NCBI GenBank assembly: GCA_016699795.1
Contig: CP065011.1
Coordinates: 78,168 to 142,167 of the forward strand
Source of the DNA: Candidatus Moraniibacteriota bacterium
Lineage (GTDB): Bacteria > Patescibacteriota > Minisyncoccia > Moranbacterales > GCA-2747515
Length of the DNA: 64,000 bases
Direction: 5' to 3'
Part shown: piece by piece, positions 1-64,000 of the stretch
Layout: every line of letters starts with the position of its first letter
How positions within the stretch are numbered: the first letter of the stretch is position 1
Program-made: the position numbers and the translations under genes
The notes under the pieces: generated by a model
What the model was told of the DNA's origin: nothing
Database searches by the model: none
The model's input: the letters and a program-made list of their open reading frames with translations, nothing else

Positions 1-761
1 TCTCGGTCAACACCTTCATTGCGAAAAAGCCTTCCAATTTCAAATACTTTTTCATACCCTCCTACAAGTAGACGTTTAAGAGCGAGCTCCAAAGAAATTC
101 GTAAATAAAAATCTCGATCCATTGCATTGTGTCTGGTAATGAAAGGTTCTGCATCTGCACCACCAGGGACATTTTCCAAAACGGGTGTCTGTACTTCCAA
201 AAATCCTTCCTTAGAAAGAAAATCTCGAACAGTTTTCCAAAAAATGTTTTTCCTAAAAAAAATATCTTTTGTTTCAGGATGAACAAGGAGATCCAAGTAT
301 CGTTTTCGAAGAAGTTCTTCTGTGTCTTTTATGCCAAAATGCTCACTTGGTATAGGACGTATTGTCTTGGAAAGCATACTCCATGAAGTTCCTTTTATTG
401 TTTTTTCTTCTTTCTTTGTAAGAAAAACTTTTCCAGAAACCTCTATAAAATCACCAATGTCTACACTTTTAGAAAAAAGTCGAAATGTTTCTCCGAGAGT
501 TTTTTCTTCAAAAAATATTTGCATTTTTCCACTAAGATCTTCTATATGCGCAAATGCAATTTTCCCCATTACACGAAGTGATCGGATCCTTCCTGCGATT
601 GTTACTTCACTTTCATTTTCAAAAAATTTCTTAAAAGATTCTTGAACATCTTCAATATTCTGCATCCTTTTTGTTTTTTCTGGATAAGGATTCATCCCAA
701 AATCCCGAAGTACTTGTAATTTTGCCCTTCTCCCTTCAATAATATCATCTCTCATACCCAT
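1..761 (-). CDS. lysS: Lysyl-tRNA synthetase (class II), N-terminal ~250 aa; the C-terminus lies beyond the left window edge
   Basis: Minus-strand translation from ATG at 759-761 reads [18 protein letters not shown]...[32 protein letters not shown] (OB-fold anticodon-binding domain). It continues ...[68 protein letters not shown], which carries class II LysRS motifs. The frame stays open to position 1. It is absent from the ORF track because the stop is off-window. Confidence 0.8.
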   Translation of the reverse strand, partial: [253 protein letters not shown]

Positions 762-1107
762 TTTCTTAAATACATTGATTTTTTAAAACATTTCCCATTA
801 AGAATATCCTACCGCACACACAAACAAAAAACAAGAAATATACCATCGCATAATCAGGATTTCATCAATTCAAATAAATAATAACACAAGGTTTTCCAAA
901 ACATTTCATGAATATTAACTAAAAAATATTCTTACTAAAATATAAACTATTAAAAATACATACTAAATTACTATTACTAAAAAATTCTATCAAAATGCAA
1001 ATCGTATTTAAAAATTTTAATACAAATGACTAGTTTTTTTCAATTATAAAAATTTATTTAATTCTCACAATTTGTAAAAATATTCATCAAGTATAAATCT
1101 TTAACTA

Positions 1108-2334
1108 TTAATTATTATATGGAGCATCTTTTTCTAAAAGCTTTTTATAGATTTCCTCCAAACGGTCCTTGTATATTTTTTCTTCAAGATCATTCACGCT
1201 TTGCAACGCTTTTTTGGAAACATTTTCAAGATTTTTCTGTTTCAAAACTTTTTTCATTACATGAGCTAAATCTTTAACATTTCCAAATTCAAAGAGGAAT
1301 CCATTCTCTCCATCAACTATTCTTTCTGTTATTCCTCCAATTCGCGAAGCAATCACGATCAATCCCTTTCCAAGAGCCTCTACCAAGGCGTAAGGCATAT
1401 TTTCATACCAAACAGAAGGAATAATAACAAGAGTAGTCAAGCCCATTTCTTCTGAGAGAGCTGTTTCTGAAAGATGTCCAAGAAATCGAACTCTATCAGA
1501 AACACCCAAGGAAACAGAAAGTTTTTCAAGATTTTTTCGTTCTGGACCATCTCCAGCAATAGTAAGAAAAAGTCCTTCGACAGAAACCATTGCTCGAAGA
1601 AGAACATCCACGCCCTTTTCAGAAGAAAGTCTTCCAGCATAAAGTGCTGAAGCATTTTTTTGATATGTATATTTAAAAGAAACACTATCTCTTTTGATAG
1701 GTTGAGAAAGGATTGTTATTTCTTTTTGAAATCCTCGTTCTTTAAATTTTTCTTTGAGAAATTTACTTGGAGAAAGTAAAATGTCTATTTTATTATAGAT
1801 ACCTATCAATGTATGGAAAAAGTTTTCGAAAGAACAGACCACACTCGAAGAAAAAGAATTTTGTACACATGTATCCAAAATACATTGAATGTTCCCTCCT
1901 TCCCAAATATGATCTCTCGAAAAAAGAGAATAGTTGGGACATACTAATTTATAGTCATGAAGCGTCATAACTATCGGAATATTTCTTTTTTTTAAGGTTG
2001 CTATAATTGAGGGAGAAATTTGATGATATATATTATGAAGATGTGCAATGTCCGGTTGAAATTTTTCCAAGAGCCTTTCTAAATTCCTTTGCGCTTCAAA
2101 ATTCCATAAAATCTTTCCCGTAAAACAAATACGATCTTGTATGCTATACTGTGTATGATAATCTACATTTTTTATAAAATAAGATTCCCATTCTGTTGGT
2201 TTATTCTGAGGATGTTGCATAGAAAAAAATGCTACCTCGTGACCCGCCTCAGAAAGAATCCGAGCCGTATCAAAATAGGCACGTTCAGCTCCTCCTCGAA
2301 GATAATGAAATTTATTAATCAAAAGTATTTTCAT
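1108..2334 (-). CDS. Glycosyltransferase family 4 (GT-B fold)
   Basis: 408 aa. N-terminal MKILLINKF..GGAERA and C-terminal EGxxxxxxEAL-like region (ENMPYALVEALGKGLIVIAS) are typical of GT4/GT1 enzymes. Confidence 0.7.
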   Translation of the reverse strand: MKILLINKFHYLRGGAERAYFDTARILSEAGHEVAFFSMQHPQNKPTEWESYFIKNVDYHTQYSIQDRICFTGKILWNFEAQRNLERLLEKFQPDIAHLHNIYHQISPSIIATLKKRNIPIVMTLHDYKLVCPNYSLFSRDHIWEGGNIQCILDTCVQNSFSSSVVCSFENFFHTLIGIYNKIDILLSPSKFLKEKFKERGFQKEITILSQPIKRDSVSFKYTYQKNASALYAGRLSSEKGVDVLLRAMVSVEGLFLTIAGDGPERKNLEKLSVSLGVSDRVRFLGHLSETALSEEMGLTTLVIIPSVWYENMPYALVEALGKGLIVIASRIGGITERIVDGENGFLFEFGNVKDLAHVMKKVLKQKNLENVSKKALQSVNDLEEKIYKDRLEEIYKKLLEKDAPYNN

Positions 2335-2354
2335 AATTCCATTCTAACGTATTT

Positions 2355-3743
2355 ATGAATAAAAGCATACCTTTCAAATTTTCCCTCTTCATGATTTTTT
2401 TAGCAGTATCTAGTGTTCTTTTTATAAGCCTTCTCATACTCAATTATCCCGTTTCTCAATCTTCTATTGTTTCTCTTTTCTCTCTTTTACCCTTCTTTCT
2501 TTTTGCCTTCCCATTTATCACCCTTGGTTTTCTTCTTATTGTTCGTCCGAGTCTCGATTACCTTTCGGATACATTTTATTTTTTTCTCCCCTTTGGCGAA
2601 GGTATGACCGTAACACTCGCTCAAGGATTCGGCTTGGGAGTTGTATTTCTTTCCCTTCTCTTTTTTCTTCGTTTTCGAAAAGCATTTCTCTCACACACAC
2701 TCTCAAGTTTTTTTCTCCTCCTCCTTTCTTGGGGTGCTTTTACACTTTCATACACCATAGATACAACACAAACTATGTATGAACTTTTCCGTTTATTGTC
2801 AATATTTTTTGTATTTTCTTTTTCTTATTATCTTATCGTAAACGAAAAGTCTTTTATTAAACTTCTTATTATTATTCTTGTCTCTTGTGTTATTCCTGTA
2901 TTCACAGCATGGACACAATTCGTGCTTGGAATTGGTTATACAGATGATGCTTTTTCTGTTCCCCGTATATACGGAACATTTGCACATCCAAATATTTTTG
3001 CTCTCTATCTTACTATTGCCATCGCCGCAGGATCTCTTCTTTTTCTCTTTATCAGAAAACCTCTTTACAAAATGTTTCTTGGATCAACATTATTCATTCT
3101 TCTTATAACTCTTTTCTTTACGTATTCCCGAGCAGCGTGGGGAACATTTTTTCTTTTTGCCATCCTTGTAATTTTCTATAAATATCCCAAATCACTTCCT
3201 TTTATTATTATTTTTCCCCTTATTGTATTTTTCATCTCTTCTCCTGTTCGCGATCGTGTAGAAGATGTTTTACACTTTTCTCAATCAAGCTCTCTCACCT
3301 GGCGTATAAACATTTGGACTGACACAATCTCCAAAACCCAAGAAGAAGGAAAAATTCTTCTTGGTTATGGCCTTAACACTTTTGAAGAAGTTGCTGAATC
3401 TTTACGGGGAATACGATTTGTCGTCAATGATCCTCATAGTGAATTTGTACGCTCATTTGTTGAAGGTGGGATTATTGGACTTCTCGTTTTCCTTATTTTT
3501 TCTCTCGCCCCTCTCATTATTTCTTGGAAGCAATTTCACATTACCTCCAAAGAAAAACTTACATCTCAGGATTCTCGTAAAAAAACTGTATTTTTCATTC
3601 TCTGGGCACTCCTTCTTTCACTTTTTTTCTTGAGTTTTACCGATCACGTTCTCCGCTCTACTATGGTTCAATGGTCGCTTTGGGCTCTTCTTGGTGGAGC
3701 ACTTCGTGTATATGTAAAACCTCCATCTTCCCTAAATGAATAA
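2355..3743 (+). CDS. O-antigen ligase / Wzy-like polysaccharide polymerase family membrane protein
   Basis: 462 aa with at least 10 predicted TM helices. Carries the conserved O-antigen-ligase-domain motif YSRAAWG followed by a large loop and further TM helices. Confidence 0.6.
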   Translation: MNKSIPFKFSLFMIFLAVSSVLFISLLILNYPVSQSSIVSLFSLLPFFLFAFPFITLGFLLIVRPSLDYLSDTFYFFLPFGEGMTVTLAQGFGLGVVFLSLLFFLRFRKAFLSHTLSSFFLLLLSWGAFTLSYTIDTTQTMYELFRLLSIFFVFSFSYYLIVNEKSFIKLLIIILVSCVIPVFTAWTQFVLGIGYTDDAFSVPRIYGTFAHPNIFALYLTIAIAAGSLLFLFIRKPLYKMFLGSTLFILLITLFFTYSRAAWGTFFLFAILVIFYKYPKSLPFIIIFPLIVFFISSPVRDRVEDVLHFSQSSSLTWRINIWTDTISKTQEEGKILLGYGLNTFEEVAESLRGIRFVVNDPHSEFVRSFVEGGIIGLLVFLIFSLAPLIISWKQFHITSKEKLTSQDSRKKTVFFILWALLLSLFFLSFTDHVLRSTMVQWSLWALLGGALRVYVKPPSSLNE

Positions 3744-3808
3744 TTTGTGTTAGATTATTCAATTACGTTATATTTTGATTTTTTAAAAAGTACTCTTATC
3801 TCACTACT

Positions 3809-4696
3809 ATGCAAAGGATTTTCTTTTTTCTTCTCACCAATATCGCGGTTATAGCAGTCGCTTCTCTCTTATTGAGCATTTTCAACATTGCGCCCTATCT
3901 CAGTGCTTCAGGAATAAATTATCAATCTCTCCTTATTTTTTCTGCTGTATTCGGATTTTCTGGATCAATCATTTCCCTTCTTATCTCTAAATGGATGGCA
4001 AAAAATGCCTTTGGTATAAAAATCATCCAGCAAGCAAAAACTCCTGAAGAACAGTTTATTTTTCAAACAGTGCAAACACTAGCGAGACAATCATCTCTTG
4101 GTATGCCTGAAGTAGGAATATACGATTCACCCGAAGCTAACGCATTTGCTACAGGTTGGAATCGAAATCATGCGCTTGTTGCTGTTTCCACAGGACTTCT
4201 TAATGGAATGGAAAAAGATGAAATAGAAGCGGTCTTGGGCCATGAAATTGCACATATCGCCAATGGCGATATGGTAACCCTCACACTCATTCAAGGAGTA
4301 GTAAATACCTTTGTTATTTTCTTTGCTCGAATCGCAGCTTATGCCGTTCAAGTCTTCTTTAGTAAAGATAATGAAGAGGAAGGAATAAGCACACTTGCCT
4401 ATTCTCTCACTTCCATTGTTTTTGAAATTCTTTTTGGAATCTTAGCAAGTATGATTGTTATGGCTTTTTCTCGACACAGGGAGTTTCGAGCTGACTCAGG
4501 AAGTGCAAAATTTCTGGGAAAAGAAAAAATGATCAAAGCCCTTCAAAAACTCGAGACCCTCCAAGATCGCCTTATCGATCCTCGAGGAAAGTCTTTTGCT
4601 ACTATGAAAATTTCTGACAAGCCTTCTGGATTTCTTTCTTTTTTTTCTAGTCATCCCCCACTCAAAGATCGGATAGAAGCCTTGAAAAAACAATAA
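3809..4696 (+). CDS. htpX: Zn-dependent membrane protease HtpX (M48 family)
   Basis: 295 aa. Two N-terminal TM helices, HEIAHIANGD (HExxH) zinc motif, and C-terminal TM plus conserved tail typical of HtpX. Confidence 0.85.
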   Translation: MQRIFFFLLTNIAVIAVASLLLSIFNIAPYLSASGINYQSLLIFSAVFGFSGSIISLLISKWMAKNAFGIKIIQQAKTPEEQFIFQTVQTLARQSSLGMPEVGIYDSPEANAFATGWNRNHALVAVSTGLLNGMEKDEIEAVLGHEIAHIANGDMVTLTLIQGVVNTFVIFFARIAAYAVQVFFSKDNEEEGISTLAYSLTSIVFEILFGILASMIVMAFSRHREFRADSGSAKFLGKEKMIKALQKLETLQDRLIDPRGKSFATMKISDKPSGFLSFFSSHPPLKDRIEALKKQ

Positions 4697-4702
4697 AAAA
4701 TA

Positions 4703-4729
4703 CCCCGTCTCATATCTGGACGGGGTTTT
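4703..4729 (+). terminator. Rho-independent terminator after htpX
   Basis: Stem ccccgtc / gacgggg with 9-nt loop, followed by TTTT; 6 nt after the TAA stop at 4694-4696. Confidence 0.6.
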
Positions 4730-5018
4730 AAAAATCTTTCAGTCATCTAAATTTTCTTCGGCAAACATTGCGCGCAAACCTTCCCACAAAAAAACCAAAG
4801 GAAAGAGAACGAGAAGAATGCCAAACACCAGAGCTATGTACCACCATGAATTACTCGGCTCACTCATTATATATCTCCAATACGTATCAAAAAACTTTTT
4901 TCACTCTAGCAGAAAAGGCTCGTAGAGAAAAGATCCCCTCTGAAATGAAAACCTTTTCATCAAAAGAAAAACCGCCGAAAGAAGTATCTTTCAACGGTTT
5001 AGTAAAAACTAGAGACTA

Positions 5019-5429
5019 CTAACTACACTGTCCGAACTTCCCTCTGAAAACGATAGGGACGTATCTTGTGGGATTTATGAATATTCCACAAGCAGTTTCG
5101 TCATCGGCAGTCCATGTGCCGGGCATTTCGTCTGAAAGACGATTTTTGCCATCCGTAACGATGTACGGTTTTCCGAATTCCATTTCTGAGCTCTTTTTTA
5201 CACATCCATGTAATCTACCCGTTTCTTCATTCACCCTACAGGCGAAGAAGTTTTTAGAGTTCCAAGAAGTTATCTTTTCCTTGTATATTTCGTTCCACAA
5301 CAATCCATCTGGAGTTGTCGCCGCGAAAACCTTCGAAGAAAAAAAGAGGAAGAGGAGAAGAATTCCTGTTATAAAGAGAAAAAGAGAGAAAGCCCCTCCG
5401 AACAAGTAGGGTGTATCGTATTTTTTCAT
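5019..5429 (-). CDS. Small secreted Cys-containing protein (signal peptide/TM, 4 Cys), uncharacterised
   Basis: 136 aa with N-terminal hydrophobic segment. Contains motifs DGLLW...TSW...CRVNEETGRLHGC...GKPYIV shared with the adjacent GC-rich gene at 5666-6079. Confidence 0.45.
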   Translation of the reverse strand: MKKYDTPYLFGGAFSLFLFITGILLLFLFFSSKVFAATTPDGLLWNEIYKEKITSWNSKNFFACRVNEETGRLHGCVKKSSEMEFGKPYIVTDGKNRLSDEMPGTWTADDETACGIFINPTRYVPIVFRGKFGQCS

Positions 5430-5665
5430 CTCTCACTCCTAGGCTCACTTGCCTAAAAAATATAAAAGAACATATTTGTCCGAAAAAATTCGGTACAGGT
5501 TTGGACAGAGAGATTGTATTCTCCGTATCCAAGACTTTATCGAATAAATAAAAAAGAAAATCGACAGAGAACAATACGAATACTATCTTCTATTCGGTAA
5601 ATTTTACCAAAAGAAAAATATTATTGTATGTTCTCTGACGATTAATCGAGACGATGTTCAGACGG

Positions 5666-6079
5666 TTATTTTACCGTCCAGTAATCGTCGGATCGGGCCT
5701 TGAACGACCCGACCACGCTCCCGGGCCCAATCATTTGGGTTCCAGGAGCGGACCCAGCCTCACCCCATGTTGATCCTCCGCAGAAGATCACGTATGGGAG
5801 TCCGCTCTGCATGGCAGAAGGAGGCCCACACTCAGTCATCGACGGGCGTCCATTTTCGGCGCGACAGATCTCGCAAAGAGATGGGTCATAAGGAATGACC
5901 CTTACTCCTTGGGAAGCCGCGGACCAAGAAGTTCCGTCGTAGCGTCCAGCGTGGGCCGGAGAGGCAAGGAGGAGGAGCAGAAACAGGGTTCCTACTATTG
6001 CCAGTGTGGCTATGAAGCCCCCAAAAGAAGCTTCCGCCCACGTCTCATCCTGCTGTTGCTGATTCTGAAAATAGTTCAT
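5666..6079 (-). CDS. Small secreted Cys-containing protein, GC-rich paralog of 5019-5429
   Basis: Start is reassigned to the in-frame ATG at 6077-6079 (MNYFQNQQQQ...), which has an AGGAG Shine-Dalgarno 6 nt upstream. The AT-rich part of the track ORF (to 6352) upstream is non-coding. TM segment, then DGTSW...CEICRAENGRPSMTEC...GLPYVIFCGG, matching the neighbour's motif spacing. Roughly 50% GC versus the ~33% background. Confidence 0.45.
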   Translation of the reverse strand: MNYFQNQQQQDETWAEASFGGFIATLAIVGTLFLLLLLASPAHAGRYDGTSWSAASQGVRVIPYDPSLCEICRAENGRPSMTECGPPSAMQSGLPYVIFCGGSTWGEAGSAPGTQMIGPGSVVGSFKARSDDYWTVK

Positions 6080-6253
6080 CTCGAACTCCTGGGGGTGTTT
6101 TCCCCTAAATATTGAAAAAGTACTTGTTCTCTCTTCCTTTTTGGGAAGATGATGGAATGACATCAACGATATCAATCCAATAATCTTTCGAAAAAAAGGA
6201 ATGCCCGGAAGCGAGAAAGAGATTATTCGAATACATCTCTCACGCTTCCTGGC

Positions 6254-6282
6254 AATATAGCACATCCTGACAATTTTGTCAA
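6254..6282 (-). promoter_or_regulatory. Sigma70-like promoter driving the GC-rich small gene, with a palindrome over the -35
   Basis: Minus-strand TTGACA (complement of 6277-6282), 17-nt spacer, TATATT (complement of 6254-6259). The inverted repeat TGACAAttTTGTCA (6268-6281) overlaps the -35. Confidence 0.45.
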
Positions 6283-6437
6283 GATATATACGGATTTTAC
6301 CGCGCACTTTCAAGGATATCCTTGAATTTTCTTTGAGAAAATCCTTTCTCAAAGCGGAAAGTCATACCTTCTTTCCCATTTTTTATCTTCTTTGATTCTT
6401 TACAATTTCCGTGTAAAGGTTATTTCCTTACCAACAA

Positions 6438-8114
6438 CTACCCAGAAAAAGAACCTAATGCACTTTCAATTCCTCCCGAAGAAGAAATTGTTATGTGCTG
6501 TTTCTCCTCATTATTGGAAGATGCAGTTTGTTGATCTGCGGCCCAACCAAACGGTGAGGAGGTTGACGTGTTATTGTGTTGATCAGCTTTATAATCCTTT
6601 ACAAAATGATTTTCATCACTCTGAGAGGATGGGACTGATTTTGCTTTCGGAGCTACAGCTTTCGCTTTCACACCGAGGTATTGCTGAGAGCTTCCGGCAT
6701 TGTCCGTAAGAGCCGTAGTAGCAACCTGCGAGTTAGCACGAAGCCAACCCAATCCAGCATTCCACTCGATCTCCACGATGAAGTGAGGATCGGGGAATTG
6801 TACACCTACACCGATGCGCCAGACATCGTCCTTCGTAGCGATTCCGGCAAGGATTTTACCCCCGATCGGATTACTGACCACGTCGCTGATATGCCAGATC
6901 CCCAGCGTAAGCTCGGGTTTGACATTCCAGTCTGCTCGATCTAATTCGAACCGAAGAATGGCGCCGACCACGAGTTTCCTTGCGGACTCATGATTGACAG
7001 GTGTTCCTTTCCAGAGAATGTCCGTTTTGTTACCACTAAGAGGAATATCCACCCATGGCATAAAACGAACAGTTACACCAGTCTGATCATCAATTTTGAA
7101 CCGCTCCCGAAGTTGCAAAGCGATTCGAAGATCCATACCATCGGCACGGAGCTTTTCTACCAGACCATCCTTGGAGTATCCACGAGTTGAGCCTTGTCCC
7201 GCAAGGACAACGAATTCAACCGCATCGATGTCACCGACCGGTCCACGACCTTCGATACCAACGCCGTAGAAATCAGAGACTTCCACCCATTCCTTATTAT
7301 TGAAACGAGCGGACTTACCTGCGATCGACGGACCCACCTTCCAGCCGTTTCCAACTGGGAAAAGGCACGAGAAACGGAGTGATCCGCTTTCTCCACGTTG
7401 CCCCATCTGAGCCCAAAGAGCACCTACGGCTTCACAACCAAGACTTTCTTGGGTAGGAGCGGGAGCTGGTGGCGTGGGAACTGTTACTGTGTTCCAAGCA
7501 ACGTTTCCACACCGCATGGCGATGTCAACCTGCTTGCTACCATTCATGGATGGGCATGCCCAAACCATGATGTCAGTACCACTGGCGTTTTGAGTCTTGC
7601 CCCAATTCCCCTTGCCCATAGCCATACCTTCCCAGGTAAAACCTATGGGACGAGCAACGGCCTGACACTTTCCAGAAACAAGATCTCCCCGAACCTGCTC
7701 CACTTCCGAACTCGAAAGTCCGAATTGAGACAGGCGACGAGATTGCTCTGAAGTGAGTTGCAATTCTTCCGTCTTGTGCCATTCTTTCCGGAGGCGAAGA
7801 GGAAGAAGAGAATCAGCGCCGACTTTCTTCCACTGGCGAATACCAGAGGAAGATTCCAGAACAACAGGAGATTGTTTCACAGAAGAAACGACTATTCCTG
7901 ATTCTGGAAGCGTGAGGGTTTGTCCAACGCGAATCGTGTGAGGAGCCTTAATCCCATTCGCTCTGGCAATTTCTTGCCAAGAAGTCTGGGATTTATTGGC
8001 GATTTTGATCAAGGAGTCACCCTTGACCACCGTGTACGTCCCCGCCGAAGCAAGGGGCGCGCCAACAACCGCGAGAAAAATTCCCGCGATGACGAGAAGT
8101 TTCCTAAACATCAT
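6438..8114 (-). CDS. LysM (peptidoglycan-binding) domain protein with signal peptide and large beta-rich C-terminal domain
   Basis: Start trimmed to MMFRKLLVIAGIFLAVVGAPLASA (signal peptide; GGGAGG just upstream), which avoids a 62-nt overlap with the upstream gene. Canonical LysM: YTVVKGDSLIKIANKSQTSWQEIARANGIKAPHTIRVGQTLTLP. The C-terminal ~400 aa show an alternating hydrophobic beta-strand-like pattern (VTVRFMPW, LVVGAILRFELD, WRIGVGVQFP, FIVEIEWNAGLGW). Lies in the GC-rich island. Confidence 0.6.
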   Translation of the reverse strand: MMFRKLLVIAGIFLAVVGAPLASAGTYTVVKGDSLIKIANKSQTSWQEIARANGIKAPHTIRVGQTLTLPESGIVVSSVKQSPVVLESSSGIRQWKKVGADSLLPLRLRKEWHKTEELQLTSEQSRRLSQFGLSSSEVEQVRGDLVSGKCQAVARPIGFTWEGMAMGKGNWGKTQNASGTDIMVWACPSMNGSKQVDIAMRCGNVAWNTVTVPTPPAPAPTQESLGCEAVGALWAQMGQRGESGSLRFSCLFPVGNGWKVGPSIAGKSARFNNKEWVEVSDFYGVGIEGRGPVGDIDAVEFVVLAGQGSTRGYSKDGLVEKLRADGMDLRIALQLRERFKIDDQTGVTVRFMPWVDIPLSGNKTDILWKGTPVNHESARKLVVGAILRFELDRADWNVKPELTLGIWHISDVVSNPIGGKILAGIATKDDVWRIGVGVQFPDPHFIVEIEWNAGLGWLRANSQVATTALTDNAGSSQQYLGVKAKAVAPKAKSVPSSQSDENHFVKDYKADQHNNTSTSSPFGWAADQQTASSNNEEKQHITISSSGGIESALGSFSG

Positions 8115-8844
8115 AACCTCCCGAGGATTTCTCCTCTTTTTTAGAACTTTCTTTCTTCTCTTCAAGAAGGTTTGGCTCTTTGAGGAGCGCGCACCCTATT
8201 TGAAGGACTTTGGGAAGGGCTCCAATGGGTCCATACATTATCGGTCCGAGAATATCGGATGACGATATAGACCCAAGCCCACAAATTGCTGACCGTTCTT
8301 TCCAATCGACAAGCGATGGGACCGAAACAGCGTTGAGTGCATCTTCTCCGAAAAGGAGTCTCGCTCCTGATCCCGGTATATCATCGGAGATAAACGGGAA
8401 CTCTCCTCCGAGATGAGCATATATATCCCGAAGCTCGGAAGCACTTAACTCCTTTGCCACAGGGACCATATACGCCTTACCTCGCGCGGAGATGACTTCC
8501 ACACCTCGGAACTCACTCGAAGAAAAAACATACCCTTTTTCTCCTTTCGGATAAAGAGAAATGTTTTGACCCGAGACGCGAGCTCGAAATGCCTTTCGGC
8601 AAATTTCGACCTGCTTTTTGTCAAGAGTCATGTACTGTTTGCACATAACCTCTCGTTTCACCTCCTTCGGAAGTGAAACCTCATATCCCTTTGCCGAATG
8701 AATCGGCGGAGGGGCCACAAATGTCGTGGCATTGGCAAGATATTCCATCTCACCACCACTCAGACCCAACGACTCACGAGGAGTCATTGGAGCGCATCCC
8801 GACGCGATAATCGCGACGAGAACAAGACTCAACCTATTATTCAC
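8104..8844 (-). CDS. Lipoprotein (lipobox LVAIIASGC), uncharacterised
   Basis: Start reassigned to GTG at 8842-8844 with GGAGG 6 nt upstream (...agagaGGAGGtttgttGTGaat). The AT-rich 5' part of the track ORF (to 8940) matches flanking non-coding composition. Signal peptide VNNRLSLVLVAIIASG-C. GC-rich composition. Confidence 0.45.
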   Translation of the reverse strand: MNNRLSLVLVAIIASGCAPMTPRESLGLSGGEMEYLANATTFVAPPPIHSAKGYEVSLPKEVKREVMCKQYMTLDKKQVEICRKAFRARVSGQNISLYPKGEKGYVFSSSEFRGVEVISARGKAYMVPVAKELSASELRDIYAHLGGEFPFISDDIPGSGARLLFGEDALNAVSVPSLVDWKERSAICGLGSISSSDILGPIMYGPIGALPKVLQIGCALLKEPNLLEEKKESSKKEEKSSGGYDV

Positions 8845-9000
8845 AACAAACCTCCTCTCTCTTTCGAGAGAAAAAATCAAAAAAAATTTTAAAAGTACTC
8901 GGATCAAAACTTCATATAAACTATGAAAGTGATCCCGCAAGGAGAGAAAAAGAATTTTCTCCCTTGTGCGGAAACATTCTCAAGCAATTCTTTCAATAAA

Positions 9001-9690
9001 CTATATATCGTAGATCAGACCGCCACGCGATTCCTTATTCTTCATTGGAGGAGCGAAAACTGAATAATCTGTTGTATCCACTTCTTGTTTATACCATATA
9101 CGAATAAAGAAAATGGCTATTCCAAGGATCATCCCAGCGATGCTTCCAAATATCAATTGCATTATGGTTGGATTCTGCTCCACAATAGGTCCTGATATAA
9201 GCTTTATCGATAATGACTCCGGTGGACCTGATCGAAATAATGTATTTTGATTAATAAGCACATCAGATATAGCCTTAGCAATACCAATAGCATCATTTCT
9301 GCTATCACGATATACAGTCACTTCAAGAATACCTGCATTCGATCTTTGTTTTACCTCTACAGTATTCTGCCATTCTTTTAAACGACTTCGTTCATCACCC
9401 GAGAAAGGCTCTCTTTCAAAATAATTTGTTCGAGAAGCCTCGTTAAGAAAAAGATCACTCATCACAGCTTCACGAAGAACATTTCCACTATATTCAGCAC
9501 TTTTAGAAAGTGTATAGAAGTCTTTAGAATCCTCACTGTGTTGCATTACAAGAAAATCTGTTCGAACTTTGTATGCATCAGGAACAAATATCAAAAGAAG
9601 AAAAACGAAAACGCCCCCAATAAGTGCTGAAAAAAATATATTTCCAACATTGTTACGGATATTCGTAAAAAACAGAGAATAGTAATACAT
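9001..9690 (-). CDS. Polysaccharide co-polymerase (Wzz/chain-length-determinant-like): TM1, external domain, Pro-rich segment, TM2
   Basis: 229 aa. N-terminal TM (FFSALIGGVFVFLLLIFV), soluble middle, then GPIVEQNPTIMQLIFGSIAGMILGIAIFFI near the C-terminus, which is PCP family topology. Confidence 0.45.
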   Translation of the reverse strand: MYYYSLFFTNIRNNVGNIFFSALIGGVFVFLLLIFVPDAYKVRTDFLVMQHSEDSKDFYTLSKSAEYSGNVLREAVMSDLFLNEASRTNYFEREPFSGDERSRLKEWQNTVEVKQRSNAGILEVTVYRDSRNDAIGIAKAISDVLINQNTLFRSGPPESLSIKLISGPIVEQNPTIMQLIFGSIAGMILGIAIFFIRIWYKQEVDTTDYSVFAPPMKNKESRGGLIYDI

Positions 9691-9808
9691 AATAAAGAGA
9701 GTTTTTTCAATAATGCTAACGGGCTACATTAGCACAACTTTTAATTTTTGTCAATAGTAACGACAAAAAACGCCTTATTAAAAACGTTTTATTTTTCTCT
9801 TTATTTCT

Positions 9809-11029
9809 CTATTCTGGTTGAGCACCAAGAACAACTGTAACTTTTTGTTCAATTCCTTGACGAACAAATGATACAGTCACTTCATCTTTTTCTTTAAAAT
9901 TACTCAAAACATTGGAAAGCGGATTTTCATAACTAATAGAAATATCATTTACCGAACGAATGATATCCCCATAGCGAAAACCAGCTTTTTGCGCAGGAGA
10001 ACCCAAAAGAACGACTGGAGAAAGAGGACTAGTCTTTTGTTCAAAAGACAACCAAGCGCCTGATTCTATATTTAAGTCATTTCTTTTTGCTATAGTCGGG
10101 GTAATGGATATATAAGACGCTCCAAAAAATGGAGGTTGATAGCTAGGATTTGCAACAACCCTTTGCATGCTTTTTTTCATATCATTTCCTCTCAAAACAT
10201 AAGGAAAACTCTGATCCCCTACCGTCCTAGTACCCAAGATACCCATTAATTCTCCCGTATAACTTAATACCGGAGAACCAGATCGTATATCTTTTTCTTC
10301 CAAAAAAGAAACTTCAAAAACTCCTTGATGTTTTTCGGTTGAAGAAGAGACCTTATTAGCCAAAGAAAAAGTTGGATTAAATGTTTTAATAACTCCAAAA
10401 TAAATCTCATTTTGATTCAAAATATCATTTTCTCCAAGAGCAATAACTTTTCTTCCGGAAGAAAAATCTTCAGAATCAGCAAAAACTACTGGAGTAAAAT
10501 TATCCCCAGATATTCGAAGATATAATAAATGAGAAAAAGAATCATATGCAAAAAATTTCGCATCAAAACGAGTTCCGTCAAAATCCATTATGTCATAAGT
10601 TGTCTCAGAAAAATCTAAAGAATCTGAAAAAGATGTAACCAATAAACCATCCGTAGTAAGAATTGTTCCTGTTAAAGAAAAAATTCTTTTTGTTAAAGCT
10701 TTTTCCTGCATCATAATATATACAATGGAATTGCTCACATTTTGAATAGAACGATCTAGTCGATCATCATCACGTATAATTATCTCTTCCCTATTGTTAA
10801 TAACTGTTGTATTTTCTTTTGCCGTTTCTAACAAAGAAAAATTTGAAAACATTTCTAAAGAAGCCAAAAATGGCAAAGCCAAACGAATGGAAAAAATCGA
10901 GACAATTCCAATAAAAAGAATAATCCCTATATATCGAAAGAGAAATCTAAAAATAAATACAGATTTTCGTAAAAAAGGAATCATATATATAAAGAATACA
11001 CGAAAAATAAAAAATATACAATAATACAA
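9809..11029 (-). CDS. Membrane-anchored trypsin-like serine protease (HtrA/S1C-like) with C-terminal PDZ domain
   Basis: 406 aa. N-terminal TM region; trypsin-fold core with Ser motif region IRSGSPVLSYTGELMGI; C-terminal PDZ-like (GFRYGDIIRSVND). Confidence 0.5.
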   Translation of the reverse strand: MYYCIFFIFRVFFIYMIPFLRKSVFIFRFLFRYIGIILFIGIVSIFSIRLALPFLASLEMFSNFSLLETAKENTTVINNREEIIIRDDDRLDRSIQNVSNSIVYIMMQEKALTKRIFSLTGTILTTDGLLVTSFSDSLDFSETTYDIMDFDGTRFDAKFFAYDSFSHLLYLRISGDNFTPVVFADSEDFSSGRKVIALGENDILNQNEIYFGVIKTFNPTFSLANKVSSSTEKHQGVFEVSFLEEKDIRSGSPVLSYTGELMGILGTRTVGDQSFPYVLRGNDMKKSMQRVVANPSYQPPFFGASYISITPTIAKRNDLNIESGAWLSFEQKTSPLSPVVLLGSPAQKAGFRYGDIIRSVNDISISYENPLSNVLSNFKEKDEVTVSFVRQGIEQKVTVVLGAQPE

Positions 11030-11089
11030 AAATAAGTACGCGATGCTTCCTTATTGATTTTAGATACATTAAAAGTTACACTAAGATTT

Positions 11090-11542
11090 ATGAGTATTCT
11101 CTGTGAAAACAAACGAGCCTTTCATGACTACACCCTTCTGGAAAAATATGTAGCTGGCTTAGCATTGACCGGACAGGAAGTAAAAGCTATAAAAAATCAT
11201 CAGATTAGTCTCAAAGGATCCTTTGTAACTTTTTCCAATAATGAAGCTTTCCTCACAAATGCCCATGTTAGCGCCTATAAAAACGCTGGGGAACTCCCCT
11301 CTTATGAACCAGAGCGTTCTAGAAAGCTTCTTCTCAAAAAGAAAGAAATTTCAAATCTTGTAGAAAAAAAACAAACACAGGGACTTACAGTTGTACCCAT
11401 AAAGATTTTCATTTCTAGACGTGGACTCCTTAAAATTGAAATAGCTCTCGCTCGAGGAAAGAAACAATTTGATAAACGTGCAGACATTGCAAAACGCGAA
11501 TCACAAAGAAGAATGCAGAGAATATCTTCGTCCTTGAATTGA
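11090..11542 (+). CDS. smpB: SsrA-binding protein SmpB
   Basis: ENKRAFHDYTLLEKYVAGLALTGQEVKAIKN...ISLKGSFV... matches SmpB. The likely start is the second in-frame ATG (MSILCENKRAFHDY); the track ORF begins at 11054. Confidence 0.8.
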   Translation: MSILCENKRAFHDYTLLEKYVAGLALTGQEVKAIKNHQISLKGSFVTFSNNEAFLTNAHVSAYKNAGELPSYEPERSRKLLLKKKEISNLVEKKQTQGLTVVPIKIFISRRGLLKIEIALARGKKQFDKRADIAKRESQRRMQRISSSLN

Positions 11543-11606
11543 AGTTCGGTATAGAGTATACTTTTTCCTAGAGTTAAAAATAGTATAAATAATAAAAAAG
11601 ATTTTT

Positions 11607-11978
11607 ATGAACGACGTTCAGACATTATTCGATCAAATGCAAAGTGCCAAAAAAGAACAGAAAGATATTAGAAAAGAATATAGAGATGCGCTTTCACACG
11701 ATTCAACGTATCAGCAATCGCTAGAAGATCTCAAAGTTCTTCGTGATAAGAAAAAACTTATTGAATCTGAAGTTCAATCTCAAATGGGAAATCGTTGGGA
11801 ACGAATGGATGACCTTAAAAGAGAAATTGCTAATGCACAAGAGATGATTTCAGATGCAACATTAAACGCTATCATGAAAGGCGAGTCTATAGCAATAAAA
11901 GACGAGTACGACACTGTATATGAGCCTCAATTCAATGTTACTTTCAAAAAAGCCGACGGCGTAAGAGACTTTCAATAA
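11607..11978 (+). CDS. Hypothetical coiled-coil protein
   Basis: 123 aa, charged/helical, no recognisable domain. Followed by a strong terminator. Confidence 0.4.
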   Translation: MNDVQTLFDQMQSAKKEQKDIRKEYRDALSHDSTYQQSLEDLKVLRDKKKLIESEVQSQMGNRWERMDDLKREIANAQEMISDATLNAIMKGESIAIKDEYDTVYEPQFNVTFKKADGVRDFQ

Positions 11979-11994
11979 AAATTCTCGAAAAAAA

Positions 11995-12026
11995 ACAGAC
12001 TTTGCACAATAAAGTCTGTTTTTTTA
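11995..12026. terminator. Bidirectional rho-independent terminator between convergent genes
   Basis: acagacttt / aaagtctgt stem with gcacaat loop. T-run on plus (ttttttt), and A-run upstream gives a U-run for the minus-strand transcript of 12097-14211. Confidence 0.6.
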
Positions 12027-12096
12027 TTTTCATTTCTTTCTATTACGAAATTTTCACAGATTTGCAATAAAAAATAGAAACTCTCATTAAATTCTT

Positions 12097-14211
12097 TTAT
12101 GTTGTCAAAACCACCCGGGAATCCATAATTATAGATCCCTCTCCTTTCTGACAAACCAGAAGAGGATTAATATCAATCTCTCTTATTTCAGGAAATATCT
12201 CCATTATATGAGCGATTCGGAAAACTGTTTCTATAAGAGAATCCTTATCTAAAATTTCTCCTCCTCGAGCACCTTCCAGAATAGGAAAAGATCGTAAAGA
12301 ATGAATCATATCAATAATATCTTGCCTAAAAATAGGCAAAACCCCAAAAGAAACATCTTTAAAAACCTCCACATAAACACCTCCAAGACCAACCATAATA
12401 ATTGATCCAAGAACTTTATCACGCTTTGCTCCAACTACCATATGAAGTCCTTTTTCTGGAGCCATTTCCATAACCATAATACCATCAATTCGTGCATAAG
12501 GTGCATTCATACGGACCACTTCTCCCATATTTTCAAATTCACGAACGACATCTTGAATCGGAATTCCTACGCGAACACCTCCTACATCTGTTTTATGAAG
12601 AATATCGGGAGAAACAATCTTCAACACAACTTTCTGACCAATCTCTTGTGCAAAAGATAATGCCTCTTGCGCATTTTCTACTATTTTAGATCGTAGCATA
12701 TGAAAACCAAGACTTTCTAAAAATGGACTAGCATACGCTTCGGGAAGTTCCAAAATATTCTTTTGTTGAAAATTACTCAAAATTAATCGGGAGTCATTTA
12801 TTTTTTGTGTTGAAAAATATTCGCCACTCACACGATCACTCTCGGCATTCTTCTTAAGAAATTGTCTTCTCTTTTCAATCAAGCCCAGAACAAATCCCGC
12901 TTCATTTGGATTTCCAGCGACATAAAGCCCTTCTTTTTCCAACAAGGCCACACCTTCAGAAACAAGATTTTTCCCCATAAAAACAGGAAGGATAATTTTA
13001 TTCGTTTCTTTAGATTTTTTTATAATAACTTGAGCTGTTTCTTTTACAGCTGTCATTGTTTGAGGAGTTAAAATAACACAGACTGCATAAACAGCCTCAT
13101 CTTTAAGAATATATTCAAGTGCTTTTTCATAACGATCAGCATGAGCGTCTCCTAAAATATCAACAGGATTTATAACACTTGCTGCTAGAGGAAAAGATTC
13201 TCGCAATTTATTTTTTGTTTCTTGAGAGAGCTCTGCCATTATAATTCCCTGTTCAGAAAGAGCATCCGTTGCCAACACACCAGGACCTCCAGCATTTGTT
13301 ATCACAGCGACGTCACCCTTTTCGAAAGTATTATCGTACAAAGAAAAGATTTTCATTGCCCAAAAAAGCTCTTCTACTCCAGAAACACGAAGGATCCCTG
13401 ATTGTCGGAATATAGCATCATACGTTTCATCATTCCCTGCAAGCGCCCCTGTATGAGAAGCACTCGCCATTGAACCTTCTTTCGTCTTTCCTGATTTGAG
13501 AATAATAACAGGCTTTTTCTTCCCCGAGGTCTGCATAAATTCAATGAACGCATCTATTTGTCGTAAATCTTCTGCATAAAGAGCAATAACATCTGTTTCT
13601 TCATCATTCATCAAATATTCCAAAAGTAAACGTTCTTCTAAAACAGTCTTATTTCCCGTACTTATAAATTTAGAAAAACCAATACCTTGCTCTTTGGCCC
13701 AATCCAAAACAGATGCGCATAAAGCACCACTCTGTGAAAGAAATGCAATATTTCCCTTCTTAGGAACAAGTGGTGCGAAAGAAGCATTAAGGCCAATATG
13801 TGGATTAAGAATTCCTAAACAATTAGGTCCCAAAAGTGCCATGTTATACTTTTTGGCAATATCTGAAAGTTCTTCTTCTCGAGCAATATTTCCAGACTCT
13901 CGAAAACCAGCAGAAATAACTATTACAGAATGAATTCCTTTCTCGCCACATTGAGTGAGTACTGTAGCCACAATTTTTGCAGGAACAATAATAATTGCAA
14001 GATCAATGGTGTGTGCAATATCATCCACGTCTGCATATACTTTTTTTCCAAAAAGTTCTTCTATTCTTGGGTTTACCAAAAAAACATCTCCTTCATACAA
14101 TCCTTCTACAATATTTTTCGCTACATCATTTCCCACACTTCCTTCTTCCCCAGAAGCACCAATAACAGCAACTGACCCAGGATGAAACATTTTTTTTATT
14201 TGCTCTTGCAT
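12097..14211 (-). CDS. Acetate--CoA ligase (ADP-forming) / NDP-forming acyl-CoA synthetase, fused alpha+beta
   Basis: 704 aa. N-terminal CoA-binding/succinyl-CoA-synthetase-like (PGSVAVIGASGEEGSVGNDV...), ligase-CoA domain and C-terminal ATP-grasp domain. Confidence 0.75.
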   Translation of the reverse strand: MQEQIKKMFHPGSVAVIGASGEEGSVGNDVAKNIVEGLYEGDVFLVNPRIEELFGKKVYADVDDIAHTIDLAIIIVPAKIVATVLTQCGEKGIHSVIVISAGFRESGNIAREEELSDIAKKYNMALLGPNCLGILNPHIGLNASFAPLVPKKGNIAFLSQSGALCASVLDWAKEQGIGFSKFISTGNKTVLEERLLLEYLMNDEETDVIALYAEDLRQIDAFIEFMQTSGKKKPVIILKSGKTKEGSMASASHTGALAGNDETYDAIFRQSGILRVSGVEELFWAMKIFSLYDNTFEKGDVAVITNAGGPGVLATDALSEQGIIMAELSQETKNKLRESFPLAASVINPVDILGDAHADRYEKALEYILKDEAVYAVCVILTPQTMTAVKETAQVIIKKSKETNKIILPVFMGKNLVSEGVALLEKEGLYVAGNPNEAGFVLGLIEKRRQFLKKNAESDRVSGEYFSTQKINDSRLILSNFQQKNILELPEAYASPFLESLGFHMLRSKIVENAQEALSFAQEIGQKVVLKIVSPDILHKTDVGGVRVGIPIQDVVREFENMGEVVRMNAPYARIDGIMVMEMAPEKGLHMVVGAKRDKVLGSIIMVGLGGVYVEVFKDVSFGVLPIFRQDIIDMIHSLRSFPILEGARGGEILDKDSLIETVFRIAHIMEIFPEIREIDINPLLVCQKGEGSIIMDSRVVLTT

Positions 14212-14251
14212 ATATTTTTCTAAAAGTCCCTATTTATGTATATTCACATTT

Positions 14252-15217
14252 TTAAACATTCTTCCACCAAGAAACATTTTCTTTATACCACCTTACGGTT
14301 TCTCTCAAACCTTCTTCGAGAGAAATGGAAGGCTCCCATTGTAAATCTTTTTTTATTTTTTCATAATTCATATCATAGCGAAAATCATGTCCAGGACGAT
14401 CAGATACATATTCAATCATTTCTTCATCAAAGCCCAAAATATTTAATAAAAGCAAAATAATTTCTTTATTTGTAGGTTGATTTCCTCCTCCGATACAATA
14501 CGTTTCACCAATCAAACCTTTCCGTATAATAACATTAATGGCACGACAATGATCTTTCACATAAAGCCAATCACGAATTTGATTTCCTTCTCCATAAAGA
14601 GGAATTTTTTTTCCATTTAAAACGTTTGTAATAGCCAAGGGAATAAGTTTTTCTGGATAATGAAATGGTCCGTAATTATTAGAACAATTTGAGAGTGTGA
14701 CAGGTAATCCATATGTCTCAAAATAAGCTCTCACAAAATGATCCGATCCAGCCTTTGATGCTGAATAAGGACTTCTTGGATTATAGGGAGTTTTTTCATC
14801 AAAAGCTTTCTCCTCAAGATGTAATGCTCCAAAAACTTCATCAGTAGACACATGATGAAAACGAGGAATACCCAATATTCGAGCAACTTCAAGAAGTGTC
14901 TGTGTTCCTAATACATTTGTTTTTACAAAAGAAGTTGCATCTGTAATAGAACGGTCCACATGAGATTCTGCTGCGAAATGAACAATCACATCCACATGAG
15001 CATTTTTCATTGAAAGTATAAGTTTCTCTTTATCACAAATATCTCCATGAATAAAAGAATATCGAGAATCTTCCTTCCAATTTTTAAGATTTTCAGGATT
15101 TCCAGCATACGTCAAAAGATCATAATTTATAACTTCATCTTGAGGATATTTTTCAAGAATGTAATGAATAAAATTTGATCCAATAAAACCACACCCACCA
15201 GTTACAAATAATTTCAT
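14252..15217 (-). CDS. rfbB: dTDP-glucose 4,6-dehydratase
   Basis: MKLFVTGGCGFIGSNFIHYIL... with Rossmann GxxGxxG. YxxxK short-chain dehydrogenase core and strong overall RmlB pattern. Confidence 0.85.
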   Translation of the reverse strand: MKLFVTGGCGFIGSNFIHYILEKYPQDEVINYDLLTYAGNPENLKNWKEDSRYSFIHGDICDKEKLILSMKNAHVDVIVHFAAESHVDRSITDATSFVKTNVLGTQTLLEVARILGIPRFHHVSTDEVFGALHLEEKAFDEKTPYNPRSPYSASKAGSDHFVRAYFETYGLPVTLSNCSNNYGPFHYPEKLIPLAITNVLNGKKIPLYGEGNQIRDWLYVKDHCRAINVIIRKGLIGETYCIGGGNQPTNKEIILLLLNILGFDEEMIEYVSDRPGHDFRYDMNYEKIKKDLQWEPSISLEEGLRETVRWYKENVSWWKNV

Positions 15218-15774
15218 AGTATTTTTCTTTGAAATTCCTTAAATGTCATACTTACTGCATCTTTTTTAGAAATAATAACTGCATTCTTTTCCATAGGCCA
15301 AGAAATAGCAATTGTTGGGTCATTCCAAAGAAGACTTCCTTCGCATTCCGGACTATACACATCAGTACATTTATAAGAAAAAATTGTATTATCCTCCAAT
15401 GCTATAAAACCATGAGCGAAACCAGGTGGAATCCAAAATTGTTTATGATTTTCTCCTGAAAGCTCCAAGCCAAACCATTTTCCAAACGTTTCAGATTTTG
15501 GTCGAATATCCACAGCAACATCCCAAACTCGACCAAAAAGAACGCTTACCAATTTCCCTTGTTCGTGGGGCTTTTTCTGAAAATGAAGACCCCGAATAAC
15601 TCCCCGATTCGATTGTGAAACATTATCTTGAACAAAAGAAAAATGGATACCTATTTCTTCTTGATAGCGATACGAGTTAAAAGACTCAAAAAAGAAACCC
15701 CTTTCATCTTTATAGATATCAGGAGTGAATACCAAAAGACCTTTAATAAATATTTCTTTTTTCCCCATATTCAT
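15214..15774 (-). CDS. rfbC: dTDP-4-dehydrorhamnose 3,5-epimerase
   Basis: 186 aa cupin. RGFFFESFN...RGLHFQ...HEQGKLV motifs of RmlC. 4-nt overlap with rfbB (translational coupling). Confidence 0.85.
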   Translation of the reverse strand: MNMGKKEIFIKGLLVFTPDIYKDERGFFFESFNSYRYQEEIGIHFSFVQDNVSQSNRGVIRGLHFQKKPHEQGKLVSVLFGRVWDVAVDIRPKSETFGKWFGLELSGENHKQFWIPPGFAHGFIALEDNTIFSYKCTDVYSPECEGSLLWNDPTIAISWPMEKNAVIISKKDAVSMTFKEFQRKIL

Positions 15775-15808
15775 TTCTCAAGAATACCCCAAAAAGCAAA
15801 AAAGAAAA

Positions 15809-15843
15809 AGGACTCATTCTAAAGAAGAGAATGAGTCCTTTTA
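15809..15843 (-). terminator. Rho-independent terminator for 15862-17235 (bidirectional hairpin)
   Basis: 12-bp perfect stem aggactcattct / agaatgagtcct, loop aaagaag. The minus-strand transcript is followed by a UUUUUCUUUUUU run. Confidence 0.6.
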
Positions 15844-15861
15844 GCGCACCAAGAAAAAATA

Positions 15862-17235
15862 TTATTTGCTTTCATTAAGAGTAATATCTCTATCCAAAAT
15901 TATTTCATGAAATTCTTTCTTTCCAGTTGAATCCATAATTTCTATTGCGTAAGGGACTTTCTTAAGACCTGCTTGTTTTTGAATTTTGAGATTATAAAAT
16001 TCTCCATCCAAGAAACTCGGAAGAGTATATTCGAACGTAAAAGTTTTCGAAGAATTTAAAGGAACTTGCACAAGTGTTCCGAAATATTTTTTCCCAAATT
16101 CATTTCCATACTGAACATCTTTAACAAGTCCCTGAGTTGATTCAAGCCAACTCCCTTCTGGAACATAGATACGGAGATATGATTGGTAGTCACCCGTTTT
16201 CCAATCTTTTGTTTTTCCATTGTGCGTATATGTTATCGAAAGAACAGCACGAGGTCTTTCCTTTGTAAAATCCAGGGAATATGAAACTTTTCTTTCTATA
16301 AGTCTATCACTTTTTAAAGCTCCTAAATTAGCATCTACCAATAAGAGATAATCATTCTTCCACGAAGAATCTGTAATACCGCCCCATGATCGTTCTTGAA
16401 TTATTTTATTCAAATAACTATCTTTAAAATAAAGTTGAATATCTTTGCTATATAAATCATCAAGAATCACTCTTGCCAATCGAATTTTCTTAGAAATATC
16501 TAAATCTCCTAATTGTGCCAAAACAGCTTTAGCGAGATCATTAAGCATAACTTTTCGATCGCCTCTTTTTATGCCCTGGTCCACAAATCCCTTTTCCACT
16601 TGATACTGTAATAATTCAATAGCATTTTCCGTTCCATATCTCCCAGGAAAGCCCTCTATTTCTACTGGACCAGTAATTTCAAGAGCGCTCAAAAGAACAT
16701 CTGTTGTTATACCAATAACACCATTAAATTTCTCTTCTCCCTTTCCCATCTCATAGAACATAAGAGCATTCTCTGCATTTGTTGGAAAATCAGGAGAATA
16801 ATTAGAATCTCGAAGTTTCCAAGAATCCACTCCCAAAGTCTCTTTCATTGGAAAAGGGGGTGAAATTATCGAGGGTATTCTTCCATCAAAATTCGCTGTA
16901 TCATGAACGGAAATATCTTTTACAAAACCATTCTTCACTTTTAAAACACCGAAAGAGCCAATAAAACCCCCTCCTGGTCGAAGTTCCCAGTAGTTTTGAA
17001 AAAGGAGAAGGTACGTTCTTTCAACATCATCATCCACCATAAGAAGATCCGCCAAGGAAACAACAGCTTCAATGTCCCCCTTAAATTCTTCAGACAAGGG
17101 AAGAAATTCCGCTGTTCGAGAAATCATACCAAAACCATTATTTTTTACTTCCAAGAAAAAATACCAACAAAAAAGAAAAATAACCGAAACCGTCCAAAAT
17201 ATAATCCAGAACCTTAAAGAATATTTTTTCGACAT
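15862..17235 (-). CDS. DUF4012 domain membrane-anchored protein
   Basis: 457 aa. N-terminal TM, then RPGGGFIGSFGVLKV... motif, the conserved GGFIGS core of DUF4012. Paralogous to the C-terminal domain of 40002-42953. Confidence 0.6.
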   Translation of the reverse strand: MSKKYSLRFWIIFWTVSVIFLFCWYFFLEVKNNGFGMISRTAEFLPLSEEFKGDIEAVVSLADLLMVDDDVERTYLLLFQNYWELRPGGGFIGSFGVLKVKNGFVKDISVHDTANFDGRIPSIISPPFPMKETLGVDSWKLRDSNYSPDFPTNAENALMFYEMGKGEEKFNGVIGITTDVLLSALEITGPVEIEGFPGRYGTENAIELLQYQVEKGFVDQGIKRGDRKVMLNDLAKAVLAQLGDLDISKKIRLARVILDDLYSKDIQLYFKDSYLNKIIQERSWGGITDSSWKNDYLLLVDANLGALKSDRLIERKVSYSLDFTKERPRAVLSITYTHNGKTKDWKTGDYQSYLRIYVPEGSWLESTQGLVKDVQYGNEFGKKYFGTLVQVPLNSSKTFTFEYTLPSFLDGEFYNLKIQKQAGLKKVPYAIEIMDSTGKKEFHEIILDRDITLNESK

Positions 17236-17282
17236 ATATATACAATTAGAAAGATAAATACAATAAAATTATGCACAAAAAT

Positions 17283-18332
17283 TTATATCATTTTTCCCCG
17301 GAGAAGATCATTAAGTCTTCGTTTATATTCTTCATTTGAAGGTTCTTTTTCTTCTCTCTCATTCAAAGACATCATCGCATGAGCATCTAATTCTAATAAC
17401 TCTTTTTTCAAAGATTCTTCTTCGAGAACATCATCATCAGCAATGGGAAGATTTATTGGAACATGTCCTTCTGGAGAAATTATTTTAGGGAAGTCTTCAT
17501 TTAAATCAATTTTCTTTTGAGATTTTTCCAGTGAGGGGGTTTCTTCTTTCAAAAAAGTTTCTTCTTCTTTTTTAACATCTTCTCGTTGTTGTAAAATATA
17601 TTTTTTTGTTTGATCCAAAAAATGAAAAGCCTCTAAAGAGCTTGGCATTTCCTTTTTCTTCCAAAAGTTTTTCCAAGAAAGTTCCTCTTTTTGAGGAATA
17701 TTACTTTTATCTTTATTCGCTTCAAAAGACTCCCATACAAGATTTTTTCGTCGAGAGAATAAGAATTTTTCTTTAGAAAGAAAAGAGCTCAAAAAAACCA
17801 TAAGGGAAGCCAAAAAAATACTCATCCAAAAACCAAAGAAAAATCCTTTATCATAAATATAGGGAGGTTCCAAAATATGAAGAGCAAAACGATCTTGAGT
17901 ATCATAATATTTACCACTTTCTGAAAGAAAGGTATTAGCAACTCCATACAAAAGCTGTCTTGTTTCAAATTCATCTTTCCCATAAGAAGAAATTCGCAAT
18001 GTATGAGCATATGTTTGTGTATGAATTCTTTGTTCCCATTTTTTCAAAGGATATTCATCATCCTGCTCATTCATTTCAATAAGTTCCTTAAGTTGAGGAT
18101 ATTTTTTTGTTACGGAAGAAATAAAATTTTTAGTTTGTGAAAAGACAGAAAGATTTTCAACAATCTTCTCAGTATTATCCAAATCACTCAAAGATTGAGG
18201 AATAAAAAGAAATACTATAGTTCCTTCATATCGAAAAAAGGTCGACTTCCAAATAAAAGAGGAAAGACTGAATATAAAAACAAAAAGAAGAAAAGAAAAA
18301 AAAGTTTTCATATATTTATAATTGACGAACAC
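17283..18332 (-). CDS. Hypothetical bitopic/PCP-like membrane protein with acidic coiled-coil C-terminal tail
   Basis: 349 aa. TM1 near the N-terminus, a ~150-aa loop, Pro-rich EPPYIYDKG, then TM2, then a charged C-terminus. Confidence 0.35.
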   Translation of the reverse strand: MFVNYKYMKTFFSFLLFVFIFSLSSFIWKSTFFRYEGTIVFLFIPQSLSDLDNTEKIVENLSVFSQTKNFISSVTKKYPQLKELIEMNEQDDEYPLKKWEQRIHTQTYAHTLRISSYGKDEFETRQLLYGVANTFLSESGKYYDTQDRFALHILEPPYIYDKGFFFGFWMSIFLASLMVFLSSFLSKEKFLFSRRKNLVWESFEANKDKSNIPQKEELSWKNFWKKKEMPSSLEAFHFLDQTKKYILQQREDVKKEEETFLKEETPSLEKSQKKIDLNEDFPKIISPEGHVPINLPIADDDVLEEESLKKELLELDAHAMMSLNEREEKEPSNEEYKRRLNDLLRGKMI

Positions 18333-19509
18333 TTTTTGAGTAAGAAACTTGCTGAGTAGCCTTATTCTTTTTCATTTTTTTTGCCAAAATTAAAGTTTCG
18401 TTATAAAGAGAAATTGTTCTTTTTGCAATGCGCCCAAAACCAAATTTACGATGAATACGCAATTTTGATTGTGTCAGAAATGTTGCAATCGTATTTTTGG
18501 GAACATTCAAGACATAAGCGAGTTTTTCAAAAAGTGCCATATCTCCCTCATAGGGCAATGCCATTCCTCGAAAACTAGAAGGAGTCTTTTCTGTCAAAAA
18601 AACAATTGGGATACCAAAACCAGCAGCATCTTCAACGGAACCAAAGAAAAAATCAGAATCACATTTTTCAACAACGCAAGCAATTGATTGGGATAAAAGA
18701 ACGTCCCTGTCTTTTCCATCTTCAAAAAACAGAAGAAGAGGTTGTGTAAGGGATAAAATTTCAGCAGCTGTCTTTTGTTCTTGAGATAAAGATTCCGTCA
18801 CAACAACCAGCGAGGTATTATTAGCAATTCTATTTGTTGCATATAATTTTTCAAAGGATCGAAGAAGGCTATGAAGGCCATCCGGATGAGAAGCAAAATC
18901 TGAAACACATACTATATAAGACTTTTGCTTTAATCCGATATTCTTCTTCTTTTCAAAAAATTCTTTTATTCTAGTTTCAGAAATTTCATATGACTTTCCT
19001 TTTGGAAGCAAAATACTCTTTGCTTGTGATATTTTTCTCACATAGCGAATGCTTCTTTCACTATCTGCAATTATCCCATAGCTAGAAGAAAGTGCCATTT
19101 GATAAAGCTTTTTCATCGTAAAAGTTTTCTTTTTAAAAAGAAAACTTTGATTGACTCTTCGAATAATCACAAGAGATGGTCGAAAAATATGAAGTAAAAG
19201 AGATCCTAATATGAATTGATCATTACAGACATCTACAATATCCGCTTTCACAGAAAATAAAAAAAGGAATCTTTTACATGAAATGAGTTTATTTTTAAAG
19301 AAAGAATTGGATTGTGGAAAACATTTAACAGAAAAAGAAGATCCTTTTTTTGAAAATTCATTCAAAAGAAATTTCTCTCGATGTATAGAATCAACGAGAC
19401 AAATTACTTTATGATTATCATCCAATAATTTTTGAAAAAAAATTGTATGAACAAAAGATGGTTGTGTAACCATCTTTTGGGAAGTCGATTCAAGAAAAAC
19501 AATCTTCAT
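18316..19509 (-). CDS. Divergent glycosyltransferase-like protein (GT-B-like)
   Basis: 397 aa. C-terminal GFGIPIVFLTEK...ALFEKLAYVL resembles the GT4 donor-binding half; the N-terminal half is weakly Rossmann-like. Confidence 0.4.
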   Translation of the reverse strand: MKIVFLESTSQKMVTQPSFVHTIFFQKLLDDNHKVICLVDSIHREKFLLNEFSKKGSSFSVKCFPQSNSFFKNKLISCKRFLFLFSVKADIVDVCNDQFILGSLLLHIFRPSLVIIRRVNQSFLFKKKTFTMKKLYQMALSSSYGIIADSERSIRYVRKISQAKSILLPKGKSYEISETRIKEFFEKKKNIGLKQKSYIVCVSDFASHPDGLHSLLRSFEKLYATNRIANNTSLVVVTESLSQEQKTAAEILSLTQPLLLFFEDGKDRDVLLSQSIACVVEKCDSDFFFGSVEDAAGFGIPIVFLTEKTPSSFRGMALPYEGDMALFEKLAYVLNVPKNTIATFLTQSKLRIHRKFGFGRIAKRTISLYNETLILAKKMKKNKATQQVSYSKSVRQL

Positions 19510-19569
19510 ATGTTCAGGAAAAAAATATAGCTACAAGAACTTTACACTATCTTTATTGAAAAAGTTTCT

Positions 19570-20538
19570 TTAGAAAATCTTCAAGATCGAAGATAATCCG
19601 CCAAATTCATTACTTTTATACGTATTATTTTTTTCCGTCACATTCTTCCAAGCTTTTTCTATACCTGAATTTCTCGAAATCCTTGCAAATCCGTAACGAT
19701 TATTTTCTTCAAAATTAACATTATCTATATTGGCATATCCCTTCGAGCCATAAGCATTTAACTCTAAACCTTCTCTATTGTTTTCATTAATATCACAATC
19801 AATAAGAGAAATATCAGAATTATCTAATACAGCAAGAACTCCACTTTTTTCATTTTCTTCAAAAGAACTATCTTCTGCCCACAATTCTACAGATTTAGAA
19901 AGGGCCATACCATTCCCATCATTCTTAGAAAAAGAACTTTTTATAAGAACAATTTTTCGATCTTCTTGAACATAAAGTCCAGACCATTCATTATTTCGAA
20001 TAATACTTTTTGAAATAGTTACTTCATATCTTTCATCTTTTGAGTCTGCACCCAAAACAAGTATTCCTTCTTTATCGTTATTTTGAACAATAACATTAGA
20101 GATTTCAGCTCGAGATTTTTTCTTTACAATAATTCCTTGTTTTCCATTTTCTACAGTAACACCAGAAAGTTTGGTTCCATGTTCCATATAGACAACAGTA
20201 TCATCATCGTCATCCGCCTTAATTGTAGTTTCGGAAGATCCTGCTCCAATAATTTGAGCATCTTCAGGAATATTTATATTTTCTTCATATTTCCCCTTAG
20301 CTACGTATATTTTCGTACCATCATTATCTTTTACTTGCTCAATTGCTTGAGAAATTGTTTTGAAGGGATGATTCTTGGAACCATTTTCTGTTCCAGAAGC
20401 ATTTTTATCAACATAGAGCTCTTTATAAGAATCACCGATTGCTAAAAAAGGAATCGCTAAAACTATTGCCATAAAGGCAAAAACACCCACACCAAAAGAC
20501 GTTTTCTTATTTGAAAAATAATTCATAAATAAAAACAC
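19570..20538 (-). CDS. Secreted right-handed parallel beta-helix repeat protein
   Basis: 322 aa. Signal/TM at the N-terminus. Repeated ~22-aa segments rich in N/G/S with conserved hydrophobic positions (IRNNEWSGLYVQ, FSKNDGNGMAL, INENNREGLEL), typical of PbH1 repeats. Confidence 0.55.
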   Translation of the reverse strand: MFLFMNYFSNKKTSFGVGVFAFMAIVLAIPFLAIGDSYKELYVDKNASGTENGSKNHPFKTISQAIEQVKDNDGTKIYVAKGKYEENINIPEDAQIIGAGSSETTIKADDDDDTVVYMEHGTKLSGVTVENGKQGIIVKKKSRAEISNVIVQNNDKEGILVLGADSKDERYEVTISKSIIRNNEWSGLYVQEDRKIVLIKSSFSKNDGNGMALSKSVELWAEDSSFEENEKSGVLAVLDNSDISLIDCDINENNREGLELNAYGSKGYANIDNVNFEENNRYGFARISRNSGIEKAWKNVTEKNNTYKSNEFGGLSSILKIF

Positions 20539-20658
20539 AATTAATTACAAAATATCAAAGTAATAACGTTCGAAGATAGCAGATAAAACGAAAAATGTCA
20601 AGACCTGCGTTATTGCAAAATCAAGTTAAGTTTAACGCACCTTTTTTTCCCTCCCCTC

Positions 20659-23253
20659 CTAATCCCCCACCGTAACCGTCATACTATGAGTAAGACGATT
20701 CCCTGCTTTATCTGTTACTTTGAGAGTAAGGGTGTAGATTCCATTTGAAACAGATTCAGGGATGATGAAGAAAGAATCTTTTTTGTTTGGTATCTTTTTC
20801 CATTCTTTATGATAGGGAGTGAGTTTTACTTGATAGGAGTCTATACCAGAGAAGTTATCTTTTGCAGGAAAGTCTATTCTTGTTCCTCTTGTTACGTTTT
20901 GTGTTTTTGGAAGTTCTGTTTTGAAGGTTGGAGCTTTTCTATCATAGATTACTTTAAACCATTGTGAGATGTCAGATTCATTTCCTGCTTCATCTATAAG
21001 TTTGATAGCATAGTGTCTTGAATCATTTTCTTTTTTTGGGAGAGAGTATTCCCAATTCCCATCTTTATCTATACGTGCAGTAGCTATTTTTCTTTTTGCT
21101 CCAAGATAGGTTCTTTGATACACAACGACAGTTCCATTCTTTGCTTCTTCATTCCTTCCTTTAAGTTTGGGACGTTCTTTTTGTGTATAGAAGGTTTCTC
21201 CTTCTTCTATGTTTGTTTTCTTTGTTCCTTTGAGTTCGAGAGTGATTTGAGATTTTGGTTCGAGGGTAGGTTCTTTTGTATCTATAGTAGTATCTTCTGA
21301 AGGAGATGTTTGTATGCTTGTACTATTTCCTACATTGTCTGTTGATCGTATGTATATGATGTGGTTTCCATCAGAGAGATTGGTGAGGGTGCAGGTGAAT
21401 GATTCTTCTTGTTCTTCAAAGAGAGAATCGTTTGAGGTGCATGGAGTCCATGATCCTGAGAGAGAGTCGAGTTGATACTCTACGTTTTGGATAGTTCCAT
21501 CAGTATCTTTTGTTGTTCCGGTAAGAATAAGAGTGGAATCATTGGTAAGAGGAGGGAGAGGGTTAAGAGTGAGGGAGGGATAGGTGAGGTCTATGGTGAA
21601 GGTGAAAGAAGATTCTTCTCCTTCTTTTGTGGTATTGGTATTGGAGTCAGTAGATCGTGTGTATATGGTATAGGTTCCATCTGTGAGTTCAGGAGTTGTG
21701 CAAGAGAAAGATTCTGATGCACTGTTAAAAGTTCCATCATCTGGGGTGCAGGGAGTCCAAGATCCGGAGGTAGAGTTGAGTTGGAATTCTACGGATTGGA
21801 TGGTACTAAGGAGATCAGTTGCTGTTCCGGTAAGAGTTGGTGTGGAGTCTGGGGTGGGAGTGGAGATGGGAGTGAGGGAGAGGGAGGGAGGAGTGGTGTC
21901 GTAAGAGAAGGCGGAGAGGAAAATGTCGGATCCTCCAAAACCCACCCCTGATTCATAGGGATCGGTAAAATCTCCATCACCGTTTAAATCAGCTATGTCG
22001 GTTATGCGACCCGTTATGTAAATATTTCCAGAAGAATTACTAATACTACTATAAACAAAATCATTTCCTACCCCTCCCAAACGTCTAGACCAGAGATATT
22101 CTCCAGAAGAAGTAAAGGCAGAAATAAAGGCATCTTGCCCCCCATACGGAACTCCGCCAGTTTCATTAACATCAAGAATATCTCCGTCACCATTAAGATC
22201 AGCTATGCCCGTTACGGATCCTGCTATATAAATATTTCTGGAAGTATCTCTACTACTAATATTCCAAATGTAATCGAAGCTCCCCCCTCCTAAACGTTTA
22301 GACCAAAGATATTCTCCAGAAGAAGTAAAGGCAGAAATAAAGGCATCTTGCCCCCCATACGGAACTCCGCCAGTTTCATTAACATCAAGAATATCTCCGT
22401 CACCATTAAGATCAGCATCACCAGTTATAAATCCTGTTACGTAAAGATTTCCAAAAAAATCAGTTATTACTTTATAATTAGTGTCTGTCTCTAATCCTCC
22501 TAAACGTTTAGACCAAAGATGTGTACCATCTGATGTAAAGGCGGAAAGAAAGGCATCCGGCTCTCCATACGGAGCTACGACAGTTTCATTGAAATCATTA
22601 GTATCACCATCGCCATTAAAATCAGCTGTACCCCTCGTTTGTCCTGAAATATAGATACCTCCAGAAAAATCCACAGAACTGCCTCGACCAGTATCTTGTT
22701 CTACCCCTCCCAAACGTTTAGACCAAAGATATTCTCCAGAAGAAGTAAAGGCAGAAATAAAGGCATCTTGCCCCCCATACGGAACTCCGCCAGTTTCATT
22801 AACATCAAGAATATCTCCGTCACCATTAAGATCAGCTATGCCCGTTACGGATCCTGCTACATAAAGATTTCCTGAGGAATCAAGAGTTATACTCGAACCA
22901 TTATCAGTTCCCGTTCCTCCAAGACGCTTTGACCAGAGATATGTTCCGTCTGAGGAAAAAACGGAGAAAAAAGCATCAGTTCCTCCGAATCCTATTCCTG
23001 ATTCATAGGGATCAGTAAAGTCTCCATCGCCATTTAAGTCAGCGTCTCCAGTAATATATTCTGCAACATACATATTTCCTGAGGAACCTATAGCTATGTA
23101 ATAACCAGTATCGCTCCCTGCTCCTCCCAACCGCTTTGACCACTCATGTGTGACCGTTGCTGCCTGAGCATACTGTGAAAGAAAAAAGAAAACAAAGAAT
23201 ATTCCGAAAAGTGTGGGGAGAAGATGTGATTTTTTATAAGAAAAAATTCTCAT
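20659..23253 (-). CDS. Large secreted SBBP-repeat beta-propeller protein with FG-GAP-like DxNGDGD calcium-binding inserts, PT-rich linker and C-terminal Ig-like domains
   Basis: 864 aa. Signal peptide, then ~6 repeats of LWSKRLGG.G.D.G..I..DSSGN.YV.G..TG.ADLNGDGD..D.NE.GG.PYGG.DAFISAFTS.G.YLW. Then TPISTPTPDSTPTLTGT linker, then two similar domains (TDGTYTIYTRSTDSNTN / SDGNHIIYIRSTDNVGN). Confidence 0.65.
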   Translation of the reverse strand: MRIFSYKKSHLLPTLFGIFFVFFFLSQYAQAATVTHEWSKRLGGAGSDTGYYIAIGSSGNMYVAEYITGDADLNGDGDFTDPYESGIGFGGTDAFFSVFSSDGTYLWSKRLGGTGTDNGSSITLDSSGNLYVAGSVTGIADLNGDGDILDVNETGGVPYGGQDAFISAFTSSGEYLWSKRLGGVEQDTGRGSSVDFSGGIYISGQTRGTADFNGDGDTNDFNETVVAPYGEPDAFLSAFTSDGTHLWSKRLGGLETDTNYKVITDFFGNLYVTGFITGDADLNGDGDILDVNETGGVPYGGQDAFISAFTSSGEYLWSKRLGGGSFDYIWNISSRDTSRNIYIAGSVTGIADLNGDGDILDVNETGGVPYGGQDAFISAFTSSGEYLWSRRLGGVGNDFVYSSISNSSGNIYITGRITDIADLNGDGDFTDPYESGVGFGGSDIFLSAFSYDTTPPSLSLTPISTPTPDSTPTLTGTATDLLSTIQSVEFQLNSTSGSWTPCTPDDGTFNSASESFSCTTPELTDGTYTIYTRSTDSNTNTTKEGEESSFTFTIDLTYPSLTLNPLPPLTNDSTLILTGTTKDTDGTIQNVEYQLDSLSGSWTPCTSNDSLFEEQEESFTCTLTNLSDGNHIIYIRSTDNVGNSTSIQTSPSEDTTIDTKEPTLEPKSQITLELKGTKKTNIEEGETFYTQKERPKLKGRNEEAKNGTVVVYQRTYLGAKRKIATARIDKDGNWEYSLPKKENDSRHYAIKLIDEAGNESDISQWFKVIYDRKAPTFKTELPKTQNVTRGTRIDFPAKDNFSGIDSYQVKLTPYHKEWKKIPNKKDSFFIIPESVSNGIYTLTLKVTDKAGNRLTHSMTVTVGD
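22094..22859. repeat. Three perfectly identical 110-bp intragenic repeats (two extend to 133 bp) inside the SBBP gene
   Basis: The sequence agatattctccagaagaagtaaaggcagaaataaaggcatcttgccccccatacggaactccgccagtttcattaacatcaagaatatctccgtcaccattaagatcagc occurs at 22094-22203, 22307-22416 and 22727-22836. Copies 1 and 3 stay identical to 22226/22859. A diverged copy lies at about 22516. Confidence 0.9.
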
Positions 23254-23413
23254 ATTTTTTTATTTCATTCTATTTTTTTACTTTCTCCTATTCTATCATA
23301 TTCATAAAAGAGAACAAAGAAATTGCATAAAAAAATTCTAAAACAAAAGACTATTTCTAAAAAGAGGAGGATATTTCTTTTTCATATACTGTGTATAATC
23401 TATAAAAAAGTAA

Positions 23414-23442
23414 TTGACATAATTTTTCTCACCTTCTATTCT
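23414..23442 (+). promoter_or_regulatory. Sigma70-like promoter for small membrane protein gene
   Basis: TTGACA (23414-23419), 17-nt spacer, TATTCT (23437-23442). The gene has a strong AAGGAG RBS 8 nt before the ATG. Confidence 0.4.
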
Positions 23443-23497
23443 TTATTCAGTACCAAGAGAGGATGGGTAATTCTTTTTTAAGACAAGGAGAATTCCC

Positions 23498-23692
23498 ATG
23501 CATTGCATCATAAAAAACATCTTTCTCGGAAGCGGAATAATCCTGTTTGCGGTACTAGTCTATCTAGCATCATTCAAACAAACAGAGATTCTTAGGACTC
23601 CTCTTTATGAGATATGGGTCCCACTTGTAATAGTGGTAGTTCTTTCCTTCATACTTGCTGGAATAAGAACTCCCACGAGCAAATGTCCCTAA
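23498..23692 (+). CDS. Small two-TM membrane protein (64 aa)
   Basis: Two hydrophobic helices (IFLGSGIILFAVLVYLA; VPLVIVVVLSFILAGI). Has its own promoter, SD and terminator. Confidence 0.4.
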   Translation: MHCIIKNIFLGSGIILFAVLVYLASFKQTEILRTPLYEIWVPLVIVVVLSFILAGIRTPTSKCP

Positions 23693-23733
23693 CGAAACAG
23701 CTGTCGGCGAATAGCTATTCGCCGACACCCTCA

Positions 23734-23759
23734 CCATTTCAAAAAGAAATGGTTTTTTT
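23734..23759 (+). terminator. Rho-independent terminator (ccatttc/gaaatgg + T7), preceded by a second perfect hairpin at 23703-23726
   Basis: 7-bp stem, aaaaa loop, then ttttttt. Upstream hairpin gtcggcgaata..tattcgccgac. Lies between convergent genes. Confidence 0.55.
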
Positions 23760-23795
23760 ATTTTATAAAAATCTACTCTTCTCATTCCCAGAAGA

Positions 23796-24413
23796 CTACA
23801 TCGTTCTTTTCTTCACCAAATAGATAGTTGTCATATATCCAACATTGGAAGGAAGATTGGAAGAGAAAATATCAAGATCATAAAGTGTCGCACAAACCAA
23901 AGGAGCAATCACCAATGAATTTTTTTCATATTTTCCATCACGAAGATTTTTTGCAGCAAGAGCTGTATCAGAAGCTTCTCGGAAAACGCACTGAGAAAAC
24001 ATATTTTGAAGAGCAATCTTATGTTCTTTAAGAGCCTGGGGATGTGAATAAAAAATTACAGGCCTCTTTATATCAATTACAGAATGGGAAAGAAGTGCGT
24101 GATCAAGTTGAAAATCTTGTTCATCTACTTTTTCAAAAGAATATTTTTGTATAGCTTTTTGAGTTTCTGCGACAAATCCAGAGCGAGATGATTTCCAAGC
24201 AAATGTTCCGTATTGAATATCTCCCCTTTCTAGTGATTTCAAAACATTTTCGGTTGTAATAAGATATTGAATATTACTATTTTTCCACCCGTATTTTGTA
24301 GCAAAGAAAAAACAAGCCCTTTCATTTGTACTTCCTTTATCCCCTTGTATACCGATACGCATACCATCCATAATTTTTTCTTCTCTATTCTTTTTTGATA
24401 CGCTCTTCATCAA
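23796..24413 (-). CDS. Prephenate dehydratase (PDT) catalytic domain protein, no ACT domain
   Basis: 205 aa. MRIGIQGDKGSTNERAC (cf. PDT N-terminus), FYSHPQALKEHKIAL (cf. conserved SHPQAL-QC motif) and a degenerate TRF-like region YMTTIYLV. The chain ends where an ACT domain would begin. Confidence 0.5.
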   Translation of the reverse strand: MMKSVSKKNREEKIMDGMRIGIQGDKGSTNERACFFFATKYGWKNSNIQYLITTENVLKSLERGDIQYGTFAWKSSRSGFVAETQKAIQKYSFEKVDEQDFQLDHALLSHSVIDIKRPVIFYSHPQALKEHKIALQNMFSQCVFREASDTALAAKNLRDGKYEKNSLVIAPLVCATLYDLDIFSSNLPSNVGYMTTIYLVKKRTM

Positions 24414-25348
24414 AAATTTGTGATTCGTACGGAGAGTCTATTATCGTTCTTTAGTACTTTGGTATTATTATAATCTATTGTAGCATCTTCTCGTATTTGA
24501 GCAGAAGCAATGTCTGATCGTAGTACATACGTATATTCAGGTATGTATTTTATTTTTGAATCTGAATCAAAGGAAGATTTTCGTAAAATTTCAGAAAATA
24601 GGGTACGAATTTCCAAGCCACTTTTTACTCCAGAAATTTTATTCCCAGGCCATATTTCATTAAGAAGGAGTAAGCCTTTCTTTTCCAAAATAGGATATAA
24701 ATTTTCCAAAAAATCATGAATTTTTTCATTAACTTTATCCGCATCTTTTAGCTCACCCACCATAAAATGGAATAAATTATTTGTACAAATAACATCAAAA
24801 GACTCTTTGTCGAAAGGAATTTCTCCTCCATCAGCAATACTAAAATTAATATCTTTCTCTTTTTGAGCCTTCTTATAGTGCGAAATATTTTTTACATCAA
24901 TATCAATAACAAAAATATCCGATTGAAGATTTAATTTTTTAGCAAAATCATAAAATTCCTGAGCGCTATATTTCCCATAGGATCCTACAAGGAGAAATTT
25001 TGGCTGATCCAAAGATTGAATTCTTTGTATTTCTTCTTGTCCCAAAAGTTCAAAGTATGTCGGCTCTGCAGCACCGAATGTTGAGCTAAAAATAACCTTT
25101 TCATTCTCGATATACCCACTTATTTGTGGAGGCTTTCCAAATAAATTACTATTATCCCGCATCATTTGATATTCAAGAGCAATTTCTCCAAAACTTTTTT
25201 TCAAAATTTCAGCTATTTTTTCTATAGATTCTCGATCTGAAAGCCCTGTTATATCTGTAATATCTTCAGGTCGTATATTCTGAGGAAAAGCCTCATAAGA
25301 AATCTCTTTTTCTTTTTCAATGTTATTTGGAGAGAAAAATTCTTTCAT
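24410..25348 (-). CDS. Class I SAM-dependent methyltransferase-like protein
   Basis: 312 aa. Motif I-like FLLVGSYGKY, acidic beta2 end FVIDID, and FDVICTNNLFHFM (post-II motif FDxIxxxxxxHH-like). ATGA overlap with the downstream PDT gene. Confidence 0.35.
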   Translation of the reverse strand: MKEFFSPNNIEKEKEISYEAFPQNIRPEDITDITGLSDRESIEKIAEILKKSFGEIALEYQMMRDNSNLFGKPPQISGYIENEKVIFSSTFGAAEPTYFELLGQEEIQRIQSLDQPKFLLVGSYGKYSAQEFYDFAKKLNLQSDIFVIDIDVKNISHYKKAQKEKDINFSIADGGEIPFDKESFDVICTNNLFHFMVGELKDADKVNEKIHDFLENLYPILEKKGLLLLNEIWPGNKISGVKSGLEIRTLFSEILRKSSFDSDSKIKYIPEYTYVLRSDIASAQIREDATIDYNNTKVLKNDNRLSVRITNF

Positions 25349-25434
25349 ATATATGCACTATTTTTTATTTAATGACTCCAGACTTATTATAAAATAGCCT
25401 TTCTTTGTTTTTTAATAAGAATACATTCTCTCTT

Positions 25435-26049
25435 TTATAAATCTTCTAACTTTTTTTGAAGAAAAAGAAGATCCTCAAAAAAAGGATTTTCTTTCCACTG
25501 AAGAAGTAAACTAGCTATTGTTTTTCTCATATGATTAAGTGTTTTTTCTTTAGAAACACTGAATCGTTCAAAAACAACATCGCCATCTTTAAAAATATCA
25601 GCCAAAAGCTCAGAAACATTTGCGATAACATCAGCAGATTTAACTAGAAGAGAATCTTTTGAAAATGTTTGAATATGTTCAAGTGCTTCTTTTTTTCTTT
25701 CATCCCAAGAAAGATTTCTATCATTTTCTGTTACACTATATACTAAGAAAGCAACTTCTTCTCCGAATCGTTCAGCAATTAAATCCTTATTAACTTTTTT
25801 ATAATCAGGACTATCTTCTATGGTATCGTGAAGTATTCCAGCAATAACAACTTCCTCTCGAGCTTGCGCTTGAGAAAGTAAAAACCCTACTGTTAATGGA
25901 TGAATAATATAAGGTATATCTTTCCCTTTTCGTCGTTGTTTCTGGTAAACTTCATGCGTTTTAAGTGCAAATCGAATGGCTTTTTGAATATTCATTGTAT
26001 AAATCATATATATCTCTCTATTTTTTATTATCCTATCCCTATTCTTCAA
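25435..26049 (-). CDS. HD-domain (p)ppGpp hydrolase-like protein (small alarmone hydrolase, RelA/SpoT HD only)
   Basis: 204 aa. KDIPYIIHPLTVGFLL...VIAGILHDTIEDS...ERFGEEVAFLVYSVTE matches the RelA/SpoT N-terminal HD hydrolase signature. Confidence 0.6.
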   Translation of the reverse strand: MKNRDRIIKNREIYMIYTMNIQKAIRFALKTHEVYQKQRRKGKDIPYIIHPLTVGFLLSQAQAREEVVIAGILHDTIEDSPDYKKVNKDLIAERFGEEVAFLVYSVTENDRNLSWDERKKEALEHIQTFSKDSLLVKSADVIANVSELLADIFKDGDVVFERFSVSKEKTLNHMRKTIASLLLQWKENPFFEDLLFLQKKLEDL

Positions 26050-26227
26050 TAAGCCCTTTTATCATAATACAGCCTAAAAGCAAAACCTTCCAATTATTTT
26101 TTTCTTAAAACAAATTTATAAATTCTCTATTTCTCCCCCTTCTCAAGCAAACTTTTTTTCAAATAAAAAAGCAGAAGGTATAGTTATTTTTTATAACCAT
26201 CTGCTTATAAAAGCTCTCGAGGCATAT

Positions 26228-26995
26228 TTAATAGAATTTTCTATTATAATATTCTCTCTTTAAATATGTTTTTTTAGTATCAGTTACTCTCCTGAAAAGA
26301 GTTACCCCACAATTAATTGGAAAAAATTTCCGATTATTGCAGAAAAATTTTTCAGGCTCTTTTTTTTCGAGAAATGCCATTATAGACAATAAAGTGATTT
26401 GATGTCCTATTATAAGTATATTCTGGTCAGTATATTCCTCCATAATAAGAATAAGCCAATCTCGTATTCTTTTAAAAGTATCTCTGGTACTCTCTCCTCC
26501 TGGATATTGATACTGATATGTTCCTTTATACTCACATAATCTCCTTTGTTCAGGATGAAGTGCGTAATAAATCTCTTTATCATTATAAAGAGTCTTAAGA
26601 CCATGCTCCTTTTCTCGAATTCGATATTCGTTAATAGTTGGCACAAATTGAAGCTGTTCCCAACCTCGAATTAAACCAAAAAGTGTTTCCTGAGTCCTAA
26701 GATAGGGGGAAACGAAAATAACATCAGGAAGACAGAGCTCCTTAGAAAGATTTTTCCCCACAATTTCCGATGTTGGACTCTCTGAGTCCACCAAGGGAAT
26801 ATCCTTATCATTGATTTCTAAAGGAAATTTTTTAGCAACCTCTTTTGCTAAAAACTGAGTTTTATAACTCTCTGGATTTTTTCTGTATTTTTTTAAGAAC
26901 TTCTTATAAAGAGGGTCTTTCTCCTTTTGCTTCCGAAGCTGATTATATACAGACACATCGTGTCTAATAAGAGTTATCGTTGCGGGTAAATTCAT
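26228..26995 (-). CDS. Histidine phosphatase superfamily (phosphoglycerate-mutase-like) protein
   Basis: TLIRHDVSVYN (RHG motif), SPYLRTQETL, and IIGHQITLLSI (second catalytic His). Confidence 0.55.
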   Translation of the reverse strand: MNLPATITLIRHDVSVYNQLRKQKEKDPLYKKFLKKYRKNPESYKTQFLAKEVAKKFPLEINDKDIPLVDSESPTSEIVGKNLSKELCLPDVIFVSPYLRTQETLFGLIRGWEQLQFVPTINEYRIREKEHGLKTLYNDKEIYYALHPEQRRLCEYKGTYQYQYPGGESTRDTFKRIRDWLILIMEEYTDQNILIIGHQITLLSIMAFLEKKEPEKFFCNNRKFFPINCGVTLFRRVTDTKKTYLKREYYNRKFY

Positions 26996-27144
26996 TTAGA
27001 AAACCTTCTCTTTTCTTCTCAAAGAACAATATCTTTAGGCTACTTCTTTTTTTATGTTAAATCAAGGATTAAATCTATTAAGACTCTAAAATCTTATACA
27101 TTAAAAAGGAGAAAAGATATGTTCTATCTTCTCTCCTTTATTCT

Positions 27145-27474
27145 TTACACCGAGATTCTCTCCAAAATTTCAGGGTAAACCATACCCTGAATTTCTTCCC
27201 CATCTAAAACCTCAATGGGAAAATGTAAAAATTCATTCGGAACAACTTCAAATTCTTCTGTTCCGAAAGCTTCTATAAGAACCAAGTCTAGTTCTTTTAT
27301 CCACTCAGAGTCCTGAATGGTGTTTTTAAAAGAAGGAGACTTCTTCGTTGGGGCTAATTGATAAGCCCAATATTCCTCTCCCCCTTTTTGCTTAGTAGAA
27401 AAGGATTTTTTTGCTATCATGCACAATAAACTACTGTACATGACTATTGTACCCGGCTGTAATTGCAGATGCAT
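27145..27474 (-). CDS. Hypothetical protein
   Basis: 109-aa ORF in host-like composition with no recognisable motif. Confidence 0.3.
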   Translation of the reverse strand: MHLQLQPGTIVMYSSLLCMIAKKSFSTKQKGGEEYWAYQLAPTKKSPSFKNTIQDSEWIKELDLVLIEAFGTEEFEVVPNEFLHFPIEVLDGEEIQGMVYPEILERISV

Positions 27475-27705
27475 TTCTTTTTCCTCAACCTAGAGGATGA
27501 ATGTTTTTTCTCGCAGAAAAAGCATTGCGGGAAAGCCTGCCAAAAATTCGGCACACGAAATTCAATACAAATATAAAATTTCCTGTGCTAAATTCTCGAT
27601 ATATTTTAAAACTTTTTATCTAAAAAAGCACAAATTCTAGAATTTGTCAACGACAATTCGAGTAATTTCAACAATTAATTATAAGTTGAATACTAAAAAT
27701 ATCTC

Positions 27706-27739
27706 GTAAAAAACGAAAAGGTCCCGTATAAACGGGGCC
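27706..27739 (-). terminator. Rho-independent terminator ending the ribosomal-protein array after rpsI
   Basis: Minus-strand transcript: ggccccgt-uuau-acgggacc hairpin followed by UUUUCGUUUUUU. 33 nt after the rpsI stop. Confidence 0.6.
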
Positions 27740-27771
27740 TTTAAAAAACGATTCTCAAAGAAAATAAATGC

Positions 27772-28239
27772 TTAACGTTTGCTCCATTGTGGTGCTCGTC
27801 GAGCTTTTTTAAGTCCTGGTTTCTTTCGTTCAACCTTACGAGCATTTCTCGTAATCATACCAGCAGATTTAAGTGTGGGTTTAAGACCAGCATCCATATT
27901 CACTAAAGCACGAGCCACTCCTAATCGAACAGCTTCTGCCTGACCTCGCATACCACCACCACGAACAACGCAAGTTACTCGAACCTTTCCCATAAATCCA
28001 GTAAATTCGAGAGGTCTCTTGGCTTGTTTTTTAAAATCAAGATTACTAAAATATTCTTCAAAATCAACTCCGTTGACGATAAGTGAAGATTCTTCATCCT
28101 TAACTTTTTCATCGTAAACTCTTACTTGAGCTACAGAAGTTTTTCGACGACCAATTCCAGGATAATATTTTTTCACTATTACCTTCTTTTCTTGATCATC
28201 TTTCGTAGTTTGTTGTGTCATTGTTGTTGTCATATACAT
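27772..28239 (-). CDS. rpsI: 30S ribosomal protein S9
   Basis: C-terminus ...GGGMRGQAEAVRLGVARALV...ARKVERKKPGLKKARRAPQWSKR. N-terminal ~25-aa extension. Confidence 0.9.
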   Translation of the reverse strand: MYMTTTMTQQTTKDDQEKKVIVKKYYPGIGRRKTSVAQVRVYDEKVKDEESSLIVNGVDFEEYFSNLDFKKQAKRPLEFTGFMGKVRVTCVVRGGGMRGQAEAVRLGVARALVNMDAGLKPTLKSAGMITRNARKVERKKPGLKKARRAPQWSKR

Positions 28240-28248
28240 TAAAACTCT

Positions 28249-28665
28249 TTATTCATGAGTAATGTGGATAGTATGAGCATGTTCTTCTCCAATATAGAGA
28301 AAAAGTCGATTCATACGATTCTGTTGAAGCTTATTTTTGGGAAGCATTCCTAAAACCGCTTTTTCAAAAATTCTTTTAGGATCACGGTCTTTTACTTCTT
28401 CATATCGAAGCGAAGTAAGTCCTCCAGGATATCCAGAATAATGATGGTACATTTTTTTTGTTTCTTTTCCTCCTGTTACTTGAATATTTTCCACATTAGT
28501 AACAACTACAAAATCTCCTCCATCAATATGTGGAGTGAATGAGGGGTGATGCTTTCCAATTAAAATCTGAGCGACTTTAGTTGCAAGACGACCAAGAACC
28601 TCGTCTTTAGCATCAAATAAATGATATTTCCGGGTGATTTGCTTCATACGTTCACAAAAAATCAA
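28249..28665 (-). CDS. rplM: 50S ribosomal protein L13
   Basis: WHLFDAKDEVLGRLATKVAQILIGKHHP... is an L13 signature. 4-nt overlap with rplQ. Confidence 0.9.
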   Translation of the reverse strand: MIFCERMKQITRKYHLFDAKDEVLGRLATKVAQILIGKHHPSFTPHIDGGDFVVVTNVENIQVTGGKETKKMYHHYSGYPGGLTSLRYEEVKDRDPKRIFEKAVLGMLPKNKLQQNRMNRLFLYIGEEHAHTIHITHE

Positions 28666-29030
28666 TCAACAAATTCTACCACTGCCATCTTAGCGCTATC
28701 ACTTTTTCTGGCAGGGAGTTTAGTTACACGAGTAAAACCACTAGTTCTTATTTCAAATCGTTTACGAAAATCATCATCAGCAAATTTTTCTACCGCCATC
28801 TTAGGAAGACGACTTGCCAAAAGACGCAATATAGCAACTTTTCTTTCCGGATCAGAAATTTTCTTAGCAATAGTAACCACACGATCAATTCGAGCCTTTA
28901 TTTCTTTAGCTTTTGCCTCTGTCGTTACAATACGTTCACGCTGAATAAGACTTCCCATGAGAGTCTTTAAAAGTGCTCGCCTCTGCGAACGAACTCTTCC
29001 GAATTTTCTTCCTTGACTACGATGTTTCAT
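28662..29030 (-). CDS. rplQ: 50S ribosomal protein L17
   Basis: MKHRSQGRKFGRVRSQRRALLKTLMGSLIQRERIVTT... Confidence 0.9.
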   Translation of the reverse strand: MKHRSQGRKFGRVRSQRRALLKTLMGSLIQRERIVTTEAKAKEIKARIDRVVTIAKKISDPERKVAILRLLASRLPKMAVEKFADDDFRKRFEIRTSGFTRVTKLPARKSDSAKMAVVEFVD

Positions 29031-29058
29031 AACTGTTTCTCAAATAATTCTTTTAGAA

Positions 29059-29757
29059 CTATTTTTCTTCTTTAGGTGAAATCAATGATTGGAATTGTTC
29101 AACGAGTATTTCTACTGAGCGATCAAATGCCTCTTTGGGAGTCATCACACCGTCGGTTTCAATATCTAATCGAACTCTTTCATAATCCGTTCTCTTTCCG
29201 ACGCGAACGTTATCGACCGTAAAATTTACACGCTTTACTGGAGTAAAAATAGCATCAATAGCAATAACTCCAATTTCTTTTTCAGGACGATCTTGCTGTT
29301 CTACAGGAACATAGCCAAGTCCTTTACGAACTTCTATTTCCATTTCGAACTGAGCTTTTTTGTCTGTAAGTGTAGCGATTACCTGGTCAGGATTCACTAC
29401 CTTTATATCAGAGGTTACTTTTATATCACCGGCTGTAACAACCTTTTCACCTTTTACTTTAACAGAAACTTTTACACTTTCTTCTCCGAGTACTTGAAAA
29501 CGAACTCGTTTCATATTGAGAAGAATTTGTATAATATCTTCACGAACATGTTCGATAGTCGAGAATTCATGTTGAACTCCTGAGATTTTTATAGAAACTG
29601 CTGCGGCCCCCTCAAGAGAAGAAAGAAGCACTCGTCGAAGAGCGTTTCCTAATGTTGATCCGTAGCCAGGATAACACCCGACTATTTCCACGGATCCGCG
29701 GAATTGATCATCTTCATGGTACTCTACTTTCTGAGGTGGGAGAATGGCGTATTTCAT
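29059..29757 (-). CDS. rpoA: DNA-directed RNA polymerase alpha subunit, N-terminal (dimerisation/assembly) domain only, 232 aa
   Basis: GYGSTLGNALRRVLLSSLEGAAAVSIKISGVQHEFSTIEHVREDIIQILLNMKRVRF matches alpha-NTD. The ORF ends 28 nt before rplQ, so no linker or alpha-CTD is encoded here. Confidence 0.85.
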   Translation of the reverse strand: MKYAILPPQKVEYHEDDQFRGSVEIVGCYPGYGSTLGNALRRVLLSSLEGAAAVSIKISGVQHEFSTIEHVREDIIQILLNMKRVRFQVLGEESVKVSVKVKGEKVVTAGDIKVTSDIKVVNPDQVIATLTDKKAQFEMEIEVRKGLGYVPVEQQDRPEKEIGVIAIDAIFTPVKRVNFTVDNVRVGKRTDYERVRLDIETDGVMTPKEAFDRSVEILVEQFQSLISPKEEK

Positions 29758-29796
29758 GGTAATGGCATTTTAGAAAATTACGCGAAAAAATTATAT

Positions 29797-30432
29797 TTAC
29801 TTAGAATAAAATTCAACAACTAATTGAGGATTGAAATCACCTTCAATATGATCACGAGTTGGCTGAGCAAGAACAATTCCTTCCCATTTCGATTCATCAA
29901 AAACCAACCATCCGGGTGTATCATTCTGACGAGTTTTTCGAGCTTCCTTCAAAAGAGTAAGGTATTTTTTCTCAACATTTTCTTTTCTTATAGCAATCGT
30001 ATCACCTACTTTTATTCTACAAGAAGGAATATCTGTCTTTTTCCCATTAAGGAGAAAAAAACCATGACTAACAAGCTGACGAGCTTGTGCTCGAGAAGTA
30101 GAAAATCCGAGACGATATACAACATTATCAAAACGTTCTTCCAAACGCTGTAAAAGTAAATCACCAGTAATACCTTCTTTTCCTTGAACTTCAGCAAAAT
30201 GTCTTCGAAACTGAGCCTCTAGAACACCATAAGCTCGTTTAATCTTTTGCTTCATTGCAAGTTGACGCCCAAATTCACTTGGAGCCTTTCCTCTCGCTTG
30301 TCCATGCATACCTGGAGCATATGGACGTCTTACCATTGCACATTTTGGAGTAAGACAACGATCTCCTTTCAAAAAGAGTTTCTCTCCTGCTCGTCGACAC
30401 AATACACATTTGGAATTAAGTTCTCTCGCCAT
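29797..30432 (-). CDS. rpsD: 30S ribosomal protein S4
   Basis: MARELNSKCVLCRRAGEKLFLKGDRCLTPKCAMVRRPYAPGMHGQ... (zinc-ribbon S4 plus S4 RNA-binding domain). Confidence 0.9.
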   Translation of the reverse strand: MARELNSKCVLCRRAGEKLFLKGDRCLTPKCAMVRRPYAPGMHGQARGKAPSEFGRQLAMKQKIKRAYGVLEAQFRRHFAEVQGKEGITGDLLLQRLEERFDNVVYRLGFSTSRAQARQLVSHGFFLLNGKKTDIPSCRIKVGDTIAIRKENVEKKYLTLLKEARKTRQNDTPGWLVFDESKWEGIVLAQPTRDHIEGDFNPQLVVEFYSK

Positions 30433-30491
30433 ATACTCTAGGAATTCACGATTATATAATTCTCACACTTTTCAGGAAACACTATTTCTCA

Positions 30492-30992
30492 TTATACTCG
30501 ACGAGGTCGTCTAGGTCGACAACCATTGTGAGCTATTGGTGTAATATCTTTAATAGAAAGAATTTCGAATCCATTATTTGCCAAAGATCGTATAGCAGAT
30601 TCTCGTCCACTCCCGACACCTTTCACAAAAACTTCTATTTCCTTCAACTGATGCTTTCGAACTTTTTCAGTCACATCTGCTACTACTTGGGTAGCTGCAT
30701 AAGGCGTAGATTTCTTTGCCCCTTTAAAGCCCAAAAGCCCACTACTTGACCAAGAAAGAACACCCCCCTGAGCATCACTCAACATAACCATAGTATTATT
30801 GTATGTACATTGGATGTGAGCTTGTCCGCGTAAAACTTGACGCTTTCCTCTTTGCTTTTTGGAAAGAGGAGTTGTTGCAGAAACAGTATTCGAAACAGAA
30901 TCAATAACGGATTCCTTCTCAACAGCTTTCACTTCTGAAACTTCTTCTTTCAAAGCTTCTTTTTCGCTCGTTTTATTCTTCTCTTCGGTCAT
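30492..30992 (-). CDS. rpsK: 30S ribosomal protein S11 with ~45-aa Lys/Glu-rich N-terminal extension
   Basis: ...AHIQCTYNNTMVMLSDAQGGVLSWSSSGLLGFKGAKKSTPYAAT...PHNGCRPRRPRRV. The core is 120 aa. Confidence 0.9.
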   Translation of the reverse strand: MTEEKNKTSEKEALKEEVSEVKAVEKESVIDSVSNTVSATTPLSKKQRGKRQVLRGQAHIQCTYNNTMVMLSDAQGGVLSWSSSGLLGFKGAKKSTPYAATQVVADVTEKVRKHQLKEIEVFVKGVGSGRESAIRSLANNGFEILSIKDITPIAHNGCRPRRPRRV

Positions 30993-31043
30993 AAAAACAT
31001 ATCAATTACAAAAATATATCGGGCACTTGGAATTTAAAATCTT

Positions 31044-31433
31044 TTATGTCTTTTCAGACGCTGATCTTCGACCACTACCCATTGTTCTTCGGACATTACC
31101 CCTAACTGTTCTTGTATTCGTCTTCGTTCTTTGTCCCCGAACAGGAAGCCCTTTTGAATGGCGCATACCTCGATATGATCCGATTTCTTTCAAACGACGA
31201 ATATTCATCTTTATTTCATGACGCAAATCACCCTCTACACGATGTTGTTTTTCTACAACATCTCTAAGTCGATTCACATCCTCTTCTGAAACATCTTTCA
31301 TTCTTGTGTCGGGATTTATACCAAGTTCAGCTAAAATTTTCTGACTTGTTGGAAGACCTATTCCATATACATAGGTAAGAGAAATTTCCACTCTCTTTTT
31401 ATCCGGCAAAGTTACTCCAGCAATACGAGCCAT
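31044..31433 (-). CDS. rpsM: 30S ribosomal protein S13
   Basis: [34 protein letters not shown]... Confidence 0.9.
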
Positions 31434-31474
31434 ATAGTTTATTAAGTAAGATTATCCTTTATTCTTTAAAATTC

Positions 31475-31588
31475 TTAACCTTGTCTTTGCTTATGCTTTG
31501 GAGTTATGCAAATAACATAAACACGTCCGCGTCTTCGAACAACTTTACAACGATCACATATTTTTTTCACAGATGCGCGAACCTTCAT
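31475..31588 (-). CDS. rpmJ: 50S ribosomal protein L36 (37 aa; missing from the ORF track because it is under 60 aa)
   Basis: Minus-strand ATG at 31586-31588. Translation [37 protein letters not shown], stop TAA at 31475-31477. C-x2-C-x12-C-x4-H zinc ribbon identical in pattern to bacterial L36. Confidence 0.85.
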
Positions 31589-31600
31589 ATATAATAATCA

Positions 31601-31819
31601 TTACAATCGTCTAGTAATTCTTCCTTTAGAGAGGTCATATGGACTCAGTTCTATAAGAACTTTGTCACCTGGCAATAATCTAATGTAATGCACTCTCATT
31701 TTTCCTGAAATATGAGCGAGAACCTCATGATCATTTTCGAGTTTTACACGAAACGTCGTACTCGGTAATGTCTCTAAAACAGTACCTTCTAAGACGATAA
31801 CGTCTTTTTTTTCTCCCAT
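31601..31819 (-). CDS. infA: Translation initiation factor IF-1
   Basis: [71 protein letters not shown]. Confidence 0.9.
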
Positions 31820-31855
31820 AGGGTGGTAAAAAATTGATTCTTCAATAACAAAAAA

Positions 31856-31886
31856 TGAAACCGTGTGTGTTTCATCGAATTTTTTT
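31856..31886. terminator. Hairpin + T-run in the infA 5' leader (candidate attenuator/terminator, works on both strands)
   Basis: tgaaac-cgtgtgt-gtttca, then tcgaa and ttttttt on plus. On minus the same stem is followed by uuuuuug. Sits between the putative infA promoter (~31959-31987) and the infA start. Confidence 0.3.
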
Positions 31887-31958
31887 CTCCGATGAATCTG
31901 AACTCGCTTTTTTTAAAAAAAATAGGCACTTCAGCGCATATATTCAAAGCGTATGTAC

Positions 31959-31987
31959 ACCTTAGACCGTACAAAAAGTTTTGTCAA
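31959..31987 (-). promoter_or_regulatory. Candidate promoter for the infA-rpsI ribosomal operon
   Basis: Minus strand TTGACA (complement of 31982-31987), 17-nt spacer, TAAGGT (weak -10). Leader ~135 nt. Confidence 0.25.
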
Positions 31988-32019
31988 GACCTACAGAGTT
32001 AACAGGAATAGGTAACACT

Positions 32020-32028
32020 TGGTATACT
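32020..32028 (+). promoter_or_regulatory. Extended -10 promoter (TGgTATACT) reading rightward into the 32040-32470 unassigned region
   Basis: ttggtatact is TG-n-TATACT. Possible -35 TTAACA 19 nt upstream. Divergent from the infA promoter. Confidence 0.35.
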
Positions 32029-32192
32029 ATGAGGTGACACCATTAACTATGAAAAAGAGTATTACCAATTTCGATAAGTTATATTCGAAAAAGAAAGTGT
32101 TTTATAACAATACAAAGATGGATAAAAAAAGAAAAAAGAGCATTATTAAAAAATTCAACAATGCTCTTTAGATAAAGATACTCTCCGTCTAT

Positions 32193-32218
32193 AGATATAG
32201 ACTTTAGATATAGACTTT
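32193..32218. repeat. 13-bp perfect tandem duplication (agatatagacttt x2) flanked by gtctat direct repeats
   Basis: gtctat-[agatatagacttt][agatatagacttt]-gtctat at 32187-32224. Also forms the partial palindrome gtctatagatatagac. Confidence 0.8.
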
Positions 32219-32223
32219 GTCTA

Positions 32224-32406
32224 TTATTTAATCTTATTCTCTTCCCTTAACTTTACGACTCCTAGATAACACGCTTCCTCGCAATCAGGGGCTCCACTAT
32301 GCCAGCCCTGACGCTCTCGGACCTTACAGCCAGAGCCACCAAGGAAATAACAAAGTTTCCTCTGCAAAGATTTGAGCTTTGCTTTTTCATTTCCTCTCTT
32401 CTTCAA
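32224..32406 (-). CDS. Possible small Cys4 protein (60 aa) in GC-richer patch. Coding status uncertain; alternatively a structured RNA
   Basis: ORF MKKRGNEKAKLKSLQRKLCYFLGGSGCKVRERQGWHSGAPDCEEACYLGVVKLREENKIK with AAGGAG 7 nt upstream of the ATG. C-x7-C...C-x3-C spacing. Local GC is clearly above the surrounding intergenic DNA. Confidence 0.3.
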   Translation of the reverse strand: MKKRGNEKAKLKSLQRKLCYFLGGSGCKVRERQGWHSGAPDCEEACYLGVVKLREENKIK

Positions 32407-32474
32407 TTTTTTTCTCCTTTTTTAAAGCTCTTTAACCCATTCAAAGAACTTATTCAATAAATACATTATTTTTA

Positions 32475-33629
32475 CTATTTTGTCAATACTAATTTTACTT
32501 CTTGAGCACATTTCCTCCAAGAATATTTCATAGAAACTTTCTTGGCTCTCAATATGATTTCTTCTCGCAATACCTTATCTTCCAATATCTCATTTAATGC
32601 TAAAGAGATTTCTTCAGGTCGAAAGGGGTCTACATAGAGAGCACCTTCTCTTGCAATCTCTCCAAGAGATGAGGAAGATGATGTGATAACTGGAACACCA
32701 CATTTCATTGCCTCTACTACCGGAAAACCAAAACCTTCGTACAAAGAAGGATAAAGAAATACAGTTGCTAAATTATAAAGTTTTTTCTTATCATCTTCAC
32801 AAATAAAACCTATGCGTCGAATATCTTTTTTGTATGGACTATCCTCAATTTCTTTTAGCATCTCCTCTTCTCTCCATCCCGAAGAGCCTGCAAGAATAAG
32901 TTGTACGGGAATGTCTTTTTTTATTTTTACACGTGATCTTCTATATGCGGTATATCCCCGAACAATAGCTTTTATATTTTTCCTCGGTTCAAATGTCCCC
33001 ATGTAAAGAATAAAACGATAAGGAAGTTTTAATTTATCCTTAAAAGTCAATAGATCCAAGTCATTTCGATTCATGATGCCATAGTTATTGGAAATTCCAC
33101 TATGAATAACATCTATCTTTTCTTCTTTTATTCCATAAAAACGAATAATATCATTTTTCGTTGAGTGAGAAACCGCGATTAAATTATTGGCTCGGAAAAA
33201 GAGCTGTCGTGGATTTACAAAAATATGCCACAGTCTTCGTTTTAAAGAAAAGGTTTGAGGATAAATATCAAAAGAAACATCATGAACAGTCAAAACGAAA
33301 CGGCATTTTGGTGAAACTGAAATAAATCCTAAATTTGGAGCAAAAAAAATATCTACCCCACCCATGAAAATATCTAAATACGGTCTTCGAAAATACCAAA
33401 GACAAAAATTAAGGATTTTATTGGGTATTTTTTTTCGACAAATGGTAACATTTTTATATTTTTCTACCCATGAAAAATCTGGGATATTTTGAAAAAAAGC
33501 ATTAAAAAAAAGAACAAATGTGTGCTCGGGTGATGATTCCACGAGTCTTGTTATCACATTTCGAGCATATTCTTCAACTCCTGTACACCTTCCTCCAGTA
33601 AAACACCGCGCATCAATTCCGATTTTCAT
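32475..33629 (-). CDS. Glycosyltransferase family 4
   Basis: MKIGIDARCF... N-terminus, and EGFGFPVVEAMKCGVPVITSSSSSLGEIA, the donor-binding motif of GT4. Confidence 0.7.
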   Translation of the reverse strand: MKIGIDARCFTGGRCTGVEEYARNVITRLVESSPEHTFVLFFNAFFQNIPDFSWVEKYKNVTICRKKIPNKILNFCLWYFRRPYLDIFMGGVDIFFAPNLGFISVSPKCRFVLTVHDVSFDIYPQTFSLKRRLWHIFVNPRQLFFRANNLIAVSHSTKNDIIRFYGIKEEKIDVIHSGISNNYGIMNRNDLDLLTFKDKLKLPYRFILYMGTFEPRKNIKAIVRGYTAYRRSRVKIKKDIPVQLILAGSSGWREEEMLKEIEDSPYKKDIRRIGFICEDDKKKLYNLATVFLYPSLYEGFGFPVVEAMKCGVPVITSSSSSLGEIAREGALYVDPFRPEEISLALNEILEDKVLREEIILRAKKVSMKYSWRKCAQEVKLVLTK

Positions 33630-33693
33630 ATTCTATGCTCTTATTATCATACGGCTATAAATCTCTTTTCTAGAAATACTGTCTTGAAAAAAT

Positions 33694-34311
33694 CTAACTT
33701 TCAAAATGAGTTCGGATACCAACACCCCACAACCCAAAAACAATTCCCACAGCCAACGCTCCCAAAAGTACTCGAGTCCATGGTATATGATAAGGGTATG
33801 TTATCGGCTTTTCTACAACAACTCGAAACCATGTAATATTTTTTTTAGACTCGTCAATATTTAGATTTGCCGTTCTCTCATTAAGAACTTTCTCTAAAGA
33901 AGTTGCAAGATCTTGGGCTATCTTCTCTGTTGCGGTAGTATATCGAACTTCTATGTATTGAGAAGAAAGACGCTTTGCTGAAAAAATCTTTGGCAATTCA
34001 TATTCCGCTGGCATAACAACACTTCTACCAATTCCAGAATAAATATCAGCAACAATACTTGGTGAAGCAAGCCAACGAACGAGCGTGTCAGCAAAACGCT
34101 CATCCGCTTGAAGCCTATAAAAGTCATCATAGTGATATTCTTCCGCCTGAGTTTCATTATGAACTCTACCCACATGAAGAGAAAGAACGGTTGTGTATCG
34201 AACTGGTTGCAAAAGAAGGAAAAGTACAACTATCCCCACTGTGGAAGCTACTATCAAAAAAAACATAAAATGATATTTTTTTAATTTAGCAATAAATTCT
34301 TTCAGTTCCAT
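33694..34311 (-). CDS. Polysaccharide co-polymerase (Wzz-like) family protein
   Basis: 205 aa. N-terminal TM, soluble domain, Pro-rich KPITYPYHIPWTRV, then C-terminal TM (LLGALAVGIVFGLWGVGI). Confidence 0.4.
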   Translation of the reverse strand: MELKEFIAKLKKYHFMFFLIVASTVGIVVLFLLLQPVRYTTVLSLHVGRVHNETQAEEYHYDDFYRLQADERFADTLVRWLASPSIVADIYSGIGRSVVMPAEYELPKIFSAKRLSSQYIEVRYTTATEKIAQDLATSLEKVLNERTANLNIDESKKNITWFRVVVEKPITYPYHIPWTRVLLGALAVGIVFGLWGVGIRTHFES

Positions 34312-34322
34312 ACAATATTCCT

Positions 34323-36623
34323 TTACTTTATAAAATTTCCATCTTTTTTCATTTGATCGAGTCGAACTGAAAGGATTTGTGAAACACCATCCTCCATAGT
34401 AACTCCATAAAGAACATCCGCTTTTTGCATAGTTTCTCGATTGTGAGTAATAACAATAAACTGAGTTCGCGACGAAAGAGTTCTTAATAAATTTCCAAAA
34501 CGCTTTGAGTTCGTTTCATCCAAAGAAGCCTCAACTTCATCAAGAAAGACAAAGGGTGGTGGATTATAAGAAATAATTGCAAAAAGAAGAGCCAAAGAAA
34601 CTAAAGATCTCTCTCCCCCAGAAAGAACGCCCAATTGATCTATTTTTTTCTTAGGAGGTTTTACAATGATATCGACACCCCACTTTGCATATTTTCTTTC
34701 ATTTATCAAAACTTCATCATATTCATCATAGAATTTATCCTCTTCCTCTTCTTGATCTTCAGAGAATTCTTTTACCTTTTCCAAACTTGCCGTACCACCA
34801 TCAAACATTAATGTAAAATATTTTCCAAATTCTTGATTTATTTTCTCAAAAGCTTCTGAAAAATCTTTCTCTATTCGAATATTCATTTCACGTATTACTT
34901 TTTCCAAAGAAATAACAGCTTGCTCAAGATCATTATGTTCACGAACAAGAAAAGAATATCGTTCATTAGTTTCTGAGTATTCCTGTGCAATCATAGGATC
35001 TATACCCCCTATCATAGCTAATTGAGATTTAAGTCTCTCTATAAAGCGAAATGTTTCATCATTCGCCTGTATATCTTCCCCAATTTCAAGAGCGAGCGAT
35101 TTTGGATCTCGACCCAGTTCTGATTGAATTTCCCTTTCTAAATCTTCTTTTCTGATTTCACATCGAGTAAAAGCAATTTTTTTCTCGTTAAAAGATTTTC
35201 TTACTTGATAAAGATTCTCCCGAATATTAACTATTTCTTTTTCGAGGGAAAAATAAAGAGTACTTGCATTTTTCGTATCTGCCTCCAAAAGAAGAATTTC
35301 TTTTTCTTTTTTAAGAATTTCTTTTTCTTTTTTAAGAATTTCTCTAGAAAATTCTTGAACCTGTTCTTCTCCTTTTTGAATCTTTTCCTCAAAAAATTTC
35401 CTTTCTTTTTCTAAAATTTCTTTTTCTCTTCCAATTCGAACCGTTGATTGAGCACAATCTTCATAAAGAGAATCTATTTCTTCAAGAAAATTATCAAGAA
35501 ACTTTTTTCTCTCTTCCAAAGAAACTTTTTTTTCTCTTCCAAAGATTATATTCATTTCTTGAAAAGATTTTTTGAGACTCAAAAGTCGCTTCCTCACAAA
35601 AGGAAGATCCACAGGAATGACATCAAAAATTCTCTGATGATTCTTTCTTTCTTTTTCAACATCGATCATTCCCTGACATTGAGATCTCTTTCTTTCAAAT
35701 TCGGAAATTTCTCTTCTTAATAATGCGATCTTTTTTTGAAGTAAATTACTCTGAGAAGTTTCTTGCATTTTGTTTGAAACCGAACTTTGTTGAGAAATAT
35801 ATTTTTGTAATTTTTGTTCCAATACATTCTCCTCCTTTTCTAAAATTAAAAGTATAGATTGAAATTCTTCATATTCACAAGAAAATCTTTTCCACAAAAC
35901 TCTATAATAGGATGATTGGATAATACGAAGTTGATCTTCAATTTCTCTTCTTTGTTCAGCACGTTTTGATTGACGTTTCAAAATACGCAATCTCGGTTCT
36001 ATTTCTTCAATAAGCTTCCCTGTTATAAGAAGATTTTCTCTTGTTGTTATAAGTCTTTTTATCGAACGGTCCCGTTTTATTTGATAAGGTTTCACACCAG
36101 CAGCTTCTTCTAAAATACTTCTTCGCTCCATCGATGAAGCTGATAATATTGCATCAGACATCCCTTGGTTAAGAACGCATTGACTTTCTTTTCCAATACC
36201 GATAGAAGCAAAAAGGTCAATAACATCTAAAAGTCTAACTTGCGTTCCATTTATAAGATATTCTCCTTCTCCGCTTTTATAAATCTTTCTTGTTACCAAA
36301 ACATCCTGATAATCAACATCCATCTTTTTGTCTGAATTATCAAAGACAAGAGTTACTGTTCCAGAGCTCATCATTGATCTCTTTTTCGAACCAGAGAAGA
36401 TAACATCATGGGATTTTTTTGCACGAAGACTTTTTGTAGATTGTTCACCCATAACCCAGCGAAGAGCATCTACAATATTTGATTTTCCAGAACCATTCGG
36501 ACCCACAATAGCTGTCACACCAATACGATCAGGATCTCGATCTTTTTGTAAAACACAAAAAAAGAGCTCTGTTTTAGTAGCAAAAGATTTAAAACCATTT
36601 AAAATTATTTTTTGTAAATACAT
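34323..36623 (-). CDS. smc: SMC-family chromosome segregation ATPase, short form (766 aa, no obvious hinge)
   Basis: N-terminus KIILNGFKSFATKT...IVGPNGSGKSNIVDALRWVMGEQS (SMC head, Walker A). C-terminus LSGGERSLVSLALLFAI...FLDEVEASLD (signature plus Walker B). Long coiled coil between. Much shorter than canonical ~1150-aa SMC. Confidence 0.65.
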   Translation of the reverse strand: MYLQKIILNGFKSFATKTELFFCVLQKDRDPDRIGVTAIVGPNGSGKSNIVDALRWVMGEQSTKSLRAKKSHDVIFSGSKKRSMMSSGTVTLVFDNSDKKMDVDYQDVLVTRKIYKSGEGEYLINGTQVRLLDVIDLFASIGIGKESQCVLNQGMSDAILSASSMERRSILEEAAGVKPYQIKRDRSIKRLITTRENLLITGKLIEEIEPRLRILKRQSKRAEQRREIEDQLRIIQSSYYRVLWKRFSCEYEEFQSILLILEKEENVLEQKLQKYISQQSSVSNKMQETSQSNLLQKKIALLRREISEFERKRSQCQGMIDVEKERKNHQRIFDVIPVDLPFVRKRLLSLKKSFQEMNIIFGREKKVSLEERKKFLDNFLEEIDSLYEDCAQSTVRIGREKEILEKERKFFEEKIQKGEEQVQEFSREILKKEKEILKKEKEILLLEADTKNASTLYFSLEKEIVNIRENLYQVRKSFNEKKIAFTRCEIRKEDLEREIQSELGRDPKSLALEIGEDIQANDETFRFIERLKSQLAMIGGIDPMIAQEYSETNERYSFLVREHNDLEQAVISLEKVIREMNIRIEKDFSEAFEKINQEFGKYFTLMFDGGTASLEKVKEFSEDQEEEEDKFYDEYDEVLINERKYAKWGVDIIVKPPKKKIDQLGVLSGGERSLVSLALLFAIISYNPPPFVFLDEVEASLDETNSKRFGNLLRTLSSRTQFIVITHNRETMQKADVLYGVTMEDGVSQILSVRLDQMKKDGNFIK
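35295..35336. repeat. Perfect 21-bp tandem duplication inside smc coiled-coil region
   Basis: aatttctttttcttttttaag x2 (35295-35315, 35316-35336). Encodes KEKEILK-KEKEILK. Confidence 0.85.
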
Positions 36624-36699
36624 ATATCTGAGAGTGATCTTTTCATTTCAAACAAAAGTAACACATTCCGCACCTCTCCGACAATAATACTTCATTTCT

Positions 36700-37395
36700 T
36701 TAAAGCCATGACTTTTTCTCCAAAGCTAATCGAGCGGCATTTCGTTGCGCTTCTTGTTTTGAAGGGCCCGCCCCTTCAGCAATAAGTTCATTTCCGAGAT
36801 AAGCACCCACGACAAAAACCCGATCATGATCCGGTCCATTGGAAGAAAGTTCTTTATACGTGGGAGTTATACCCACTATTTCTTGAGCTTTTTCTTGGAA
36901 ATAACTTTTTGAATCTAAATAGAGCTTTTTTTCTAAAACTTCAGCCAAACGAGATATGATAAAACGTTCAACGAATTTTTTCGCCTCTTCATAACCCTTG
37001 TCTAAATAAATAGCTCCGATTATGGCTTCCACAGCATTAGCAAGAATGTATTGTCGCGCTCGACCAACATCCCTTGCTTCCCCTCTACTCATAAGAAGTT
37101 GGGGCTCTATATTAAGACTATTAGCAACACTTGATAACATTTCACCACAAACCAAAGCAGCTCTCCAAGAAGTCATTTCTCCTTCAGGATTCGGATAGGT
37201 ATCATATAAATATCTCGTCACTACTAACTCTAAGACAGCATCCCCCAAAAATTCCAATCGTTCATTATGATCAAGCGCATACGAACGATTCTCGTTAAGG
37301 TATGATCGGTGAGTAACTGCTTGTTGATAAAGGTCAATATTATTTGGTTCTACACCAAAAGATTCAAAATAAACAAGTATATCTTTCTTTGTCAT
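36700..37395 (-). CDS. rnc: Ribonuclease III
   Basis: ERLEFLGDAVLELVVTRYLY (RNase III signature), with C-terminal dsRBD. Start taken at MTKKDILVYFESFG (the track ORF extends 18 codons further). Confidence 0.85.
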   Translation of the reverse strand: MTKKDILVYFESFGVEPNNIDLYQQAVTHRSYLNENRSYALDHNERLEFLGDAVLELVVTRYLYDTYPNPEGEMTSWRAALVCGEMLSSVANSLNIEPQLLMSRGEARDVGRARQYILANAVEAIIGAIYLDKGYEEAKKFVERFIISRLAEVLEKKLYLDSKSYFQEKAQEIVGITPTYKELSSNGPDHDRVFVVGAYLGNELIAEGAGPSKQEAQRNAARLALEKKSWL

Positions 37396-37486
37396 AACTA
37401 AAAAGTTTCTCAGCTCGCGCTTGATTTCCATGCGCCAACAGATAAACAAATGTTTTTCAAAAAAAATTGATTAAAAAACTTTTCTT

Positions 37487-38017
37487 TTATTCACTCTCTT
37501 CTTTTTGTAAAGGATCTTCCGATTTAATAGTAAAGATACCTTTTTTTTCAAGTCTTTCTCTGTTCTTTTGAGAATCATCGTCTTTCATAGGCTCTCCCAT
37601 TTCTCGATATATTGTTCCCAAAACGCCATTTACAAAACGAAATGAACTATCCCCTCCAAATGTCTTAGCTAATTCTATAGATTCATTTATAGCAACTTTA
37701 GGTGGAACTTCTTCATAATTTCCAAATAGCAATTCATAAATACCCAAACGAAGAATCGCCCTATCAACAGCCGCAATCTTTTCAACTGGCCATTCAGGTG
37801 CGCATTTAGATATAAATACGTCGATTTGAGAAATATTTTCAATAACTCCAAAAACAATTCTTCCTGCAAGATCTGAATCTTCTACGCCAGGAGCGAATTG
37901 TTCAACATTTCGACTCAAAATGGATTTCATTTCACGATTCTTTCCTAGCAAAGCATAAAAATCCCATTCAAAGAGAGATTGCATTGCTAAGGATCGTTGG
38001 AGATGGCGATTTGCCAT
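37487..38017 (-). CDS. nusB: Transcription antitermination factor NusB
   Basis: [17 protein letters not shown]...[17 protein letters not shown]... is NusB helical-fold conservation. C-terminal ~35-aa extension. Confidence 0.8.
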
Positions 38018-38058
38018 AAAATAAAGAACTTATACCACTAAATATTACAAAAAACAAT

Positions 38059-38241
38059 TTATTCTTTGCTAGAAATAACTTGTCGTCCACGATAAGTTCC
38101 ACATTCAACACATGCTCGATGAGGAACTGTTTTAGAACCACAACTCTTACAGGGAACAACGCTAGGGGTCTTAAGCACGCTATTATGGCTTCTTCTTCTA
38201 TCACGTCTTGAACTCGTGTGTCGTCTTTTTGGTACTGACAT
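38059..38241 (-). CDS. rpmF: 50S ribosomal protein L32 (zinc-ribbon type)
   Basis: MSVPKRRHTSSRRDRRRSHNSV...CKSCGSKTVPHRACVECGTYRGRQV. Confidence 0.85.
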   Translation of the reverse strand: MSVPKRRHTSSRRDRRRSHNSVLKTPSVVPCKSCGSKTVPHRACVECGTYRGRQVISSKE

Positions 38242-38313
38242 AGATTCGCTTAAATTAACATTTCAAAGACATAATAACATACTTTTTCAAAAAAGCAATA
38301 TCTCAAATATTCC

Positions 38314-39978
38314 TTACATTTCACGTAAGTCTCCCTCTTCTCGAACAAGCGCTAATGTCTTTGCCTTACCGAAAAGACGAGAATAAACCTTTTTTCGAAA
38401 ATCACAAAATTCTTCAATACGAAGCCAATGACTCATTATTATATATGCTATAACCCCAATTGAACCAGCAAAAAAAAGACGTCCAAAAACTTCCCAAAAA
38501 GTATTAAGGTCAGTGATACTTCCCCAAAACAATTTCATAATCTGAACACATACTCCCGAAACAAAAACTGCTAAAAGCATAGGAAATATATTTAAAGATA
38601 CGCCAGTTTTTTTATCCATCCAGCCACTCCCCACACGCCTTCTTAAAAAGAAAAAGAGGAGAAAGATTTGAACGATACTCGCAAATGAAAAAGCAATGGC
38701 CAAAGAATAAACACCCCATATTTTCCATGTTAAAAGAATGCCTATGATATTTATACATTGCGAAAAAAGAGCAACAAAGAAAGGCGTTTTTGTGTCCTCT
38801 AGAGAATAAAAAGCGCGTATAGTAAGAGGAAGAAGGCTTTGTGCGAATAAACTTATAGAAAGAAGGCCTAAAACTTGAAATGTTCTTGTTGTATCTTCCC
38901 AATTAAAAACTCCGGAACCAAGAACAACTCGAACTAATTCTGCTCGAAGTAAAATAAGGAAAACAGAAGCAGGAATAACAAAATATAATATTCGACGTGC
39001 AGTTCCTATGAAAATATGTCGAAAATTTTCCATATTTTCTTCATCAACAGATGCACTTAATTTTGGAAATGCAGCAACAGCAAAAGATACTCCAATAATA
39101 GCTAAAGGAATACTTTGAAAATTATTAGCAAAATTAAATACAGCAAGAGATCCCGATACCATTATTGAAGCAAATAAAGTAATTATCCAAAAATGTATTT
39201 GTGAAGATGCAATCGAAAAAATTTGAGGAAACATAAGAAGTAATATCTTTTTTATTTTTGGATTTTTCCATGGAAATGCATAAGGACATTGAAAACGATA
39301 GCCACTTCGAACAACGGATATTGCCTGTATAAAAAAATGAAGTATCGATCCCATTACAACACCCCAAGCAAGACCAGAAGACCCAAATTTTTCAGAAAAA
39401 AACAGAATACCAAAAATAATTCCAATATTATACAAAATTGGTGCTATCGCATAAGCAAGAAATGATCTCTTAGAAATGAGCACACCCCCAAAAACAGCAC
39501 TCGCACCCAAAAATATTGGGCTAAGGAGCATTATTCTTGTCAGTTCTATCGTTGCTTCCAATTTTTGCCCCGAAAAACCAGGAGCTACCGCATAAACGAA
39601 AAAAGGCATGCAAAGAAAAGAAATTAAAGCAAAAAAAGTTATAGCCCCAACCAAAAGCAAAAGAAAATCGGATGTTAATTTCCATGCTTCTTCAAAATCA
39701 TCTTTTGCATAAATTTTCGAAAAGACAGGTATAAAAGCAGCACTTAAAGCACCTAAAACAAGTATTCCGTAAAGAAAATCTGGGATTCGAAATGATGCAT
39801 AATAAACATCAAGAACGTCTCCAGCTCCAAAAGTAGAAGCTAATAATCTATCTCGGATAAGCCCAAGAATTCGACTTAATATTCCGAATATAGCCAAAAT
39901 CAAAGCAGCTCCGGCTACTGTAGATATCGGCCGAGAAAAATGAGAAAACCAATCTAAGAAAAAAATTCTATGAATCAT
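38314..39978 (-). CDS. murJ: Lipid II flippase MurJ (MviN)
   Basis: 554 aa, ~14 TM. N-terminal ILSRILGLIRDRLLASTFGAGDVLDVYYASFRIPDFLY is the MurJ signature. Confidence 0.8.
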   Translation of the reverse strand: MIHRIFFLDWFSHFSRPISTVAGAALILAIFGILSRILGLIRDRLLASTFGAGDVLDVYYASFRIPDFLYGILVLGALSAAFIPVFSKIYAKDDFEEAWKLTSDFLLLLVGAITFFALISFLCMPFFVYAVAPGFSGQKLEATIELTRIMLLSPIFLGASAVFGGVLISKRSFLAYAIAPILYNIGIIFGILFFSEKFGSSGLAWGVVMGSILHFFIQAISVVRSGYRFQCPYAFPWKNPKIKKILLLMFPQIFSIASSQIHFWIITLFASIMVSGSLAVFNFANNFQSIPLAIIGVSFAVAAFPKLSASVDEENMENFRHIFIGTARRILYFVIPASVFLILLRAELVRVVLGSGVFNWEDTTRTFQVLGLLSISLFAQSLLPLTIRAFYSLEDTKTPFFVALFSQCINIIGILLTWKIWGVYSLAIAFSFASIVQIFLLFFFLRRRVGSGWMDKKTGVSLNIFPMLLAVFVSGVCVQIMKLFWGSITDLNTFWEVFGRLFFAGSIGVIAYIIMSHWLRIEEFCDFRKKVYSRLFGKAKTLALVREEGDLREM

Positions 39979-40001
39979 TATTATTCTCCTATCCTAGGGA
40001 T

Positions 40002-42953
40002 TTATTCAAAAACAGCTCCAAAAAACATATCCGTATCCCAATCAAAGGTTTTTCCTATAAGTTCCCCTTCTTTTGATTCTTCGATATTTTTATTTCTATA
40101 TAAAATATCCCATTTTTCTGGATATTGCAAAGTATAGGAGTATTTTCTTCCCATATTTCCCGATTGTTTTTGTGCAAGTAAAGAAAAAGATTTAATCTTC
40201 TGAGAACTTTTTTCTTGAACTCGGAAAGGTAAAATATACGTATACGTAACAGTTACTTCTTCTTTTGGACTCACGTAAACCCAATTTCCAAAAACAGTCT
40301 TTCCAGATTCTTCAAAAATTTGAGTCCCTGAATCATCCCGTATCATAGTAGATTCAATGTGAGAAACGGTTTCATCTGAAGTAAAGCCTAGCGTTTTATA
40401 ATCAAGTGGATTTCGGATTGCTTCTCGAGTATGTCCCGTAACAGAAATTAATTGAGATCCTTTTGGTACGTATACACGGAGATAATCAGCGTTAACACCA
40501 TTATACCATTGATACTCCGTATCTCCTCCATTATGTTTTCGATGTATGGATACCGTGTTTTGAATAGATCCATCTTCCATAATCTTCGATTCATGTCGAA
40601 CATCTTCTTCTATAACCTTATCTGTTTTAAAGCCATTAATATTTGAATGAATAATATTTAAATAATCATAATCCGTTTCTAAAATATCGCCAGACCAACC
40701 GGAAGATTCATAAAGAGTTTGGATCTTTTCGTTTCGTGAATACAAAAGAATATGTTTTTCACTCAAAGAATGAATCATTAAGGAAAGTATAGCAGAAACC
40801 CCCTCTTCACGTACATTCAAGAATAATTTTTCTATAAGAAGTGAAGAAAGCTCACCAAGGATTTTTTTTGGACGATTTTCTTTTGGATCATAACCTTCTT
40901 CAACTTCATATTGAATAAGGTCCATAAAATTTTCAGCATCAATAGTCACCTCATATTCTGGAATATCGATAGGGCCTGAAATTTGCAATAATCGCTCTAA
41001 TACTTTTGGCGTAATAGCAATAACACCATCCACGGTTGGTCCCCCTCCTTTTTCATAGAAATACATTGCTTTTTCTGCTGAAAGAGGAAAATGTGGGAAC
41101 CAATTGCTATCATGAAGACTCCATCCAGCGCTAATTTTTCTTATAGGTTCAGGAGGGATGGTATCTACTCGAAGCTGACCATCAGGATTAAAAACATCGT
41201 CCACAAAAAACTTTCGGATATGTCCCTTTTCAACATCAAGAAAACCGTAACTTCCTATAAAACCACCAGTAGCTCTCACTTCATGAGTATTCTGAAAAAG
41301 AAAGAGATATTTTCTAGGACCATTAGCCCCTACCATATCAGAAAATGCTTCCATATTCTCAACATAATGATCTGTTAAAGAAATAATCTCAGGAAGAGAT
41401 GATTTGAGAAGAAGAAATAATTCTCGCTTTTCCTCTGGTAAATGATCTATCTGTATATTCTCAGTCTGTTTTTGAGCTTCAACAAGATATAAACGCGCCT
41501 CTGCAATATTTTTTGAAAATTCTTCCAAAAAAACAATAAATGTTGTGTCTTCTGGATTTTTTGATGTAATAGCATCTCCTGTTTCCAACAAAAGTCTCGC
41601 CGAAGCGCTCATACTTTTTCCTGCGTAAGACAAATTCATTGCAATTTCCAAGGCACTTTTTCCCGAAGATATTTTTGAAATAAAAGGTATAGACAAATAA
41701 GATCCCCCAAGAATACCAGCCCAATCATTAAATTGAGTAGAAAGATTTTCAAATTGTTTCCCCGCATCATTAAAATAATTTTCGGATGAAAGGAAATCGA
41801 GTTCTTTCATTTTTTCCACAGCAAACATAGCATCGTCCAAACCTTCTGTACTCACTCCCAAAACATACTGCTCTAAAGCGAGTCCTCTGAAAAGAAAAAT
41901 GCCTGAAAATACAAAAATAAATACAACCGCTGAAGAAAGTGCAAAAGGTTTTATACTTAAGAAAGAAAAATTTTCTCTTTTTTTTATTCTCTTATTCTTA
42001 TTTTTATAAAAAGATTGTATTGAGGATTTATTCAAAAAATACTTTCTTGCATTAAAAAAACCTAAAAATATACTCTCTTTCTTCTTTTCTTTAAGGGAAA
42101 GTTCTGGGGTTATTTTTTTAATAGGAAATGTTGCAAGTTCTTTCTTGTGTTCTTTCTCGGTTTTCTTGAAAAGTGAGAAAAGTGAACGTTTCTCTGGTTT
42201 AGGTAAAGAGATTGAGGGCGCTTTCCATGGAAGTGTTGTTTTATCTTCTTTTTTTAGCTCCTTCGATTGGATTACTTGTGAGAAAAGGGATACCTTTTTT
42301 AATTCTTTGGGAGGTGGAACAGGAATTCCTCCAAAAAAATATCCTGTTTCTCTTAAGCCCAGAGAAGGCTTCGAGGATCTACTTTTCAAAGAATTTTCCC
42401 CTTTCTTCAAAGCCCATTCTTTATTTATACTCTCAAATTCGGGTTTTTGAATTTTTATTTCTTCTGAAGAAAAAATATTTTTTTCAAGAATCTTCTTTTT
42501 TTTCAACAACGATACTTCTTTTCTTTCATGAGAAAAGATGCTATCTTTTTCTTCACTATAAAACACTTTATTCTTTATAGTTTTTTCTTCTTTTTTAAGA
42601 TTATGAACAATCTTAATTTTGTGTTCATTTTTTTCAAGAGCCTTCTTTGAAATCACTCTATTCTCCTCTACTTTTTGCTCTTTAATCTGAAATAATTTCT
42701 CTATATCAGTATCCGCTCCAACTCGAATACCTTTAAAAATAATTTTTTTCTTATTTTCCTCTTCCTTATTTTCTTTAGAAATAATTATCTCGCGATTTAT
42801 AACTTTCGTTTTTTCCAATTTTATTATTTCTTTTTCATTTGAGACCAATTCTTTTTTCAAGGAAATATCATTTTGAGAATAGAAAAAACCCCTCTTTTGA
42901 GTTTTTTTAGGGCCCATGCTATCGATATTCACTATTTTCTTTTTCTTTTCCAC
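40002..42953 (-). CDS. Large DUF4012-domain membrane protein with a ~340-aa Lys/Glu-rich cytoplasmic N-terminus
   Basis: 983 aa. Low-complexity K/E-rich N-terminal third, single TM (AVVFIFVFSGIFLF), then extracellular domain containing RATGGFIGSYGFLDVEKG and a downstream region paralogous to 15862-17235. Confidence 0.6.
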   Translation of the reverse strand: MEKKKKIVNIDSMGPKKTQKRGFFYSQNDISLKKELVSNEKEIIKLEKTKVINREIIISKENKEEENKKKIIFKGIRVGADTDIEKLFQIKEQKVEENRVISKKALEKNEHKIKIVHNLKKEEKTIKNKVFYSEEKDSIFSHERKEVSLLKKKKILEKNIFSSEEIKIQKPEFESINKEWALKKGENSLKSRSSKPSLGLRETGYFFGGIPVPPPKELKKVSLFSQVIQSKELKKEDKTTLPWKAPSISLPKPEKRSLFSLFKKTEKEHKKELATFPIKKITPELSLKEKKKESIFLGFFNARKYFLNKSSIQSFYKNKNKRIKKRENFSFLSIKPFALSSAVVFIFVFSGIFLFRGLALEQYVLGVSTEGLDDAMFAVEKMKELDFLSSENYFNDAGKQFENLSTQFNDWAGILGGSYLSIPFISKISSGKSALEIAMNLSYAGKSMSASARLLLETGDAITSKNPEDTTFIVFLEEFSKNIAEARLYLVEAQKQTENIQIDHLPEEKRELFLLLKSSLPEIISLTDHYVENMEAFSDMVGANGPRKYLFLFQNTHEVRATGGFIGSYGFLDVEKGHIRKFFVDDVFNPDGQLRVDTIPPEPIRKISAGWSLHDSNWFPHFPLSAEKAMYFYEKGGGPTVDGVIAITPKVLERLLQISGPIDIPEYEVTIDAENFMDLIQYEVEEGYDPKENRPKKILGELSSLLIEKLFLNVREEGVSAILSLMIHSLSEKHILLYSRNEKIQTLYESSGWSGDILETDYDYLNIIHSNINGFKTDKVIEEDVRHESKIMEDGSIQNTVSIHRKHNGGDTEYQWYNGVNADYLRVYVPKGSQLISVTGHTREAIRNPLDYKTLGFTSDETVSHIESTMIRDDSGTQIFEESGKTVFGNWVYVSPKEEVTVTYTYILPFRVQEKSSQKIKSFSLLAQKQSGNMGRKYSYTLQYPEKWDILYRNKNIEESKEGELIGKTFDWDTDMFFGAVFE

Positions 42954-42984
42954 AAGACGTAATATTTCTTGTTCTTTTACTATT

Positions 42985-44124
42985 CTACTCTTTCGATGTT
43001 TGTGTGTACACCCGATGAATTATATGAATGAAACTCCTCCATTTATACTTTTTCACCTGCTCATATCCCCTACGAATACATCGATTTCGAACATCTTCAT
43101 TATCTAAAACCATTCTCATTGCCCGCCCTAGAGAATTCTGATCCTTAACATCACAATACAAAGATGCTCTTCCTTGAATTTCCGGCATAGCACTTATTCG
43201 AGAACTTATCACAGGAATTCCTCTTGCCATTGCTTCCAAAGGAGGAAGGCCACATCCTTCATAAAGAGAAACAAACGTAAATGCTTTTGCCTCCCTATAA
43301 AGAACATCTAAAATATCATCACTTACTTCCCCCACAAATATAATAATTTTTTCTTCCATAGCTTCAGAAAAAAATTCCTGAAGACGTTTATAAAAAATAT
43401 CTATTTTTCCCACAAGAACAAGACAAATATCATCTCTTTTTATTGAAAGAAATGCCTCTATAAGATTCGAAAGATTCTTATGTGGGTAAGCATTTCCTAC
43501 ATAAAGAAGATACGGTTTTAGTATACCACATTTTTTCAATATATCTGAATAGTCTGATGAATTTTTTAAATCTCTCTTTATAAGAGAAAAAAAGGGTTGA
43601 TACGCTACAGTAATTTTTTCTTTTGGAAGAAACGGATAATGAGAAATAATATCTTTCTTTGAAAATTCCGACACCGTTAATATATGAGAAGCTCTTTTTA
43701 AGGAAGTACGTAAAATATATTTATATGCATAAAATTTAAATATATAAAAAAAGAAAAATAATGTTGAATTTTTTTGATGAGTGCTGTGTCGAAGAAGAAT
43801 AAGATCATGAATTGTAACCACAAAAGTTCTTCGATAAAAAATAGGAACATTAAAATGTAAAAAATGAACCAGATCAAGTTTATATCTTCGAAGTATTTTC
43901 GGCATTAAAAATTGCTCTCGAAATCCATACCACGGAATATCGGCAAGAATTTTATGAAATCGATCATTTTTTGGTATATATTCAGAAAAATTTTGACTAC
44001 GCAAGAAAATAAAATATTCATTCTCTCTGTCCTCTAATTCCAGATAATGAATAAGTTGTTGTGTGTATCGACCAAGACCTTTTCCAAGTTTTCCATAGAA
44101 TCTCGCATCAATACCTATTCGCAT
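42985..44124 (-). CDS. Glycosyltransferase family 4
   Basis: MRIGIDARFYGKLGKGLGRY...EGCGLPPLEAMARGIPVISS. Start trimmed to the internal ATG (track start 44199 would overlap the upstream gene by 53 nt). Confidence 0.7.
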   Translation of the reverse strand: MRIGIDARFYGKLGKGLGRYTQQLIHYLELEDRENEYFIFLRSQNFSEYIPKNDRFHKILADIPWYGFREQFLMPKILRRYKLDLVHFLHFNVPIFYRRTFVVTIHDLILLRHSTHQKNSTLFFFFYIFKFYAYKYILRTSLKRASHILTVSEFSKKDIISHYPFLPKEKITVAYQPFFSLIKRDLKNSSDYSDILKKCGILKPYLLYVGNAYPHKNLSNLIEAFLSIKRDDICLVLVGKIDIFYKRLQEFFSEAMEEKIIIFVGEVSDDILDVLYREAKAFTFVSLYEGCGLPPLEAMARGIPVISSRISAMPEIQGRASLYCDVKDQNSLGRAMRMVLDNEDVRNRCIRRGYEQVKKYKWRSFIHIIHRVYTQTSKE

Positions 44125-44146
44125 AGAACAAAAAATAAGAGGTGAT

Positions 44147-45433
44147 TCAATTTTTCTTGGGAAGAAGTGTTTCAATAGCTTTGTCCAGTTGTGGATCACG
44201 ATCTTTTTGATAATCCTCTTCTGTCATGAGGACTTCTATTTCAGGTGAAATCCCTTCTTTATCTATATGTTCACCTGAAGGGGTTAGCCATTTAGCTATT
44301 GTTATTTTTGCAGCTGTTTTTTGAGGCAAAGGAACAAGTTCTTGCACGGAACCTTTTCCAAAACTTTTCTCTCCTATTAAGGTAACGTCTTCTCTATGAT
44401 GTTTCAAAGCTCCTGCTAAAATTTCTGAAGCACTCGCACTCCCTCTATTAATAAGAATAACCATTGGCATTTTAGAAAGATATTCTGTCTCCGTTGTTTT
44501 TGTTGAACGTAATTCATTTCTTTTTCCACTTCCGTCTTCTTCAATAACAACAATTGATCCAGGATTGATCATCATACTTGCTATTTCAACCGCTGTAGAA
44601 AGATATCCTCCTGGATTATTACGAAGATCAATAACTAATGATTTCATATTTGCCATTCGAGCATTCCCTACAGCAACACGAAATTCTTGAAGTGTTTTTT
44701 CTCCAAACTGTCGAATTTCAATTAATGCTACATCATCACGCATTTCCAGAACAACACTCTCTACTTTTATAGTTTCACGAACTATACTCACATCAATCGT
44801 TTTTGACGCTCCTTCTCGAATAATAGTCAAAACGACTTCCGTTCCTTTTACTCCTCGTATCTTCGATACGGACTCCACAAGGCCCATATCTGTGATATCT
44901 TCTTTATTTACAGCAATAATAATATCTCCCGATCGAAGTCCCGCGCGATCAGCTGGAGACTCTTTTAGCGGGGCCACTACGGTCAATAATTCATTCTTTT
45001 TTTCTAATTCAGCACCAATTCCTTCAAACTCTCCTGATATACTTTGATCAAATTCTTTATTTTCTTCAGGATCGAAAAAAGTTGTATAAGGATCTCCTGT
45101 AGCATGGAACATTCCTTCTATAGCACCATAAATTATCTCTTGATTATTTATTTTTTTAGTATCCACAAATTTTTCCTTGAGAATATCCCATGATTTCCAA
45201 AATAAAGAAAAATCTGCGTCAAAATTCGAAGGGTTACAGGAAGAATTATCTCCAAAAGCAAAAGAAGATAAAGATGTTCCTAAACCACCTTCTTTTCCTT
45301 GTGTATATCCATAACGATATACACCGAAAAATGAAATAAAAAGAATAACCCAAAATAAAAAATATCGTAAAAAAAGAAATCTTTCTTTATTCTTTGGGGA
45401 GGTTTGCATTGTTTCTTGGGTATGATTTTCCAC
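44147..45433 (-). CDS. Carboxyl-terminal processing protease (S41, CtpA/Prc-like) with PDZ domain
   Basis: PDZ (GLRSGDIIIAVNKEDI), then ILINRGSASASEILAGALKHH and a catalytic Ser/Lys dyad region. N-terminal TM. The true start may be the internal M at ~45409. Confidence 0.75.
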   Translation of the reverse strand: MENHTQETMQTSPKNKERFLFLRYFLFWVILFISFFGVYRYGYTQGKEGGLGTSLSSFAFGDNSSCNPSNFDADFSLFWKSWDILKEKFVDTKKINNQEIIYGAIEGMFHATGDPYTTFFDPEENKEFDQSISGEFEGIGAELEKKNELLTVVAPLKESPADRAGLRSGDIIIAVNKEDITDMGLVESVSKIRGVKGTEVVLTIIREGASKTIDVSIVRETIKVESVVLEMRDDVALIEIRQFGEKTLQEFRVAVGNARMANMKSLVIDLRNNPGGYLSTAVEIASMMINPGSIVVIEEDGSGKRNELRSTKTTETEYLSKMPMVILINRGSASASEILAGALKHHREDVTLIGEKSFGKGSVQELVPLPQKTAAKITIAKWLTPSGEHIDKEGISPEIEVLMTEEDYQKDRDPQLDKAIETLLPKKN

Positions 45434-46214
45434 GGTATTTCCAAAAATATTTTAACGCACTATCTATATGTATCCATGTTAGTTTATTCCATAAAAGCGA
45501 TCGAATCAACCCCCCATTTGCACTTCCCTTTCCGTGAAAATGATAAATTCTTGCTTTAGGGAAATAAATAACTTTTTTTCCAATCTCCCAGTATCTTCTA
45601 CACAAATCAGTATCTTCAAAATACATAAAAAATCGAGAATCAAAACCTCCTATTTTTTTCACTTCCCTACGTCGAACCATCATTGCAGATCCCATTATCC
45701 AATCAGGTTCAGAAATTTCATCATTTCCGAATTCTTTCATTGTAAATTGTTCTAAATGTTTTTTGGCGAAAGCAAGCTTTCCCAAAAAAGTTCGTCGATA
45801 AAGAACCGTTATGGGACTATAAAAACGAAATCGCGTATTTTGAACAGATCCATCAAAATTTAAAACCTTTGGTGCAACCAATCCAACATCCGGATTCTTA
45901 TCTAAATACATACCGAGATTTATAAGAGCCTCCTGATCTATAATAGAATCATAGTTAATAAAAAAAATGTAGTCTCCTCGAGCGTGTTTAAGTCCACAAT
46001 TAGCAAGAGCTCCCATTCCAACATTTTTTTTATGAGGGAAAAAGTGAATATTTGGAAAATCTTCCCGCATCATCATTTCCGTATCTTCTTCAGTTTCAGA
46101 ATCAGCCACAATAATTTCCGCCTCAAGACCTTTCGTTGCAGACATCGCATTTCGAACACACCGAGAAAGCATCTGGGCATTCTTATAACTATTGATAGCA
46201 ACAGTATATTTCAT
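45387..46214 (-). CDS. Glycosyltransferase family 2
   Basis: YTVAINSYKNAQMLSRCV...FINYDSI (DxD region)...FFMYFEDTDLCRR, the classic GT2 (GT-A) motifs. Confidence 0.7.
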   Translation of the reverse strand: MKYTVAINSYKNAQMLSRCVRNAMSATKGLEAEIIVADSETEEDTEMMMREDFPNIHFFPHKKNVGMGALANCGLKHARGDYIFFINYDSIIDQEALINLGMYLDKNPDVGLVAPKVLNFDGSVQNTRFRFYSPITVLYRRTFLGKLAFAKKHLEQFTMKEFGNDEISEPDWIMGSAMMVRRREVKKIGGFDSRFFMYFEDTDLCRRYWEIGKKVIYFPKARIYHFHGKGSANGGLIRSLLWNKLTWIHIDSALKYFWKYRGKSYPRNNANLPKE

Positions 46215-46237
46215 ATTATAAAACTCTCATTTTTGTA

Positions 46238-47440
46238 TTATTTTTGAGAACTTTTTTCTTTATCTACAGCGCCATCTTCTTTAGGAAGAAATGATTGAAA
46301 CATTTCACGAATACGGTCATAGGAGTCCCCTCGAGGAAGAAGAATATATCCAGCGTCTCCTGTATTTTCAGGAGCATAAAGAAGACCTTCTTCAGAATTT
46401 TCTAAAACTTTTTGAGGTATATCTTGTTTATCTTGAAAAGATTGAACGAACTCAAAAAACTTCTTCATTTCCCACAATTGAAGATCCGTTCTAAGATTAT
46501 TTCCAAGAGCATCGAGTATTGCATTTACTTTATCTATATCAGTAACCAGGCCCAAAGAAAAAGCTTTCTCTTTTAATAGCTTAATAACTTCTTGTTGGCG
46601 TCTTGCTCGATCGAAATCGCTAGAAGTAACTCGTGAACGAACATAGCATAAAGCCTGCTCTCCATTTAAAGTATTCTTTCCTGCTGGAACTCTAAAAATA
46701 CCTCCGCATTCCTCTTCTGCGTTATAACACAAAGGATACCTAGCACTTATTTTTCCAGTTTTTTTACTTATTTTTTCTTGATAATTCCCAGAAGGAACAG
46801 TGAAGACATTTGCATCACAAACACGTTCTTCATGAAACTGTAATGGTTCAATAAATTCATTTTCTAAAACAATTTCTATACCACCAAGAGCATCGATAAG
46901 TTCTTCAAAAGCTTTAAAATCAATACGAATAGCATAATGTATTTCTTGACCAAGAATATCAGAAAGGACAGTTTTCATATATTGCAAACCTTCTCCTTCA
47001 CCTTTCTCTTCTCCTAATGTATGTATAGCATTTATTTTTACTCTATTCGTTGTTTCAGGAACAGCCACCTGAAGATCTCGAGGTATACTCACCAAAGAAA
47101 CTGACCCTGTTTTATTGATACTTACTATCATTATAGTATCCGAAAGAAGTCCACCCCCCTCAACTCCCAAACCACGCATACCAAGAAGGACAATATTTGT
47201 TCGACCTTCTTCGGTAGATTTAAGCTCATCAGAAACGCCAGGCAATGATCGAAAGAGACTATTCATAACTCCAGCATTAGGAGCTATTTTTATAATTGTT
47301 TTTCCAAACCAAAAAAAGATCACCAACAAAAGAAGAAAAAATACAGCTATTACACTAATGATTATTTTCTTTTTCTTAGAAAATTTTTCTTTCTTTTGAT
47401 CGGTATTATTTTGCAATTTCTTTGTTCTTGTTAAAATCAT
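46238..47440 (-). CDS. LytR-CpsA-Psr (LCP) family glycopolymer transferase
   Basis: N-terminal TM. NIVLLGMRGLGVEGGGLLSDTIMIVSINKTGSVSLVSIPRDL is the LCP core signature. Confidence 0.75.
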   Translation of the reverse strand: MILTRTKKLQNNTDQKKEKFSKKKKIIISVIAVFFLLLLVIFFWFGKTIIKIAPNAGVMNSLFRSLPGVSDELKSTEEGRTNIVLLGMRGLGVEGGGLLSDTIMIVSINKTGSVSLVSIPRDLQVAVPETTNRVKINAIHTLGEEKGEGEGLQYMKTVLSDILGQEIHYAIRIDFKAFEELIDALGGIEIVLENEFIEPLQFHEERVCDANVFTVPSGNYQEKISKKTGKISARYPLCYNAEEECGGIFRVPAGKNTLNGEQALCYVRSRVTSSDFDRARRQQEVIKLLKEKAFSLGLVTDIDKVNAILDALGNNLRTDLQLWEMKKFFEFVQSFQDKQDIPQKVLENSEEGLLYAPENTGDAGYILLPRGDSYDRIREMFQSFLPKEDGAVDKEKSSQK

Positions 47441-47467
47441 AAAAAAATATTTATATAAAAATCACTC

Positions 47468-48604
47468 TTACATTTTATGGTATACTTCCGCAAGCATTTG
47501 AGCTGATTTCTTCCAATTAAAAAGCTTTTTTCTCTCAGAACCTTTTTCCCGAAGAGACTGAGAAAAATGCTTGTCTATGATGACACGATAAAGAGATTCC
47601 GTCAATATTTCTTTTTTAAAGGGAACAAACAAGGCAGCATTTTCAGCCACTTCTCTATAAGGAGGGATATCAGAAACTACAAGAGGAATATTTCGAGCCA
47701 TTGCTTCAAGAAGAGGTAATCCGAAGCCCTCATAGAGAGAAACACTCACAATAGTATCAGAAAGATCCATAATAATTTTAAGATCCTCCTCTGGGATATA
47801 TCCCAGGAAGAGAACGCTTTTTTGAAGCTTATATTTTATAATGGTCTCCTCGATAGATGTGTCGAAATGATACGACTTTTTTGATCCTGTAAACACCAAT
47901 GCCACATCTGGAATTTTTTTTAAAAGTTGAGAAAATGCTACCAAAAGAAATGGTATATTTTTTCGAGGCTGAAGAGTTCCTATGTGGAAAATAAATTTTT
48001 TCGGTAATATATATTTCTTTTTTACTTCTTCTTTCTGAAAATTAGTAGAAATATCTTGTCCATATACGTCCTCTACAGCATTAGGAATAACAAATATTTT
48101 TTCAGATTTTATTCGATAATAATGTATCAATTCTTCTTTTGTAAATTCTGAAACAGCAATAATCGCCGAAGAACGTTCAATACTTTTTGGAATAAGTGTT
48201 TGAAGAAAAAATCTATCTTTGTAAGAAAGATATTCGGGGTATCGTGCAAAAGAAATATCATGAATATGCGTTATCATCTTTGTCTTTTTTGGTATCCCCC
48301 ATGGAAGAATATATTGAGTATGATAAATATCTAGATCTAATTTTCTTGCAGCATTTTGAGCAGAAAAAGCATTCCATAAAAATTTATTTCCATTTCCACA
48401 TTGATACAAAGAAGTATCTCTAAAAGCTTTTACTCCTAAACGATTTTCTAAGATTTTTATTTCTTCTTCTGTTCGATCATCCAAAAGAAATCGAAAAGAG
48501 TCTTCTTCGCTTACCAGAGGAAGATATTTTGCTAAATGAAAAAATACTGTTTCATCACCAGTTCTATTCTTTCCTACATTTCGGATATCTAATCCAATTT
48601 TCAT
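47468..48604 (-). CDS. Glycosyltransferase family 4
   Basis: MKIGLDIRNVGKNRTGDETV... and C-terminal EGFGLPLLEAMARNIPLVVSDI. Confidence 0.7.
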   Translation of the reverse strand: MKIGLDIRNVGKNRTGDETVFFHLAKYLPLVSEEDSFRFLLDDRTEEEIKILENRLGVKAFRDTSLYQCGNGNKFLWNAFSAQNAARKLDLDIYHTQYILPWGIPKKTKMITHIHDISFARYPEYLSYKDRFFLQTLIPKSIERSSAIIAVSEFTKEELIHYYRIKSEKIFVIPNAVEDVYGQDISTNFQKEEVKKKYILPKKFIFHIGTLQPRKNIPFLLVAFSQLLKKIPDVALVFTGSKKSYHFDTSIEETIIKYKLQKSVLFLGYIPEEDLKIIMDLSDTIVSVSLYEGFGLPLLEAMARNIPLVVSDIPPYREVAENAALFVPFKKEILTESLYRVIIDKHFSQSLREKGSERKKLFNWKKSAQMLAEVYHKM

Positions 48605-48618
48605 ACTAATGTAAAATT

Positions 48619-50241
48619 TTAATTTACTTTCTTTCTGGGATCATCGGATTGAGAAGACTTTTCATACAAAAGAGGCACTACCAAACCCAACCACATCCAA
48701 AGCATACCCAAAAATTCTGCAGAATTAAAGAAGTTAAATATTCCCACTACACAAAAAGTAGAAAAAATTCCGTATCCAATAATTCTCGTTGATCGTTTTC
48801 TCGAAAAAATACTTTGAAAAATACTCCGCACTATATCACCAAAAATAAAAAATAAACCTATTACACCCAATAATCCTGATCCTATAGCAATATTTAAGAA
48901 GATATTACTTGCATTAAGTATTTCTCCTCTCCCGTCATATCCAAAAAGAAATTCCATCGAACCCCAACCCACACCAAAAAAACCGTATTCACGAAGAGCT
49001 TGAAAAGACTTCATCCATACGTTTTTTCGTTCAGAGACATTTGGATCATTTCTAAAAACGCGAGTAACGAATTTTCCTAGAGACTCTTCTTTTTCTCTTT
49101 CTTCTAAATTAATGTGATAACAACCCATTTTACTTAATTCTTCCAAAGAATATGTTAAATTTTCTGAAAAAATCATTTCTTTCTGACATGAAATAGTTAT
49201 TTCTTGAAGGCCAGAAATGCTTGATTGAAAACGATTTTGAAGTTCGAAATGAGTAAGGGGAATTATACGTACATAAAGGATTGCCACAAGAAAAAAAAGG
49301 AGGAGAAAGCCTATTTTCTGCATACTTTTCATCCCGTATTCCAAAAATGAAAAAATAAATAGAATTATCAAGCCAAAGGAGGAAGCTAGCCAAGCGCTTC
49401 GCGAAACGCTAATAATAAGTGCAACACAAACAAATAACAAAGCAATTCCTATAATTATAAAAAATAATTTTTTTTGATACTTTTCTCGAAAAAAAAGAAA
49501 GGTGTGCACAAGTAAAATCAATGCTAATGCCATTCCCAATCCAAACCAATCTGGTTCAGAAAAGAATCCATTAGGACGTCCTGGCATACTTTCGGATGGA
49601 AATGTCCAATGCTGAAGAAATGCTATATTTTGAAATATTCCCCAACAGGCCAACAAGAAAAAATCAAAAATAATCCAAGGAAAAAGAGAGAAAACATCTT
49701 TCTTCGTACGAAAATTCCAACGAATTATTCCATACATAAAAAGAAAAGAAAGCATAATAATACTGAGTCGAAAACTTTCTTGAAAAAACGGAGAAAAAAA
49801 AGAAGAAAGTAAGCTTCCTATCCCCAAAAGGAGAACTCCCCCATCAATAAATCTAAAATGAAACGGTATTGTATTTATTTTCTTACATTTTAAATGAGGA
49901 AATAAATTTTGAAATTTCAATTGTATATTTTTTCGTTCAAAAATGAAAAAACGAATACATGAAGAAAAAAATAAAGACAATGCAAAAAATTGATAAGGAC
50001 GCAAAGAAAATGATACGGATTCAGGAAGAAAATTTATTATTTCAAAAACACTCGACACTACAAAAATTGAAAGTGCTTGTTTAAAAAAGAATAAAGAAAA
50101 TAGGAAAAAAATAAAGAAAAAAAGAACACTCAACCAAAAAGGAAAAGATATCTCAAGAAAAGAGATTCCTCCAAGAAAAAGGCCTATTCCTAGTGTAAGA
50201 AAAATAGAAAGTATTTTTCCTGTTTTCAAAAAAAATATCAT
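48619..50241 (-). CDS. O-antigen ligase / Wzy-like polymerase family membrane protein (second copy)
   Basis: 540 aa, many TM helices. IISVSRSAWLASSFGLIILF parallels the YSRAAWG motif of 2355-3743, with a large extracytoplasmic loop. Confidence 0.55.
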   Translation of the reverse strand: MIFFLKTGKILSIFLTLGIGLFLGGISFLEISFPFWLSVLFFFIFFLFSLFFFKQALSIFVVSSVFEIINFLPESVSFSLRPYQFFALSLFFSSCIRFFIFERKNIQLKFQNLFPHLKCKKINTIPFHFRFIDGGVLLLGIGSLLSSFFSPFFQESFRLSIIMLSFLFMYGIIRWNFRTKKDVFSLFPWIIFDFFLLACWGIFQNIAFLQHWTFPSESMPGRPNGFFSEPDWFGLGMALALILLVHTFLFFREKYQKKLFFIIIGIALLFVCVALIISVSRSAWLASSFGLIILFIFSFLEYGMKSMQKIGFLLLFFLVAILYVRIIPLTHFELQNRFQSSISGLQEITISCQKEMIFSENLTYSLEELSKMGCYHINLEEREKEESLGKFVTRVFRNDPNVSERKNVWMKSFQALREYGFFGVGWGSMEFLFGYDGRGEILNASNIFLNIAIGSGLLGVIGLFFIFGDIVRSIFQSIFSRKRSTRIIGYGIFSTFCVVGIFNFFNSAEFLGMLWMWLGLVVPLLYEKSSQSDDPRKKVN

Positions 50242-50263
50242 ATTTCACAAATATACTTAGACA

Positions 50264-51463
50264 CTAGACCTTCACATTCGCAAATAATATATCAACAAAG
50301 CGTTCCCAAGAAAAAAGTTGGGATCTCAAAATTCCCCGCCGACGTAATTCTTTTCGAAGATTCTCATCTTTCATTATTTCTCGCATTGCATCGGCGATAC
50401 CATTAATACTTCCATCGCAATATCGAGCAGCGTCCCCCGCAACCTCACCAAGAGAGGTTTTTTTGGTAGTAATAACAGGTGTTCCTGCATACATAGCCTC
50501 TAAGACCGGCATTCCAAATCCCTCATACAAAGAAGGAAAAATGAAACACATTGATTCACTATAAAGTGCGCTTATATCATTTTGAGGTACATTTCCAAGG
50601 ATTTTTACACGATCTCTTAAGCCTAATTCTCGAACAAGAGTTTCCACATCTACAATGAGTGGTGCTAAATGAGGAAGAAGAGTTCCGGATAAGACAAGAT
50701 GAGGAATGCTTCTTCGATCACCATCATCATCTGCTAATAATTTATATGCTCGAATAACCGATTCGACATTTTTTCGGACCTCGAAACCTCCAGAATAGAA
50801 AAAATATTGCTTTGGGAGTGCGTAATGATTTCTCACAAGAGAAGCCTTTTCTTTTGTTACCGGCTCAGAGAATAAAGGGTTTACAGCGATCAATGCTAAA
50901 GAAATTTTATCCGGAGCTATATTTAATTTTTGGATAAGATCTTTTTCTGTATGCTTCGAAACTGACAGAATACGATCAGATTTTTTGATACCAGATTTTA
51001 CACTTTTCCACGAAAAACGCTTTCTCATATTATTCGTATATCCATCCACAACCTCTGGAATAATGTCATGCACCACCATAGCATGAGAAATCCGAGAAAA
51101 AGAAGAAAATGTCGTTGCACTTTGATATAAACTTATAAAAGCATCCAGAGTGTCTTTTTTTGCTTGTTTAGGAATGGCCCATTTTTCAAAAAGCCATTTT
51201 CTTATAAGATCATCTCTCTTATACACTACCTCAGGGACTCTTTTTAGAAAACTTTTTGAAACACCTGTAGCTTCATCTTTTTCCAAATAAAGAAAAAAAG
51301 AAACGTCCTTTGCGTCAACTCTTTTATTATGGGCAAAAATATAGAAATCTCTTTTTGAAATTTCACGCAAAACATTCACCGTTACCTGACCTATTCCAGT
51401 ATACGGCTTACGAAGAAATGAAGCATTGATTCCTATTCTATACATATTTTTAGTATACTCCAT
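50264..51463 (-). CDS. Glycosyltransferase family 4
   Basis: MYRIGINASFLRKPYTGIGQ... and EGFGMPVLEAMYAGTPVITT. Confidence 0.7.
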   Translation of the reverse strand: MEYTKNMYRIGINASFLRKPYTGIGQVTVNVLREISKRDFYIFAHNKRVDAKDVSFFLYLEKDEATGVSKSFLKRVPEVVYKRDDLIRKWLFEKWAIPKQAKKDTLDAFISLYQSATTFSSFSRISHAMVVHDIIPEVVDGYTNNMRKRFSWKSVKSGIKKSDRILSVSKHTEKDLIQKLNIAPDKISLALIAVNPLFSEPVTKEKASLVRNHYALPKQYFFYSGGFEVRKNVESVIRAYKLLADDDGDRRSIPHLVLSGTLLPHLAPLIVDVETLVRELGLRDRVKILGNVPQNDISALYSESMCFIFPSLYEGFGMPVLEAMYAGTPVITTKKTSLGEVAGDAARYCDGSINGIADAMREIMKDENLRKELRRRGILRSQLFSWERFVDILFANVKV

Positions 51464-51499
51464 TTCCGTCTACATCACAACGAAAATATCTAAAGAATA

Positions 51500-52987
51500 T
51501 TACCAATTAACTGAAAATATAATATCAGGAGAATTCCAGTCACCCTCAAAACCCTCTCCTTTAGAATCAGCTCCATCATAACCCACAGAATAAAGTATTT
51601 TTCTTTCTTTATTGTATTTTAAATCATTTCCATCAAAAGGATCTTTGGAAATTTCGGGCAAATATTGAGGAACTAATTCCTTTAATGTTTCAGGATAGTA
51701 ACCCTTTTGATGATAGAAATATTTTAAAGCCAAAGTTATTTCAGAAGCTCCTACAAAAACATCTTCCTCACATCGTTTTTCCATAAGATCAAAAGGATCT
51801 ATTCCGTAGGTATAAACAAGTTTTTTTCCAATACTATTTTCTTCAAAATATAACTGTATTTGTTCTGCTGGTGATTTTGATTTGTCAAAAAAATTAGATT
51901 CTACACAAAGAGCATCAACTTCGCGTATAAAAATTCTTGTATTCTGAGCGAAAATGTTTCTCGTTTTATTCGGTTTAAAATGATAGGTATTTTTTAATTT
52001 TTCAGAAAAATCTTCTTGATATTCAGCTTCTTTTTGAAAAATTGACGAGATCATTCCTGGATTTCCCTCAGAAAGCGTGGCTATCGCCAAAGCTTGCCCA
52101 TGATATTCTGATTTAAAAGCTGAAATAATTGCTATTTCATTACGAGAATAACGATGTATCTCTTCGAGATATTGTTCCCATTCAATATCCACAGGTCCAG
52201 CGAGAATAAATATTTTTCGAGCAGCATTCATACCCACTTCCTTCATTGCACGTGCGGATAAATATTCTATCGTCGTACATTGAGACTCTTCAATCAATTG
52301 AGCAATACGAATTGATTTCATTGTTTCTTCTATAGCCTCGTCATATTTCTTTTCTTGCATAAGCACAAAAGCACGAAGTGTTTGTAATTGAGCTACATAT
52401 TCCCACGCTACTGCTAGAGAAGAAAAATCAAAATCTTCCATAGTGATACTATCTGGATTGAAAAATCGAGGATTTTGATATTTTAATTTTTCAGAAGCTT
52501 GTGAAAAAAGATTTAGAGCATGTTCGTATTTAATTGATAATTCTTTAATAAAAGACTCCTCGACTACAGCACCTTTGATCATTTTTTTAATAACATCTTT
52601 TTCTTCGGTTGTAAGTGAAAAAGATTCTTCTAATTCAAGAAGTTGATAATAAGCATTTTCTTCTTTTGAAATTTCAATTTTTCGCCAACGAACATCTGAA
52701 TCATCTACCAATTCATCATCGTGAGAAAATTTCTCAATCAAAAAAGGTCGAAAAAAAACAAAAAAAATACCCAAAAACAAAAAGAGGATAATAAAAAATA
52801 ATATAATATTGTTCTTTTTTTTTCCCTTTTTAAGATTTTTTGGTTTTGATGGAAATATCTCCAAAGGAATATCGATAACATCATCGAATCCAGGAGTCTC
52901 TTTTTTCTCTCCAAAATTTTTCATACATTTCTTTCTGAAATTTTTCCTTTCTCGGTATTCTCTCAATATTTTCAAATATTCATTCAA
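51500..52987 (-). CDS. Hypothetical membrane-anchored protein with a type II secretion pseudopilin (GspG)-like C-terminal domain
   Basis: 495 aa. Basic N-terminus, one TM (IILFFIILFLFLGIFFVFF), helical middle. C-terminus GYYPETLKELVPQYLPEISKDPFDGNDLKYNKERKILYSVGYDGADSKGEGFEGD resembles the GspG/T4 pseudopilin globular domain, but no prepilin-peptidase leader. Confidence 0.35.
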   Translation of the reverse strand: MNEYLKILREYRERKNFRKKCMKNFGEKKETPGFDDVIDIPLEIFPSKPKNLKKGKKKNNIILFFIILFLFLGIFFVFFRPFLIEKFSHDDELVDDSDVRWRKIEISKEENAYYQLLELEESFSLTTEEKDVIKKMIKGAVVEESFIKELSIKYEHALNLFSQASEKLKYQNPRFFNPDSITMEDFDFSSLAVAWEYVAQLQTLRAFVLMQEKKYDEAIEETMKSIRIAQLIEESQCTTIEYLSARAMKEVGMNAARKIFILAGPVDIEWEQYLEEIHRYSRNEIAIISAFKSEYHGQALAIATLSEGNPGMISSIFQKEAEYQEDFSEKLKNTYHFKPNKTRNIFAQNTRIFIREVDALCVESNFFDKSKSPAEQIQLYFEENSIGKKLVYTYGIDPFDLMEKRCEEDVFVGASEITLALKYFYHQKGYYPETLKELVPQYLPEISKDPFDGNDLKYNKERKILYSVGYDGADSKGEGFEGDWNSPDIIFSVNW

Positions 52988-53171
52988 TCACAAAGAAATA
53001 CTCTTCGGTAACAAAGTTTTACAAAAGTTTTTCAAAATACAAAAAATAGTAACTGAAAATATCCTATTGTTTATCTCTAACCTTTCTAAGAACCTATCTA
53101 AAGTCTTTGATTTTAAAATATAGTTCTATTTCCTTCTTTTTTGGCTTCAAGTAAAAATGAAACCGAAACTG

Positions 53172-53244
53172 TGGACCCGAGAGGACTCGAACCCCCCACC
53201 TCCTCGGTGCAAACGAGGCGCTCTACCAGATGAGCTACGGGCCC
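53172..53244 (-). tRNA. tRNA-Ala (anticodon UGC), 73 nt, CCA not encoded
   Basis: Reverse complement GGGCCCGTAGCTCATCTGGTAGAGCGCCTCGTTTGCACCGAGGAGGTGGGGGGTTCGAGTCCTCTCGGGTCCA. 7-bp acceptor stem with the G3:U70 alanine identity pair, D-arm GCTC/GAGC, anticodon loop TTTGCAC, T-loop TTCGAGT, discriminator A. Confidence 0.9.
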
Positions 53245-53347
53245 AAAACATATATACTATCTTCTTTACAACTAAAAATATATACTGTTTTTCTCACAAT
53301 ATCAAGAGCTCTCATTCTTTACAAGCTATATTGAAAAAATATAAGTA

Positions 53348-54535
53348 TTAAATTTTTTTCTCACGTCGTACAATATTCAAAATAAGAGCTATTATTATAA
53401 TACCCACAAGAAGAATCGAGGCAGGTAATATCCAAACATTCCGCTCCAAAAATCTATTTTCAAGGCTATCACATTCATCACCAATAGTATCCCTATCCGA
53501 ATCTACTTGAGCACGATTGGGAATATCTCGACAATTATCTTCAGCATTTATGACACCGTCTTTATCGAAATCTTCACAAGCATCTCCCAAATAATTATTA
53601 TTCACATCTTTTTGGTCTGCATTTGAAACATTCACACAATTATCTTTCTCATCTTCAATACCATCACGATCAAAATCAGCTTTTTCATATAAGATATTCT
53701 TTGATTTCACTCCAATAGTATTGAGTGACAAAAAGTCATTCCCCTTCAAAAAAGGCATTTCTTTTGTATAAGGCGCTATATTTCTATCTGCGTCCACAAA
53801 AATACGATATTCTCGATTAGGTTGAGCAAGAAATCGAACATTTTCTTTTTGTATTATTTGGACCTCCTCAAAATAAGGATTGATTTCTGTAAGGCGAAGA
53901 GGTTGTGCGTGTCTCATAGTAATAAAGAATGTCTGCGCTTTTGTCGGTGGAAATGGTGTTATTCGAGATTCTAATTTTTTCTCTGCTACTATAATTTTTT
54001 CTTCTCCATTTATTTGAGCTGTTATCTTAATCGTTTCAGGCAAAGCCACGTAGCGATCTAAGTGTAAGGCAAATGAACTTATAAGAGTCGGCTCCAAAAA
54101 TTGTATCGCCACCTTACTCTGAGCTATTTCCCCATCCCCGTCTATAGGAAACTCTTCATATCTATCATAACGATTATCACTCAAATAAGATTTTGATATT
54201 CCATCTTTTTGAACCTCAAATCCTTTTTTATTTTCATTTATACGTGTAAACAGAGACGATCCTTCTCGAATCATTTCTTTATTAGCATCCAAAGAAAAAA
54301 CAGCAATCTCTCTAGATGCCTGCGTATCTACTTCCACAGGGACTTGCACTATAGTAGGAACTGAAATATTGATCGATGGAATAATATACATCGAACGAAA
54401 TGCCGAAATCGTCTCCTTATCAGATTCTTTAGCATCTTCAGCACGAACACTATATGAAAATCCTCCCCCCGAAAAAACAAAAAACAAAAGTAAAAAACTC
54501 CAATTCTTCATCGCAAAACCTTGAGAAAATTTCAT
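53348..54535 (-). CDS. Secreted protein with thrombospondin type-3 (Ca-binding DxDxDG) repeats and C-terminal TM anchor
   Basis: Signal peptide. The C-terminal region DRDGIEDEKDNCVNVSNADQKDVNNNYLGDACEDFDKDGVINAEDNCRDIPNRAQVDSDRDTIGDECD carries TSP3-like repeats. Final TM ILPASILLVGIIIIALILNIV. Confidence 0.5.
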   Translation of the reverse strand: MKFSQGFAMKNWSFLLLFFVFSGGGFSYSVRAEDAKESDKETISAFRSMYIIPSINISVPTIVQVPVEVDTQASREIAVFSLDANKEMIREGSSLFTRINENKKGFEVQKDGISKSYLSDNRYDRYEEFPIDGDGEIAQSKVAIQFLEPTLISSFALHLDRYVALPETIKITAQINGEEKIIVAEKKLESRITPFPPTKAQTFFITMRHAQPLRLTEINPYFEEVQIIQKENVRFLAQPNREYRIFVDADRNIAPYTKEMPFLKGNDFLSLNTIGVKSKNILYEKADFDRDGIEDEKDNCVNVSNADQKDVNNNYLGDACEDFDKDGVINAEDNCRDIPNRAQVDSDRDTIGDECDSLENRFLERNVWILPASILLVGIIIIALILNIVRREKKI

Positions 54536-54573
54536 ATTTTTATAGTAAAGAATATTACTTTATTTTGAAAAAA

Positions 54574-56466
54574 TTATACGCTCAAATCTTTTTTCTTTGA
54601 TTTGTGCATAGAAGCTCCGATAAGAATCAATCCTATAATAAATGAAGTGATAATTCGTGCGACCATTTCCATTTCCCAAAATTCAATAACAAAAAATCTC
54701 AATAAAACTCCAATAATAATAGCCATTCCAAACTTAGCTATATATTTTTTATCATTAGATTCTACTGCTCCATAGAGAATACCACCAATCACAGCAAAAA
54801 GAATAAGTGATGCCATGCTGGCGAAATGATAATTCGGAATAATTATATGAAGCGAGAACCATATAAAAAACATCGTGTAAAAAACAAACATACTCGCATG
54901 AATCAATACCAAAATCCTTGATTCTTTATTCTCCCAAGAAAAAGATCGATAAAATGTTACCGCTACTGAAGCAAATAGCATCGCAAACAAACCAAATACG
55001 AACATTGATTTTGTGGGAAATTCTTTGCAGTAAGAAGGAATGGTTGGTGCGATTTCTTTATAGCCGTAACCGTCATCATACAAATCGATTGAATTCCTAG
55101 AAAGTTCCCATTCATCCATCCGTTGATCGTAATAACGGCATTCTATATACCGAGAAATTTTATAAGCATCTTCTTGAAAAGATAGTGCTACGGGCCACAT
55201 AAGAAGAATCGTAGGGATAACAATAAGTTTTTTATCAATTTTTTCACCAAAAACCATAGCGCTAACAATTGTTAAACCTACCAATTCAAAAGCAAGTACC
55301 AAAGTAAACATCGACCCTGAAAGAAATTCACCTGTCGCTCCTATCAAAAGCGCCAAAGAAATAGCTCCGTACATAAATGTGGGAACTGCTATGTGTGTCA
55401 AACGATAGACCCCGTAAGAAGTTATGACATATATAAAAGCTCCTAATATATAAGCAAGTCCTACAAAATCTTCTGGAACTACCAATTGCATCCAAAAAAA
55501 GAAAGCAATACCCGTAAGAAATGCTACAACATAATCACTTATTTCTATTTTCTCCGTTTTGATAATGGAAGAAAGATTTGAAACAAAGAATGTTACCAAA
55601 AGCAATATTACAAAAATAAAATTTGGTAATGAGGGTTCGATCTCAAAAGATGCGATACCGGAATATAATAAAACCCCTATAATCGAAATTACTATCATCA
55701 TTCTCCATTTCAAAATAAAATCAAGCCAAATCGTTCCCAATGAAAGAAAAAAGAAATAAACAAAAAGCACCTCTAAATCAATATAATTATAGACAAAAGC
55801 AGGTGCAATAAAACCAAGTATAGAAGCGGATATCGCTAATTCTTTTATCTTAAAAACAGCAGAAAGAGATGAAATATAGATAACTACCAAAAACATTACC
55901 AACAAAGCTGTGATCGATCCATAAAATTCATATAAAGCCATTCCAGAGAAAATAGAAATATAAAAAGAAATCGCACCCCCCAAAAGAAAAGCAACACCTT
56001 GTTTCAAAACTTTTTGAAGACGATAAGTTCCGAAAAGAATAAGTGCGAAGCCAAACATCACTCCAAGAAAAACTCTCCCAACAGGCCCTATCCAAGCATT
56101 CACAAATGCATAGGTAACCAGCCAAATAATCGAAAGTACGAGAAGACTTACTCCAATTTTTATAAGCCAGTTTCCTTGTGAAAACTGATTCTCCAGAAAA
56201 CCATATTGTATTTTTTGGTTATTCACGTGAGAGGAATCCGAAAGCACTTCAACGCTTTCATTTAAGACAGGCTCTATTTTTTTCTCTTCAGAGAGAGATG
56301 TTTCGTTTTTTATTTCCACAAAAGGATCATTTTTCAATAGCTCTTTCGTAGAAAATTCTTGAGACTTCAATATCTGCTCTATTGTATTCAAACGTTTATT
56401 CGTTTTATTGATAAAAGCAAGGAAGAGTACTATCCCAACAAGAACTATGAGAATAATGAATGACAT
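54574..56466 (-). CDS. Polytopic membrane protein (about 16 TM helices), DUF2339-like
   Basis: 630 aa. One N-terminal TM, a soluble region, then a long series of hydrophobic helices. No catalytic motif recognised. Confidence 0.35.
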   Translation of the reverse strand: MSFIILIVLVGIVLFLAFINKTNKRLNTIEQILKSQEFSTKELLKNDPFVEIKNETSLSEEKKIEPVLNESVEVLSDSSHVNNQKIQYGFLENQFSQGNWLIKIGVSLLVLSIIWLVTYAFVNAWIGPVGRVFLGVMFGFALILFGTYRLQKVLKQGVAFLLGGAISFYISIFSGMALYEFYGSITALLVMFLVVIYISSLSAVFKIKELAISASILGFIAPAFVYNYIDLEVLFVYFFFLSLGTIWLDFILKWRMMIVISIIGVLLYSGIASFEIEPSLPNFIFVILLLVTFFVSNLSSIIKTEKIEISDYVVAFLTGIAFFFWMQLVVPEDFVGLAYILGAFIYVITSYGVYRLTHIAVPTFMYGAISLALLIGATGEFLSGSMFTLVLAFELVGLTIVSAMVFGEKIDKKLIVIPTILLMWPVALSFQEDAYKISRYIECRYYDQRMDEWELSRNSIDLYDDGYGYKEIAPTIPSYCKEFPTKSMFVFGLFAMLFASVAVTFYRSFSWENKESRILVLIHASMFVFYTMFFIWFSLHIIIPNYHFASMASLILFAVIGGILYGAVESNDKKYIAKFGMAIIIGVLLRFFVIEFWEMEMVARIITSFIIGLILIGASMHKSKKKDLSV

Positions 56467-56567
56467 ACACTATTATTTAAATATAAAATACAATTTTATG
56501 ATATACTAAAATAAAGAAAATAACTATACGTGAATAACTTTTTTATTCTTTAAATATTTATAAAATT

Positions 56568-57173
56568 ATGCTTTCTTCAAAAAAAATATTTATCATTTCC
56601 ATTACTGTATTTTTCCTATTTACAGCATTTTCTGGGATTATGTATTATTACAGCGTCCGCGATGAATCAACCAAAAATTCTCTAACCTCTGAAGATAATT
56701 CAAAACAAATGAGTCAGGAAAAAGAAAATGAAATCATTCCTGAACCAAAAGAAAATCTTTCTAATAACATAAATGAAAATCAAATACCACCTATTCCATT
56801 AGACAATGCTTGCGAAACGCTTCTTGTGCACGAGTCCCTCATTGAAAGAGAAAAACTTCTTCTTATGATTCGAAATGATTTATCTTCCGGAGGAAAAGCG
56901 AAATATATAGCTCAAACCTATCAAGGAAATGAACCTCTTGATGAAGATGCTTGTGCTATATACATAGCGTTCCTTCTTGATAAACAAGACTCTTGTCTCG
57001 CCGATGCTCCTCGAGAAGCCAGACCACATACTCTAAACAAAGATACGAAATGCGAAATGCGTTATGAAACACTCGAACAAAATATAGAAACAGCTCTCCA
57101 ACAAATGTTTGGTTTTTCTGAAATATACCCAAAAATAACTATCCTTAATGTTTTTGAGTGGCTTTCTTTTTAA
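56568..57173 (+). CDS. Hypothetical secreted/membrane-anchored protein
   Basis: 201 aa, N-terminal TM, 6 Cys. The only sizeable plus-strand gene in the right half. Confidence 0.35.
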   Translation: MLSSKKIFIISITVFFLFTAFSGIMYYYSVRDESTKNSLTSEDNSKQMSQEKENEIIPEPKENLSNNINENQIPPIPLDNACETLLVHESLIEREKLLLMIRNDLSSGGKAKYIAQTYQGNEPLDEDACAIYIAFLLDKQDSCLADAPREARPHTLNKDTKCEMRYETLEQNIETALQQMFGFSEIYPKITILNVFEWLSF

Positions 57174-57206
57174 AAAGTTATATTTCTATTGTAACTTTAC
57201 AAAAAC

Positions 57207-57227
57207 ACTCCTTTTACAAAAAGGAGT
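57207..57227. terminator. Bidirectional hairpin terminator between convergent genes
   Basis: actcctttt / aaaaggagt 9-bp stem. The minus-strand transcript is followed by UUUUUG, which terminates the rlmN-RNHCP unit. Confidence 0.45.
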
Positions 57228-57293
57228 TATTATCAATTTAGAGCATTCATCCCCTCTTTTTTTAATTTTTCATTCCCAGACTTTTTTCTGTTT

Positions 57294-57629
57294 TTATTTT
57301 CGGAAAAGTCGTTCAATATTTTTTTTCATAAGAGCGATAACGCAATCCATATCATCATCCTCGGAAAGTTTATTTCGTGATTGGTACTCACACAGAATAC
57401 AACGGTGTATAACGAAATTTTCTCCTTTTTTCTGAAAAATATCCACAGGCTCCATCATTCCTTCACATGATTCCAGACGATCGCCTGGATATATGTCCAC
57501 ATGACATCCCCACAAACATTTTGAACAATGATTCGTGTACCCATTCCCACGAACAAAGAATCCACAATGTTTACAAGTAAAATCTTCCTTATTTCGTTTA
57601 AATTTTTTACTTTCCATAAAGGTCATCAT
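57294..57629 (-). CDS. RNHCP-domain zinc-binding protein
   Basis: 111 aa. FTCKHCGFFVRGNGYTNHCSKCLWGCHVD...HRCILCEY is the C/H-rich RNHCP-family pattern. 23-nt overlap with rlmN. Confidence 0.55.
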   Translation of the reverse strand: MMTFMESKKFKRNKEDFTCKHCGFFVRGNGYTNHCSKCLWGCHVDIYPGDRLESCEGMMEPVDIFQKKGENFVIHRCILCEYQSRNKLSEDDDMDCVIALMKKNIERLFRK

Positions 57630-58659
57630 TCTTCTTTTTATTTACCACAAGCTGTCCACACGCTGCCGCTATATCTTGGCCCATCGATTTTCGAACAGTA
57701 GCCACAACACCTCTTTGTCTTAGATATTCACGAAAATTCTCAATTCTTTGACTAGGCTGAAAATTAGTGTCAGTAGCATTGTAAGGAATAAGATTAACTC
57801 GAACTTTCCCTAACTTTCTAGAAAAATGTAGAAGTTTTTCAGCATATATTTCTGTATCATTTACTCCCCCAAGAAGAACATATTCAAATGTTAAATGTCG
57901 TCTTCTTTGATCATATACTTCGAAATATCGTTTTGCCCACAGAGAAAGTTTTTTCAAAAATCCCTCATAAGAAGAAGGCATGAGTAAATTTCTCATTTTC
58001 TCATCCGCACTATGCAGAGAAACCGCAAGACGAACATTTGGCCACGTTTTATCTGTAAGAATTTTTTCAAGCATAGGCAAGAGTCCTACAGTAGAAACAG
58101 TAATTCTTGTAGCTCCAATATCTGCATAAGAAAGAAACATATCGATCGAACGTTTTACCGATTTATAATTAGCAAGAGGCTCACCCATGCCCATAAAAAC
58201 AATATTTGTTATCTTTCCTTCCAATTTTTTTTCATCACAATATTTTTTCCAAAAACGATATTGATCAACGATCTCATCTTCATTTAAGTTTCGAATAAAT
58301 CCCATGGAACCAGTAGCGCAGAATGAGCATTTCATAGCACAACCAACTTGAGAAGAAACACATATAGTCCAATGACCTCGAGCATTTTTCATCAAAACCG
58401 TTTCTATTTTTGCTCCGTCAAAGATAGAAGAAAGGATTGCTTTATGTGTATCACCCCTTTCTCCTGAAAATATCTTATTAGTATCCCACAATAACCAAGT
58501 TAACTTTTCTTGCATCAATATTCGAATATCTTTAGGGAAAACGGTTATTTCATCAAAATTTTTCAAATTCTGTGAAAATAAAGCTTCAAAAAATTGCTTT
58601 TCTCGAAAAGACTTTTTCTCGGGCCAAATTTTTTCTAGTAATTGAATCCTGTTTTCCAT
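57607..58659 (-). CDS. rlmN: Radical-SAM 23S rRNA m2A2503 methyltransferase RlmN (RlmN/Cfr family)
   Basis: VSSQVGCAMKCSFCATGSMGFIRNL (CxxxCxxC), plus C-terminal conserved Cys and GQL motifs. Confidence 0.8.
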   Translation of the reverse strand: MENRIQLLEKIWPEKKSFREKQFFEALFSQNLKNFDEITVFPKDIRILMQEKLTWLLWDTNKIFSGERGDTHKAILSSIFDGAKIETVLMKNARGHWTICVSSQVGCAMKCSFCATGSMGFIRNLNEDEIVDQYRFWKKYCDEKKLEGKITNIVFMGMGEPLANYKSVKRSIDMFLSYADIGATRITVSTVGLLPMLEKILTDKTWPNVRLAVSLHSADEKMRNLLMPSSYEGFLKKLSLWAKRYFEVYDQRRRHLTFEYVLLGGVNDTEIYAEKLLHFSRKLGKVRVNLIPYNATDTNFQPSQRIENFREYLRQRGVVATVRKSMGQDIAAACGQLVVNKKKNDDLYGK

Positions 58660-58783
58660 AAAAATATTTTCTATTCTTCAACCAAAATGCCACAGATTAA
58701 GAAAAAAATAAAGTCTTTATTCTTTTCAAAGAAAAAAGAGCTGAAAAAAAATCAACTCTTTTTAAAAAAACGATGACTTGGAT

Positions 58784-59611
58784 TTATTCGTAACTTTCCA
58801 TAAAAGTACGAAATTTCTCCAATTCATACCGAGCAATCTTATCGAAATTATTGCATTTAGAAGCAAAAGGTGCCTCTTCGAGAGAGGTTACTACTATACC
58901 CAGACCGCGATCGTCTCTCCCGGCTGAAATAATAGGATTATTCTCTCTACTAAGAGTTACCTTAGAAAGAAACATCGGCATTTCTTCTATAATTTTTCGC
59001 AGTTGGAAAACCTCCTCTGGAAATCCCCCTTCTACAAAAATAGAGCAATTCCCATAAATATTCCATTTTTCAACAACTTGACGAGCTACATAAGCATAGA
59101 GAGGTTCTCCTCCAGCAAGAGCTCTCCCCTGAAATTCATCCGATCCAGAATGAGAAGTTCGACAGAGAACCATTATTCCTTTTTCTCTTCTTTCAAGGAT
59201 TGCATTGAGAGATTTCATTCCCAAGTAAGGATTCACAGTGATAGCATCCACTCCCAAAACATCAAATGCATAATGTCCGAAGTTAGTAACTGCTCTAGGA
59301 GAGTTATTTAGACGAGCATCCAAAATAATTGGAACGTTTGGGGCCAAAGAATGAATATTTCTCACCGTTTGAAGAAGTGCTTCAATACCCTGAACTCCCC
59401 ATATTTGATAGAAAATAACATCGAGTTTATATGCGCACACAAGGTCTTTCGTTGCTTGTATGATTTTTCGATTAAATGCTTCTACAACATTCGTAACGAA
59501 AAATGGCTGAAACTCTTGATATCTATCTTTCACACAACGAGGAATCCGGTACAAATCGCCATCAAGCTCCACGCAAATGAATTTACCTTGAAACCATTGA
59601 GCTTCCAACAT
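58784..59611 (-). CDS. Orotidine-5'-phosphate decarboxylase type 2-like protein (catalytic residues possibly substituted)
   Basis: 275 aa. FICVELDGDL (cf. LCVGLDP), IILDARLNNSP (cf. DxKxxD(I)G), VDAITVNPYLG (cf. DAVTVSPYLG of type-2 PyrF). Confidence 0.5.
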   Translation of the reverse strand: MLEAQWFQGKFICVELDGDLYRIPRCVKDRYQEFQPFFVTNVVEAFNRKIIQATKDLVCAYKLDVIFYQIWGVQGIEALLQTVRNIHSLAPNVPIILDARLNNSPRAVTNFGHYAFDVLGVDAITVNPYLGMKSLNAILERREKGIMVLCRTSHSGSDEFQGRALAGGEPLYAYVARQVVEKWNIYGNCSIFVEGGFPEEVFQLRKIIEEMPMFLSKVTLSRENNPIISAGRDDRGLGIVVTSLEEAPFASKCNNFDKIARYELEKFRTFMESYE

Positions 59612-60107
59612 TTATTTCGCGAAAATTACGATTCATTTTTCTCTCCACTGAAAGTTATTCTTAAAAAAGTACCCTATAAAATGTCTTGCATTTCATATCC
59701 AAGAAATCCTATCAGAAAGAAAAAGAAAAATCAAAAAAACAGCGACATTTCTTTTTAAGAAACACCGCTAAAAAATAAGAAAGCTAAGATAACACCGTTA
59801 TGTCTAATAAGTTTTATTAATGAGAGAAGGTGTATGCACTACCATATTAGCCACAAAACTCATGGTAGTGTAGAACATTAAGGAAGTTATGATTGTTGGA
59901 TTCCAATACCAATAATATGTATCCACGATATTCTCCTTTGCTTCATTTGAAGCTTTTTAGAACGGTTAAATGAACCCTCTTTCCTGCAAATCGAGTATAT
60001 AACACAATTCTTATAAAAGAAAATAAAGTGTTTTAAAAAATGGACTTATTTACAAACCCCCACCTTCACAAGGGAAACAAGAGAGAAAGGATTCATTCTC
60101 TCCCCTC

Positions 60108-63100
60108 CTACCCTCCCGTCCAAGCAAAGATTTCTTTGAAGTTCTTTATGATGAGTTCTACAACAGATTCTTTTGTTTGTGGTGTAAGGGTGATGTAGTC
60201 TTTGGTTATGGTTTCATTCCCACTCAGATCTTTTACTATGACTTTGTAAGAGTAGAGAGTTCCTGGTTTCCAAGAGGTGAGTACAATGATGTGATTCTTT
60301 GTTGGGGAAGAACTTACATTCACTGTTTTTTCTTCTCCTGCTCTTCCTTCTTTGTAGATGAGGGAGGAAGAAGCATCTTCATCTGTTTGCCAGTTAATAA
60401 TCATTTGTACTTTTCCGTTTTGTGAAAGAGCGGAGTCGGTAGAGACTCTTTCTACTGTAGGAGAAGTTTCATCTTTTTGCATAGTGAATTCTATCTCATC
60501 AGAGAGAGTTTCATTTCCCATATCATCTCTGACTCGTACAGTAAGAACGTAGTTTTCTCCAGGAGTGAGTTCTTTGAGGGTGAGGGAGTGAGTTTGGAGG
60601 AGGGAGGGATTTCCTTCACTCTTTTGATCTTCTTCTTTGTTTTTGTTTTTGTAGGTTACAAGAGAGTCGGTAAGAGTATCAGTAAGGAAGTTTACTTTTG
60701 CTTCTCTGTCTGAAAGAACTTCTATCTTGATTTCTTTGATTTGTGGTGGAGACTTTGGTTCAAAGGTAGAGTCGGAAGAAGAGAAGAGATTTTTTGATTC
60801 ATCTTCTCCTTTTACTCGGAAGTGGTAGGTAGAGTTTTCTAAAAGATTGTTTATGATAATTTCATGATCTTTTTTGAGTTCTTCACTTTTTCTTGTTTGT
60901 CCATAGTTTTCTGTGTTTCCATATTCAACAATAGAGGTAGTGGGAGTGGAAGTTTTCCATGTGATAGTTGTTTCCCCTATTTGTTTGGAAGAAGCTTTAA
61001 TGGAAGAGATGGAAGAAGGAGATTGCGTTTGGAAGGTTTGTTGGGAGGAGGTGCCTATGTTTCCGGCGGTGTCGTAGGAAAGTGCAGAATAATAGTATTT
61101 TGTAGATGGGATGAGACCTCGTAGGGTTACGCTATGCGCTGTGGAAAATTTAGTAGGATTTTTATTTACCAAATCATCTCCCGCCATATTTCCATACTCT
61201 TTTACACTCCCATAACTCACCAAACTATTCCCCACTTCATCCGTCTCCCAACTGACGACTGCACTCTCTCCTGTAATGTCTTTGACTTTGACTCCTGAGA
61301 TAGAGGGAGGAGTAGATTCTGCTTGTTCACTTCCACTGTCTACTTGTTTGAGTTTTGTTGTGAAGCTTTTTTCTTCACTCTCTATGAGGGTTCCAAGATT
61401 ATCTTCACAAAGAAGTTTGTAGAAGTAGGTTGTGTTAAAGATGAGTCCTCCAAGATGCAGGGAATGGAGTGTGTCATAGATTCCTGTCGCTTCTGTTTGA
61501 GGAACTTCTTGGTAGTTTCTTGATTGGGTTCCATATTCAAGGATGCAGTTTGCTGCTTGATCCGTCTGGAAGGTTATGACTGCTTTTTGATCAGTGAGTA
61601 CTTTAGGAGGATCACTGATAGTATGAATCTTTGAAAGAGGTGCATGATTGTATTCTGGATCTAAGGTTGTTTTCATTGTTTGTATATCACTCTGTGATTC
61701 GTTTTGATTGATATCTTTAACACTCACTTGATATTCATACTCTGTATCAGGAGTAAGAGTATCGAGTACCCTGTAGTGAGATCTATCGTATGTTGTTCCT
61801 TGTTCTGTTTGTGTGAAGGTAAGGCTTCCTTTTTTTCTGTACTGAAGGAGGAAGGATGCTTCTTCATCTGTGTTTGCTGTAATAACTGCTTTGTCATTTG
61901 AGATAAGAGATGTTTGAAGATTCGTTATGGTAGGAGGTGTTTCGTCGAGTGTTGTAGAGAATTGAAAATAGTTTCCTCCATTATTGTCATTGGCAATGTT
62001 TCCTTGTGAGTCGGTGGAGGTAACGTAGAAATAGTAGGTGGTTCCTTGAGTAAGAGCATCTAAGGTTACTTGATGATTTTTTGTAAGAACACTTGATCCG
62101 GAGAGAGTGATAGGATCGATAAGAGATCCATTCTTGTTTTCACTGTAATGGAGTACAGAGTCTGCAGGGACATTCGTATTCCAGAATATGGTTGCTTGTG
62201 TGTTAGAAGCACTTGATACCGCTACACCACTGATAGAAGGTCCAGGATTCGTTGTGACTTCATATCCATTGCCATTATTGTCATTGACTCCGGTATTGCC
62301 TTGAGGATCAGTAGAGGCAACTCTAAAGAAGTAGGGAGTGTTTGGTGTGAGGTTGGTAAGAGTGACTCTATGAAGTCCTGATTGTGCTTGGGTGTCAGCA
62401 TAGGTAGAGACTCCTGTTTGTTTGGTATAGGTGTTGGGAGTGGTTGCATATTCTACACGAGAGTCAGAGAGTTCATCTGTTTCCCATGTGATAGTTACGG
62501 TTGTGGTGTCTTTAGATTCTACGGTTACGTTTTGTAGAACAGGAGGGGTTTGATCTGATCCTCCTCCACCTTCTCCGAAGTCTTGAATACCATTTGCTTT
62601 CATCGTAACGGTTTGTGAGAAGAAAGAAACATTTCCTGGTGTGTCTGTTGTCTTTGCTTTGTAGGTGTAGAGAATGTCTGGTTGTGGGGTAGCATCAGTA
62701 AGGAAGTTTGTTGTTCTTGAGGTTATGATATTTTGAAGCGTATAGGTAGTAGCGTCATCACTTCTATAGAGTTTGTAGTTTCCGAATCCTGTTGGAGGTT
62801 CTTCTATTGTTTTGAATCCTACGAAGGCTCGGTATTCTGGAGGGGTAAGAAGCATATTACTCGTATCTTGAGAAATGACTCGTGTAGGAGTTTCTGGAGT
62901 AGTTGTGTGTATGGTTTGTGTTTCATTCCCGTATTGATCTTTGAAGCGAGTATAGACAATGTCGGGATCAGTTTCGAGTTTTATTGTTACCGTTGCATTA
63001 AAAGGTTCCCAAGGAGAGTTGGTAAGGTTTTCGTCAAGAGAAATCTTCATCTGTGTTGGAGAGTCATCACTGACTCCAAGAGTAAGAACAGATGTGGTGG

Positions 63101-64000
63101 AGGGAATGGTGAGGTCTTGAGTGGAAGCATCAACAAGGAGGGAGGGATTGGTGGGAGTTTTTGTATCGAGGGTAAAGGTATTTGATTCAGCTCGTGCGAT
63201 ATTATTCGCTCCTTCATTGTCACTTACGGTTACACGGATTTTTGCATTGGTAAGATAGAAAGATTCACTTACGAGAGAAGGAGTCCAGGTAGCACTGTGT
63301 GTTGTGTACGTATCTTGATTCACTGTTTTGTTTTGTATATCTTCGGGAGCTAGAGTATTGGAAGCGATATTGATCCAACTACTTCCATTGTAGTATTCAA
63401 AGCTCGGAGTAACTATTCCTGGAGTATTGGTTCCGGTATTGGTATCTTCATCTTTTGTTTCGTACGTGATAGTTACTGTTTTATCAGTATTGGGAGTAGT
63501 GGTTACATTTTGAATCATAGGGAAAGCATTCACAACATAGCCTACTTTTACATCATCGACTTGAGGTTGAGAAAGAAGGTCAGGAGAAGAAAGATCTACT
63601 TTGTATTGAAAGAAGCGATCTTCAAAGATATCTTTCATATCTTGAGGGATAGCACTGGCTGTGCAACTTACCGTTGTATTGTTTTTTGTACAATGTGTAG
63701 TAAGAGAAGAGGGAGTAGATTGTGCTATTTGTATCCAGGGGGAAGAAGAAAGATTTCCTTTCGTTCCTGCAGTTTTGAGAGAAAGAGTTACTGAAGAACC
63801 TGTTGGGAGTATTTCATTTTCTTTCCATTCTATTGTTCCCATGACATTAGCATCACTACTGGAATCAAATGCTGAAGAGATAAGAGAACCAGCAAGGTAT
63901 CCAGATTTAAGTGAACCTGCGCTTCCATCAGTTGCAGGTGCGGTAGCTCCTTTTGTTCCTCCGAGTGTTTGAATCGTTTGATTGGTAAATGTTTTGTTTT
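60108..64000 (-). CDS. Giant secreted surface protein with ~10 fibronectin-III-like repeats; N-terminus beyond the right window edge (over 1290 aa)
   Basis: The reading frame is open from 60108 to position 64000; the track reports only the first in-window ATG at 63842. Repeated ~100-aa modules of pattern VTITWETDE..S.VEYG....Y......T.H.VTL..L.P.T.YYFRV.S.D..GN. C-terminus ...ELIIKNFKEIFAWTGG. Confidence 0.6.
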   Translation of the reverse strand, partial: NKTFTNQTIQTLGGTKGATAPATDGSAGSLKSGYLAGSLISSAFDSSSDANVMGTIEWKENEILPTGSSVTLSLKTAGTKGNLSSSPWIQIAQSTPSSLTTHCTKNNTTVSCTASAIPQDMKDIFEDRFFQYKVDLSSPDLLSQPQVDDVKVGYVVNAFPMIQNVTTTPNTDKTVTITYETKDEDTNTGTNTPGIVTPSFEYYNGSSWINIASNTLAPEDIQNKTVNQDTYTTHSATWTPSLVSESFYLTNAKIRVTVSDNEGANNIARAESNTFTLDTKTPTNPSLLVDASTQDLTIPSTTSVLTLGVSDDSPTQMKISLDENLTNSPWEPFNATVTIKLETDPDIVYTRFKDQYGNETQTIHTTTPETPTRVISQDTSNMLLTPPEYRAFVGFKTIEEPPTGFGNYKLYRSDDATTYTLQNIITSRTTNFLTDATPQPDILYTYKAKTTDTPGNVSFFSQTVTMKANGIQDFGEGGGGSDQTPPVLQNVTVESKDTTTVTITWETDELSDSRVEYATTPNTYTKQTGVSTYADTQAQSGLHRVTLTNLTPNTPYFFRVASTDPQGNTGVNDNNGNGYEVTTNPGPSISGVAVSSASNTQATIFWNTNVPADSVLHYSENKNGSLIDPITLSGSSVLTKNHQVTLDALTQGTTYYFYVTSTDSQGNIANDNNGGNYFQFSTTLDETPPTITNLQTSLISNDKAVITANTDEEASFLLQYRKKGSLTFTQTEQGTTYDRSHYRVLDTLTPDTEYEYQVSVKDINQNESQSDIQTMKTTLDPEYNHAPLSKIHTISDPPKVLTDQKAVITFQTDQAANCILEYGTQSRNYQEVPQTEATGIYDTLHSLHLGGLIFNTTYFYKLLCEDNLGTLIESEEKSFTTKLKQVDSGSEQAESTPPSISGVKVKDITGESAVVSWETDEVGNSLVSYGSVKEYGNMAGDDLVNKNPTKFSTAHSVTLRGLIPSTKYYYSALSYDTAGNIGTSSQQTFQTQSPSSISSIKASSKQIGETTITWKTSTPTTSIVEYGNTENYGQTRKSEELKKDHEIIINNLLENSTYHFRVKGEDESKNLFSSSDSTFEPKSPPQIKEIKIEVLSDREAKVNFLTDTLTDSLVTYKNKNKEEDQKSEGNPSLLQTHSLTLKELTPGENYVLTVRVRDDMGNETLSDEIEFTMQKDETSPTVERVSTDSALSQNGKVQMIINWQTDEDASSSLIYKEGRAGEEKTVNVSSSPTKNHIIVLTSWKPGTLYSYKVIVKDLSGNETITKDYITLTPQTKESVVELIIKNFKEIFAWTGG

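What the first reader, a model, noticed from the sequence alone, without database searches (positions are those of the whole stretch)
5019..6079. Adjacent homologous small Cys-rich secreted proteins with sharply different base composition
The AT-rich gene 5019-5429 and the GC-rich gene 5666-6079 align with conserved motif order and spacing: DG..W, 18-19 aa, CR[VA]..E.GR....C, 8-9 aa, G[KL]PY[IV][VI]..G(G). So the left boundary of the GC-rich island falls right next to a native paralog. That suggests acquisition of a xenologous copy, perhaps by homologous recombination from a higher-GC relative. This is unlike a random insertion.
Basis: seen in the sequence. Interest (0 to 1): 0.55.

Follow-up and report, generated by a model that had tools for sequence, protein, structure and literature searches.

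The report
Paralogous secreted proteins in GC-rich cassette
Two neighbouring small secreted proteins of a tiny uncultured bacterium are real but distant relatives, and both belong to a block of cell-surface genes that stays GC-rich at the same site in all related genomes and is swapped for very different versions between close strains, so it is not a recent foreign insertion next to a native copy.

Summary
Genes A (5019-5429) and B (5666-6079) encode homologous signal-peptide proteins, about 26% identical. Profile comparison gives 93% probability (P=3.4e-7), and an intermediate relative links them (BLASTP E=5e-8).

The interpretation mostly fails:
- A is not compositionally native. Its GC3 is 0.45; 47 other genes in the window have 0.15-0.32.
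- B is the conserved resident. The cassette lipoprotein D - LysM protein - B sits between a Wzz-like gene and Wzy/GT4 in all eight other Moraniibacteriota/Paceibacteria lineages examined.
- A, with a 42-aa membrane ORF, is the lineage-specific addition. It was found in only one of those lineages.
- A and B share no DNA similarity that could anchor recombination.
- The cassette coding sequences are 12-20 GC points above background in every lineage, whatever that background is. Polarised synonymous changes are balanced or GC-gaining in three of four lineages. The GC excess is therefore maintained, not an un-ameliorated import.

Two relatives with 94% identical flanks carry unalignable D, LysM and mature-B sequences, so alleles at this locus are replaced by recombination.

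B also has a consensus promoter and a conserved, covarying 5' leader RNA with no Rfam match. The function of the proteins and the force that keeps GC high are unknown.

The parts
5019..5429 (-). Gene A: 136-aa secreted protein (signal peptide residues 1-36) and a divergent paralogue of B. Public record: IPN70_00425, hypothetical protein, Candidatus Moraniibacteriota.
   Evidence: ORF. Identical protein on a 1.19-Mb contig. Only one other homologue cluster, P0013, in 5.8e9 proteins. Homology to B. GC3 0.445.
5666..6079 (-). Gene B: 137-aa secreted protein. The mature domain of about 93 aa has four Cys invariant in allele class I (C69, C72, C84, C100). The longer ORF from TTG 6352 is an artefact of translating the leader.
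   Evidence: ORF. 11 homologues at 55-83% identity. 7 representatives in 1.84e9 clusters. GC 0.56, GC3 0.565. AF2 model with pLDDT 74-93 over residues 61-137.
6254..6282 (-). Near-consensus sigma-70 promoter of B: TTGACA-17-TATATT with an extended -10 TG.
   Evidence: 11/12 match, the best in 4600-9100. Conserved in W, L002, L009, L010, L001 and L008.
6127..6189 (-). Conserved structured element in the 5' leader of B: a long hairpin with a conserved GGAU/AUCC base and a covarying upper stem. A GGGG..CCCC hairpin next to the Shine-Dalgarno lies further downstream.
   Evidence: RNAalifold: 16 pairs, 6 with compensatory changes. The covariance model finds exactly one copy per locus at 61-72 bits in all nine lineages. 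No Rfam match.
6438..8114 (-). LysM protein: 558 aa with a signal peptide, one LysM peptidoglycan-binding domain, and about 470 aa of unknown C-terminal region.
   Evidence: Pfam LysM E=1.5e-15. Only the LysM part matches PDB, PHROGs or NCBIfam. GC 0.50, GC3 0.45. Start refined.
8104..8844 (-). Lipoprotein D: 246 aa with lipobox IASG|C and a GTG start behind GGAGG. It overlaps the LysM gene start by 11 nt, which suggests translational coupling.
   Evidence: No family hit. Conserved upstream of the LysM gene in all lineages. GC3 0.43.
4739..4867 (-). 42-aa single-pass membrane ORF downstream of A. It is conserved in the L002 lineage and also GC3-rich (0.44). With A it forms the roughly 0.8-kb segment that is absent from the L009, L010 and L001 lineages.
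   Evidence: Called as 42-43-aa genes in L003 and L005.
4969..5000 (-). Intrinsic terminator directly after A: a 14-bp stem followed by a T run. No canonical terminator or promoter was found between B and A, so B and A are probably co-transcribed (inference).
9001..9690 (-). Right flank: Wzz/CpsC-like polysaccharide chain-length determinant, at background GC.
   Evidence: NCBIfam TIGR01006 E=1.1e-7, below its cutoff. GC3 0.26.
3809..4696 (+). Left flank: HtpX-type M48 protease at background GC, followed by the Wzy_C and GT4 genes.
   Evidence: Pfam. GC3 0.29.

Best explanation
**What it is.** A and B are old, strongly diverged paralogues of a very narrowly distributed family of small secreted proteins with conserved cysteines (disulfide bonding inferred).

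B is the conserved third gene of an envelope cassette made of lipoprotein D, a LysM peptidoglycan-binding protein, and B. The cassette is embedded in a cell-surface polysaccharide locus: HtrA, Wzz-like | cassette | HtpX, Wzy, GT4. It occupies this site in every examined Moraniibacteriota/Paceibacteria relative.

A, together with a 42-aa membrane ORF, is an extra copy added downstream of B in the ancestor of the window and L002 lineages. It is probably read from B's strong promoter.

**How it evolves.** The cassette behaves as a hypervariable 'replacement' surface locus. Close strains carry unalignable alleles exchanged through conserved flanks and the conserved B leader and signal-peptide segment. 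The likely driver is diversifying selection on exposed envelope proteins, from phage, host contact or competitors.

**The GC excess.** High GC is a maintained, lineage-wide property of the cassette coding sequences. It reflects a compositional equilibrium different from the rest of the genome, not a sign of recent import.

**Shown:** homology, synteny, the distribution of A, the GC pattern, the mosaic replacement, and the promoter and leader.

**Inferred:** surface exposure, co-transcription, diversifying selection, and the nature of the GC-maintaining force. Candidates for that force are GC-biased gene conversion at a recombination hot spot, or nucleotide-level selection.
For: **Homology:**

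**Synteny of D-LysM-B in eight other lineages, from independent assemblies (NCBI, ENA, Logan, JGI):**

**A restricted to the window and L002-L005:**
- Only about 185 nt separate B from the next gene in the L001, L009, L010 and L007 lineages.
- The insertion boundaries are visible in the alignment.

**Composition:**
- A's GC3 is an outlier like the rest of the island.
- The GC excess of the cassette holds in all lineages with backgrounds of 0.33-0.46. B always has the highest GC3, from 0.57 to 0.90.
- The codon shift is a general rise of both G3 and C3 in all codon families. Ribosomal-protein genes do not show it.
- Spacers inside the island have GC 0.33-0.38, close to the intergenic background of 0.28+-0.06.

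**Age and equilibrium:**
- Synonymous sites are saturated between lineages, with four-fold differences of 0.6-0.8.
- Polarised synonymous third-position changes in the island, GC-to-AT against AT-to-GC, are 17/16 in L002, 10/21 in L009, 10/10 in L010 and 24/13 in the window.

**Allelic replacement:**
- L008 against L012: positions 2-3823 are 94% identical, D and LysM are unalignable, the B leader plus signal peptide is 89% identical, mature B is unalignable, and the downstream sequence is 92% identical.
- In the identity matrices, the Wzz-like flank is 96% identical between them, against D 55% and LysM 42%.

**Envelope features:** LysM domain; lipobox and signal peptides read directly from the sequence.

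**Expression signals:** promoter, leader and terminator.

**No mobile-element hallmarks:** no tRNA, flanking repeats or integrase.
Against: - No expression, localisation or functional data exist. Surface exposure and co-transcription are inferred from sequence alone.
- The force that keeps GC high is not identified. GC-biased gene conversion would be expected to raise the spacers too, and it does not. Translational selection is unlikely, because ribosomal genes are not shifted.
- The polarised-substitution test uses parsimony with nearly saturated outgroups and small counts. The window lineage itself shows a mild net GC loss (24 against 13).
- Between the window and L002, the island has lower dS (0.6-1.0) than the flanks (1.35-2.5). 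This could mean synonymous constraint, or a more recent exchange of the island between these two lineages. A relatively recent recombinational import into the window lineage is therefore not excluded.
- Only nine lineages are known, and only one close pair shows replacement.
- Whether A arose by in-situ duplication or by capture of a foreign allele cannot be resolved. Its distances fit a star tree.
Confidence: 0.6

Rival explanations
1. The GC-rich island, including B, was recently acquired by this genome from a higher-GC relative and landed, perhaps by homologous recombination, next to the native AT-rich paralogue A.
For: - Total GC steps from 0.42 in A to 0.56 in B.
- A and B are homologous.
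- Allele replacement by recombination occurs at this locus in relatives.
- The island's dS against L002 is lower than that of the flanks.
Against: - D-LysM-B is at the same site in all relatives, with identities similar to the flanks.
- A is the gene with the restricted distribution.
- A's GC3 of 0.445 is island-like, not native.
- The cassette is GC-rich in every lineage.
- A and B share no DNA similarity.
- No mobility genes, tRNA or flanking repeats are present.
Confidence: 0.07
2. One ancient horizontal transfer of the cassette from a high-GC donor into the common ancestor of these lineages. The GC excess is residual and amelioration is incomplete.
For: - The atypical composition is confined to a contiguous gene block.
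- The protein families are unknown elsewhere in the clade's genomes.
- The window lineage shows net GC-to-AT change in the island, 24 against 13.
Against: - Synonymous sites are saturated between lineages, and flank dN is 0.3-0.5. A two-state relaxation model therefore predicts at most about 20% of any initial excess would remain (my inference).
- The observed GC3 excess is still +0.2 to +0.45 in all lineages. It tracks each genome's background, and B ranks highest in every lineage.
- Changes are balanced or GC-gaining in L002, L009 and L010.
- No homologue was found outside this clade in 1.84e9 representatives or 185,579 species genomes.
Confidence: 0.15
3. A is not a functional paralogue. 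It is a decaying duplicate of B, or an unrelated secreted ORF whose similarity reflects signal peptides and chance motifs.
For: - A evolves fast: 46-48% identity between the window and L002, against 71% for B.
- It lost B's CxxC first cysteine and C100.
- Its GC1 and GC2 have drifted towards AT.
- Direct BLASTP is marginal.
Against: - The ORF is intact, with a conserved signal peptide, two Cys and the core motifs, in two lineages whose synonymous sites are saturated.
- Statistics on the mature domain alone exclude signal-peptide artefacts.
- The intermediate P0015 gives E=5e-8.
- The AF2 model of A has the same order of secondary-structure elements as B. This is not independent evidence, because B sequences were in the alignment.
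Confidence: 0.1

Closest known systems
Replacement-type flexible genomic islands / hypervariable surface loci (O-antigen and capsule loci, surface-protein islands of marine and pathogenic bacteria). Named from my own knowledge of the literature, not from a tool result.
   Same: - The chromosomal site is fixed and flanked by conserved genes.
- Nearly identical strains carry unalignable alleles.
- The locus encodes envelope components and sits in a Wzz/Wzy/glycosyltransferase neighbourhood.
- Composition is atypical relative to the genome.
   Different: - The content is three or four small unknown proteins, not a sugar-biosynthesis pathway.
- Composition is higher in GC than the genome, and consistently so across deep lineages. 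The classical cases are usually lower in GC.
- One breakpoint lies inside a gene, at the junction of signal peptide and mature protein.
- The host is a CPR bacterium.
Classical horizontally acquired genomic island
   Same: A contiguous block with GC and GC3 far from the genome mean.
   Different: - It is present at the same site in all relatives.
- It has no integrase, tRNA or direct repeats.
- Its composition is at or near equilibrium.
LysM-domain cell-wall proteins (Pfam PF01476)
   Same: The middle gene has one canonical LysM domain after a signal peptide.
   Different: The remaining 470 aa or so match no family or solved structure. No hydrolase domain was detected.
Tandem paralogue pairs of small secreted proteins after duplication and divergence
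   Same: The genes are adjacent and co-oriented. They share the same architecture, length and core motifs.
   Different: There is no residual DNA similarity. A is no closer to its neighbour B than to B alleles of other lineages. In-situ duplication and capture of a foreign allele therefore cannot be told apart.

Membership tests
B/A small secreted protein family (unnamed; no Pfam, NCBIfam or PHROG model) | N-terminal signal peptide with an AxA-type cleavage site, followed within about 10 residues by a conserved Trp | tested here: met
   A36/A44 and W45/W52 are invariant across 17 sequences.
B/A small secreted protein family (unnamed; no Pfam, NCBIfam or PHROG model) | A conserved Cys pair 12 residues apart (B C72/C84 = A C64/C76), then M..PY and PG(T) | tested here: met
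   Alignment columns. HMM and hhalign statistics.
B/A small secreted protein family (unnamed; no Pfam, NCBIfam or PHROG model) | The CxxC first cysteine (B C69) and a fourth Cys (C100) | tested here: not met
   A has F/A at these columns. A is a divergent subfamily, not an orthodox B.
B/A small secreted protein family (unnamed; no Pfam, NCBIfam or PHROG model) | Common three-dimensional fold | tested here: inconclusive
   The AF2 models have the same order of secondary-structure elements, but A's alignment contained B sequences. No superposition tool was available. B's model has no PDB match.
Recently acquired genomic island | Absent from the orthologous site in related genomes | tested here: not met
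   Present in all eight other lineages examined.
Recently acquired genomic island | Mobility hallmarks: integrase or transposase, a tRNA target, flanking direct repeats | tested here: not met
Recently acquired genomic island | Atypical base composition | tested here: met
   GC3 0.43-0.57 against 0.15-0.32 elsewhere.
Replacement flexible genomic island / hypervariable surface locus | Closely related genomes carry highly divergent alleles at the same site between conserved flanks | tested here: met
   L008 against L012. Only this one close pair was available.
Replacement flexible genomic island / hypervariable surface locus | The products are exposed on the cell surface | not testable with these tools
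   Signal peptides, a lipobox and a LysM domain are seen in the sequence. Localisation needs experiment.
Diversity-generating retroelement target | A reverse transcriptase and a template/variable repeat pair nearby | tested here: not met
   No repeat pair in 3500-10500. No RT among the neighbouring genes.
Known cis-regulatory RNA (Rfam) for the B leader | A match to an Rfam covariance model | tested here: not met
   No relevant hit at E<=1 in 4500-9500.

The most novel reading that the evidence does not exclude
A four- to five-gene envelope cassette of Moraniibacteriota is held about 15-20 GC points above its genome in every lineage by an active, locus-specific process. The process would be either GC-biased gene conversion at a recombination hot spot that drives allelic replacement of surface proteins, or selection on the nucleotide or mRNA level. 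The cassette is controlled by a previously undescribed structured 5' leader RNA that is conserved even where the protein it precedes has diverged to about 30% identity. If true, this would be a clean natural system for separating maintained compositional heterogeneity from horizontal-transfer signatures in bacteria, and a new cis-regulatory RNA class in CPR bacteria.
Probability: 0.3. Interest if true: 0.65.

Novelty: new variant of a known kind. Interest (0 to 1): 0.5.

Why it matters
**Method.** A sharp GC island here looks exactly like a fresh horizontal transfer but is not one. It is ancestral, syntenic and compositionally near equilibrium. Composition-based HGT calls in CPR and other AT-rich genomes would misread it.

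**Biology.** The locus marks a small set of unknown envelope proteins as a likely interface under diversifying selection. They are a lipoprotein, a LysM protein, and one or two small secreted proteins with conserved cysteines. These bacteria are ultra-small and probably host-dependent, and their surface biology is almost unknown.

**Leads for experiment.** The conserved leader RNA and the consensus promoter give concrete handles. The persistent GC offset offers a test case for GC-biased gene conversion against selection in bacteria.

Tried and rejected
**Family and structure searches that found nothing**
- Pfam, NCBIfam and PHROGs gave no family for A, B or D. Only the LysM domain of the middle gene was recognised.
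- PDB sequence searches found nothing beyond LysM.
- The afdb50 library was unavailable.

**Searches for more family members**
- For A: the word-index search with the A profile found only the two known clusters. A metagenome pattern scan found none.
- For B: only 2 species genomes and 1 extra metagenome contig.

**Ideas tested and dropped**
- 'A's upstream hairpin (UUGGAU..UCCAA, 5498-5532) is homologous to B's leader, so leader plus gene were duplicated together.' Rejected. The simple pattern is not enriched (6 found against 4.0 expected), and the covariance model of the B leader does not hit the A leader even at E<=10.
- 'High GC3 reflects translational selection in highly expressed genes.' Rejected. 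Ribosomal-protein genes have background GC3 (0.18-0.26), and the shift affects G- and C-ending codons in all codon families.
- 'GC enrichment is limited to the exchangeable mature-protein part.' Rejected. The signal-peptide codons of B are equally GC3-rich. The script that measured this stopped partway.
- 'A is derived specifically from the L011-type allele.' Not resolvable. The distances fit a star tree in which P0015 has a short branch.
- DGR, integrative-element and tRNA-target explanations: no supporting features.
- Assembly chimera: excluded, because the same arrangement appears in independent assemblies from NCBI, ENA, Logan and JGI.
- Literature searches found no description of this locus.
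Full report
**Origin and setting.** Gene A's product is identical to a hypothetical protein (IPN70_00425) on a 1.19-Mb contig of a Candidatus Moraniibacteriota bacterium, a member of the Candidate Phyla Radiation. The window has GC of about 0.33. Forty-seven ORFs of at least 120 aa have GC3 of 0.15-0.32, ribosomal-protein genes included.

A block on the minus strand stands out:

| Gene | Coordinates | GC | GC3 |
|---|---|---|---|
| Lipoprotein D | 8104-8844 | 0.46 | 0.43 |
| LysM protein | 6438-8114 | 0.50 | 0.45 |
| B | 5666-6079 | 0.56 | 0.57 |
| A | 5019-5429 | 0.42 | 0.445 |
| 42-aa membrane ORF | 4739-4867 | 0.43 | 0.44 |

The flanks are envelope genes at background composition. On one side lie HtrA and a Wzz/CpsC-like gene. 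On the other lie an HtpX-type M48 protease, a Wzy_C protein and a GT4 glycosyltransferase.

**Step 1: is the observation real?** Both ORFs are real and both products have clear signal peptides. Direct BLASTP of A against B is marginal (E=0.003, 26% identity over 97 aa), and part of that alignment is signal peptide.
- With signal peptides removed, the Smith-Waterman score is 40 against 24.8+-4.5 for shuffles, and 15 of 2000 shuffles reach it.
- B has 11 homologues at 55-83% identity.
- A has only one other homologue cluster, P0013, at 48% identity.
- An HMM of mature B scores the two A proteins at 12.2 and 13.1 bits in the same register. Shuffled A reaches this 1/5000 and 0/5000 times.
- An exhaustive HMM search of 1.84 billion cluster representatives found just seven family members. 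Three of them are distant: P0015, P0016 and P0017.
- Adding these raises the hhalign probability of the A family against the B family from 42% to 93%, P=3.4e-7.
- A against P0015 gives BLASTP E=5e-8. Mature-domain z-scores are 8.7 and 10.6. P0015 against B has z=10.4.

The joint alignment keeps A36, W45, C64, C76 and G104 invariant. Two qualifications apply:
- A conserves only two cysteines.
- A is not AT-rich where it counts, because its GC3 is 5.7 sd above the genomic background.

**Step 2: what is the locus?** I looked up where B homologues are encoded. The same arrangement appeared in every case: Wzz-like gene, D, LysM protein, B, then (HtpX) Wzy and GT4. The loci are:
- L002-L005 (ENA and Logan assemblies)
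- L001/L006 (GCA_018401135.1)
- L007 (Paceibacteria JTS-AC323)
- L008, L009 (JGI) and L010
- L011 and L012, which hold the distant members P0015 and P0017

. P0015 and P0017 are thus positional orthologues of B, not extra paralogues.

A is present only in the window and in the L002-L005 lineage. In L001, L009, L010 and L007, B is followed within about 185 nt by the next conserved gene. The alignment shows that A and the 42-aa ORF together form a segment of about 0.8 kb that is absent from L009, L010 and L001.

Protein identities between the window and L002 are comparable for the island and the flanks. The island gives D 75%, LysM 79%, B 71% and A 46%. The flanks range from 60 to 85%. A and B share no significant DNA similarity. 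A could not have served as an anchor for homologous recombination.

**Step 3: the GC excess.** D, LysM and B are GC-rich in all nine lineages.

| Lineage | Background GC | Island GC |
|---|---|---|
| Window | 0.33 | 0.46-0.56 |
| L002, L009, L010, L008, L012 | 0.39-0.41 | 0.50-0.59 |
| L011 | 0.38 | 0.58-0.61 |
| L007 | 0.45 | 0.62-0.67 |

The GC3 excess is +0.15 to +0.45, and B is always the highest. Further points:
- The shift raises both G- and C-ending codons in all codon families. Ribosomal genes do not share it, which argues against ordinary translational selection.
- Spacers within the island are near the intergenic background.
- Synonymous sites are saturated between most lineages.
- Polarised synonymous third-position changes (GC-to-AT against AT-to-GC) are balanced in L002 (17 against 16) and L010 (10 against 10). 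L009 gains GC (10 against 21). Only the window lineage shows a moderate loss (24 against 13), and its whole genome has moved to lower GC.

I conclude that the excess is maintained and is not residual foreign composition. This is partly inference, and the parsimony test is noisy. The mechanism remains open.

**Step 4: hypervariability.** L008 and L012 are 94% identical in nucleotide sequence over 3.8 kb of left flank.
- Their D and LysM genes are unalignable, except for 45 nt in the LysM domain.
- Identity returns at 89% over the B leader and signal-peptide codons.
- It vanishes over mature B and returns at 92% downstream.
- At the protein level the flank is 96% identical, against D 55% and LysM 42%.

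This is allelic replacement with breakpoints in conserved segments. It is the behaviour of replacement-type flexible islands that encode surface structures. At least four allele classes exist: I (window, L002, L009, L010, L007), II (L008), III (L011) and IV (L012, P0016). Recombination with relatives does remodel this locus, though not in the way proposed and not demonstrably in this genome. The lower dS of the island between the window and L002 (0.6-1.0 against 1.35-2.5 for the flanks) fits either synonymous constraint or a more recent exchange between those lineages.

**Step 5: expression signals.** Upstream of B lies the best sigma-70 match in the region: TTGACA-17-TATATT with an extended -10 TG, at 6282-6254. 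It is conserved in six lineages. A leader of about 170 nt follows.
- Its core (6127-6189) folds into a long hairpin of 16 pairs, 6 of which show compensatory changes.
- A covariance model finds exactly one copy per locus, at 61-72 bits. This includes L011 and L012, where B itself is only 25-31% identical to the window's B.
- Rfam has no match.
- Public protein records that extend B to 172-215 aa translate this leader.
- A strong terminator follows A. No promoter or canonical terminator was found between B and A. I therefore infer a bicistronic B-A transcript.
- D and LysM overlap by 11 nt.

**Step 6: function.** Only the LysM domain is recognisable.
- The A model is weaker but shows the same order of elements. 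This is not independent evidence.
- From the signal peptides, the lipobox, the LysM domain and the polysaccharide and protease neighbourhood, I infer an envelope-associated complex. Its exposed parts would be under diversifying selection.
- A would be an accessory or alternative partner within that complex.

This is a working hypothesis and has not been demonstrated.

**Comparison with known systems, and verdict.**
- The locus fails the tests for a recent genomic island: it is present in all relatives and has no mobility hallmarks.
- It fails the test for a DGR target.
- It meets the structural criteria of a replacement flexible island, on the basis of one close pair.
- A meets the core criteria of the B family but lacks two of its four cysteines.

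The case is a new variant of a known kind of locus, built from unknown protein families in a poorly known phylum. It has two unexplained features worth follow-up: the maintained GC offset and the conserved leader RNA. Interest is moderate, about 0.5.

Noticed in passing
window 6080-6282 (minus strand); core motif 6127-6189: A conserved consensus promoter and a structured 5' leader RNA lie upstream of B. Six of the 16 leader pairs show compensatory changes. There is one copy per locus in all nine lineages, even where the B protein has diverged to about 30% identity. No Rfam family matches. This may be a new cis-regulatory element.
   Followed up: partly
window 4739-4867 (minus strand): A 42-aa single-pass membrane ORF (MSEPSNSWWYIALVFGILLVLFPLVFLWEGLRAMFAEENLDD) is conserved in the L002 lineage and has GC3 0.44. 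It was gained together with A relative to L009, L010 and L001, and it extends the GC3-rich block to about 4739.
   Followed up: partly
L008 1-7020 versus L012 1173-8506: Two near-identical genomes (94% nucleotide identity in the flanks) carry unalignable D, LysM and mature-B sequences. The breakpoints lie at the D start, at the B leader and signal-peptide segment, and at the B stop. L012 also has a GIY-YIG gene inserted after B.
   Followed up: partly
L001/L006 (GCA_018401135.1, JAGYLL010000001.1), about 5200-7650: The D and LysM genes are fragmented across frames in this MAG (tblastn pieces; spurious antisense ORFs were called), while B is intact. This reflects either pseudogenisation of the cassette or assembly errors in the GC-rich stretch.
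   Followed up: no
L012 11967-12887: A second GC-rich gene (GC 0.53, GC3 0.61) for a secreted, Cys-containing 306-aa protein sits just after GT4 in a genome with about 0.39 GC. GC-rich secreted-protein genes may therefore be a wider phenomenon in this clade.
   Followed up: no
window 20659-23253 and 60108-63842 (minus strand): Two very large surface proteins have GC 0.40-0.41, driven by GC2, and GC skew opposite to neighbouring genes. One has SBBP beta-propeller and Big_13 Ig-like repeats. The other has seven Pur_ac_phosph_N/fn3 repeats. Their GC3 (0.28-0.32) is only slightly raised, so not all surface genes share the island's composition.
   Followed up: partly
public protein records P0002, P0004, P0005, P0006, P0008, P0009: Gene callers extend B by 35-80 residues at the N terminus (172-215 aa) by translating the conserved leader. 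The true start is the ATG behind AGGAG (window 6079).
   Followed up: yes
window 5666-8844 versus L002: Synonymous divergence of D, LysM and B between the window and L002 (dS 0.6-1.0; four-fold differences 0.34-0.49) is about half that of the flanking genes (dS 1.35-2.5; four-fold differences 0.54-0.64). The cause is either synonymous constraint or a later exchange of the cassette between these lineages.
   Followed up: partly

What the first reader, a model, noticed from the sequence alone, without database searches (positions are those of the whole stretch)
5636..8870. 3.2-kb GC-rich island encoding three exported envelope proteins with its own promoter and strong GGAGG ribosome-binding sites
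Composition jumps from the ~30-35% GC background to roughly 50% GC between about 5636 and 8870, then drops back sharply. The segment carries three co-directional genes. The first is a Cys-rich small secreted protein. The second is a 558-aa signal-peptide LysM protein with a ~400-aa C-terminal domain showing beta-strand periodicity. The third is a 247-aa lipoprotein starting at GTG. All three have canonical GGAGG/AGGAG Shine-Dalgarno sequences. Native genes in this window mostly lack such sites; for example rpsI, rplM and rpoA have none. A near-consensus sigma70 promoter (TTGACA-17-TATATT) sits at 6254-6282. No integrase or transposase is present. This looks like a horizontally acquired or recently recombined peptidoglycan-binding surface cassette. 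In a likely episymbiotic small-genome bacterium it could be host-attachment related.
Basis: partly seen in the sequence, partly recalled or inferred. Interest (0 to 1): 0.7.

Follow-up and report, generated by a model that had tools for sequence, protein, structure and literature searches.

The report
Conserved GC-rich envelope operon, not foreign DNA
The GC-rich stretch is an old, vertically inherited envelope operon of a tiny "candidate phyla radiation" bacterium. It encodes a wall-anchored protein predicted to form an outer-membrane-type beta-barrel, which is unexpected in a group thought to have only one membrane, and its messenger RNA is unusually structured.

Summary
Window 5.0-8.85 kb is about 50% GC against about 33% background. 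Its four co-directional minus-strand genes are almost the only ones in 64 kb with GGAGG-type ribosome-binding sites.

The same cassette sits at the same place, next to HtpX/Wzy/GT4, in nine other Moranbacteria/Paceibacteria contigs, down to 26% protein identity. In nearly all of them it keeps the same GC3 excess (+0.17 to +0.31) over its own background, plus the ribosome-binding sites. Protein divergence tracks the flanking housekeeping genes.

About half of the GC excess is synonymous. LIPO and LYSM coding regions fold far more stably than codon-permuted or dinucleotide-shuffled controls, and more on the sense strand. This points to selection on mRNA structure.

Function is inferred, not shown.

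The parts
8104..8844 (-). Lipoprotein gene (LIPO): 246 aa, GTG start, lipobox ...IASG|C. The SD GGAGG is at 8855..8851, preceded by a small hairpin. The stop overlaps the LysM gene start by 11 nt.
   Evidence: ORF and sequence. The family has 10 clusters and no Pfam or NCBIfam hit. The lipobox is conserved in orthologues. GC3 is 0.44. The mRNA shows excess structure.
6438..8114 (-). LysM / beta-barrel protein gene (LYSM), 558 aa. Domains in order: signal peptide 1-24, LysM 25-70, alpha/beta domain about 90-210, Pro-rich linker 212-224, about 12-13 long antiparallel strands 228-451, helix 453-470, disordered Ser/Thr-rich tail 477-558. The SD GGGAGG is at 8122..8117.
5666..6079 (-). Small secreted protein 1 (SM1): 137 aa, signal peptide ending AHA|G, and a mature part of about 93 aa with 4 Cys. 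It is among the more conserved proteins of the cassette. The SD AGGAG is at 6090..6086.
   Evidence: GC 0.57 and GC3 0.57. No hit in Pfam, NCBIfam or PDB sequences.
5019..5429 (-). Small secreted protein 2 (SM2): 136 aa, a distant paralogue of small protein 1. The SD AGGAG is at 5440..5436. Overall GC is lower (0.42) but GC3 is elevated (0.44).
   Evidence: BLASTP 25% identity, E 4e-6. GC3. An orthologue is present in L009.
6254..6282 (-). Conserved sigma-70-type promoter, TTGACA-17-(TG)CTATATT, for the small-protein gene(s).
   Evidence: 11 of 12 match, the best in the region. The TTGACA and GTGCTATA blocks are invariant in six loci, including the 38%-identity relative L011. Promoter-like equivalents occur in L002 and L006.
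6190..6253 (-). Promoter-proximal hairpin (arms 6202-6220 and 6236-6254) followed by a U-run. It could be a 5'-terminal stabiliser, an attenuator, or the terminator of the upstream LIPO-LYSM unit.
   Evidence: Inverted repeat I2. The fold of the spacer has z = -9.1. The stem sequence differs but a hairpin is kept in L004/5/8 and L011.
6124..6197 (-). Conserved 74-nt structured leader RNA motif with two nested helices. The consensus is UUYGAGAGAU...UGGAU[variable stem-loop]UCCAU..UCUUCCGAA. It has no Rfam match.
   Evidence: RNAalifold predicts 19 pairs. 94% of cells are paired, against 33-56% when partners are slid. 7 pairs have changes on both sides, and 0 of 500 shuffles reach the covariation score. 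Covariance model R1 scores 65-80 bits in 9 loci, always upstream of small1. Rfam gives nothing near threshold. This spacer segment is 98% identical between the window genome and L009, while coding dS is 0.4-0.7.
5472..5549 (-). Weak paralogous copy of the leader motif, upstream of small protein 2.
   Evidence: R1 match of 22.4 bits, E 0.023. This is suggestive only.
8934..8971 (-). Conserved hairpin between the PCP-like gene and the lipoprotein gene (CCGCACAAGGGAGAAAA/UUUUUCUCUCCUUGCGG). It is not followed by a U-run.
   Evidence: Sequence. The hairpin is present with compensatory differences in L009, L004/5/8, L011, L002, L006 and L064 (read by eye).
4969..5000 (-). Intrinsic-terminator-like hairpin (14 pairs plus a T-run) ending the unit after small protein 2.
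9001..9690 (-). Context gene directly upstream (U229): a two-TM protein resembling a polysaccharide chain-length determinant (CpsC/Wzz-like). It has normal AT-rich composition and no SD, and always precedes the cassette.
   Evidence: TIGR01006, E 1.1e-7 but far below its curated cutoff. Synteny. GC3 is 0.26.

Best explanation
This is a native, vertically inherited envelope operon of a clade of CPR bacteria (Moranbacteria and related Paceibacteria). It is not an acquired island.

What it encodes:
- A lipoprotein and, translationally coupled to it, a peptidoglycan-binding (LysM) protein. The C-terminal half of that protein is predicted to be an outer-membrane-type beta-barrel of about 12 strands, followed by a helix and a Ser/Thr-rich tail.
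- One or two small secreted Cys-containing proteins, expressed from their own conserved sigma-70 promoter through a conserved structured leader RNA.

How the composition arises: GC-richness is a maintained property of the coding sequences. About half comes from a Gly/Ala/Pro/Trp-rich composition and half from G/C-ending synonymous codons. Together they give mRNAs with much more secondary structure than their protein sequence and composition require.

Inferred, not shown: in a genome whose other genes are AT-rich and lack Shine-Dalgarno sites, these messages form a separate expression class. They are heavily structured, hence probably long-lived. Strong SD sites next to small hairpins recruit ribosomes to them. 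This suits very abundant structural envelope proteins.

Also inferred: the lipoprotein/barrel pair forms a wall-tethered channel or anchor in an outer envelope layer. It is functionally tied to the neighbouring surface-glycan genes (PCP-like, Wzy-like, GT4).
For: Native and ancient:
- Identical synteny (HtrA or other gene, PCP-like, LIPO, LYSM, small protein(s), HtpX, Wzy_C, GT4) in L002, L004, L005, L006, L008, L009, L011, L063 and L064.
- The cassette has a GC3 excess of +0.17 to +0.31 in nine genomes whose backgrounds range from 0.23 to 0.43. That is a log-odds shift of 0.7-1.3. The shift is 0.2 in the most divergent genome.
- Protein identity tracks the flanking genes.
- SD sites are conserved on cassette genes and absent from flanks in all loci.

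Not amino-acid composition alone: composition predicts GC 0.40-0.45, but 0.48-0.57 is observed. Both C- and G-ending codons double across all amino acids.

The excess is coding-specific: spacers inside the island are 0.33-0.38 GC.

mRNA structure, for LIPO and LYSM:
- Against synonymous-codon permutation, z is -3.5 to -10.3. Forty background genes range from +2.6 to -3.0.
- Against block-wise permutation, z is -3.0 to -7.8.
- Against dinucleotide shuffles, mean per-window z is -1.5 to -2.35. Background genes range from -1.0 to +0.2.
- The sense strand is more structured than the antisense strand, paired p = 1e-5.

Coupling: the LIPO stop and LYSM start overlap or abut in every locus.

Promoter and leader.
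Against: - There are no expression, half-life, localisation or membrane data, so the link from structured mRNA to stability to abundance is inference.
- Ribosomal-protein genes, usually the most highly expressed, show neither the GC3 shift nor SD sites.
- Two background genes also reach z of about -3 in the permutation tests.
- The small-protein genes show the structure excess only in some genomes.
- Excess structure could be a consequence of GC enrichment driven by something else, although the controls hold composition fixed.
- The barrel rests on one AF2 model built from 22 sequences.
- CPR are regarded as monoderm and as having lost the outer membrane and porins. The only cultured relative is described as Gram-positive. 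The window also carries an LCP enzyme typical of Gram-positive walls. It is therefore unclear what the barrel would sit in.
- About half of Parcubacteria reportedly lack the anti-SD motif. The 16S 3' end of this genome is not in the window.
Confidence: 0.55

Rival explanations
1. Recent horizontal acquisition. Here the cassette came from a GC-richer, SD-using donor into this genome and has not yet ameliorated.
For: Atypical GC, codon usage and SD sites relative to the rest of the window.
Against: - The cassette is present at the same locus, with the same offset, in nine other related genomes.
- The offset tracks each genome's own background, from 0.45 to 0.72 GC3.
- Identity tracks the flanks.
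- There are no mobility genes, tRNA or flanking repeats.
- Spacers inside the island are AT-rich.
- No homologue was found outside this CPR context in the 5.8 billion-cluster (word-seeded) and 1.84 billion-representative libraries; contexts were checked for about 12 of the family members.
Confidence: 0.04
2. Recombination hot spot with GC-biased gene conversion. Here the cassette is repeatedly exchanged by homologous recombination among related Moranbacteria, and biased repair drives GC3 up.
For: - dS of LIPO, LYSM and SM1 is 0.40-0.74, against 1.35 to saturated in flanking HtrA, PCP-like and SM2 for the window genome versus L009.
- For L002 versus L006, dS is 0.55-0.89 against a saturated flank.
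- Both C- and G-ending codons rise uniformly.
- GC3 does not correlate with residue conservation.
Against: - There is no dS difference in the L004/L005/L008 trio.
- Spacers within the cassette stay at 0.33-0.38 GC.
- gBGC does not explain the sense-strand-specific excess RNA structure or the SD sites.
- Low dS could equally reflect constraint on synonymous sites from RNA structure.
Confidence: 0.15
3. Ancient transfer from a diderm donor into the ancestor of this clade, with the foreign composition frozen by functional constraint. This rival concerns origin and is compatible with the best explanation.
For: The fold is otherwise typical of diderm bacteria. The cassette differs from the host genome in every expression signal.
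Against: - No donor-like homologue was found in the two libraries (5.8 billion clusters, word-seeded; 1.84 billion representatives).
- Synonymous sites are saturated between distant members (dS above 1.4). Composition therefore cannot simply be 'frozen'; it must be actively maintained.
Confidence: 0.15
4. The barrel is a modelling artefact. Here the C-terminal domain is a soluble beta-rich wall-associated domain, and the cassette is an ordinary LysM cell-wall protein operon.
For: - The first AF2 run had pLDDT 44.
- Sequence matches to PF03797 are below threshold (13.8-15.7 bits against a cutoff of 26).
- There is no hit to PDB sequences.
- The lineage is considered monoderm.
Against: - The second model has pLDDT above 90 across nearly all strands.
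- Most strands show dyad hydrophobic/polar alternation.
Confidence: 0.2
5. Assembly chimera joining a GC-rich fragment into an AT-rich genome.
For: Abrupt composition boundaries.
Against: - An independent Logan assembly is 100% identical across both junctions over 18.1 kb.
- The same junction genes adjoin the cassette in nine other contigs from different samples.
Confidence: 0.01

Closest known systems
Inverse autotransporters (intimin/invasin, type Ve secretion)
   Different: - There is no match to any inverse-autotransporter model at E <= 0.1.
- There are no Ig-like or lectin passenger domains, only a disordered tail of about 80 aa.
- An extra alpha/beta Cys-containing domain lies between LysM and the barrel.
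- There is an obligatory partner lipoprotein.
- The host lineage has no known outer membrane or BAM.
Classical autotransporter beta-domain (PF03797; BrkA, Hbp, AIDA-I, NalP, EspP)
   Different: Sequence scores are below the Pfam cutoff, and the window protein has none. The barrel is not at the C-terminus. There is no N-terminal passenger, and a helix follows rather than precedes the barrel.
Peptidoglycan-tethered outer-membrane barrels (OmpA, and OmpM/SlpA of Terrabacteria)
   Same: The logic is the same: one polypeptide combines a wall-binding module and a membrane barrel. OmpM and SlpA are proposed as the ancestral tether in the Terrabacteria, the clade to which CPR belong.
   Different: The wall-binding module is LysM, not OmpA_C or SLH. 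The barrel is smaller. The literature states that CPR lost OmpM, SLH and porins.
Composite PCP / periplasmic OPX / beta-barrel polysaccharide export translocons of Wzx/Wzy pathways. I recall these from the literature (Myxococcus Wzp-type barrels); I did not read that work here.
   Same: The gene neighbourhood matches: a chain-length-determinant-like protein, a lipoprotein and a beta-barrel sit next to a Wzy-family protein and GT4, conserved from 100% down to 26% identity.
Stabilising 5' leaders and strong SD elements of abundant envelope-protein mRNAs (ompA 5' UTR, S-layer gene leaders, cryIIIA STAB-SD). Cited from my own knowledge.
   Same: The cassette shares long structured leaders, a hairpin at or near the 5' end, and a strong SD flanked by a hairpin, on genes for envelope proteins.
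   Different: Here the structure excess extends through the whole coding regions. It is coupled to a gene-specific shift in base composition, and the rest of the genome lacks SD sites.

Membership tests
Horizontally acquired genomic island | Composition and codon usage atypical for the host genome | tested here: met
   GC is 0.48-0.57 against about 0.33. GC3 is 0.44-0.57 against 0.23 +/- 0.04.
Horizontally acquired genomic island | Patchy distribution: absent from, or at different sites in, related genomes | tested here: not met
   The locus and neighbours are the same in nine other related contigs.
Horizontally acquired genomic island | Mobility signatures: integrase or transposase, tRNA target, flanking direct repeats | tested here: not met
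   The flanks are HtpX, Wzy, GT4, PCP-like and HtrA. The only tRNA is at 53 kb. Flanking direct repeats were not tested.
Horizontally acquired genomic island | Divergence pattern incongruent with flanking genes | tested here: inconclusive
   Amino-acid identity tracks the flanks. However, dS is lower than the flanks in 2 of 3 lineage comparisons.
LysM domain proteins (PF01476) | Score above the Pfam gathering threshold | tested here: met
   57.3 bits against 20.9, residues 27-70. 18 of 22 family members hit.
Autotransporter beta-domain (PF03797) | Sequence score above the gathering threshold (26 bits) | tested here: not met
   The window protein has no hit. Four relatives hit below threshold; the two scanned individually score 13.8 and 15.7 bits.
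Autotransporter beta-domain (PF03797) | 12-stranded transmembrane beta-barrel fold | tested here: met
Autotransporter beta-domain (PF03797) | C-terminal barrel preceded by a pore-spanning helix and an N-terminal passenger | tested here: not met
   The barrel is internal. The helix (453-470) follows it. The N-terminal part is LysM plus a small domain.
Inverse autotransporter (intimin/invasin) | Match to the family's beta-domain model | tested here: not met
   No such Pfam family appears at E <= 0.1 for any of 22 members.
Inverse autotransporter (intimin/invasin) | Order LysM, then barrel, then C-terminal exported passenger of Ig-like domains | tested here: inconclusive
   The order LysM, barrel, C-terminal extension is met. 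The extension is an 80-100-aa disordered tail without Ig domains.
BAM-dependent outer-membrane proteins | Presence of BamA/Omp85 and an outer membrane in the organism | not testable with these tools
   Only 64 kb of this genome and about 200 kb of relatives are readable, and none of it carries Omp85. The literature places CPR among OM-less lineages.
Bacterial lipoproteins | Signal peptide ending in a lipobox [LVI][ASTVI][GAS]C | tested here: met
   The window has ...VAIIASGC. Orthologues have ...LASVAGC...LVGC...LAGC and ...GASGC. This was read from sequence; no predictor was run.
Polysaccharide co-polymerase (CpsC/Wzz), for the upstream gene 9001-9690 | Score above the curated cutoff of TIGR01006 | tested here: not met
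   31.5 bits against 296, although E is 1.1e-7 over 190 residues. It is a likeness, not membership.
Any Rfam family, for the leader RNA at 6124-6197 | Score at or above the gathering threshold | tested here: not met
   The best overlapping hits are 17-20 bits against thresholds of 76-128. The whole window at gathering thresholds gives only the tRNA.

The most novel reading that the evidence does not exclude
A clade of CPR bacteria (Moranbacteria/Paceibacteria) is textbook-classified as single-membraned. It may nonetheless build an outer envelope layer from a peptidoglycan-tethered, outer-membrane-type beta-barrel and its lipoprotein partner, or use that pair to pierce a host membrane. Under this reading the genes form a distinct, ancient expression class. 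The class would be defined by gene-specific GC enrichment, pervasive selected mRNA secondary structure, exclusive Shine-Dalgarno sites and a new leader RNA, in genomes that otherwise initiate translation without SD sites.
Probability: 0.25. Interest if true: 0.85.

Novelty: new variant of a known kind. Interest (0 to 1): 0.7.

Why it matters
1. Compositional islands are routinely read as foreign DNA. This is a clean counter-example. The offset is kept over saturating divergence and scales with each genome's own mutational bias, so it must be actively maintained. The evidence points to selection on mRNA structure rather than on codons or amino acids.

2. CPR bacteria are used as a monoderm anchor in scenarios for the loss of the outer membrane. 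A conserved, wall-tethered, lipoprotein-partnered barrel of the autotransporter/intimin fold in this group would call for a re-examination of their envelope, or would reveal a host-directed device.

3. In genomes that are almost SD-free, and in a group where half the members reportedly lack the anti-SD motif, a handful of genes with perfect SD sites gives a direct handle on how translation initiation is partitioned.

4. The covarying leader is a candidate new cis-regulatory RNA.

Tried and rejected
- Amino-acid composition as the sole cause. Rejected because GC3 is doubled and expected GC from amino-acid content explains only about half the excess.
- Translational selection for optimal codons. 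Ribosomal-protein genes share none of the shift.
- Translational-accuracy selection. GC3 is 0.45 at conserved and 0.42 at variable residues, p = 0.69.
- Discrete long hairpins in the coding regions. None were found, so the excess structure is diffuse.
- GC3 heterogeneity along the gene as an artefact in the permutation test. Block-wise permutation with identical codon content per window still gives z of -3 to -7.8.
- Dinucleotide bias as an artefact. Addressed.
- Sequence searches for function of the lipoprotein and small proteins in Pfam, NCBIfam and PDB sequences. Nothing was found.
- A profile of the barrel domain against PDB sequences. Nothing was found.
- Gathering more loci:
  - The search for related loci with the wide alignment failed.
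  - Genome contigs returned only the contig already held.
  - Metagenome contigs returned none.
  - A promoter-pattern scan returned 49 unrelated loci with no cassette proteins.
- The afdb50 fold library was unavailable.
- The first AF2 run, with 8 sequences, was too poor to use.
- No conserved sigma-70 promoter was found upstream of the lipoprotein gene, so the start of the LIPO-LYSM transcript is unresolved.

Full report
OBSERVATION

The composition jump is real. In 400-nt windows GC rises from 0.37-0.42 to 0.50-0.54 at 5601-6200, dips to 0.385-0.40 around 6001-6600, is 0.49-0.535 from 6601 to 8800, and falls to 0.37 by 8801. The rest of the 64-kb window averages about 0.33.

The genes lie on the minus strand, in this order:
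- lipoprotein (LIPO), 8844..8104, GTG start, 246 aa;
- LysM protein (LYSM), 8114..6438, 558 aa, overlapping the previous stop by 11 nt;
- small secreted protein 1 (SM1), 6079..5666, 137 aa;

GC3 of these four genes is 0.44-0.57. In 47 other ORFs it is 0.15-0.32. That set includes S9, L13, L17, RpoA, S4, S11 and S13 at 0.18-0.26, whose identities were confirmed.

If the island proteins used the background codon preferences, their GC would be 0.40-0.45. Observed GC is 0.48-0.57 and background genes are 0.31-0.40. So roughly half of the excess is amino-acid composition and half is synonymous. The synonymous shift is general: C-ending and G-ending codons both about double, for essentially every amino acid, and ribosomal-protein genes look like background. 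Spacers inside the island stay at 0.33-0.38 GC, at the upper end of the window's intergenic range of 0.27 +/- 0.06.

All four genes carry GGAGG/GGGAGG/AGGAG 6-10 nt before the start, and 44 of 47 other ORFs have nothing comparable. I then allowed any ATG/GTG/TTG in the first 95 codons as a possible start. Even so, only 3 of 47 background genes show a strong motif, and two of those are at implausible internal TTGs. The third is MurJ.

It is the best match in 5.3 kb.

ORGANISM AND ASSEMBLY

The LysM protein is identical to an NCBI protein from a Candidatus Moraniibacteriota MAG on a 1,186,598-bp contig. The lipoprotein carries locus tag IPN70_00440.

A Logan assembly of run SRR11674012 contains the locus on a 47.8-kb contig. 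It is 100% identical to window 1-18114, across both junctions. A chimera is therefore excluded for practical purposes.

IS IT FOREIGN? NO

Full-length relatives of the LysM protein are few. There are 8 clusters at 50-100% identity among 5.8 billion clusters, and 23 representatives among 1.84 billion in a profile search of the domain without LysM.

I fetched the genomic context of nine relatives, at 82, 62, 61, 57, 64, 50, 38, 31 and 26% identity. In every contig long enough to show it, the arrangement is the same:
- a two-TM PCP-like protein, the lipoprotein and the LysM protein, with the last two tightly coupled;
- one or two small proteins;
- then (HtpX), Wzy_C on the opposite strand, and GT4.

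In each genome the cassette is GC-richer than its own flanks: 36% to 50%, 46% to 62%, 39% to 52% and 43% to 60%. GC3 of LIPO and LYSM exceeds the local background by 0.17-0.31 in nine genomes whose backgrounds run from 0.23 to 0.43. This is a log-odds shift of 0.7-1.3. Only the most divergent member (L063) shows a small shift of 0.2. SD sites are likewise present on cassette genes and absent from flanking genes in all loci.

Pairwise protein identities of LIPO and LYSM track those of flanking genes. For the window genome versus L004, LYSM is 0.66 against AspRS 0.72, HtpX 0.80, GT4 0.58 and Wzy 0.54. For L004 versus L005, LYSM is 0.86 against 0.93, 0.94, 0.77 and 0.88.

Synonymous sites between distant members are saturated, with dS above 1.4. 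The offset therefore cannot be a relic and must be maintained in each lineage.

WHAT MAINTAINS THE COMPOSITION?

Translational selection is unlikely, because ribosomal-protein genes do not share the shift. Selection for accuracy is also unlikely, because GC3 is 0.45 at conserved and 0.42 at variable residues, p = 0.69.

The positive result is RNA structure. I folded 100-nt windows along each coding region and compared them with three controls.

1. Versions in which synonymous codons were permuted within the gene.
   - LIPO and LYSM are 3.5-7.7 kcal/mol per 100 nt more stable than the controls, with z of -3.5 to -10.3, in five genomes (window, L004, L002, L011, L064).
   - Forty flanking or other genes give z between +2.6 and -3.0.
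2. Permutation only within the folded 99-nt block, so that codon content per window is identical.
   - Cassette z is -3.0 to -7.8.
   - Background genes range from +0.9 to -3.3.
3. Dinucleotide-preserving shuffles.
   - Mean per-window z is -1.5 to -2.35 for LIPO and LYSM.
   - Background genes range from -1.0 to +0.2.

The effect is stronger on the sense strand than on its reverse complement. Mean z is -1.62 against -1.02 over 124 windows, paired p = 1e-5. This favours a transcript-level property over a DNA-level one.

SM1 shows the excess clearly in the window (z -4 to -6) but weakly elsewhere. SM2 does not show it. No long discrete hairpins were found in the coding regions, so the structure is diffuse.

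I infer that G/C enrichment at all three codon positions serves, or is inseparable from, a highly structured and probably long-lived mRNA. I also infer that the strong SD sites, each directly preceded by a small GC hairpin, let ribosomes load on such messages in a genome whose other genes rely on AT-rich, SD-less starts. These steps are inference. No expression or half-life data exist here.

AN UNRESOLVED COMPLICATION

dS of LIPO, LYSM and SM1 is 0.57, 0.74 and 0.40 between the window genome and L009. The flanking genes give 1.35 (HtrA), 2.5 (PCP-like) and saturation (SM2). Between L002 and L006, cassette dS is 0.55 and 0.89 against a saturated flank. In the L004/L005/L008 trio, cassette and flanks have the same dS.

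Two explanations fit the low dS: constraint on synonymous sites from RNA structure, or occasional homologous replacement of the cassette between related lineages. The second could feed GC-biased gene conversion. The AT-rich spacers and the strand asymmetry argue against gBGC as the main cause, but I cannot exclude a contribution.

THE PROTEINS

LYSM starts with a signal peptide and a LysM domain (PF01476, 57 bits). An AF2 model from 8 sequences was poor, with pLDDT 44. With 22 family members (alignment A3), mean pLDDT rose to 75, and above 90 for most of residues 90-460. The model shows, in order:
- LysM;
- a small alpha/beta domain (about 90-210) with conserved cysteines;
- a Pro-rich linker;
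- 12-13 long antiparallel strands (228-451);
- a helix (453-470);
- a disordered Ser/Thr/Gln-rich tail.

The protein therefore works like a wall-tethered 12-stranded barrel. Its domain order (LysM, barrel, C-terminal extension) resembles inverse autotransporters. It is not a sequence member of either autotransporter family.

LIPO has a conserved lipobox and no detectable relatives outside the cassette. SM1 has a conserved mature domain of about 93 aa with four Cys, and likewise no relatives elsewhere.

The gene upstream (9001-9690) resembles a CpsC/Wzz chain-length determinant only weakly.

The window as a whole is an envelope-glycan region. It carries six GT4s, a GT2, two Wzy_C proteins, an LCP ligase, MurJ, two DUF4012 proteins, dTDP-sugar enzymes, and HtrA and S41 proteases.

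WHY THE BARREL IS SURPRISING

The papers I read treat CPR as monoderm Terrabacteria that lost the outer membrane, porins and SLH/OmpM tethers. The one cultured member of the class is described as Gram-positive. I found no paper describing such a protein in CPR.

Possible functions, none of them tested:
- a tether or channel in a proteinaceous or lipidic outer layer, following the OmpA/OmpM/SlpA logic;
- an export conduit for the glycan made by the conserved neighbours (PCP-like, lipoprotein, barrel, Wzy, GT4);
- a device inserted into a host membrane.

PROMOTER AND LEADER RNA

The LysM-to-SM1 spacer folds far better than shuffles, z = -9.1. Aligned across six loci, the TTGACA and GTGCTATA blocks are invariant. 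L002 and L006 have equivalents.

Downstream of it come a hairpin plus a U-run, whose sequence varies while the stem is kept, and then a 74-nt core (window 6197..6124). RNAalifold predicts two nested helices in the core. Of its cells, 94% are paired, against 33-56% when partners are slid. Seven pairs have changes on both sides, and 0 of 500 shuffles reach the covariation score. The sample is small, with 9 sequences and an effective number of 4.3.

A covariance model finds the core at 65-80 bits in nine loci, always before SM1. It also gives a weak hit before SM2, at 22 bits, E 0.02. Rfam has nothing like it.

This segment is 98% identical between the window genome and L009, more than any coding stretch. 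An alternative hairpin that uses the 3' arm of the outer helix can be drawn in most sequences, as seen in the aligned leader sequences. The element may therefore switch between two folds.

A second conserved hairpin lies between the PCP-like gene and LIPO. I found no conserved sigma-70 promoter there, so where the LIPO-LYSM transcript starts is open.

CONTEXT FOR THE SD FINDING

Tsurumaki et al. 2022 (PMC9297842) report the anti-SD motif in only 48% of Parcubacteria, and frequent loss of bS21. The 16S gene of this genome is outside the window. Precisely spaced, conserved GGAGG motifs on four genes argue that the anti-SD is retained, but this must be checked.

VERDICT

The acquisition hypothesis is rejected. 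What is there is an ancient, lineage-specific envelope operon whose coding regions are kept GC-rich and highly structured at the RNA level. It has private translation and transcription signals and a new leader RNA, and it encodes a predicted outer-membrane-type barrel in a lineage not expected to have one.

My confidence in each claim:
- native and ancient: about 0.9;
- excess mRNA structure is real: about 0.8;
- barrel fold: about 0.75;
- the stability/abundance rationale: about 0.4;
- any specific cellular function: 0.35 or less.

Noticed in passing
window 6124-6197 (-), with promoter at 6254-6282 (-) and hairpin at 6202-6254 (-): A conserved, covarying 74-nt leader RNA motif lies upstream of the small secreted protein gene. 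It is absent from Rfam. It is 98% identical between two genomes whose coding dS is 0.4-0.7. A possible alternative hairpin suggests a switch.
   Followed up: yes
window 5472-5549 (-): A weak second copy of the leader motif (22 bits, E 0.02) lies in front of the paralogous small protein gene.
   Followed up: partly
window 8934-8971 (-); equivalents in L002, L004, L005, L006, L008, L009, L011, L064: A conserved hairpin with compensatory differences lies between the PCP-like gene and the lipoprotein gene, with no U-run after it. It may be a processing site or a stabiliser. No conserved promoter was seen in this spacer.
   Followed up: partly
window 38314-39978 (-): MurJ (lipid II flippase) is the only gene outside the cassette with a clear SD (AGGAG) at its annotated start, yet its GC3 is ordinary (0.20).
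   Followed up: no
L006 7777-8142; L005 4301-5341 and 19306-19902; L004 13938-14534; L063 16506-17393; L002 8017-8211: Other genes in related genomes, several of them small secreted proteins, also combine an SD site with raised GC3. One example is L006 hyp121 with GC3 0.84. This hints at a wider SD-plus-GC gene class of exported proteins.
   Followed up: no
L004 11200-11544, L005 16518-16904, L008 16501-16869: A conserved small gene (MAKITFEKGDY...) between GT4 and LigA has GC3 of 0.46-0.52 against a background of 0.28-0.31, but no SD.
   Followed up: no
window 20659-23253 (-) and 60108-63842 (-): Two giant surface proteins (SBBP beta-propeller plus Ig-like domains; seven purple-acid-phosphatase-N/FN3 repeats) have GC of about 0.40, mainly from GC2. 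They coincide with local reversals of GC skew to positive values.
   Followed up: partly
window 26996-27771, 31434-32474, 23254-23795: Three stretches of 0.5-1.0 kb contain no ORF of 120 aa or more. They probably hold short genes, such as small ribosomal proteins next to the S13-S9 cluster, and were not examined.
   Followed up: no
L008 10001-11485 (protein P0007): In this JGI contig the LysM/barrel gene is truncated and out of register after the last strands. This may be a frameshift or an assembly error.
   Followed up: no
window genome vs L009 and L002 vs L006, cassette versus flanks: Synonymous divergence of the GC-rich genes is 2-5 times lower than that of adjacent genes in these two pairs, but not in the L004/L005/L008 trio. 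The cause is undecided between constraint from RNA structure and occasional homologous exchange.
   Followed up: partly
window 46238-47440 (-): A LytR-CpsA-Psr ligase, typical of Gram-positive wall-polymer attachment, lies in the same envelope region as the predicted outer-membrane-type barrel.
   Followed up: no

What the first reader, a model, noticed from the sequence alone, without database searches (positions are those of the whole stretch)
6438..8114. LysM protein whose C-terminal domain looks like a beta-barrel/beta-sandwich, in an apparently monoderm background
After the LysM module, the ~400-aa C-terminal domain shows repeated amphipathic beta-strand-like segments (VTVRFMPWVDI, LVVGAILRFELD, ELTLGIWHIS, WRIGVGVQFP, FIVEIEWNAGLGW). 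Such patterns resemble outer-membrane beta-barrels. The rest of the window (LCP, DUF4012, no OM biogenesis genes) points to a monoderm-like envelope. The domain may therefore be a foreign beta-barrel or a novel beta-rich surface fold anchored to peptidoglycan by LysM.
Basis: inference. Interest (0 to 1): 0.5.

Follow-up and report, generated by a model that had tools for sequence, protein, structure and literature searches.

The report
Wall-anchored outer-membrane-type barrel in Moranbacteria
A bacterium from a group thought to have only one membrane encodes a cell-wall-binding protein that is confidently predicted to contain a 12-stranded barrel of the kind otherwise found only in outer membranes, so either the barrel is used in an unknown way or these cells have an unrecognised outer lipid layer.

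Summary
The gene (6438-8114, minus strand, 558 aa) lies on a 1.19-Mb Moraniibacteriota (CPR) contig. It encodes a signal peptide, one LysM domain, a Cys-containing middle domain, a Pro-rich linker, a beta domain (aa 227-452) and a disordered tail.

The strands have a variable hydrophobic face and a more conserved Gly/charged face, as membrane barrels do. No Pfam or PDB sequence match reaches threshold. Twelve of 23 members give weak sub-threshold hits to the autotransporter beta-domain.

The family is small (about 21 clusters at 50% identity). Every locus I could place looks like Moranbacteria.

It always sits in one module: CpsC-like protein, lipoprotein whose gene overlaps the barrel gene, LysM-barrel, small Cys-rich secreted protein, Wzy, GT4.

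My best reading is a wall-tethered, membrane-embedded type-V-like barrel. Which membrane holds it is unresolved. I found no evidence of foreign origin, but the module's GC3 is unexplainedly high.

The parts
6438..8114 (-). Gene for the LysM-barrel protein (558 aa plus stop)
   Evidence: ORF. ATG at 8114 with a GGGAGG RBS. Identical to P0001, an NCBI Moraniibacteriota protein on a 1,186,598-bp contig. The same protein was also assembled independently from run SRR11674012.
8043..8114 (-). Signal peptide, aa 1-24 (…APLASA|GTY)
   Evidence: Read directly from the sequence: a hydrophobic N-terminus with an A-S-A motif, conserved in the family alignment. Inference; no predictor was run.
7905..8036 (-). 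LysM peptidoglycan-binding domain, aa 27-70
   Evidence: Pfam PF01476, E 1.4e-15, 57.3 bits. NCBIfam hits cover the LysM region only.
7470..7847 (-). Conserved middle domain, aa 90-215, with three invariant Cys (C150, C187, C202) and the motifs GMAMGKGNW and WACP…CGNVAW. No known family.
   Evidence: Alignments. No Pfam, NCBIfam or PDB match. Poorly modelled, pLDDT below 50.
7437..7469 (-). Pro-rich linker, aa 216-226 (VPTPPAPAPTQ)
   Evidence: Sequence and alignment. GC3 is at background level (0.18).
6759..7436 (-). 12-stranded outer-membrane-type beta-barrel, aa 227-452 (strands between aa 228 and 451). Two invariant Cys, C227 and C250.
6675..6758 (-). Post-barrel helix and conserved motif (A..ALT.GA.SS..LG), aa 453-480
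   Evidence: Helix at domain residues 232-249, pLDDT about 69. The motif is conserved in distant members.
6441..6674 (-). Low-complexity Ser/Thr/Lys/Gln-rich tail, aa 481-558, with an SPFGW motif and a C-terminal aromatic-Gly motif (…ALGSFSG)
   Evidence: pLDDT below 30. Motifs recur across the family. GC3 is at background, 0.28.
8104..8844 (-). Partner lipoprotein (about 246 aa; lipobox IASG|C). Its 3' end overlaps the barrel gene start by 11 nt.
   Evidence: GTG at 8844 with an AGGAGG RBS. An invariant G-C-A lipobox in seven orthologues. Always immediately upstream of the barrel gene and often overlapping it. No Pfam, NCBIfam or PDB match.
9001..9690 (-). CpsC/Wzz-like two-TM chain-length-determinant-type protein (229 aa)
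   Evidence: NCBIfam TIGR01006, E 1.1e-7 but far below the cut-off. Hydrophobic N- and C-terminal segments and an SGPIVEQNP motif are conserved in orthologues. Syntenic in L001, L003, L005, L007 and L009.
5666..6079 (-). Small secreted Cys-rich protein (137 aa precursor; AHA|G cleavage motif; 4 Cys)
   Evidence: Start and RBS. Orthologues lie downstream of the barrel gene in L001, L003, L008 and L009.
5019..5429 (-). Second small secreted protein (136 aa), a distant paralogue of 5666-6079
   Evidence: blastp E 4e-6 to the small secreted protein; AGGAG RBS.
4969..5000 (-). Terminator-like hairpin (14-pair stem plus T run) closing the module
   Evidence: A consensus scan only.
6254..6282 (-). 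Near-consensus sigma-70-like promoter (TTGACA-17-TATATT, with TG) upstream of the small secreted protein gene
   Evidence: 11 of 12 matches. A consensus scan only.

Best explanation
The gene encodes a Sec-exported envelope protein. Its N-terminal LysM domain holds it to the cell's own peptidoglycan. Residues 227-452 fold into a monomeric 12-stranded transmembrane beta-barrel of the outer-membrane type, closest in shape to the barrels of type V secretion (autotransporters and intimin).

It is made together with a lipoprotein from an overlapping gene, which suggests translational coupling. It is also made with one or two small disulfide-type secreted proteins. The module sits next to a CpsC-like protein, Wzy and glycosyltransferases, and is conserved in a Moranbacteria lineage.

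I propose it works as a wall-tethered, lipid-embedded connector or conduit, analogous to OmpA, OmpM and intimin. LysM plus the middle domain and Pro-rich linker span the wall. The barrel sits in a lipid layer outside the wall. The polar post-barrel helix and the disordered tail either plug or thread the pore (as in type Ve) or stay on the wall side.

Shown by computation: the domain architecture, the barrel fold prediction, the lipid-type surface pattern, the family range and the synteny.

Inferred: complex formation with the lipoprotein, membrane embedding, which membrane holds the barrel, the topology and the link to polysaccharide export.
For: - LysM: E 1.4e-15.
- Barrel model: pLDDT 89.6, pTM 0.80; the five models range from 85.0 to 89.6.
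- Strand faces: the hydrophobic face has mean Kyte-Doolittle (KD) hydropathy +1.26 and entropy 2.11. The Gly/Glu/Arg/Lys face has KD -0.95 and entropy 1.64. Most strands carry about 5 consecutive outward hydrophobic residues, roughly one bilayer thickness.
- Periodicity is beyond chance only in this segment.
- Twelve of 23 members hit PF03797 below threshold, best E 3e-4.
- The module order is conserved in seven independent loci. The lipoprotein gene abuts or overlaps the barrel gene.
- A misassembly or a contaminating contig is unlikely: the gene lies on a 1.19-Mb contig and recurs in independent assemblies.
Against: - CPR bacteria are generally described as lacking an outer membrane. Genomic evidence: PMC6744442, PMC12102498. 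Cryo-TEM evidence: PMC7906910.
- No BAM, Lpt, Lol or other outer-membrane family appears in this window or in the flanks of seven related loci.
- The neighbouring chain-length protein is of the Gram-positive CpsC type.
- The structure is predicted, not solved, and I could not inspect the coordinates.
- Loop-length variation gives no clear inside/outside polarity. The two large insertions in divergent members lie on the N-terminal side.
- No sequence match reaches a family threshold.
Confidence: 0.45

Rival explanations
1. The barrel is delivered into the membrane of a partner or host cell. The epibiotic cell keeps the protein on its own wall through LysM. The barrel inserts into the outer membrane of a Gram-negative host, forming a physical tether and possibly a channel at the contact site. 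The lipoprotein and small secreted proteins act as holdases or insertion helpers.
For: The fold is membrane-type, while CPR cells are reported to lack an outer membrane. Groundwater ultrasmall CPR-like cells are seen attached to Gram-negative hosts, with a dense line at the interface (PMC7906910). About 135 residues of middle domain and Pro-rich linker could act as a spacer. No BAM-type gene is seen locally.
Against: No monomeric 12-stranded barrel is known to insert into a foreign membrane from outside (my own knowledge). The module is embedded in housekeeping wall-polysaccharide genes and is inherited with them, not in a variable host-interaction island. The host of these organisms is unknown.
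Confidence: 0.15
2. The barrel sits in the cell's only membrane, the cytoplasmic membrane. It inserts from the outer face beside the lipoprotein and the two-TM CpsC-like protein. It forms part of the Wzy-dependent polysaccharide assembly or attachment machinery and is kept closed by the post-barrel helix.
For: In a monoderm cell the lipoprotein and the CpsC-like protein would both reside at the cytoplasmic membrane. All are encoded in one conserved module next to Wzy and GT4. The post-barrel helix is polar and conserved.
Against: No beta-barrel integral to a bacterial cytoplasmic membrane is known (my own knowledge), and an open barrel would dissipate the membrane potential. LysM plus a spacer of about 135 residues suggests the barrel is distant from, not adjacent to, the wall-proximal membrane face.
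Confidence: 0.1
3. The domain is not membrane-embedded. It is a wall- or S-layer-associated beta-rich domain whose hydrophobic face is buried by oligomerisation, by the partner proteins or by a lipid-linked glycan. Alternatively, the barrel is an over-confident prediction driven by the dyad repeat.
For: Everything rests on prediction. The alignment has only 23 sequences. Sub-threshold PF03797 hits could reflect a shared amphipathic pattern rather than homology. CPR microscopy shows periodic surface layers and no outer membrane (PMC7906910).
Confidence: 0.15
4. The gene is foreign: a recent acquisition from a Gram-negative bacterium, or an assembly or binning contaminant, with no role in the native envelope.
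For: GC is 48-56% against about 33% for the window. GC3 is 0.45-0.57 against 0.17-0.29.
Against: The gene lies inside a 1.19-Mb contig and was re-assembled independently. The same module sits at the same place in seven loci. Its proteins are as diverged between genomes as the flanking genes. An exhaustive profile search of 1.84 billion representatives found no relative outside this architecture. None was found on viral contigs. The GC3 excess tracks each genome's own background.
Confidence: 0.03

Closest known systems
Inverse autotransporters (type Ve secretion: intimin, invasin, YeeJ; Pfam IAT_beta PF11924)
   Different: There is no sequence relationship. PF11924 is not hit, and hhalign against the YeeJ barrel gives probability 0.1%, while YeeJ itself scores 380 bits. 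The C-terminal part is about 105 aa of low-complexity sequence, not Big or lectin domains. An extra Cys-containing middle domain and a Pro-rich linker precede the barrel. The organism belongs to a group regarded as lacking an outer membrane and BAM.
Classical autotransporter beta-domains (type Va: BrkA, NalP, Hbp, EspP, AIDA-I; Pfam PF03797)
   Different: All hits are below the gathering score (14.6 against 26 bits for the window protein). hhalign against the Ag43 barrel is not significant. The barrel is not C-terminal. No helix precedes it, and one follows it. The N-terminal part is a LysM wall anchor rather than a beta-helical passenger.
OmpM/SlpA and OmpA outer-membrane tethers
   Same: The logic is the same: a wall-binding module fused to an outer-membrane barrel through a spacer. 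OmpM is defined as a periplasmic SLH domain plus an outer-membrane barrel (10.1101/2021.05.31.446380).
   Different: The wall-binding module is LysM, not SLH or OmpA_C. The barrel has 12 strands, and OmpA's has 8 (my own knowledge). No sequence match to these families. One member gave a 0.033 hit to OMP_b-brl.
Small 12-stranded outer-membrane channels (KdgM/NanC, Tsx, COG4313, FapF) and polysaccharide-locus barrels (PgaA, PelB, BcsC)
   Different: No sequence similarity. Those channels carry no wall anchor. The lipoprotein here matches no OPX, PelC or other family.

Membership tests
LysM domain (PF01476) | Profile match above Pfam's gathering score | tested here: met
   57.3 bits against a cut-off of 20.9, E 1.4e-15, aa 27-70 covering profile positions 1-43 of 43.
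Transmembrane beta-barrel of the outer-membrane type (structural class) | Closed antiparallel meander barrel with an even strand number | tested here: met
Transmembrane beta-barrel of the outer-membrane type (structural class) | Alternating residues giving a hydrophobic, variable lipid-facing belt and a polar/Gly, conserved lumen | tested here: met
   Faces: KD +1.26 with entropy 2.11 against KD -0.95 with entropy 1.64, and about 5 outward hydrophobic residues in most strands. Periodicity z = 3.2.
Transmembrane beta-barrel of the outer-membrane type (structural class) | Residence in an outer membrane and assembly by BAM/Omp85 | not testable with these tools
   Only 64 kb of the 1.19-Mb genome was visible. 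No Omp85, POTRA, Lpt or Lol family appears in the window or related loci. The literature regards CPR as lacking an outer membrane (PMC6744442, PMC7906910).
Inverse autotransporter (type Ve, PF11924 IAT_beta) | Sequence match to the IAT_beta/invasin_beta barrel-plus-linker domain, the diagnostic criterion in PMC4943183 | tested here: not met
   No PF11924 hit at E up to 1 for the protein or for any of the 23 barrel domains. hhalign of A3 against the YeeJ barrel gives probability 0.1%. Positive control: YeeJ scores 380 bits.
Inverse autotransporter (type Ve, PF11924 IAT_beta) | Order: signal peptide, (LysM), 12-stranded barrel, C-terminal passenger | tested here: inconclusive
   The order of modules matches. 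The C-terminal part is a disordered tail of about 105 aa with short conserved motifs and no Big or lectin domains. Whether it crosses the pore cannot be told.
Classical autotransporter (type Va, PF03797) | Profile match above the gathering score | tested here: not met
   14.6 bits against a cut-off of 26 for the window's domain (E 0.028). Twelve of 23 members have sub-threshold hits, best E 3e-4. hhalign against the Ag43 barrel gives probability 0.35%.
Classical autotransporter (type Va, PF03797) | Barrel at the extreme C-terminus, preceded by a pore-spanning helix and an N-terminal passenger | tested here: not met
   The barrel ends at aa 452 of 558. A Pro-rich linker, not a helix, precedes it, and a helix follows it.
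OmpM-type tether | Periplasmic SLH domain plus outer-membrane barrel (definition in 10.1101/2021.05.31.446380) | tested here: not met
   No SLH hit. The wall-binding module is LysM. The resemblance is functional only.
PCP/Wzz/CpsC chain-length determinant (for the neighbour at 9001-9690) | Family profile match; two TM segments flanking an external domain | tested here: inconclusive
   TIGR01006, E 1.1e-7, but 31.5 bits against a cut-off of 296. No Pfam Wzz hit. N- and C-terminal hydrophobic segments are seen in the alignment.
OPX/Wza-type export lipoprotein (for the neighbour at 8104-8844) | Poly_export/SLBB domains | tested here: not met
   No Pfam, NCBIfam or PDB match for it or for six orthologues. 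Only the lipobox is recognisable.

The most novel reading that the evidence does not exclude
A lineage of Moranbacteria (CPR/Patescibacteria) places a genuine outer-membrane-type beta-barrel in a lipid bilayer other than a classical BAM-built outer membrane. That bilayer could be an unrecognised outer lipid layer of its own, tethered to peptidoglycan by this LysM-barrel together with its lipoprotein partner. It could instead be the outer membrane of the Gram-negative cell it attaches to. Either case would be a new route of barrel biogenesis and a new envelope or contact architecture in a phylum held to be monoderm.
Probability: 0.3. Interest if true: 0.9.

Novelty: new variant of a known kind. 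Interest (0 to 1): 0.72.

Why it matters
Monomeric transmembrane beta-barrels are treated as a hallmark of outer membranes and of the organelles derived from them. Their presence or absence is used to infer diderm or monoderm envelopes in uncultured phyla.

CPR bacteria are placed among the Terrabacteria lineages that lost, or never had, an outer membrane.

Here a lineage-restricted, vertically inherited barrel family is fused to a wall anchor and paired with a lipoprotein. It gives a concrete, testable handle on several questions:
- What does the envelope of these organisms look like?
- Can barrels be assembled without BAM?
- How do episymbionts couple physically to their hosts?

If the barrel proves not to be membrane-embedded, it would be a warning for barrel-based envelope inference.

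Tried and rejected
- **Family scans.** Pfam and NCBIfam on the whole protein gave only LysM.
- **PDB sequence searches.** Profiles A2 and A3 found nothing meaningful.
- **Full-length model.** AlphaFold2 with 8 sequences was poor (pLDDT 44). I replaced it with a domain model on 23 sequences.
- **Locus scans.** The search for related loci with A3 had no stretch conserved enough. With A2 it found one GTDB species representative, nothing on viral contigs and nothing in JGI metagenome contigs. The patterns only fit the closest subfamily, so these negatives say little about range.
- **AlphaFold database libraries.** Not installed.
- **Profile comparisons.** hhalign against single E. coli barrels (YeeJ, Ag43) was not significant.
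- **Barrel orientation.** I tried to infer it from where loop lengths vary. The result was mixed: small variation on the far side, two large insertions on the N-terminal side.
- **High GC3.** Expression-linked codon bias is rejected, because ribosomal protein genes have GC3 0.18-0.26. Recent transfer is rejected, because the module proteins are no more similar between genomes than the flanking genes.
- **Contamination** is rejected.
Full report
**Observation.** The minus-strand ORF at 6438..8165 contains an ATG at 8114 preceded by GGGAGG. Pfam confirms one LysM domain at aa 27-70 (E 1.4e-15) and nothing else. NCBIfam adds only LysM-region hits. The protein is identical to an NCBI entry from a Candidatus Moraniibacteriota MAG on a 1,186,598-bp contig. 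The same protein is also encoded on an independent assembly of run SRR11674012. A misassembly or a contaminating contig is therefore unlikely.

**Anatomy.** I aligned the eight full-length relatives (50-100% identity) and 16 more distant family members. The alignments show these parts:
- signal peptide, aa 1-24;
- LysM, aa 27-70;
- variable linker;
- conserved middle domain, aa 90-215, with three invariant Cys;
- Pro-rich linker, aa 216-226;
- beta domain, aa 227-452, with two invariant Cys;
- short conserved segment, aa 453-480;
- low-complexity tail.

The tail carries an SPFGW motif and an aromatic-Gly motif at the very C-terminus: GLFxG, SGWNG, GFND[RM] or GGW.

**Is the amphipathic pattern more than chance?** The beta-type hydrophobic moment exceeds shuffles only in aa 227-452 (z = 3.2, 1 of 2000 shuffles). 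It does not in LysM, the middle domain or the tail. This segment ranks first among the 47 ORFs of the window.

**Structure.** The full-length model built on eight sequences was poor (pLDDT 44), but it already showed long hairpins and outer-membrane-barrel neighbours. An exhaustive profile search of 1.84 billion cluster representatives found only 23 proteins at E up to 0.001, of which 21 are below 1e-10. Two weak hits are unrelated repeat proteins. With a 23-sequence alignment of the beta domain (A3), AlphaFold2 gave pLDDT 89.6 and pTM 0.80, and all five models scored between 85.0 and 89.6.

- Hbp, 17.0;
- AIDA-I, 16.6;
- NalP, 16.2;
- intimin, 15.6;
- EspP, 15.4.

KdgM-type porins, the COG4313 channel, FapF and LpxR follow. 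Every one of the 60 listed hits is an integral outer-membrane (or equivalent organelle or designed) barrel. Foldseek gives the same ranking.

**Independent sequence evidence.** I split each predicted strand into its two faces.
- One face is V/I/L/F-rich: mean Kyte-Doolittle (KD) hydropathy +1.26, and more variable (entropy 2.11).
- The other is G/E/R/K/S-rich: KD -0.95, and more conserved (entropy 1.64).

Most strands carry about five consecutive outward hydrophobic residues, about one bilayer thickness. A variable hydrophobic face with a conserved polar face fits a lipid-exposed barrel with a functional lumen. It is the opposite of a soluble barrel with a packed core.

**Sequence relationships.** Profiles A2 and A3 find nothing in the PDB. 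When the 23 barrel domains are scanned singly, 12 give sub-threshold hits to PF03797, the autotransporter beta-domain. The best E is 3e-4. The window's own domain scores E 0.028, and its last strands align to the profile's last strands. One member hits OMP_b-brl. hhalign of A3 against single E. coli barrels is not significant: YeeJ IAT_beta 0.1%, Ag43 0.35%. The weak hits agree with the structural neighbours but do not establish membership. They could reflect shared dyad patterning.

**Distribution.** Named sources are Moraniibacteriota, Moranbacteria and Paceibacteria. A locus carrying a divergent member (37% identity in the barrel) encodes a ribosomal protein S5 whose named nearest relatives are all Moranbacteria or Patescibacteria. 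No relative was found on viral contigs. The family is small and, as far as I can see, restricted to this lineage.

**Neighbourhood.** In the window and in six other loci (L001/L004, L003, L005, L007, L008, L009) the gene order is as follows:
1. a CpsC-like two-TM protein;
2. a lipoprotein of about 245 aa;
3. the LysM-barrel;
4. a small secreted Cys-rich protein;
5. (an M48 peptidase in some loci);
6. Wzy_C;
7. GT4.

The lipoprotein has an invariant G-C-A lipobox. Its gene abuts or overlaps the barrel gene, by 11 nt in the window, where both have strong ribosome-binding sites. This suggests translational coupling and a stoichiometric complex (inference). The window has two paralogous small secreted proteins, at 5666-6079 and 5019-5429 (E 4e-6). 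A strong terminator-like hairpin follows them. The lipoprotein and the small proteins match no known family. The CpsC-like protein matches TIGR01006 only weakly.

**Composition.** The lipoprotein, barrel and small-protein genes have GC 48-56% and GC3 0.45-0.57, in a window whose other genes have GC3 0.17-0.32. The same excess of roughly 15-30 points in GC3 is seen in three other genomes with different backgrounds. Inside the barrel gene the excess is confined to the conserved folded parts. Linkers, tail and intergenic DNA are at background.

Ribosomal protein genes are at background, so this is not ordinary expression-linked bias. The module proteins are as diverged between genomes as the flanking GT4, Wzy and CpsC-like proteins, so recent transfer is not the cause. 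I have no explanation. Rare-codon pacing of secretion, biased gene conversion and selection at the mRNA level are candidates.

**Envelope background.** The window encodes MurJ, LCP, two DUF4012 proteins, two Wzy_C proteins, RmlB/C, many GT4 enzymes, an HtrA-like protease and an S41 protease. No outer-membrane biogenesis family appears. Published work describes CPR bacteria as lacking an outer membrane on genomic grounds (PMC6744442, PMC12102498) and by cryo-TEM (PMC7906910). The cryo-TEM study also shows such cells attached to Gram-negative hosts. One paper notes an older report of an OD1 organism with an outer membrane (PMC4508563). None of this concerns this organism directly.

**Interpretation.** I put about 0.85 on the fold claim, a lipid-type 12-stranded barrel. 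Where the barrel sits is open.
- **Preferred reading (0.45):** a wall-tethered barrel in a lipid layer outside the wall, analogous to OmpA, OmpM and intimin, working with its lipoprotein partner within the wall-polysaccharide locus.
- **Rival (0.15):** insertion into a host outer membrane.
- **Rival (0.10):** residence in the cytoplasmic membrane with the CpsC-like protein and the lipoprotein.
- **Rival (0.15):** a non-membrane assembly or an over-prediction.
- **Rival (0.03):** a foreign or contaminant origin.

The topology is unresolved. In a type-Ve-like topology LysM is inside and the tail is threaded outward. In a type-Va-like topology the N-terminal part is outside. Loop-length variation gave no clear polarity.

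**Comparison and novelty.** The closest architecture is the inverse autotransporter (LysM, then a 12-stranded barrel, then a C-terminal extension; PMC4943183). The diagnostic IAT_beta match is absent and there is no folded passenger. The closest shapes are classical autotransporter barrels, but the barrel is not C-terminal and thresholds are not met. Functionally it resembles OmpM and OmpA tethers, with LysM replacing SLH or OmpA_C.

I rate it a new variant of a known kind. It is a new sequence family with a new domain combination and partner set, in a phylum where such barrels are not expected.

**Limits.** Everything is computational. Only 5% of the genome was visible. Model coordinates could not be inspected. 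The partner proteins could not be modelled.

Noticed in passing
window 5666-8844 (also L001 7253-9740, L003 3993-7271, L005 9306-12645): The lipoprotein, LysM-barrel and small secreted protein genes have GC3 roughly 15-30 points above their flanking genes in all four genomes examined, whatever the background GC. The CpsC-like gene next door is not elevated. Between genomes the module proteins are no more similar than the flanking genes, so recent transfer does not explain it.
   Followed up: partly
window 6438-8114: Within the barrel gene the GC3 excess is confined to the conserved folded parts (LysM 0.56, middle domain 0.48, barrel 0.49). Linkers and tail (0.18-0.28) and intergenic DNA are at background. 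Ribosomal protein genes of the window have GC3 0.18-0.26.
   Followed up: partly
window 6441-6674 and family alignment: The disordered tail carries two short motifs conserved across distant members: SPFGW(A/I)xD, and an aromatic-Gly motif at the extreme C-terminus (GLFxG, SGWNG, GFND[RM], GGW). It might be a sorting, docking or beta-signal-like element. No known C-terminal sorting signal was recognised.
   Followed up: no
window 5019-5429 and 5666-6079: Two paralogous small secreted Cys-containing proteins lie downstream of the barrel gene (blastp E 4e-6). A near-consensus promoter-like site sits at 6282-6254, and a 14-pair terminator-like hairpin at 5000-4969 closes the module.
   Followed up: partly
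P0121, P0122, P0124, P0125, P0129 and P0126 (lengths): A subgroup of the family has an acidic insertion of about 30 aa between strands 6 and 7 (…DDTPVSAEGISFSLTSG…). One member has an insertion of about 28 aa between strands 8 and 9. Both lie on the side of the barrel that carries the N- and C-termini.
   Followed up: no
window 20001-22000 and 60001-64000: GC skew turns positive (+0.15 to +0.28) only over two large repeat-domain surface proteins. One is 864 aa with SBBP and Big domains. The other is 1244 aa with seven Pur_ac_phosph_N and fn3 repeats. Both lie on the same minus strand as their negatively skewed neighbours.
   Followed up: no
window 1108-4696 and 40002-51463: The window holds two separate wall-polysaccharide gene sets, each with a Wzy_C protein, GT4 enzymes and a DUF4012 protein, plus LCP, MurJ and RmlB/C. 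A similar set (NosD-like beta-helix protein, GT4, DUF4012) follows the module in related loci.
   Followed up: partly
L005 3653-8227 (also L006 1043-5602): In a divergent Moranbacteria-like locus, a protein of about 1520 aa with no Pfam hit lies directly upstream of the module, between the ribosomal protein operon and the CpsC-like gene.
   Followed up: no
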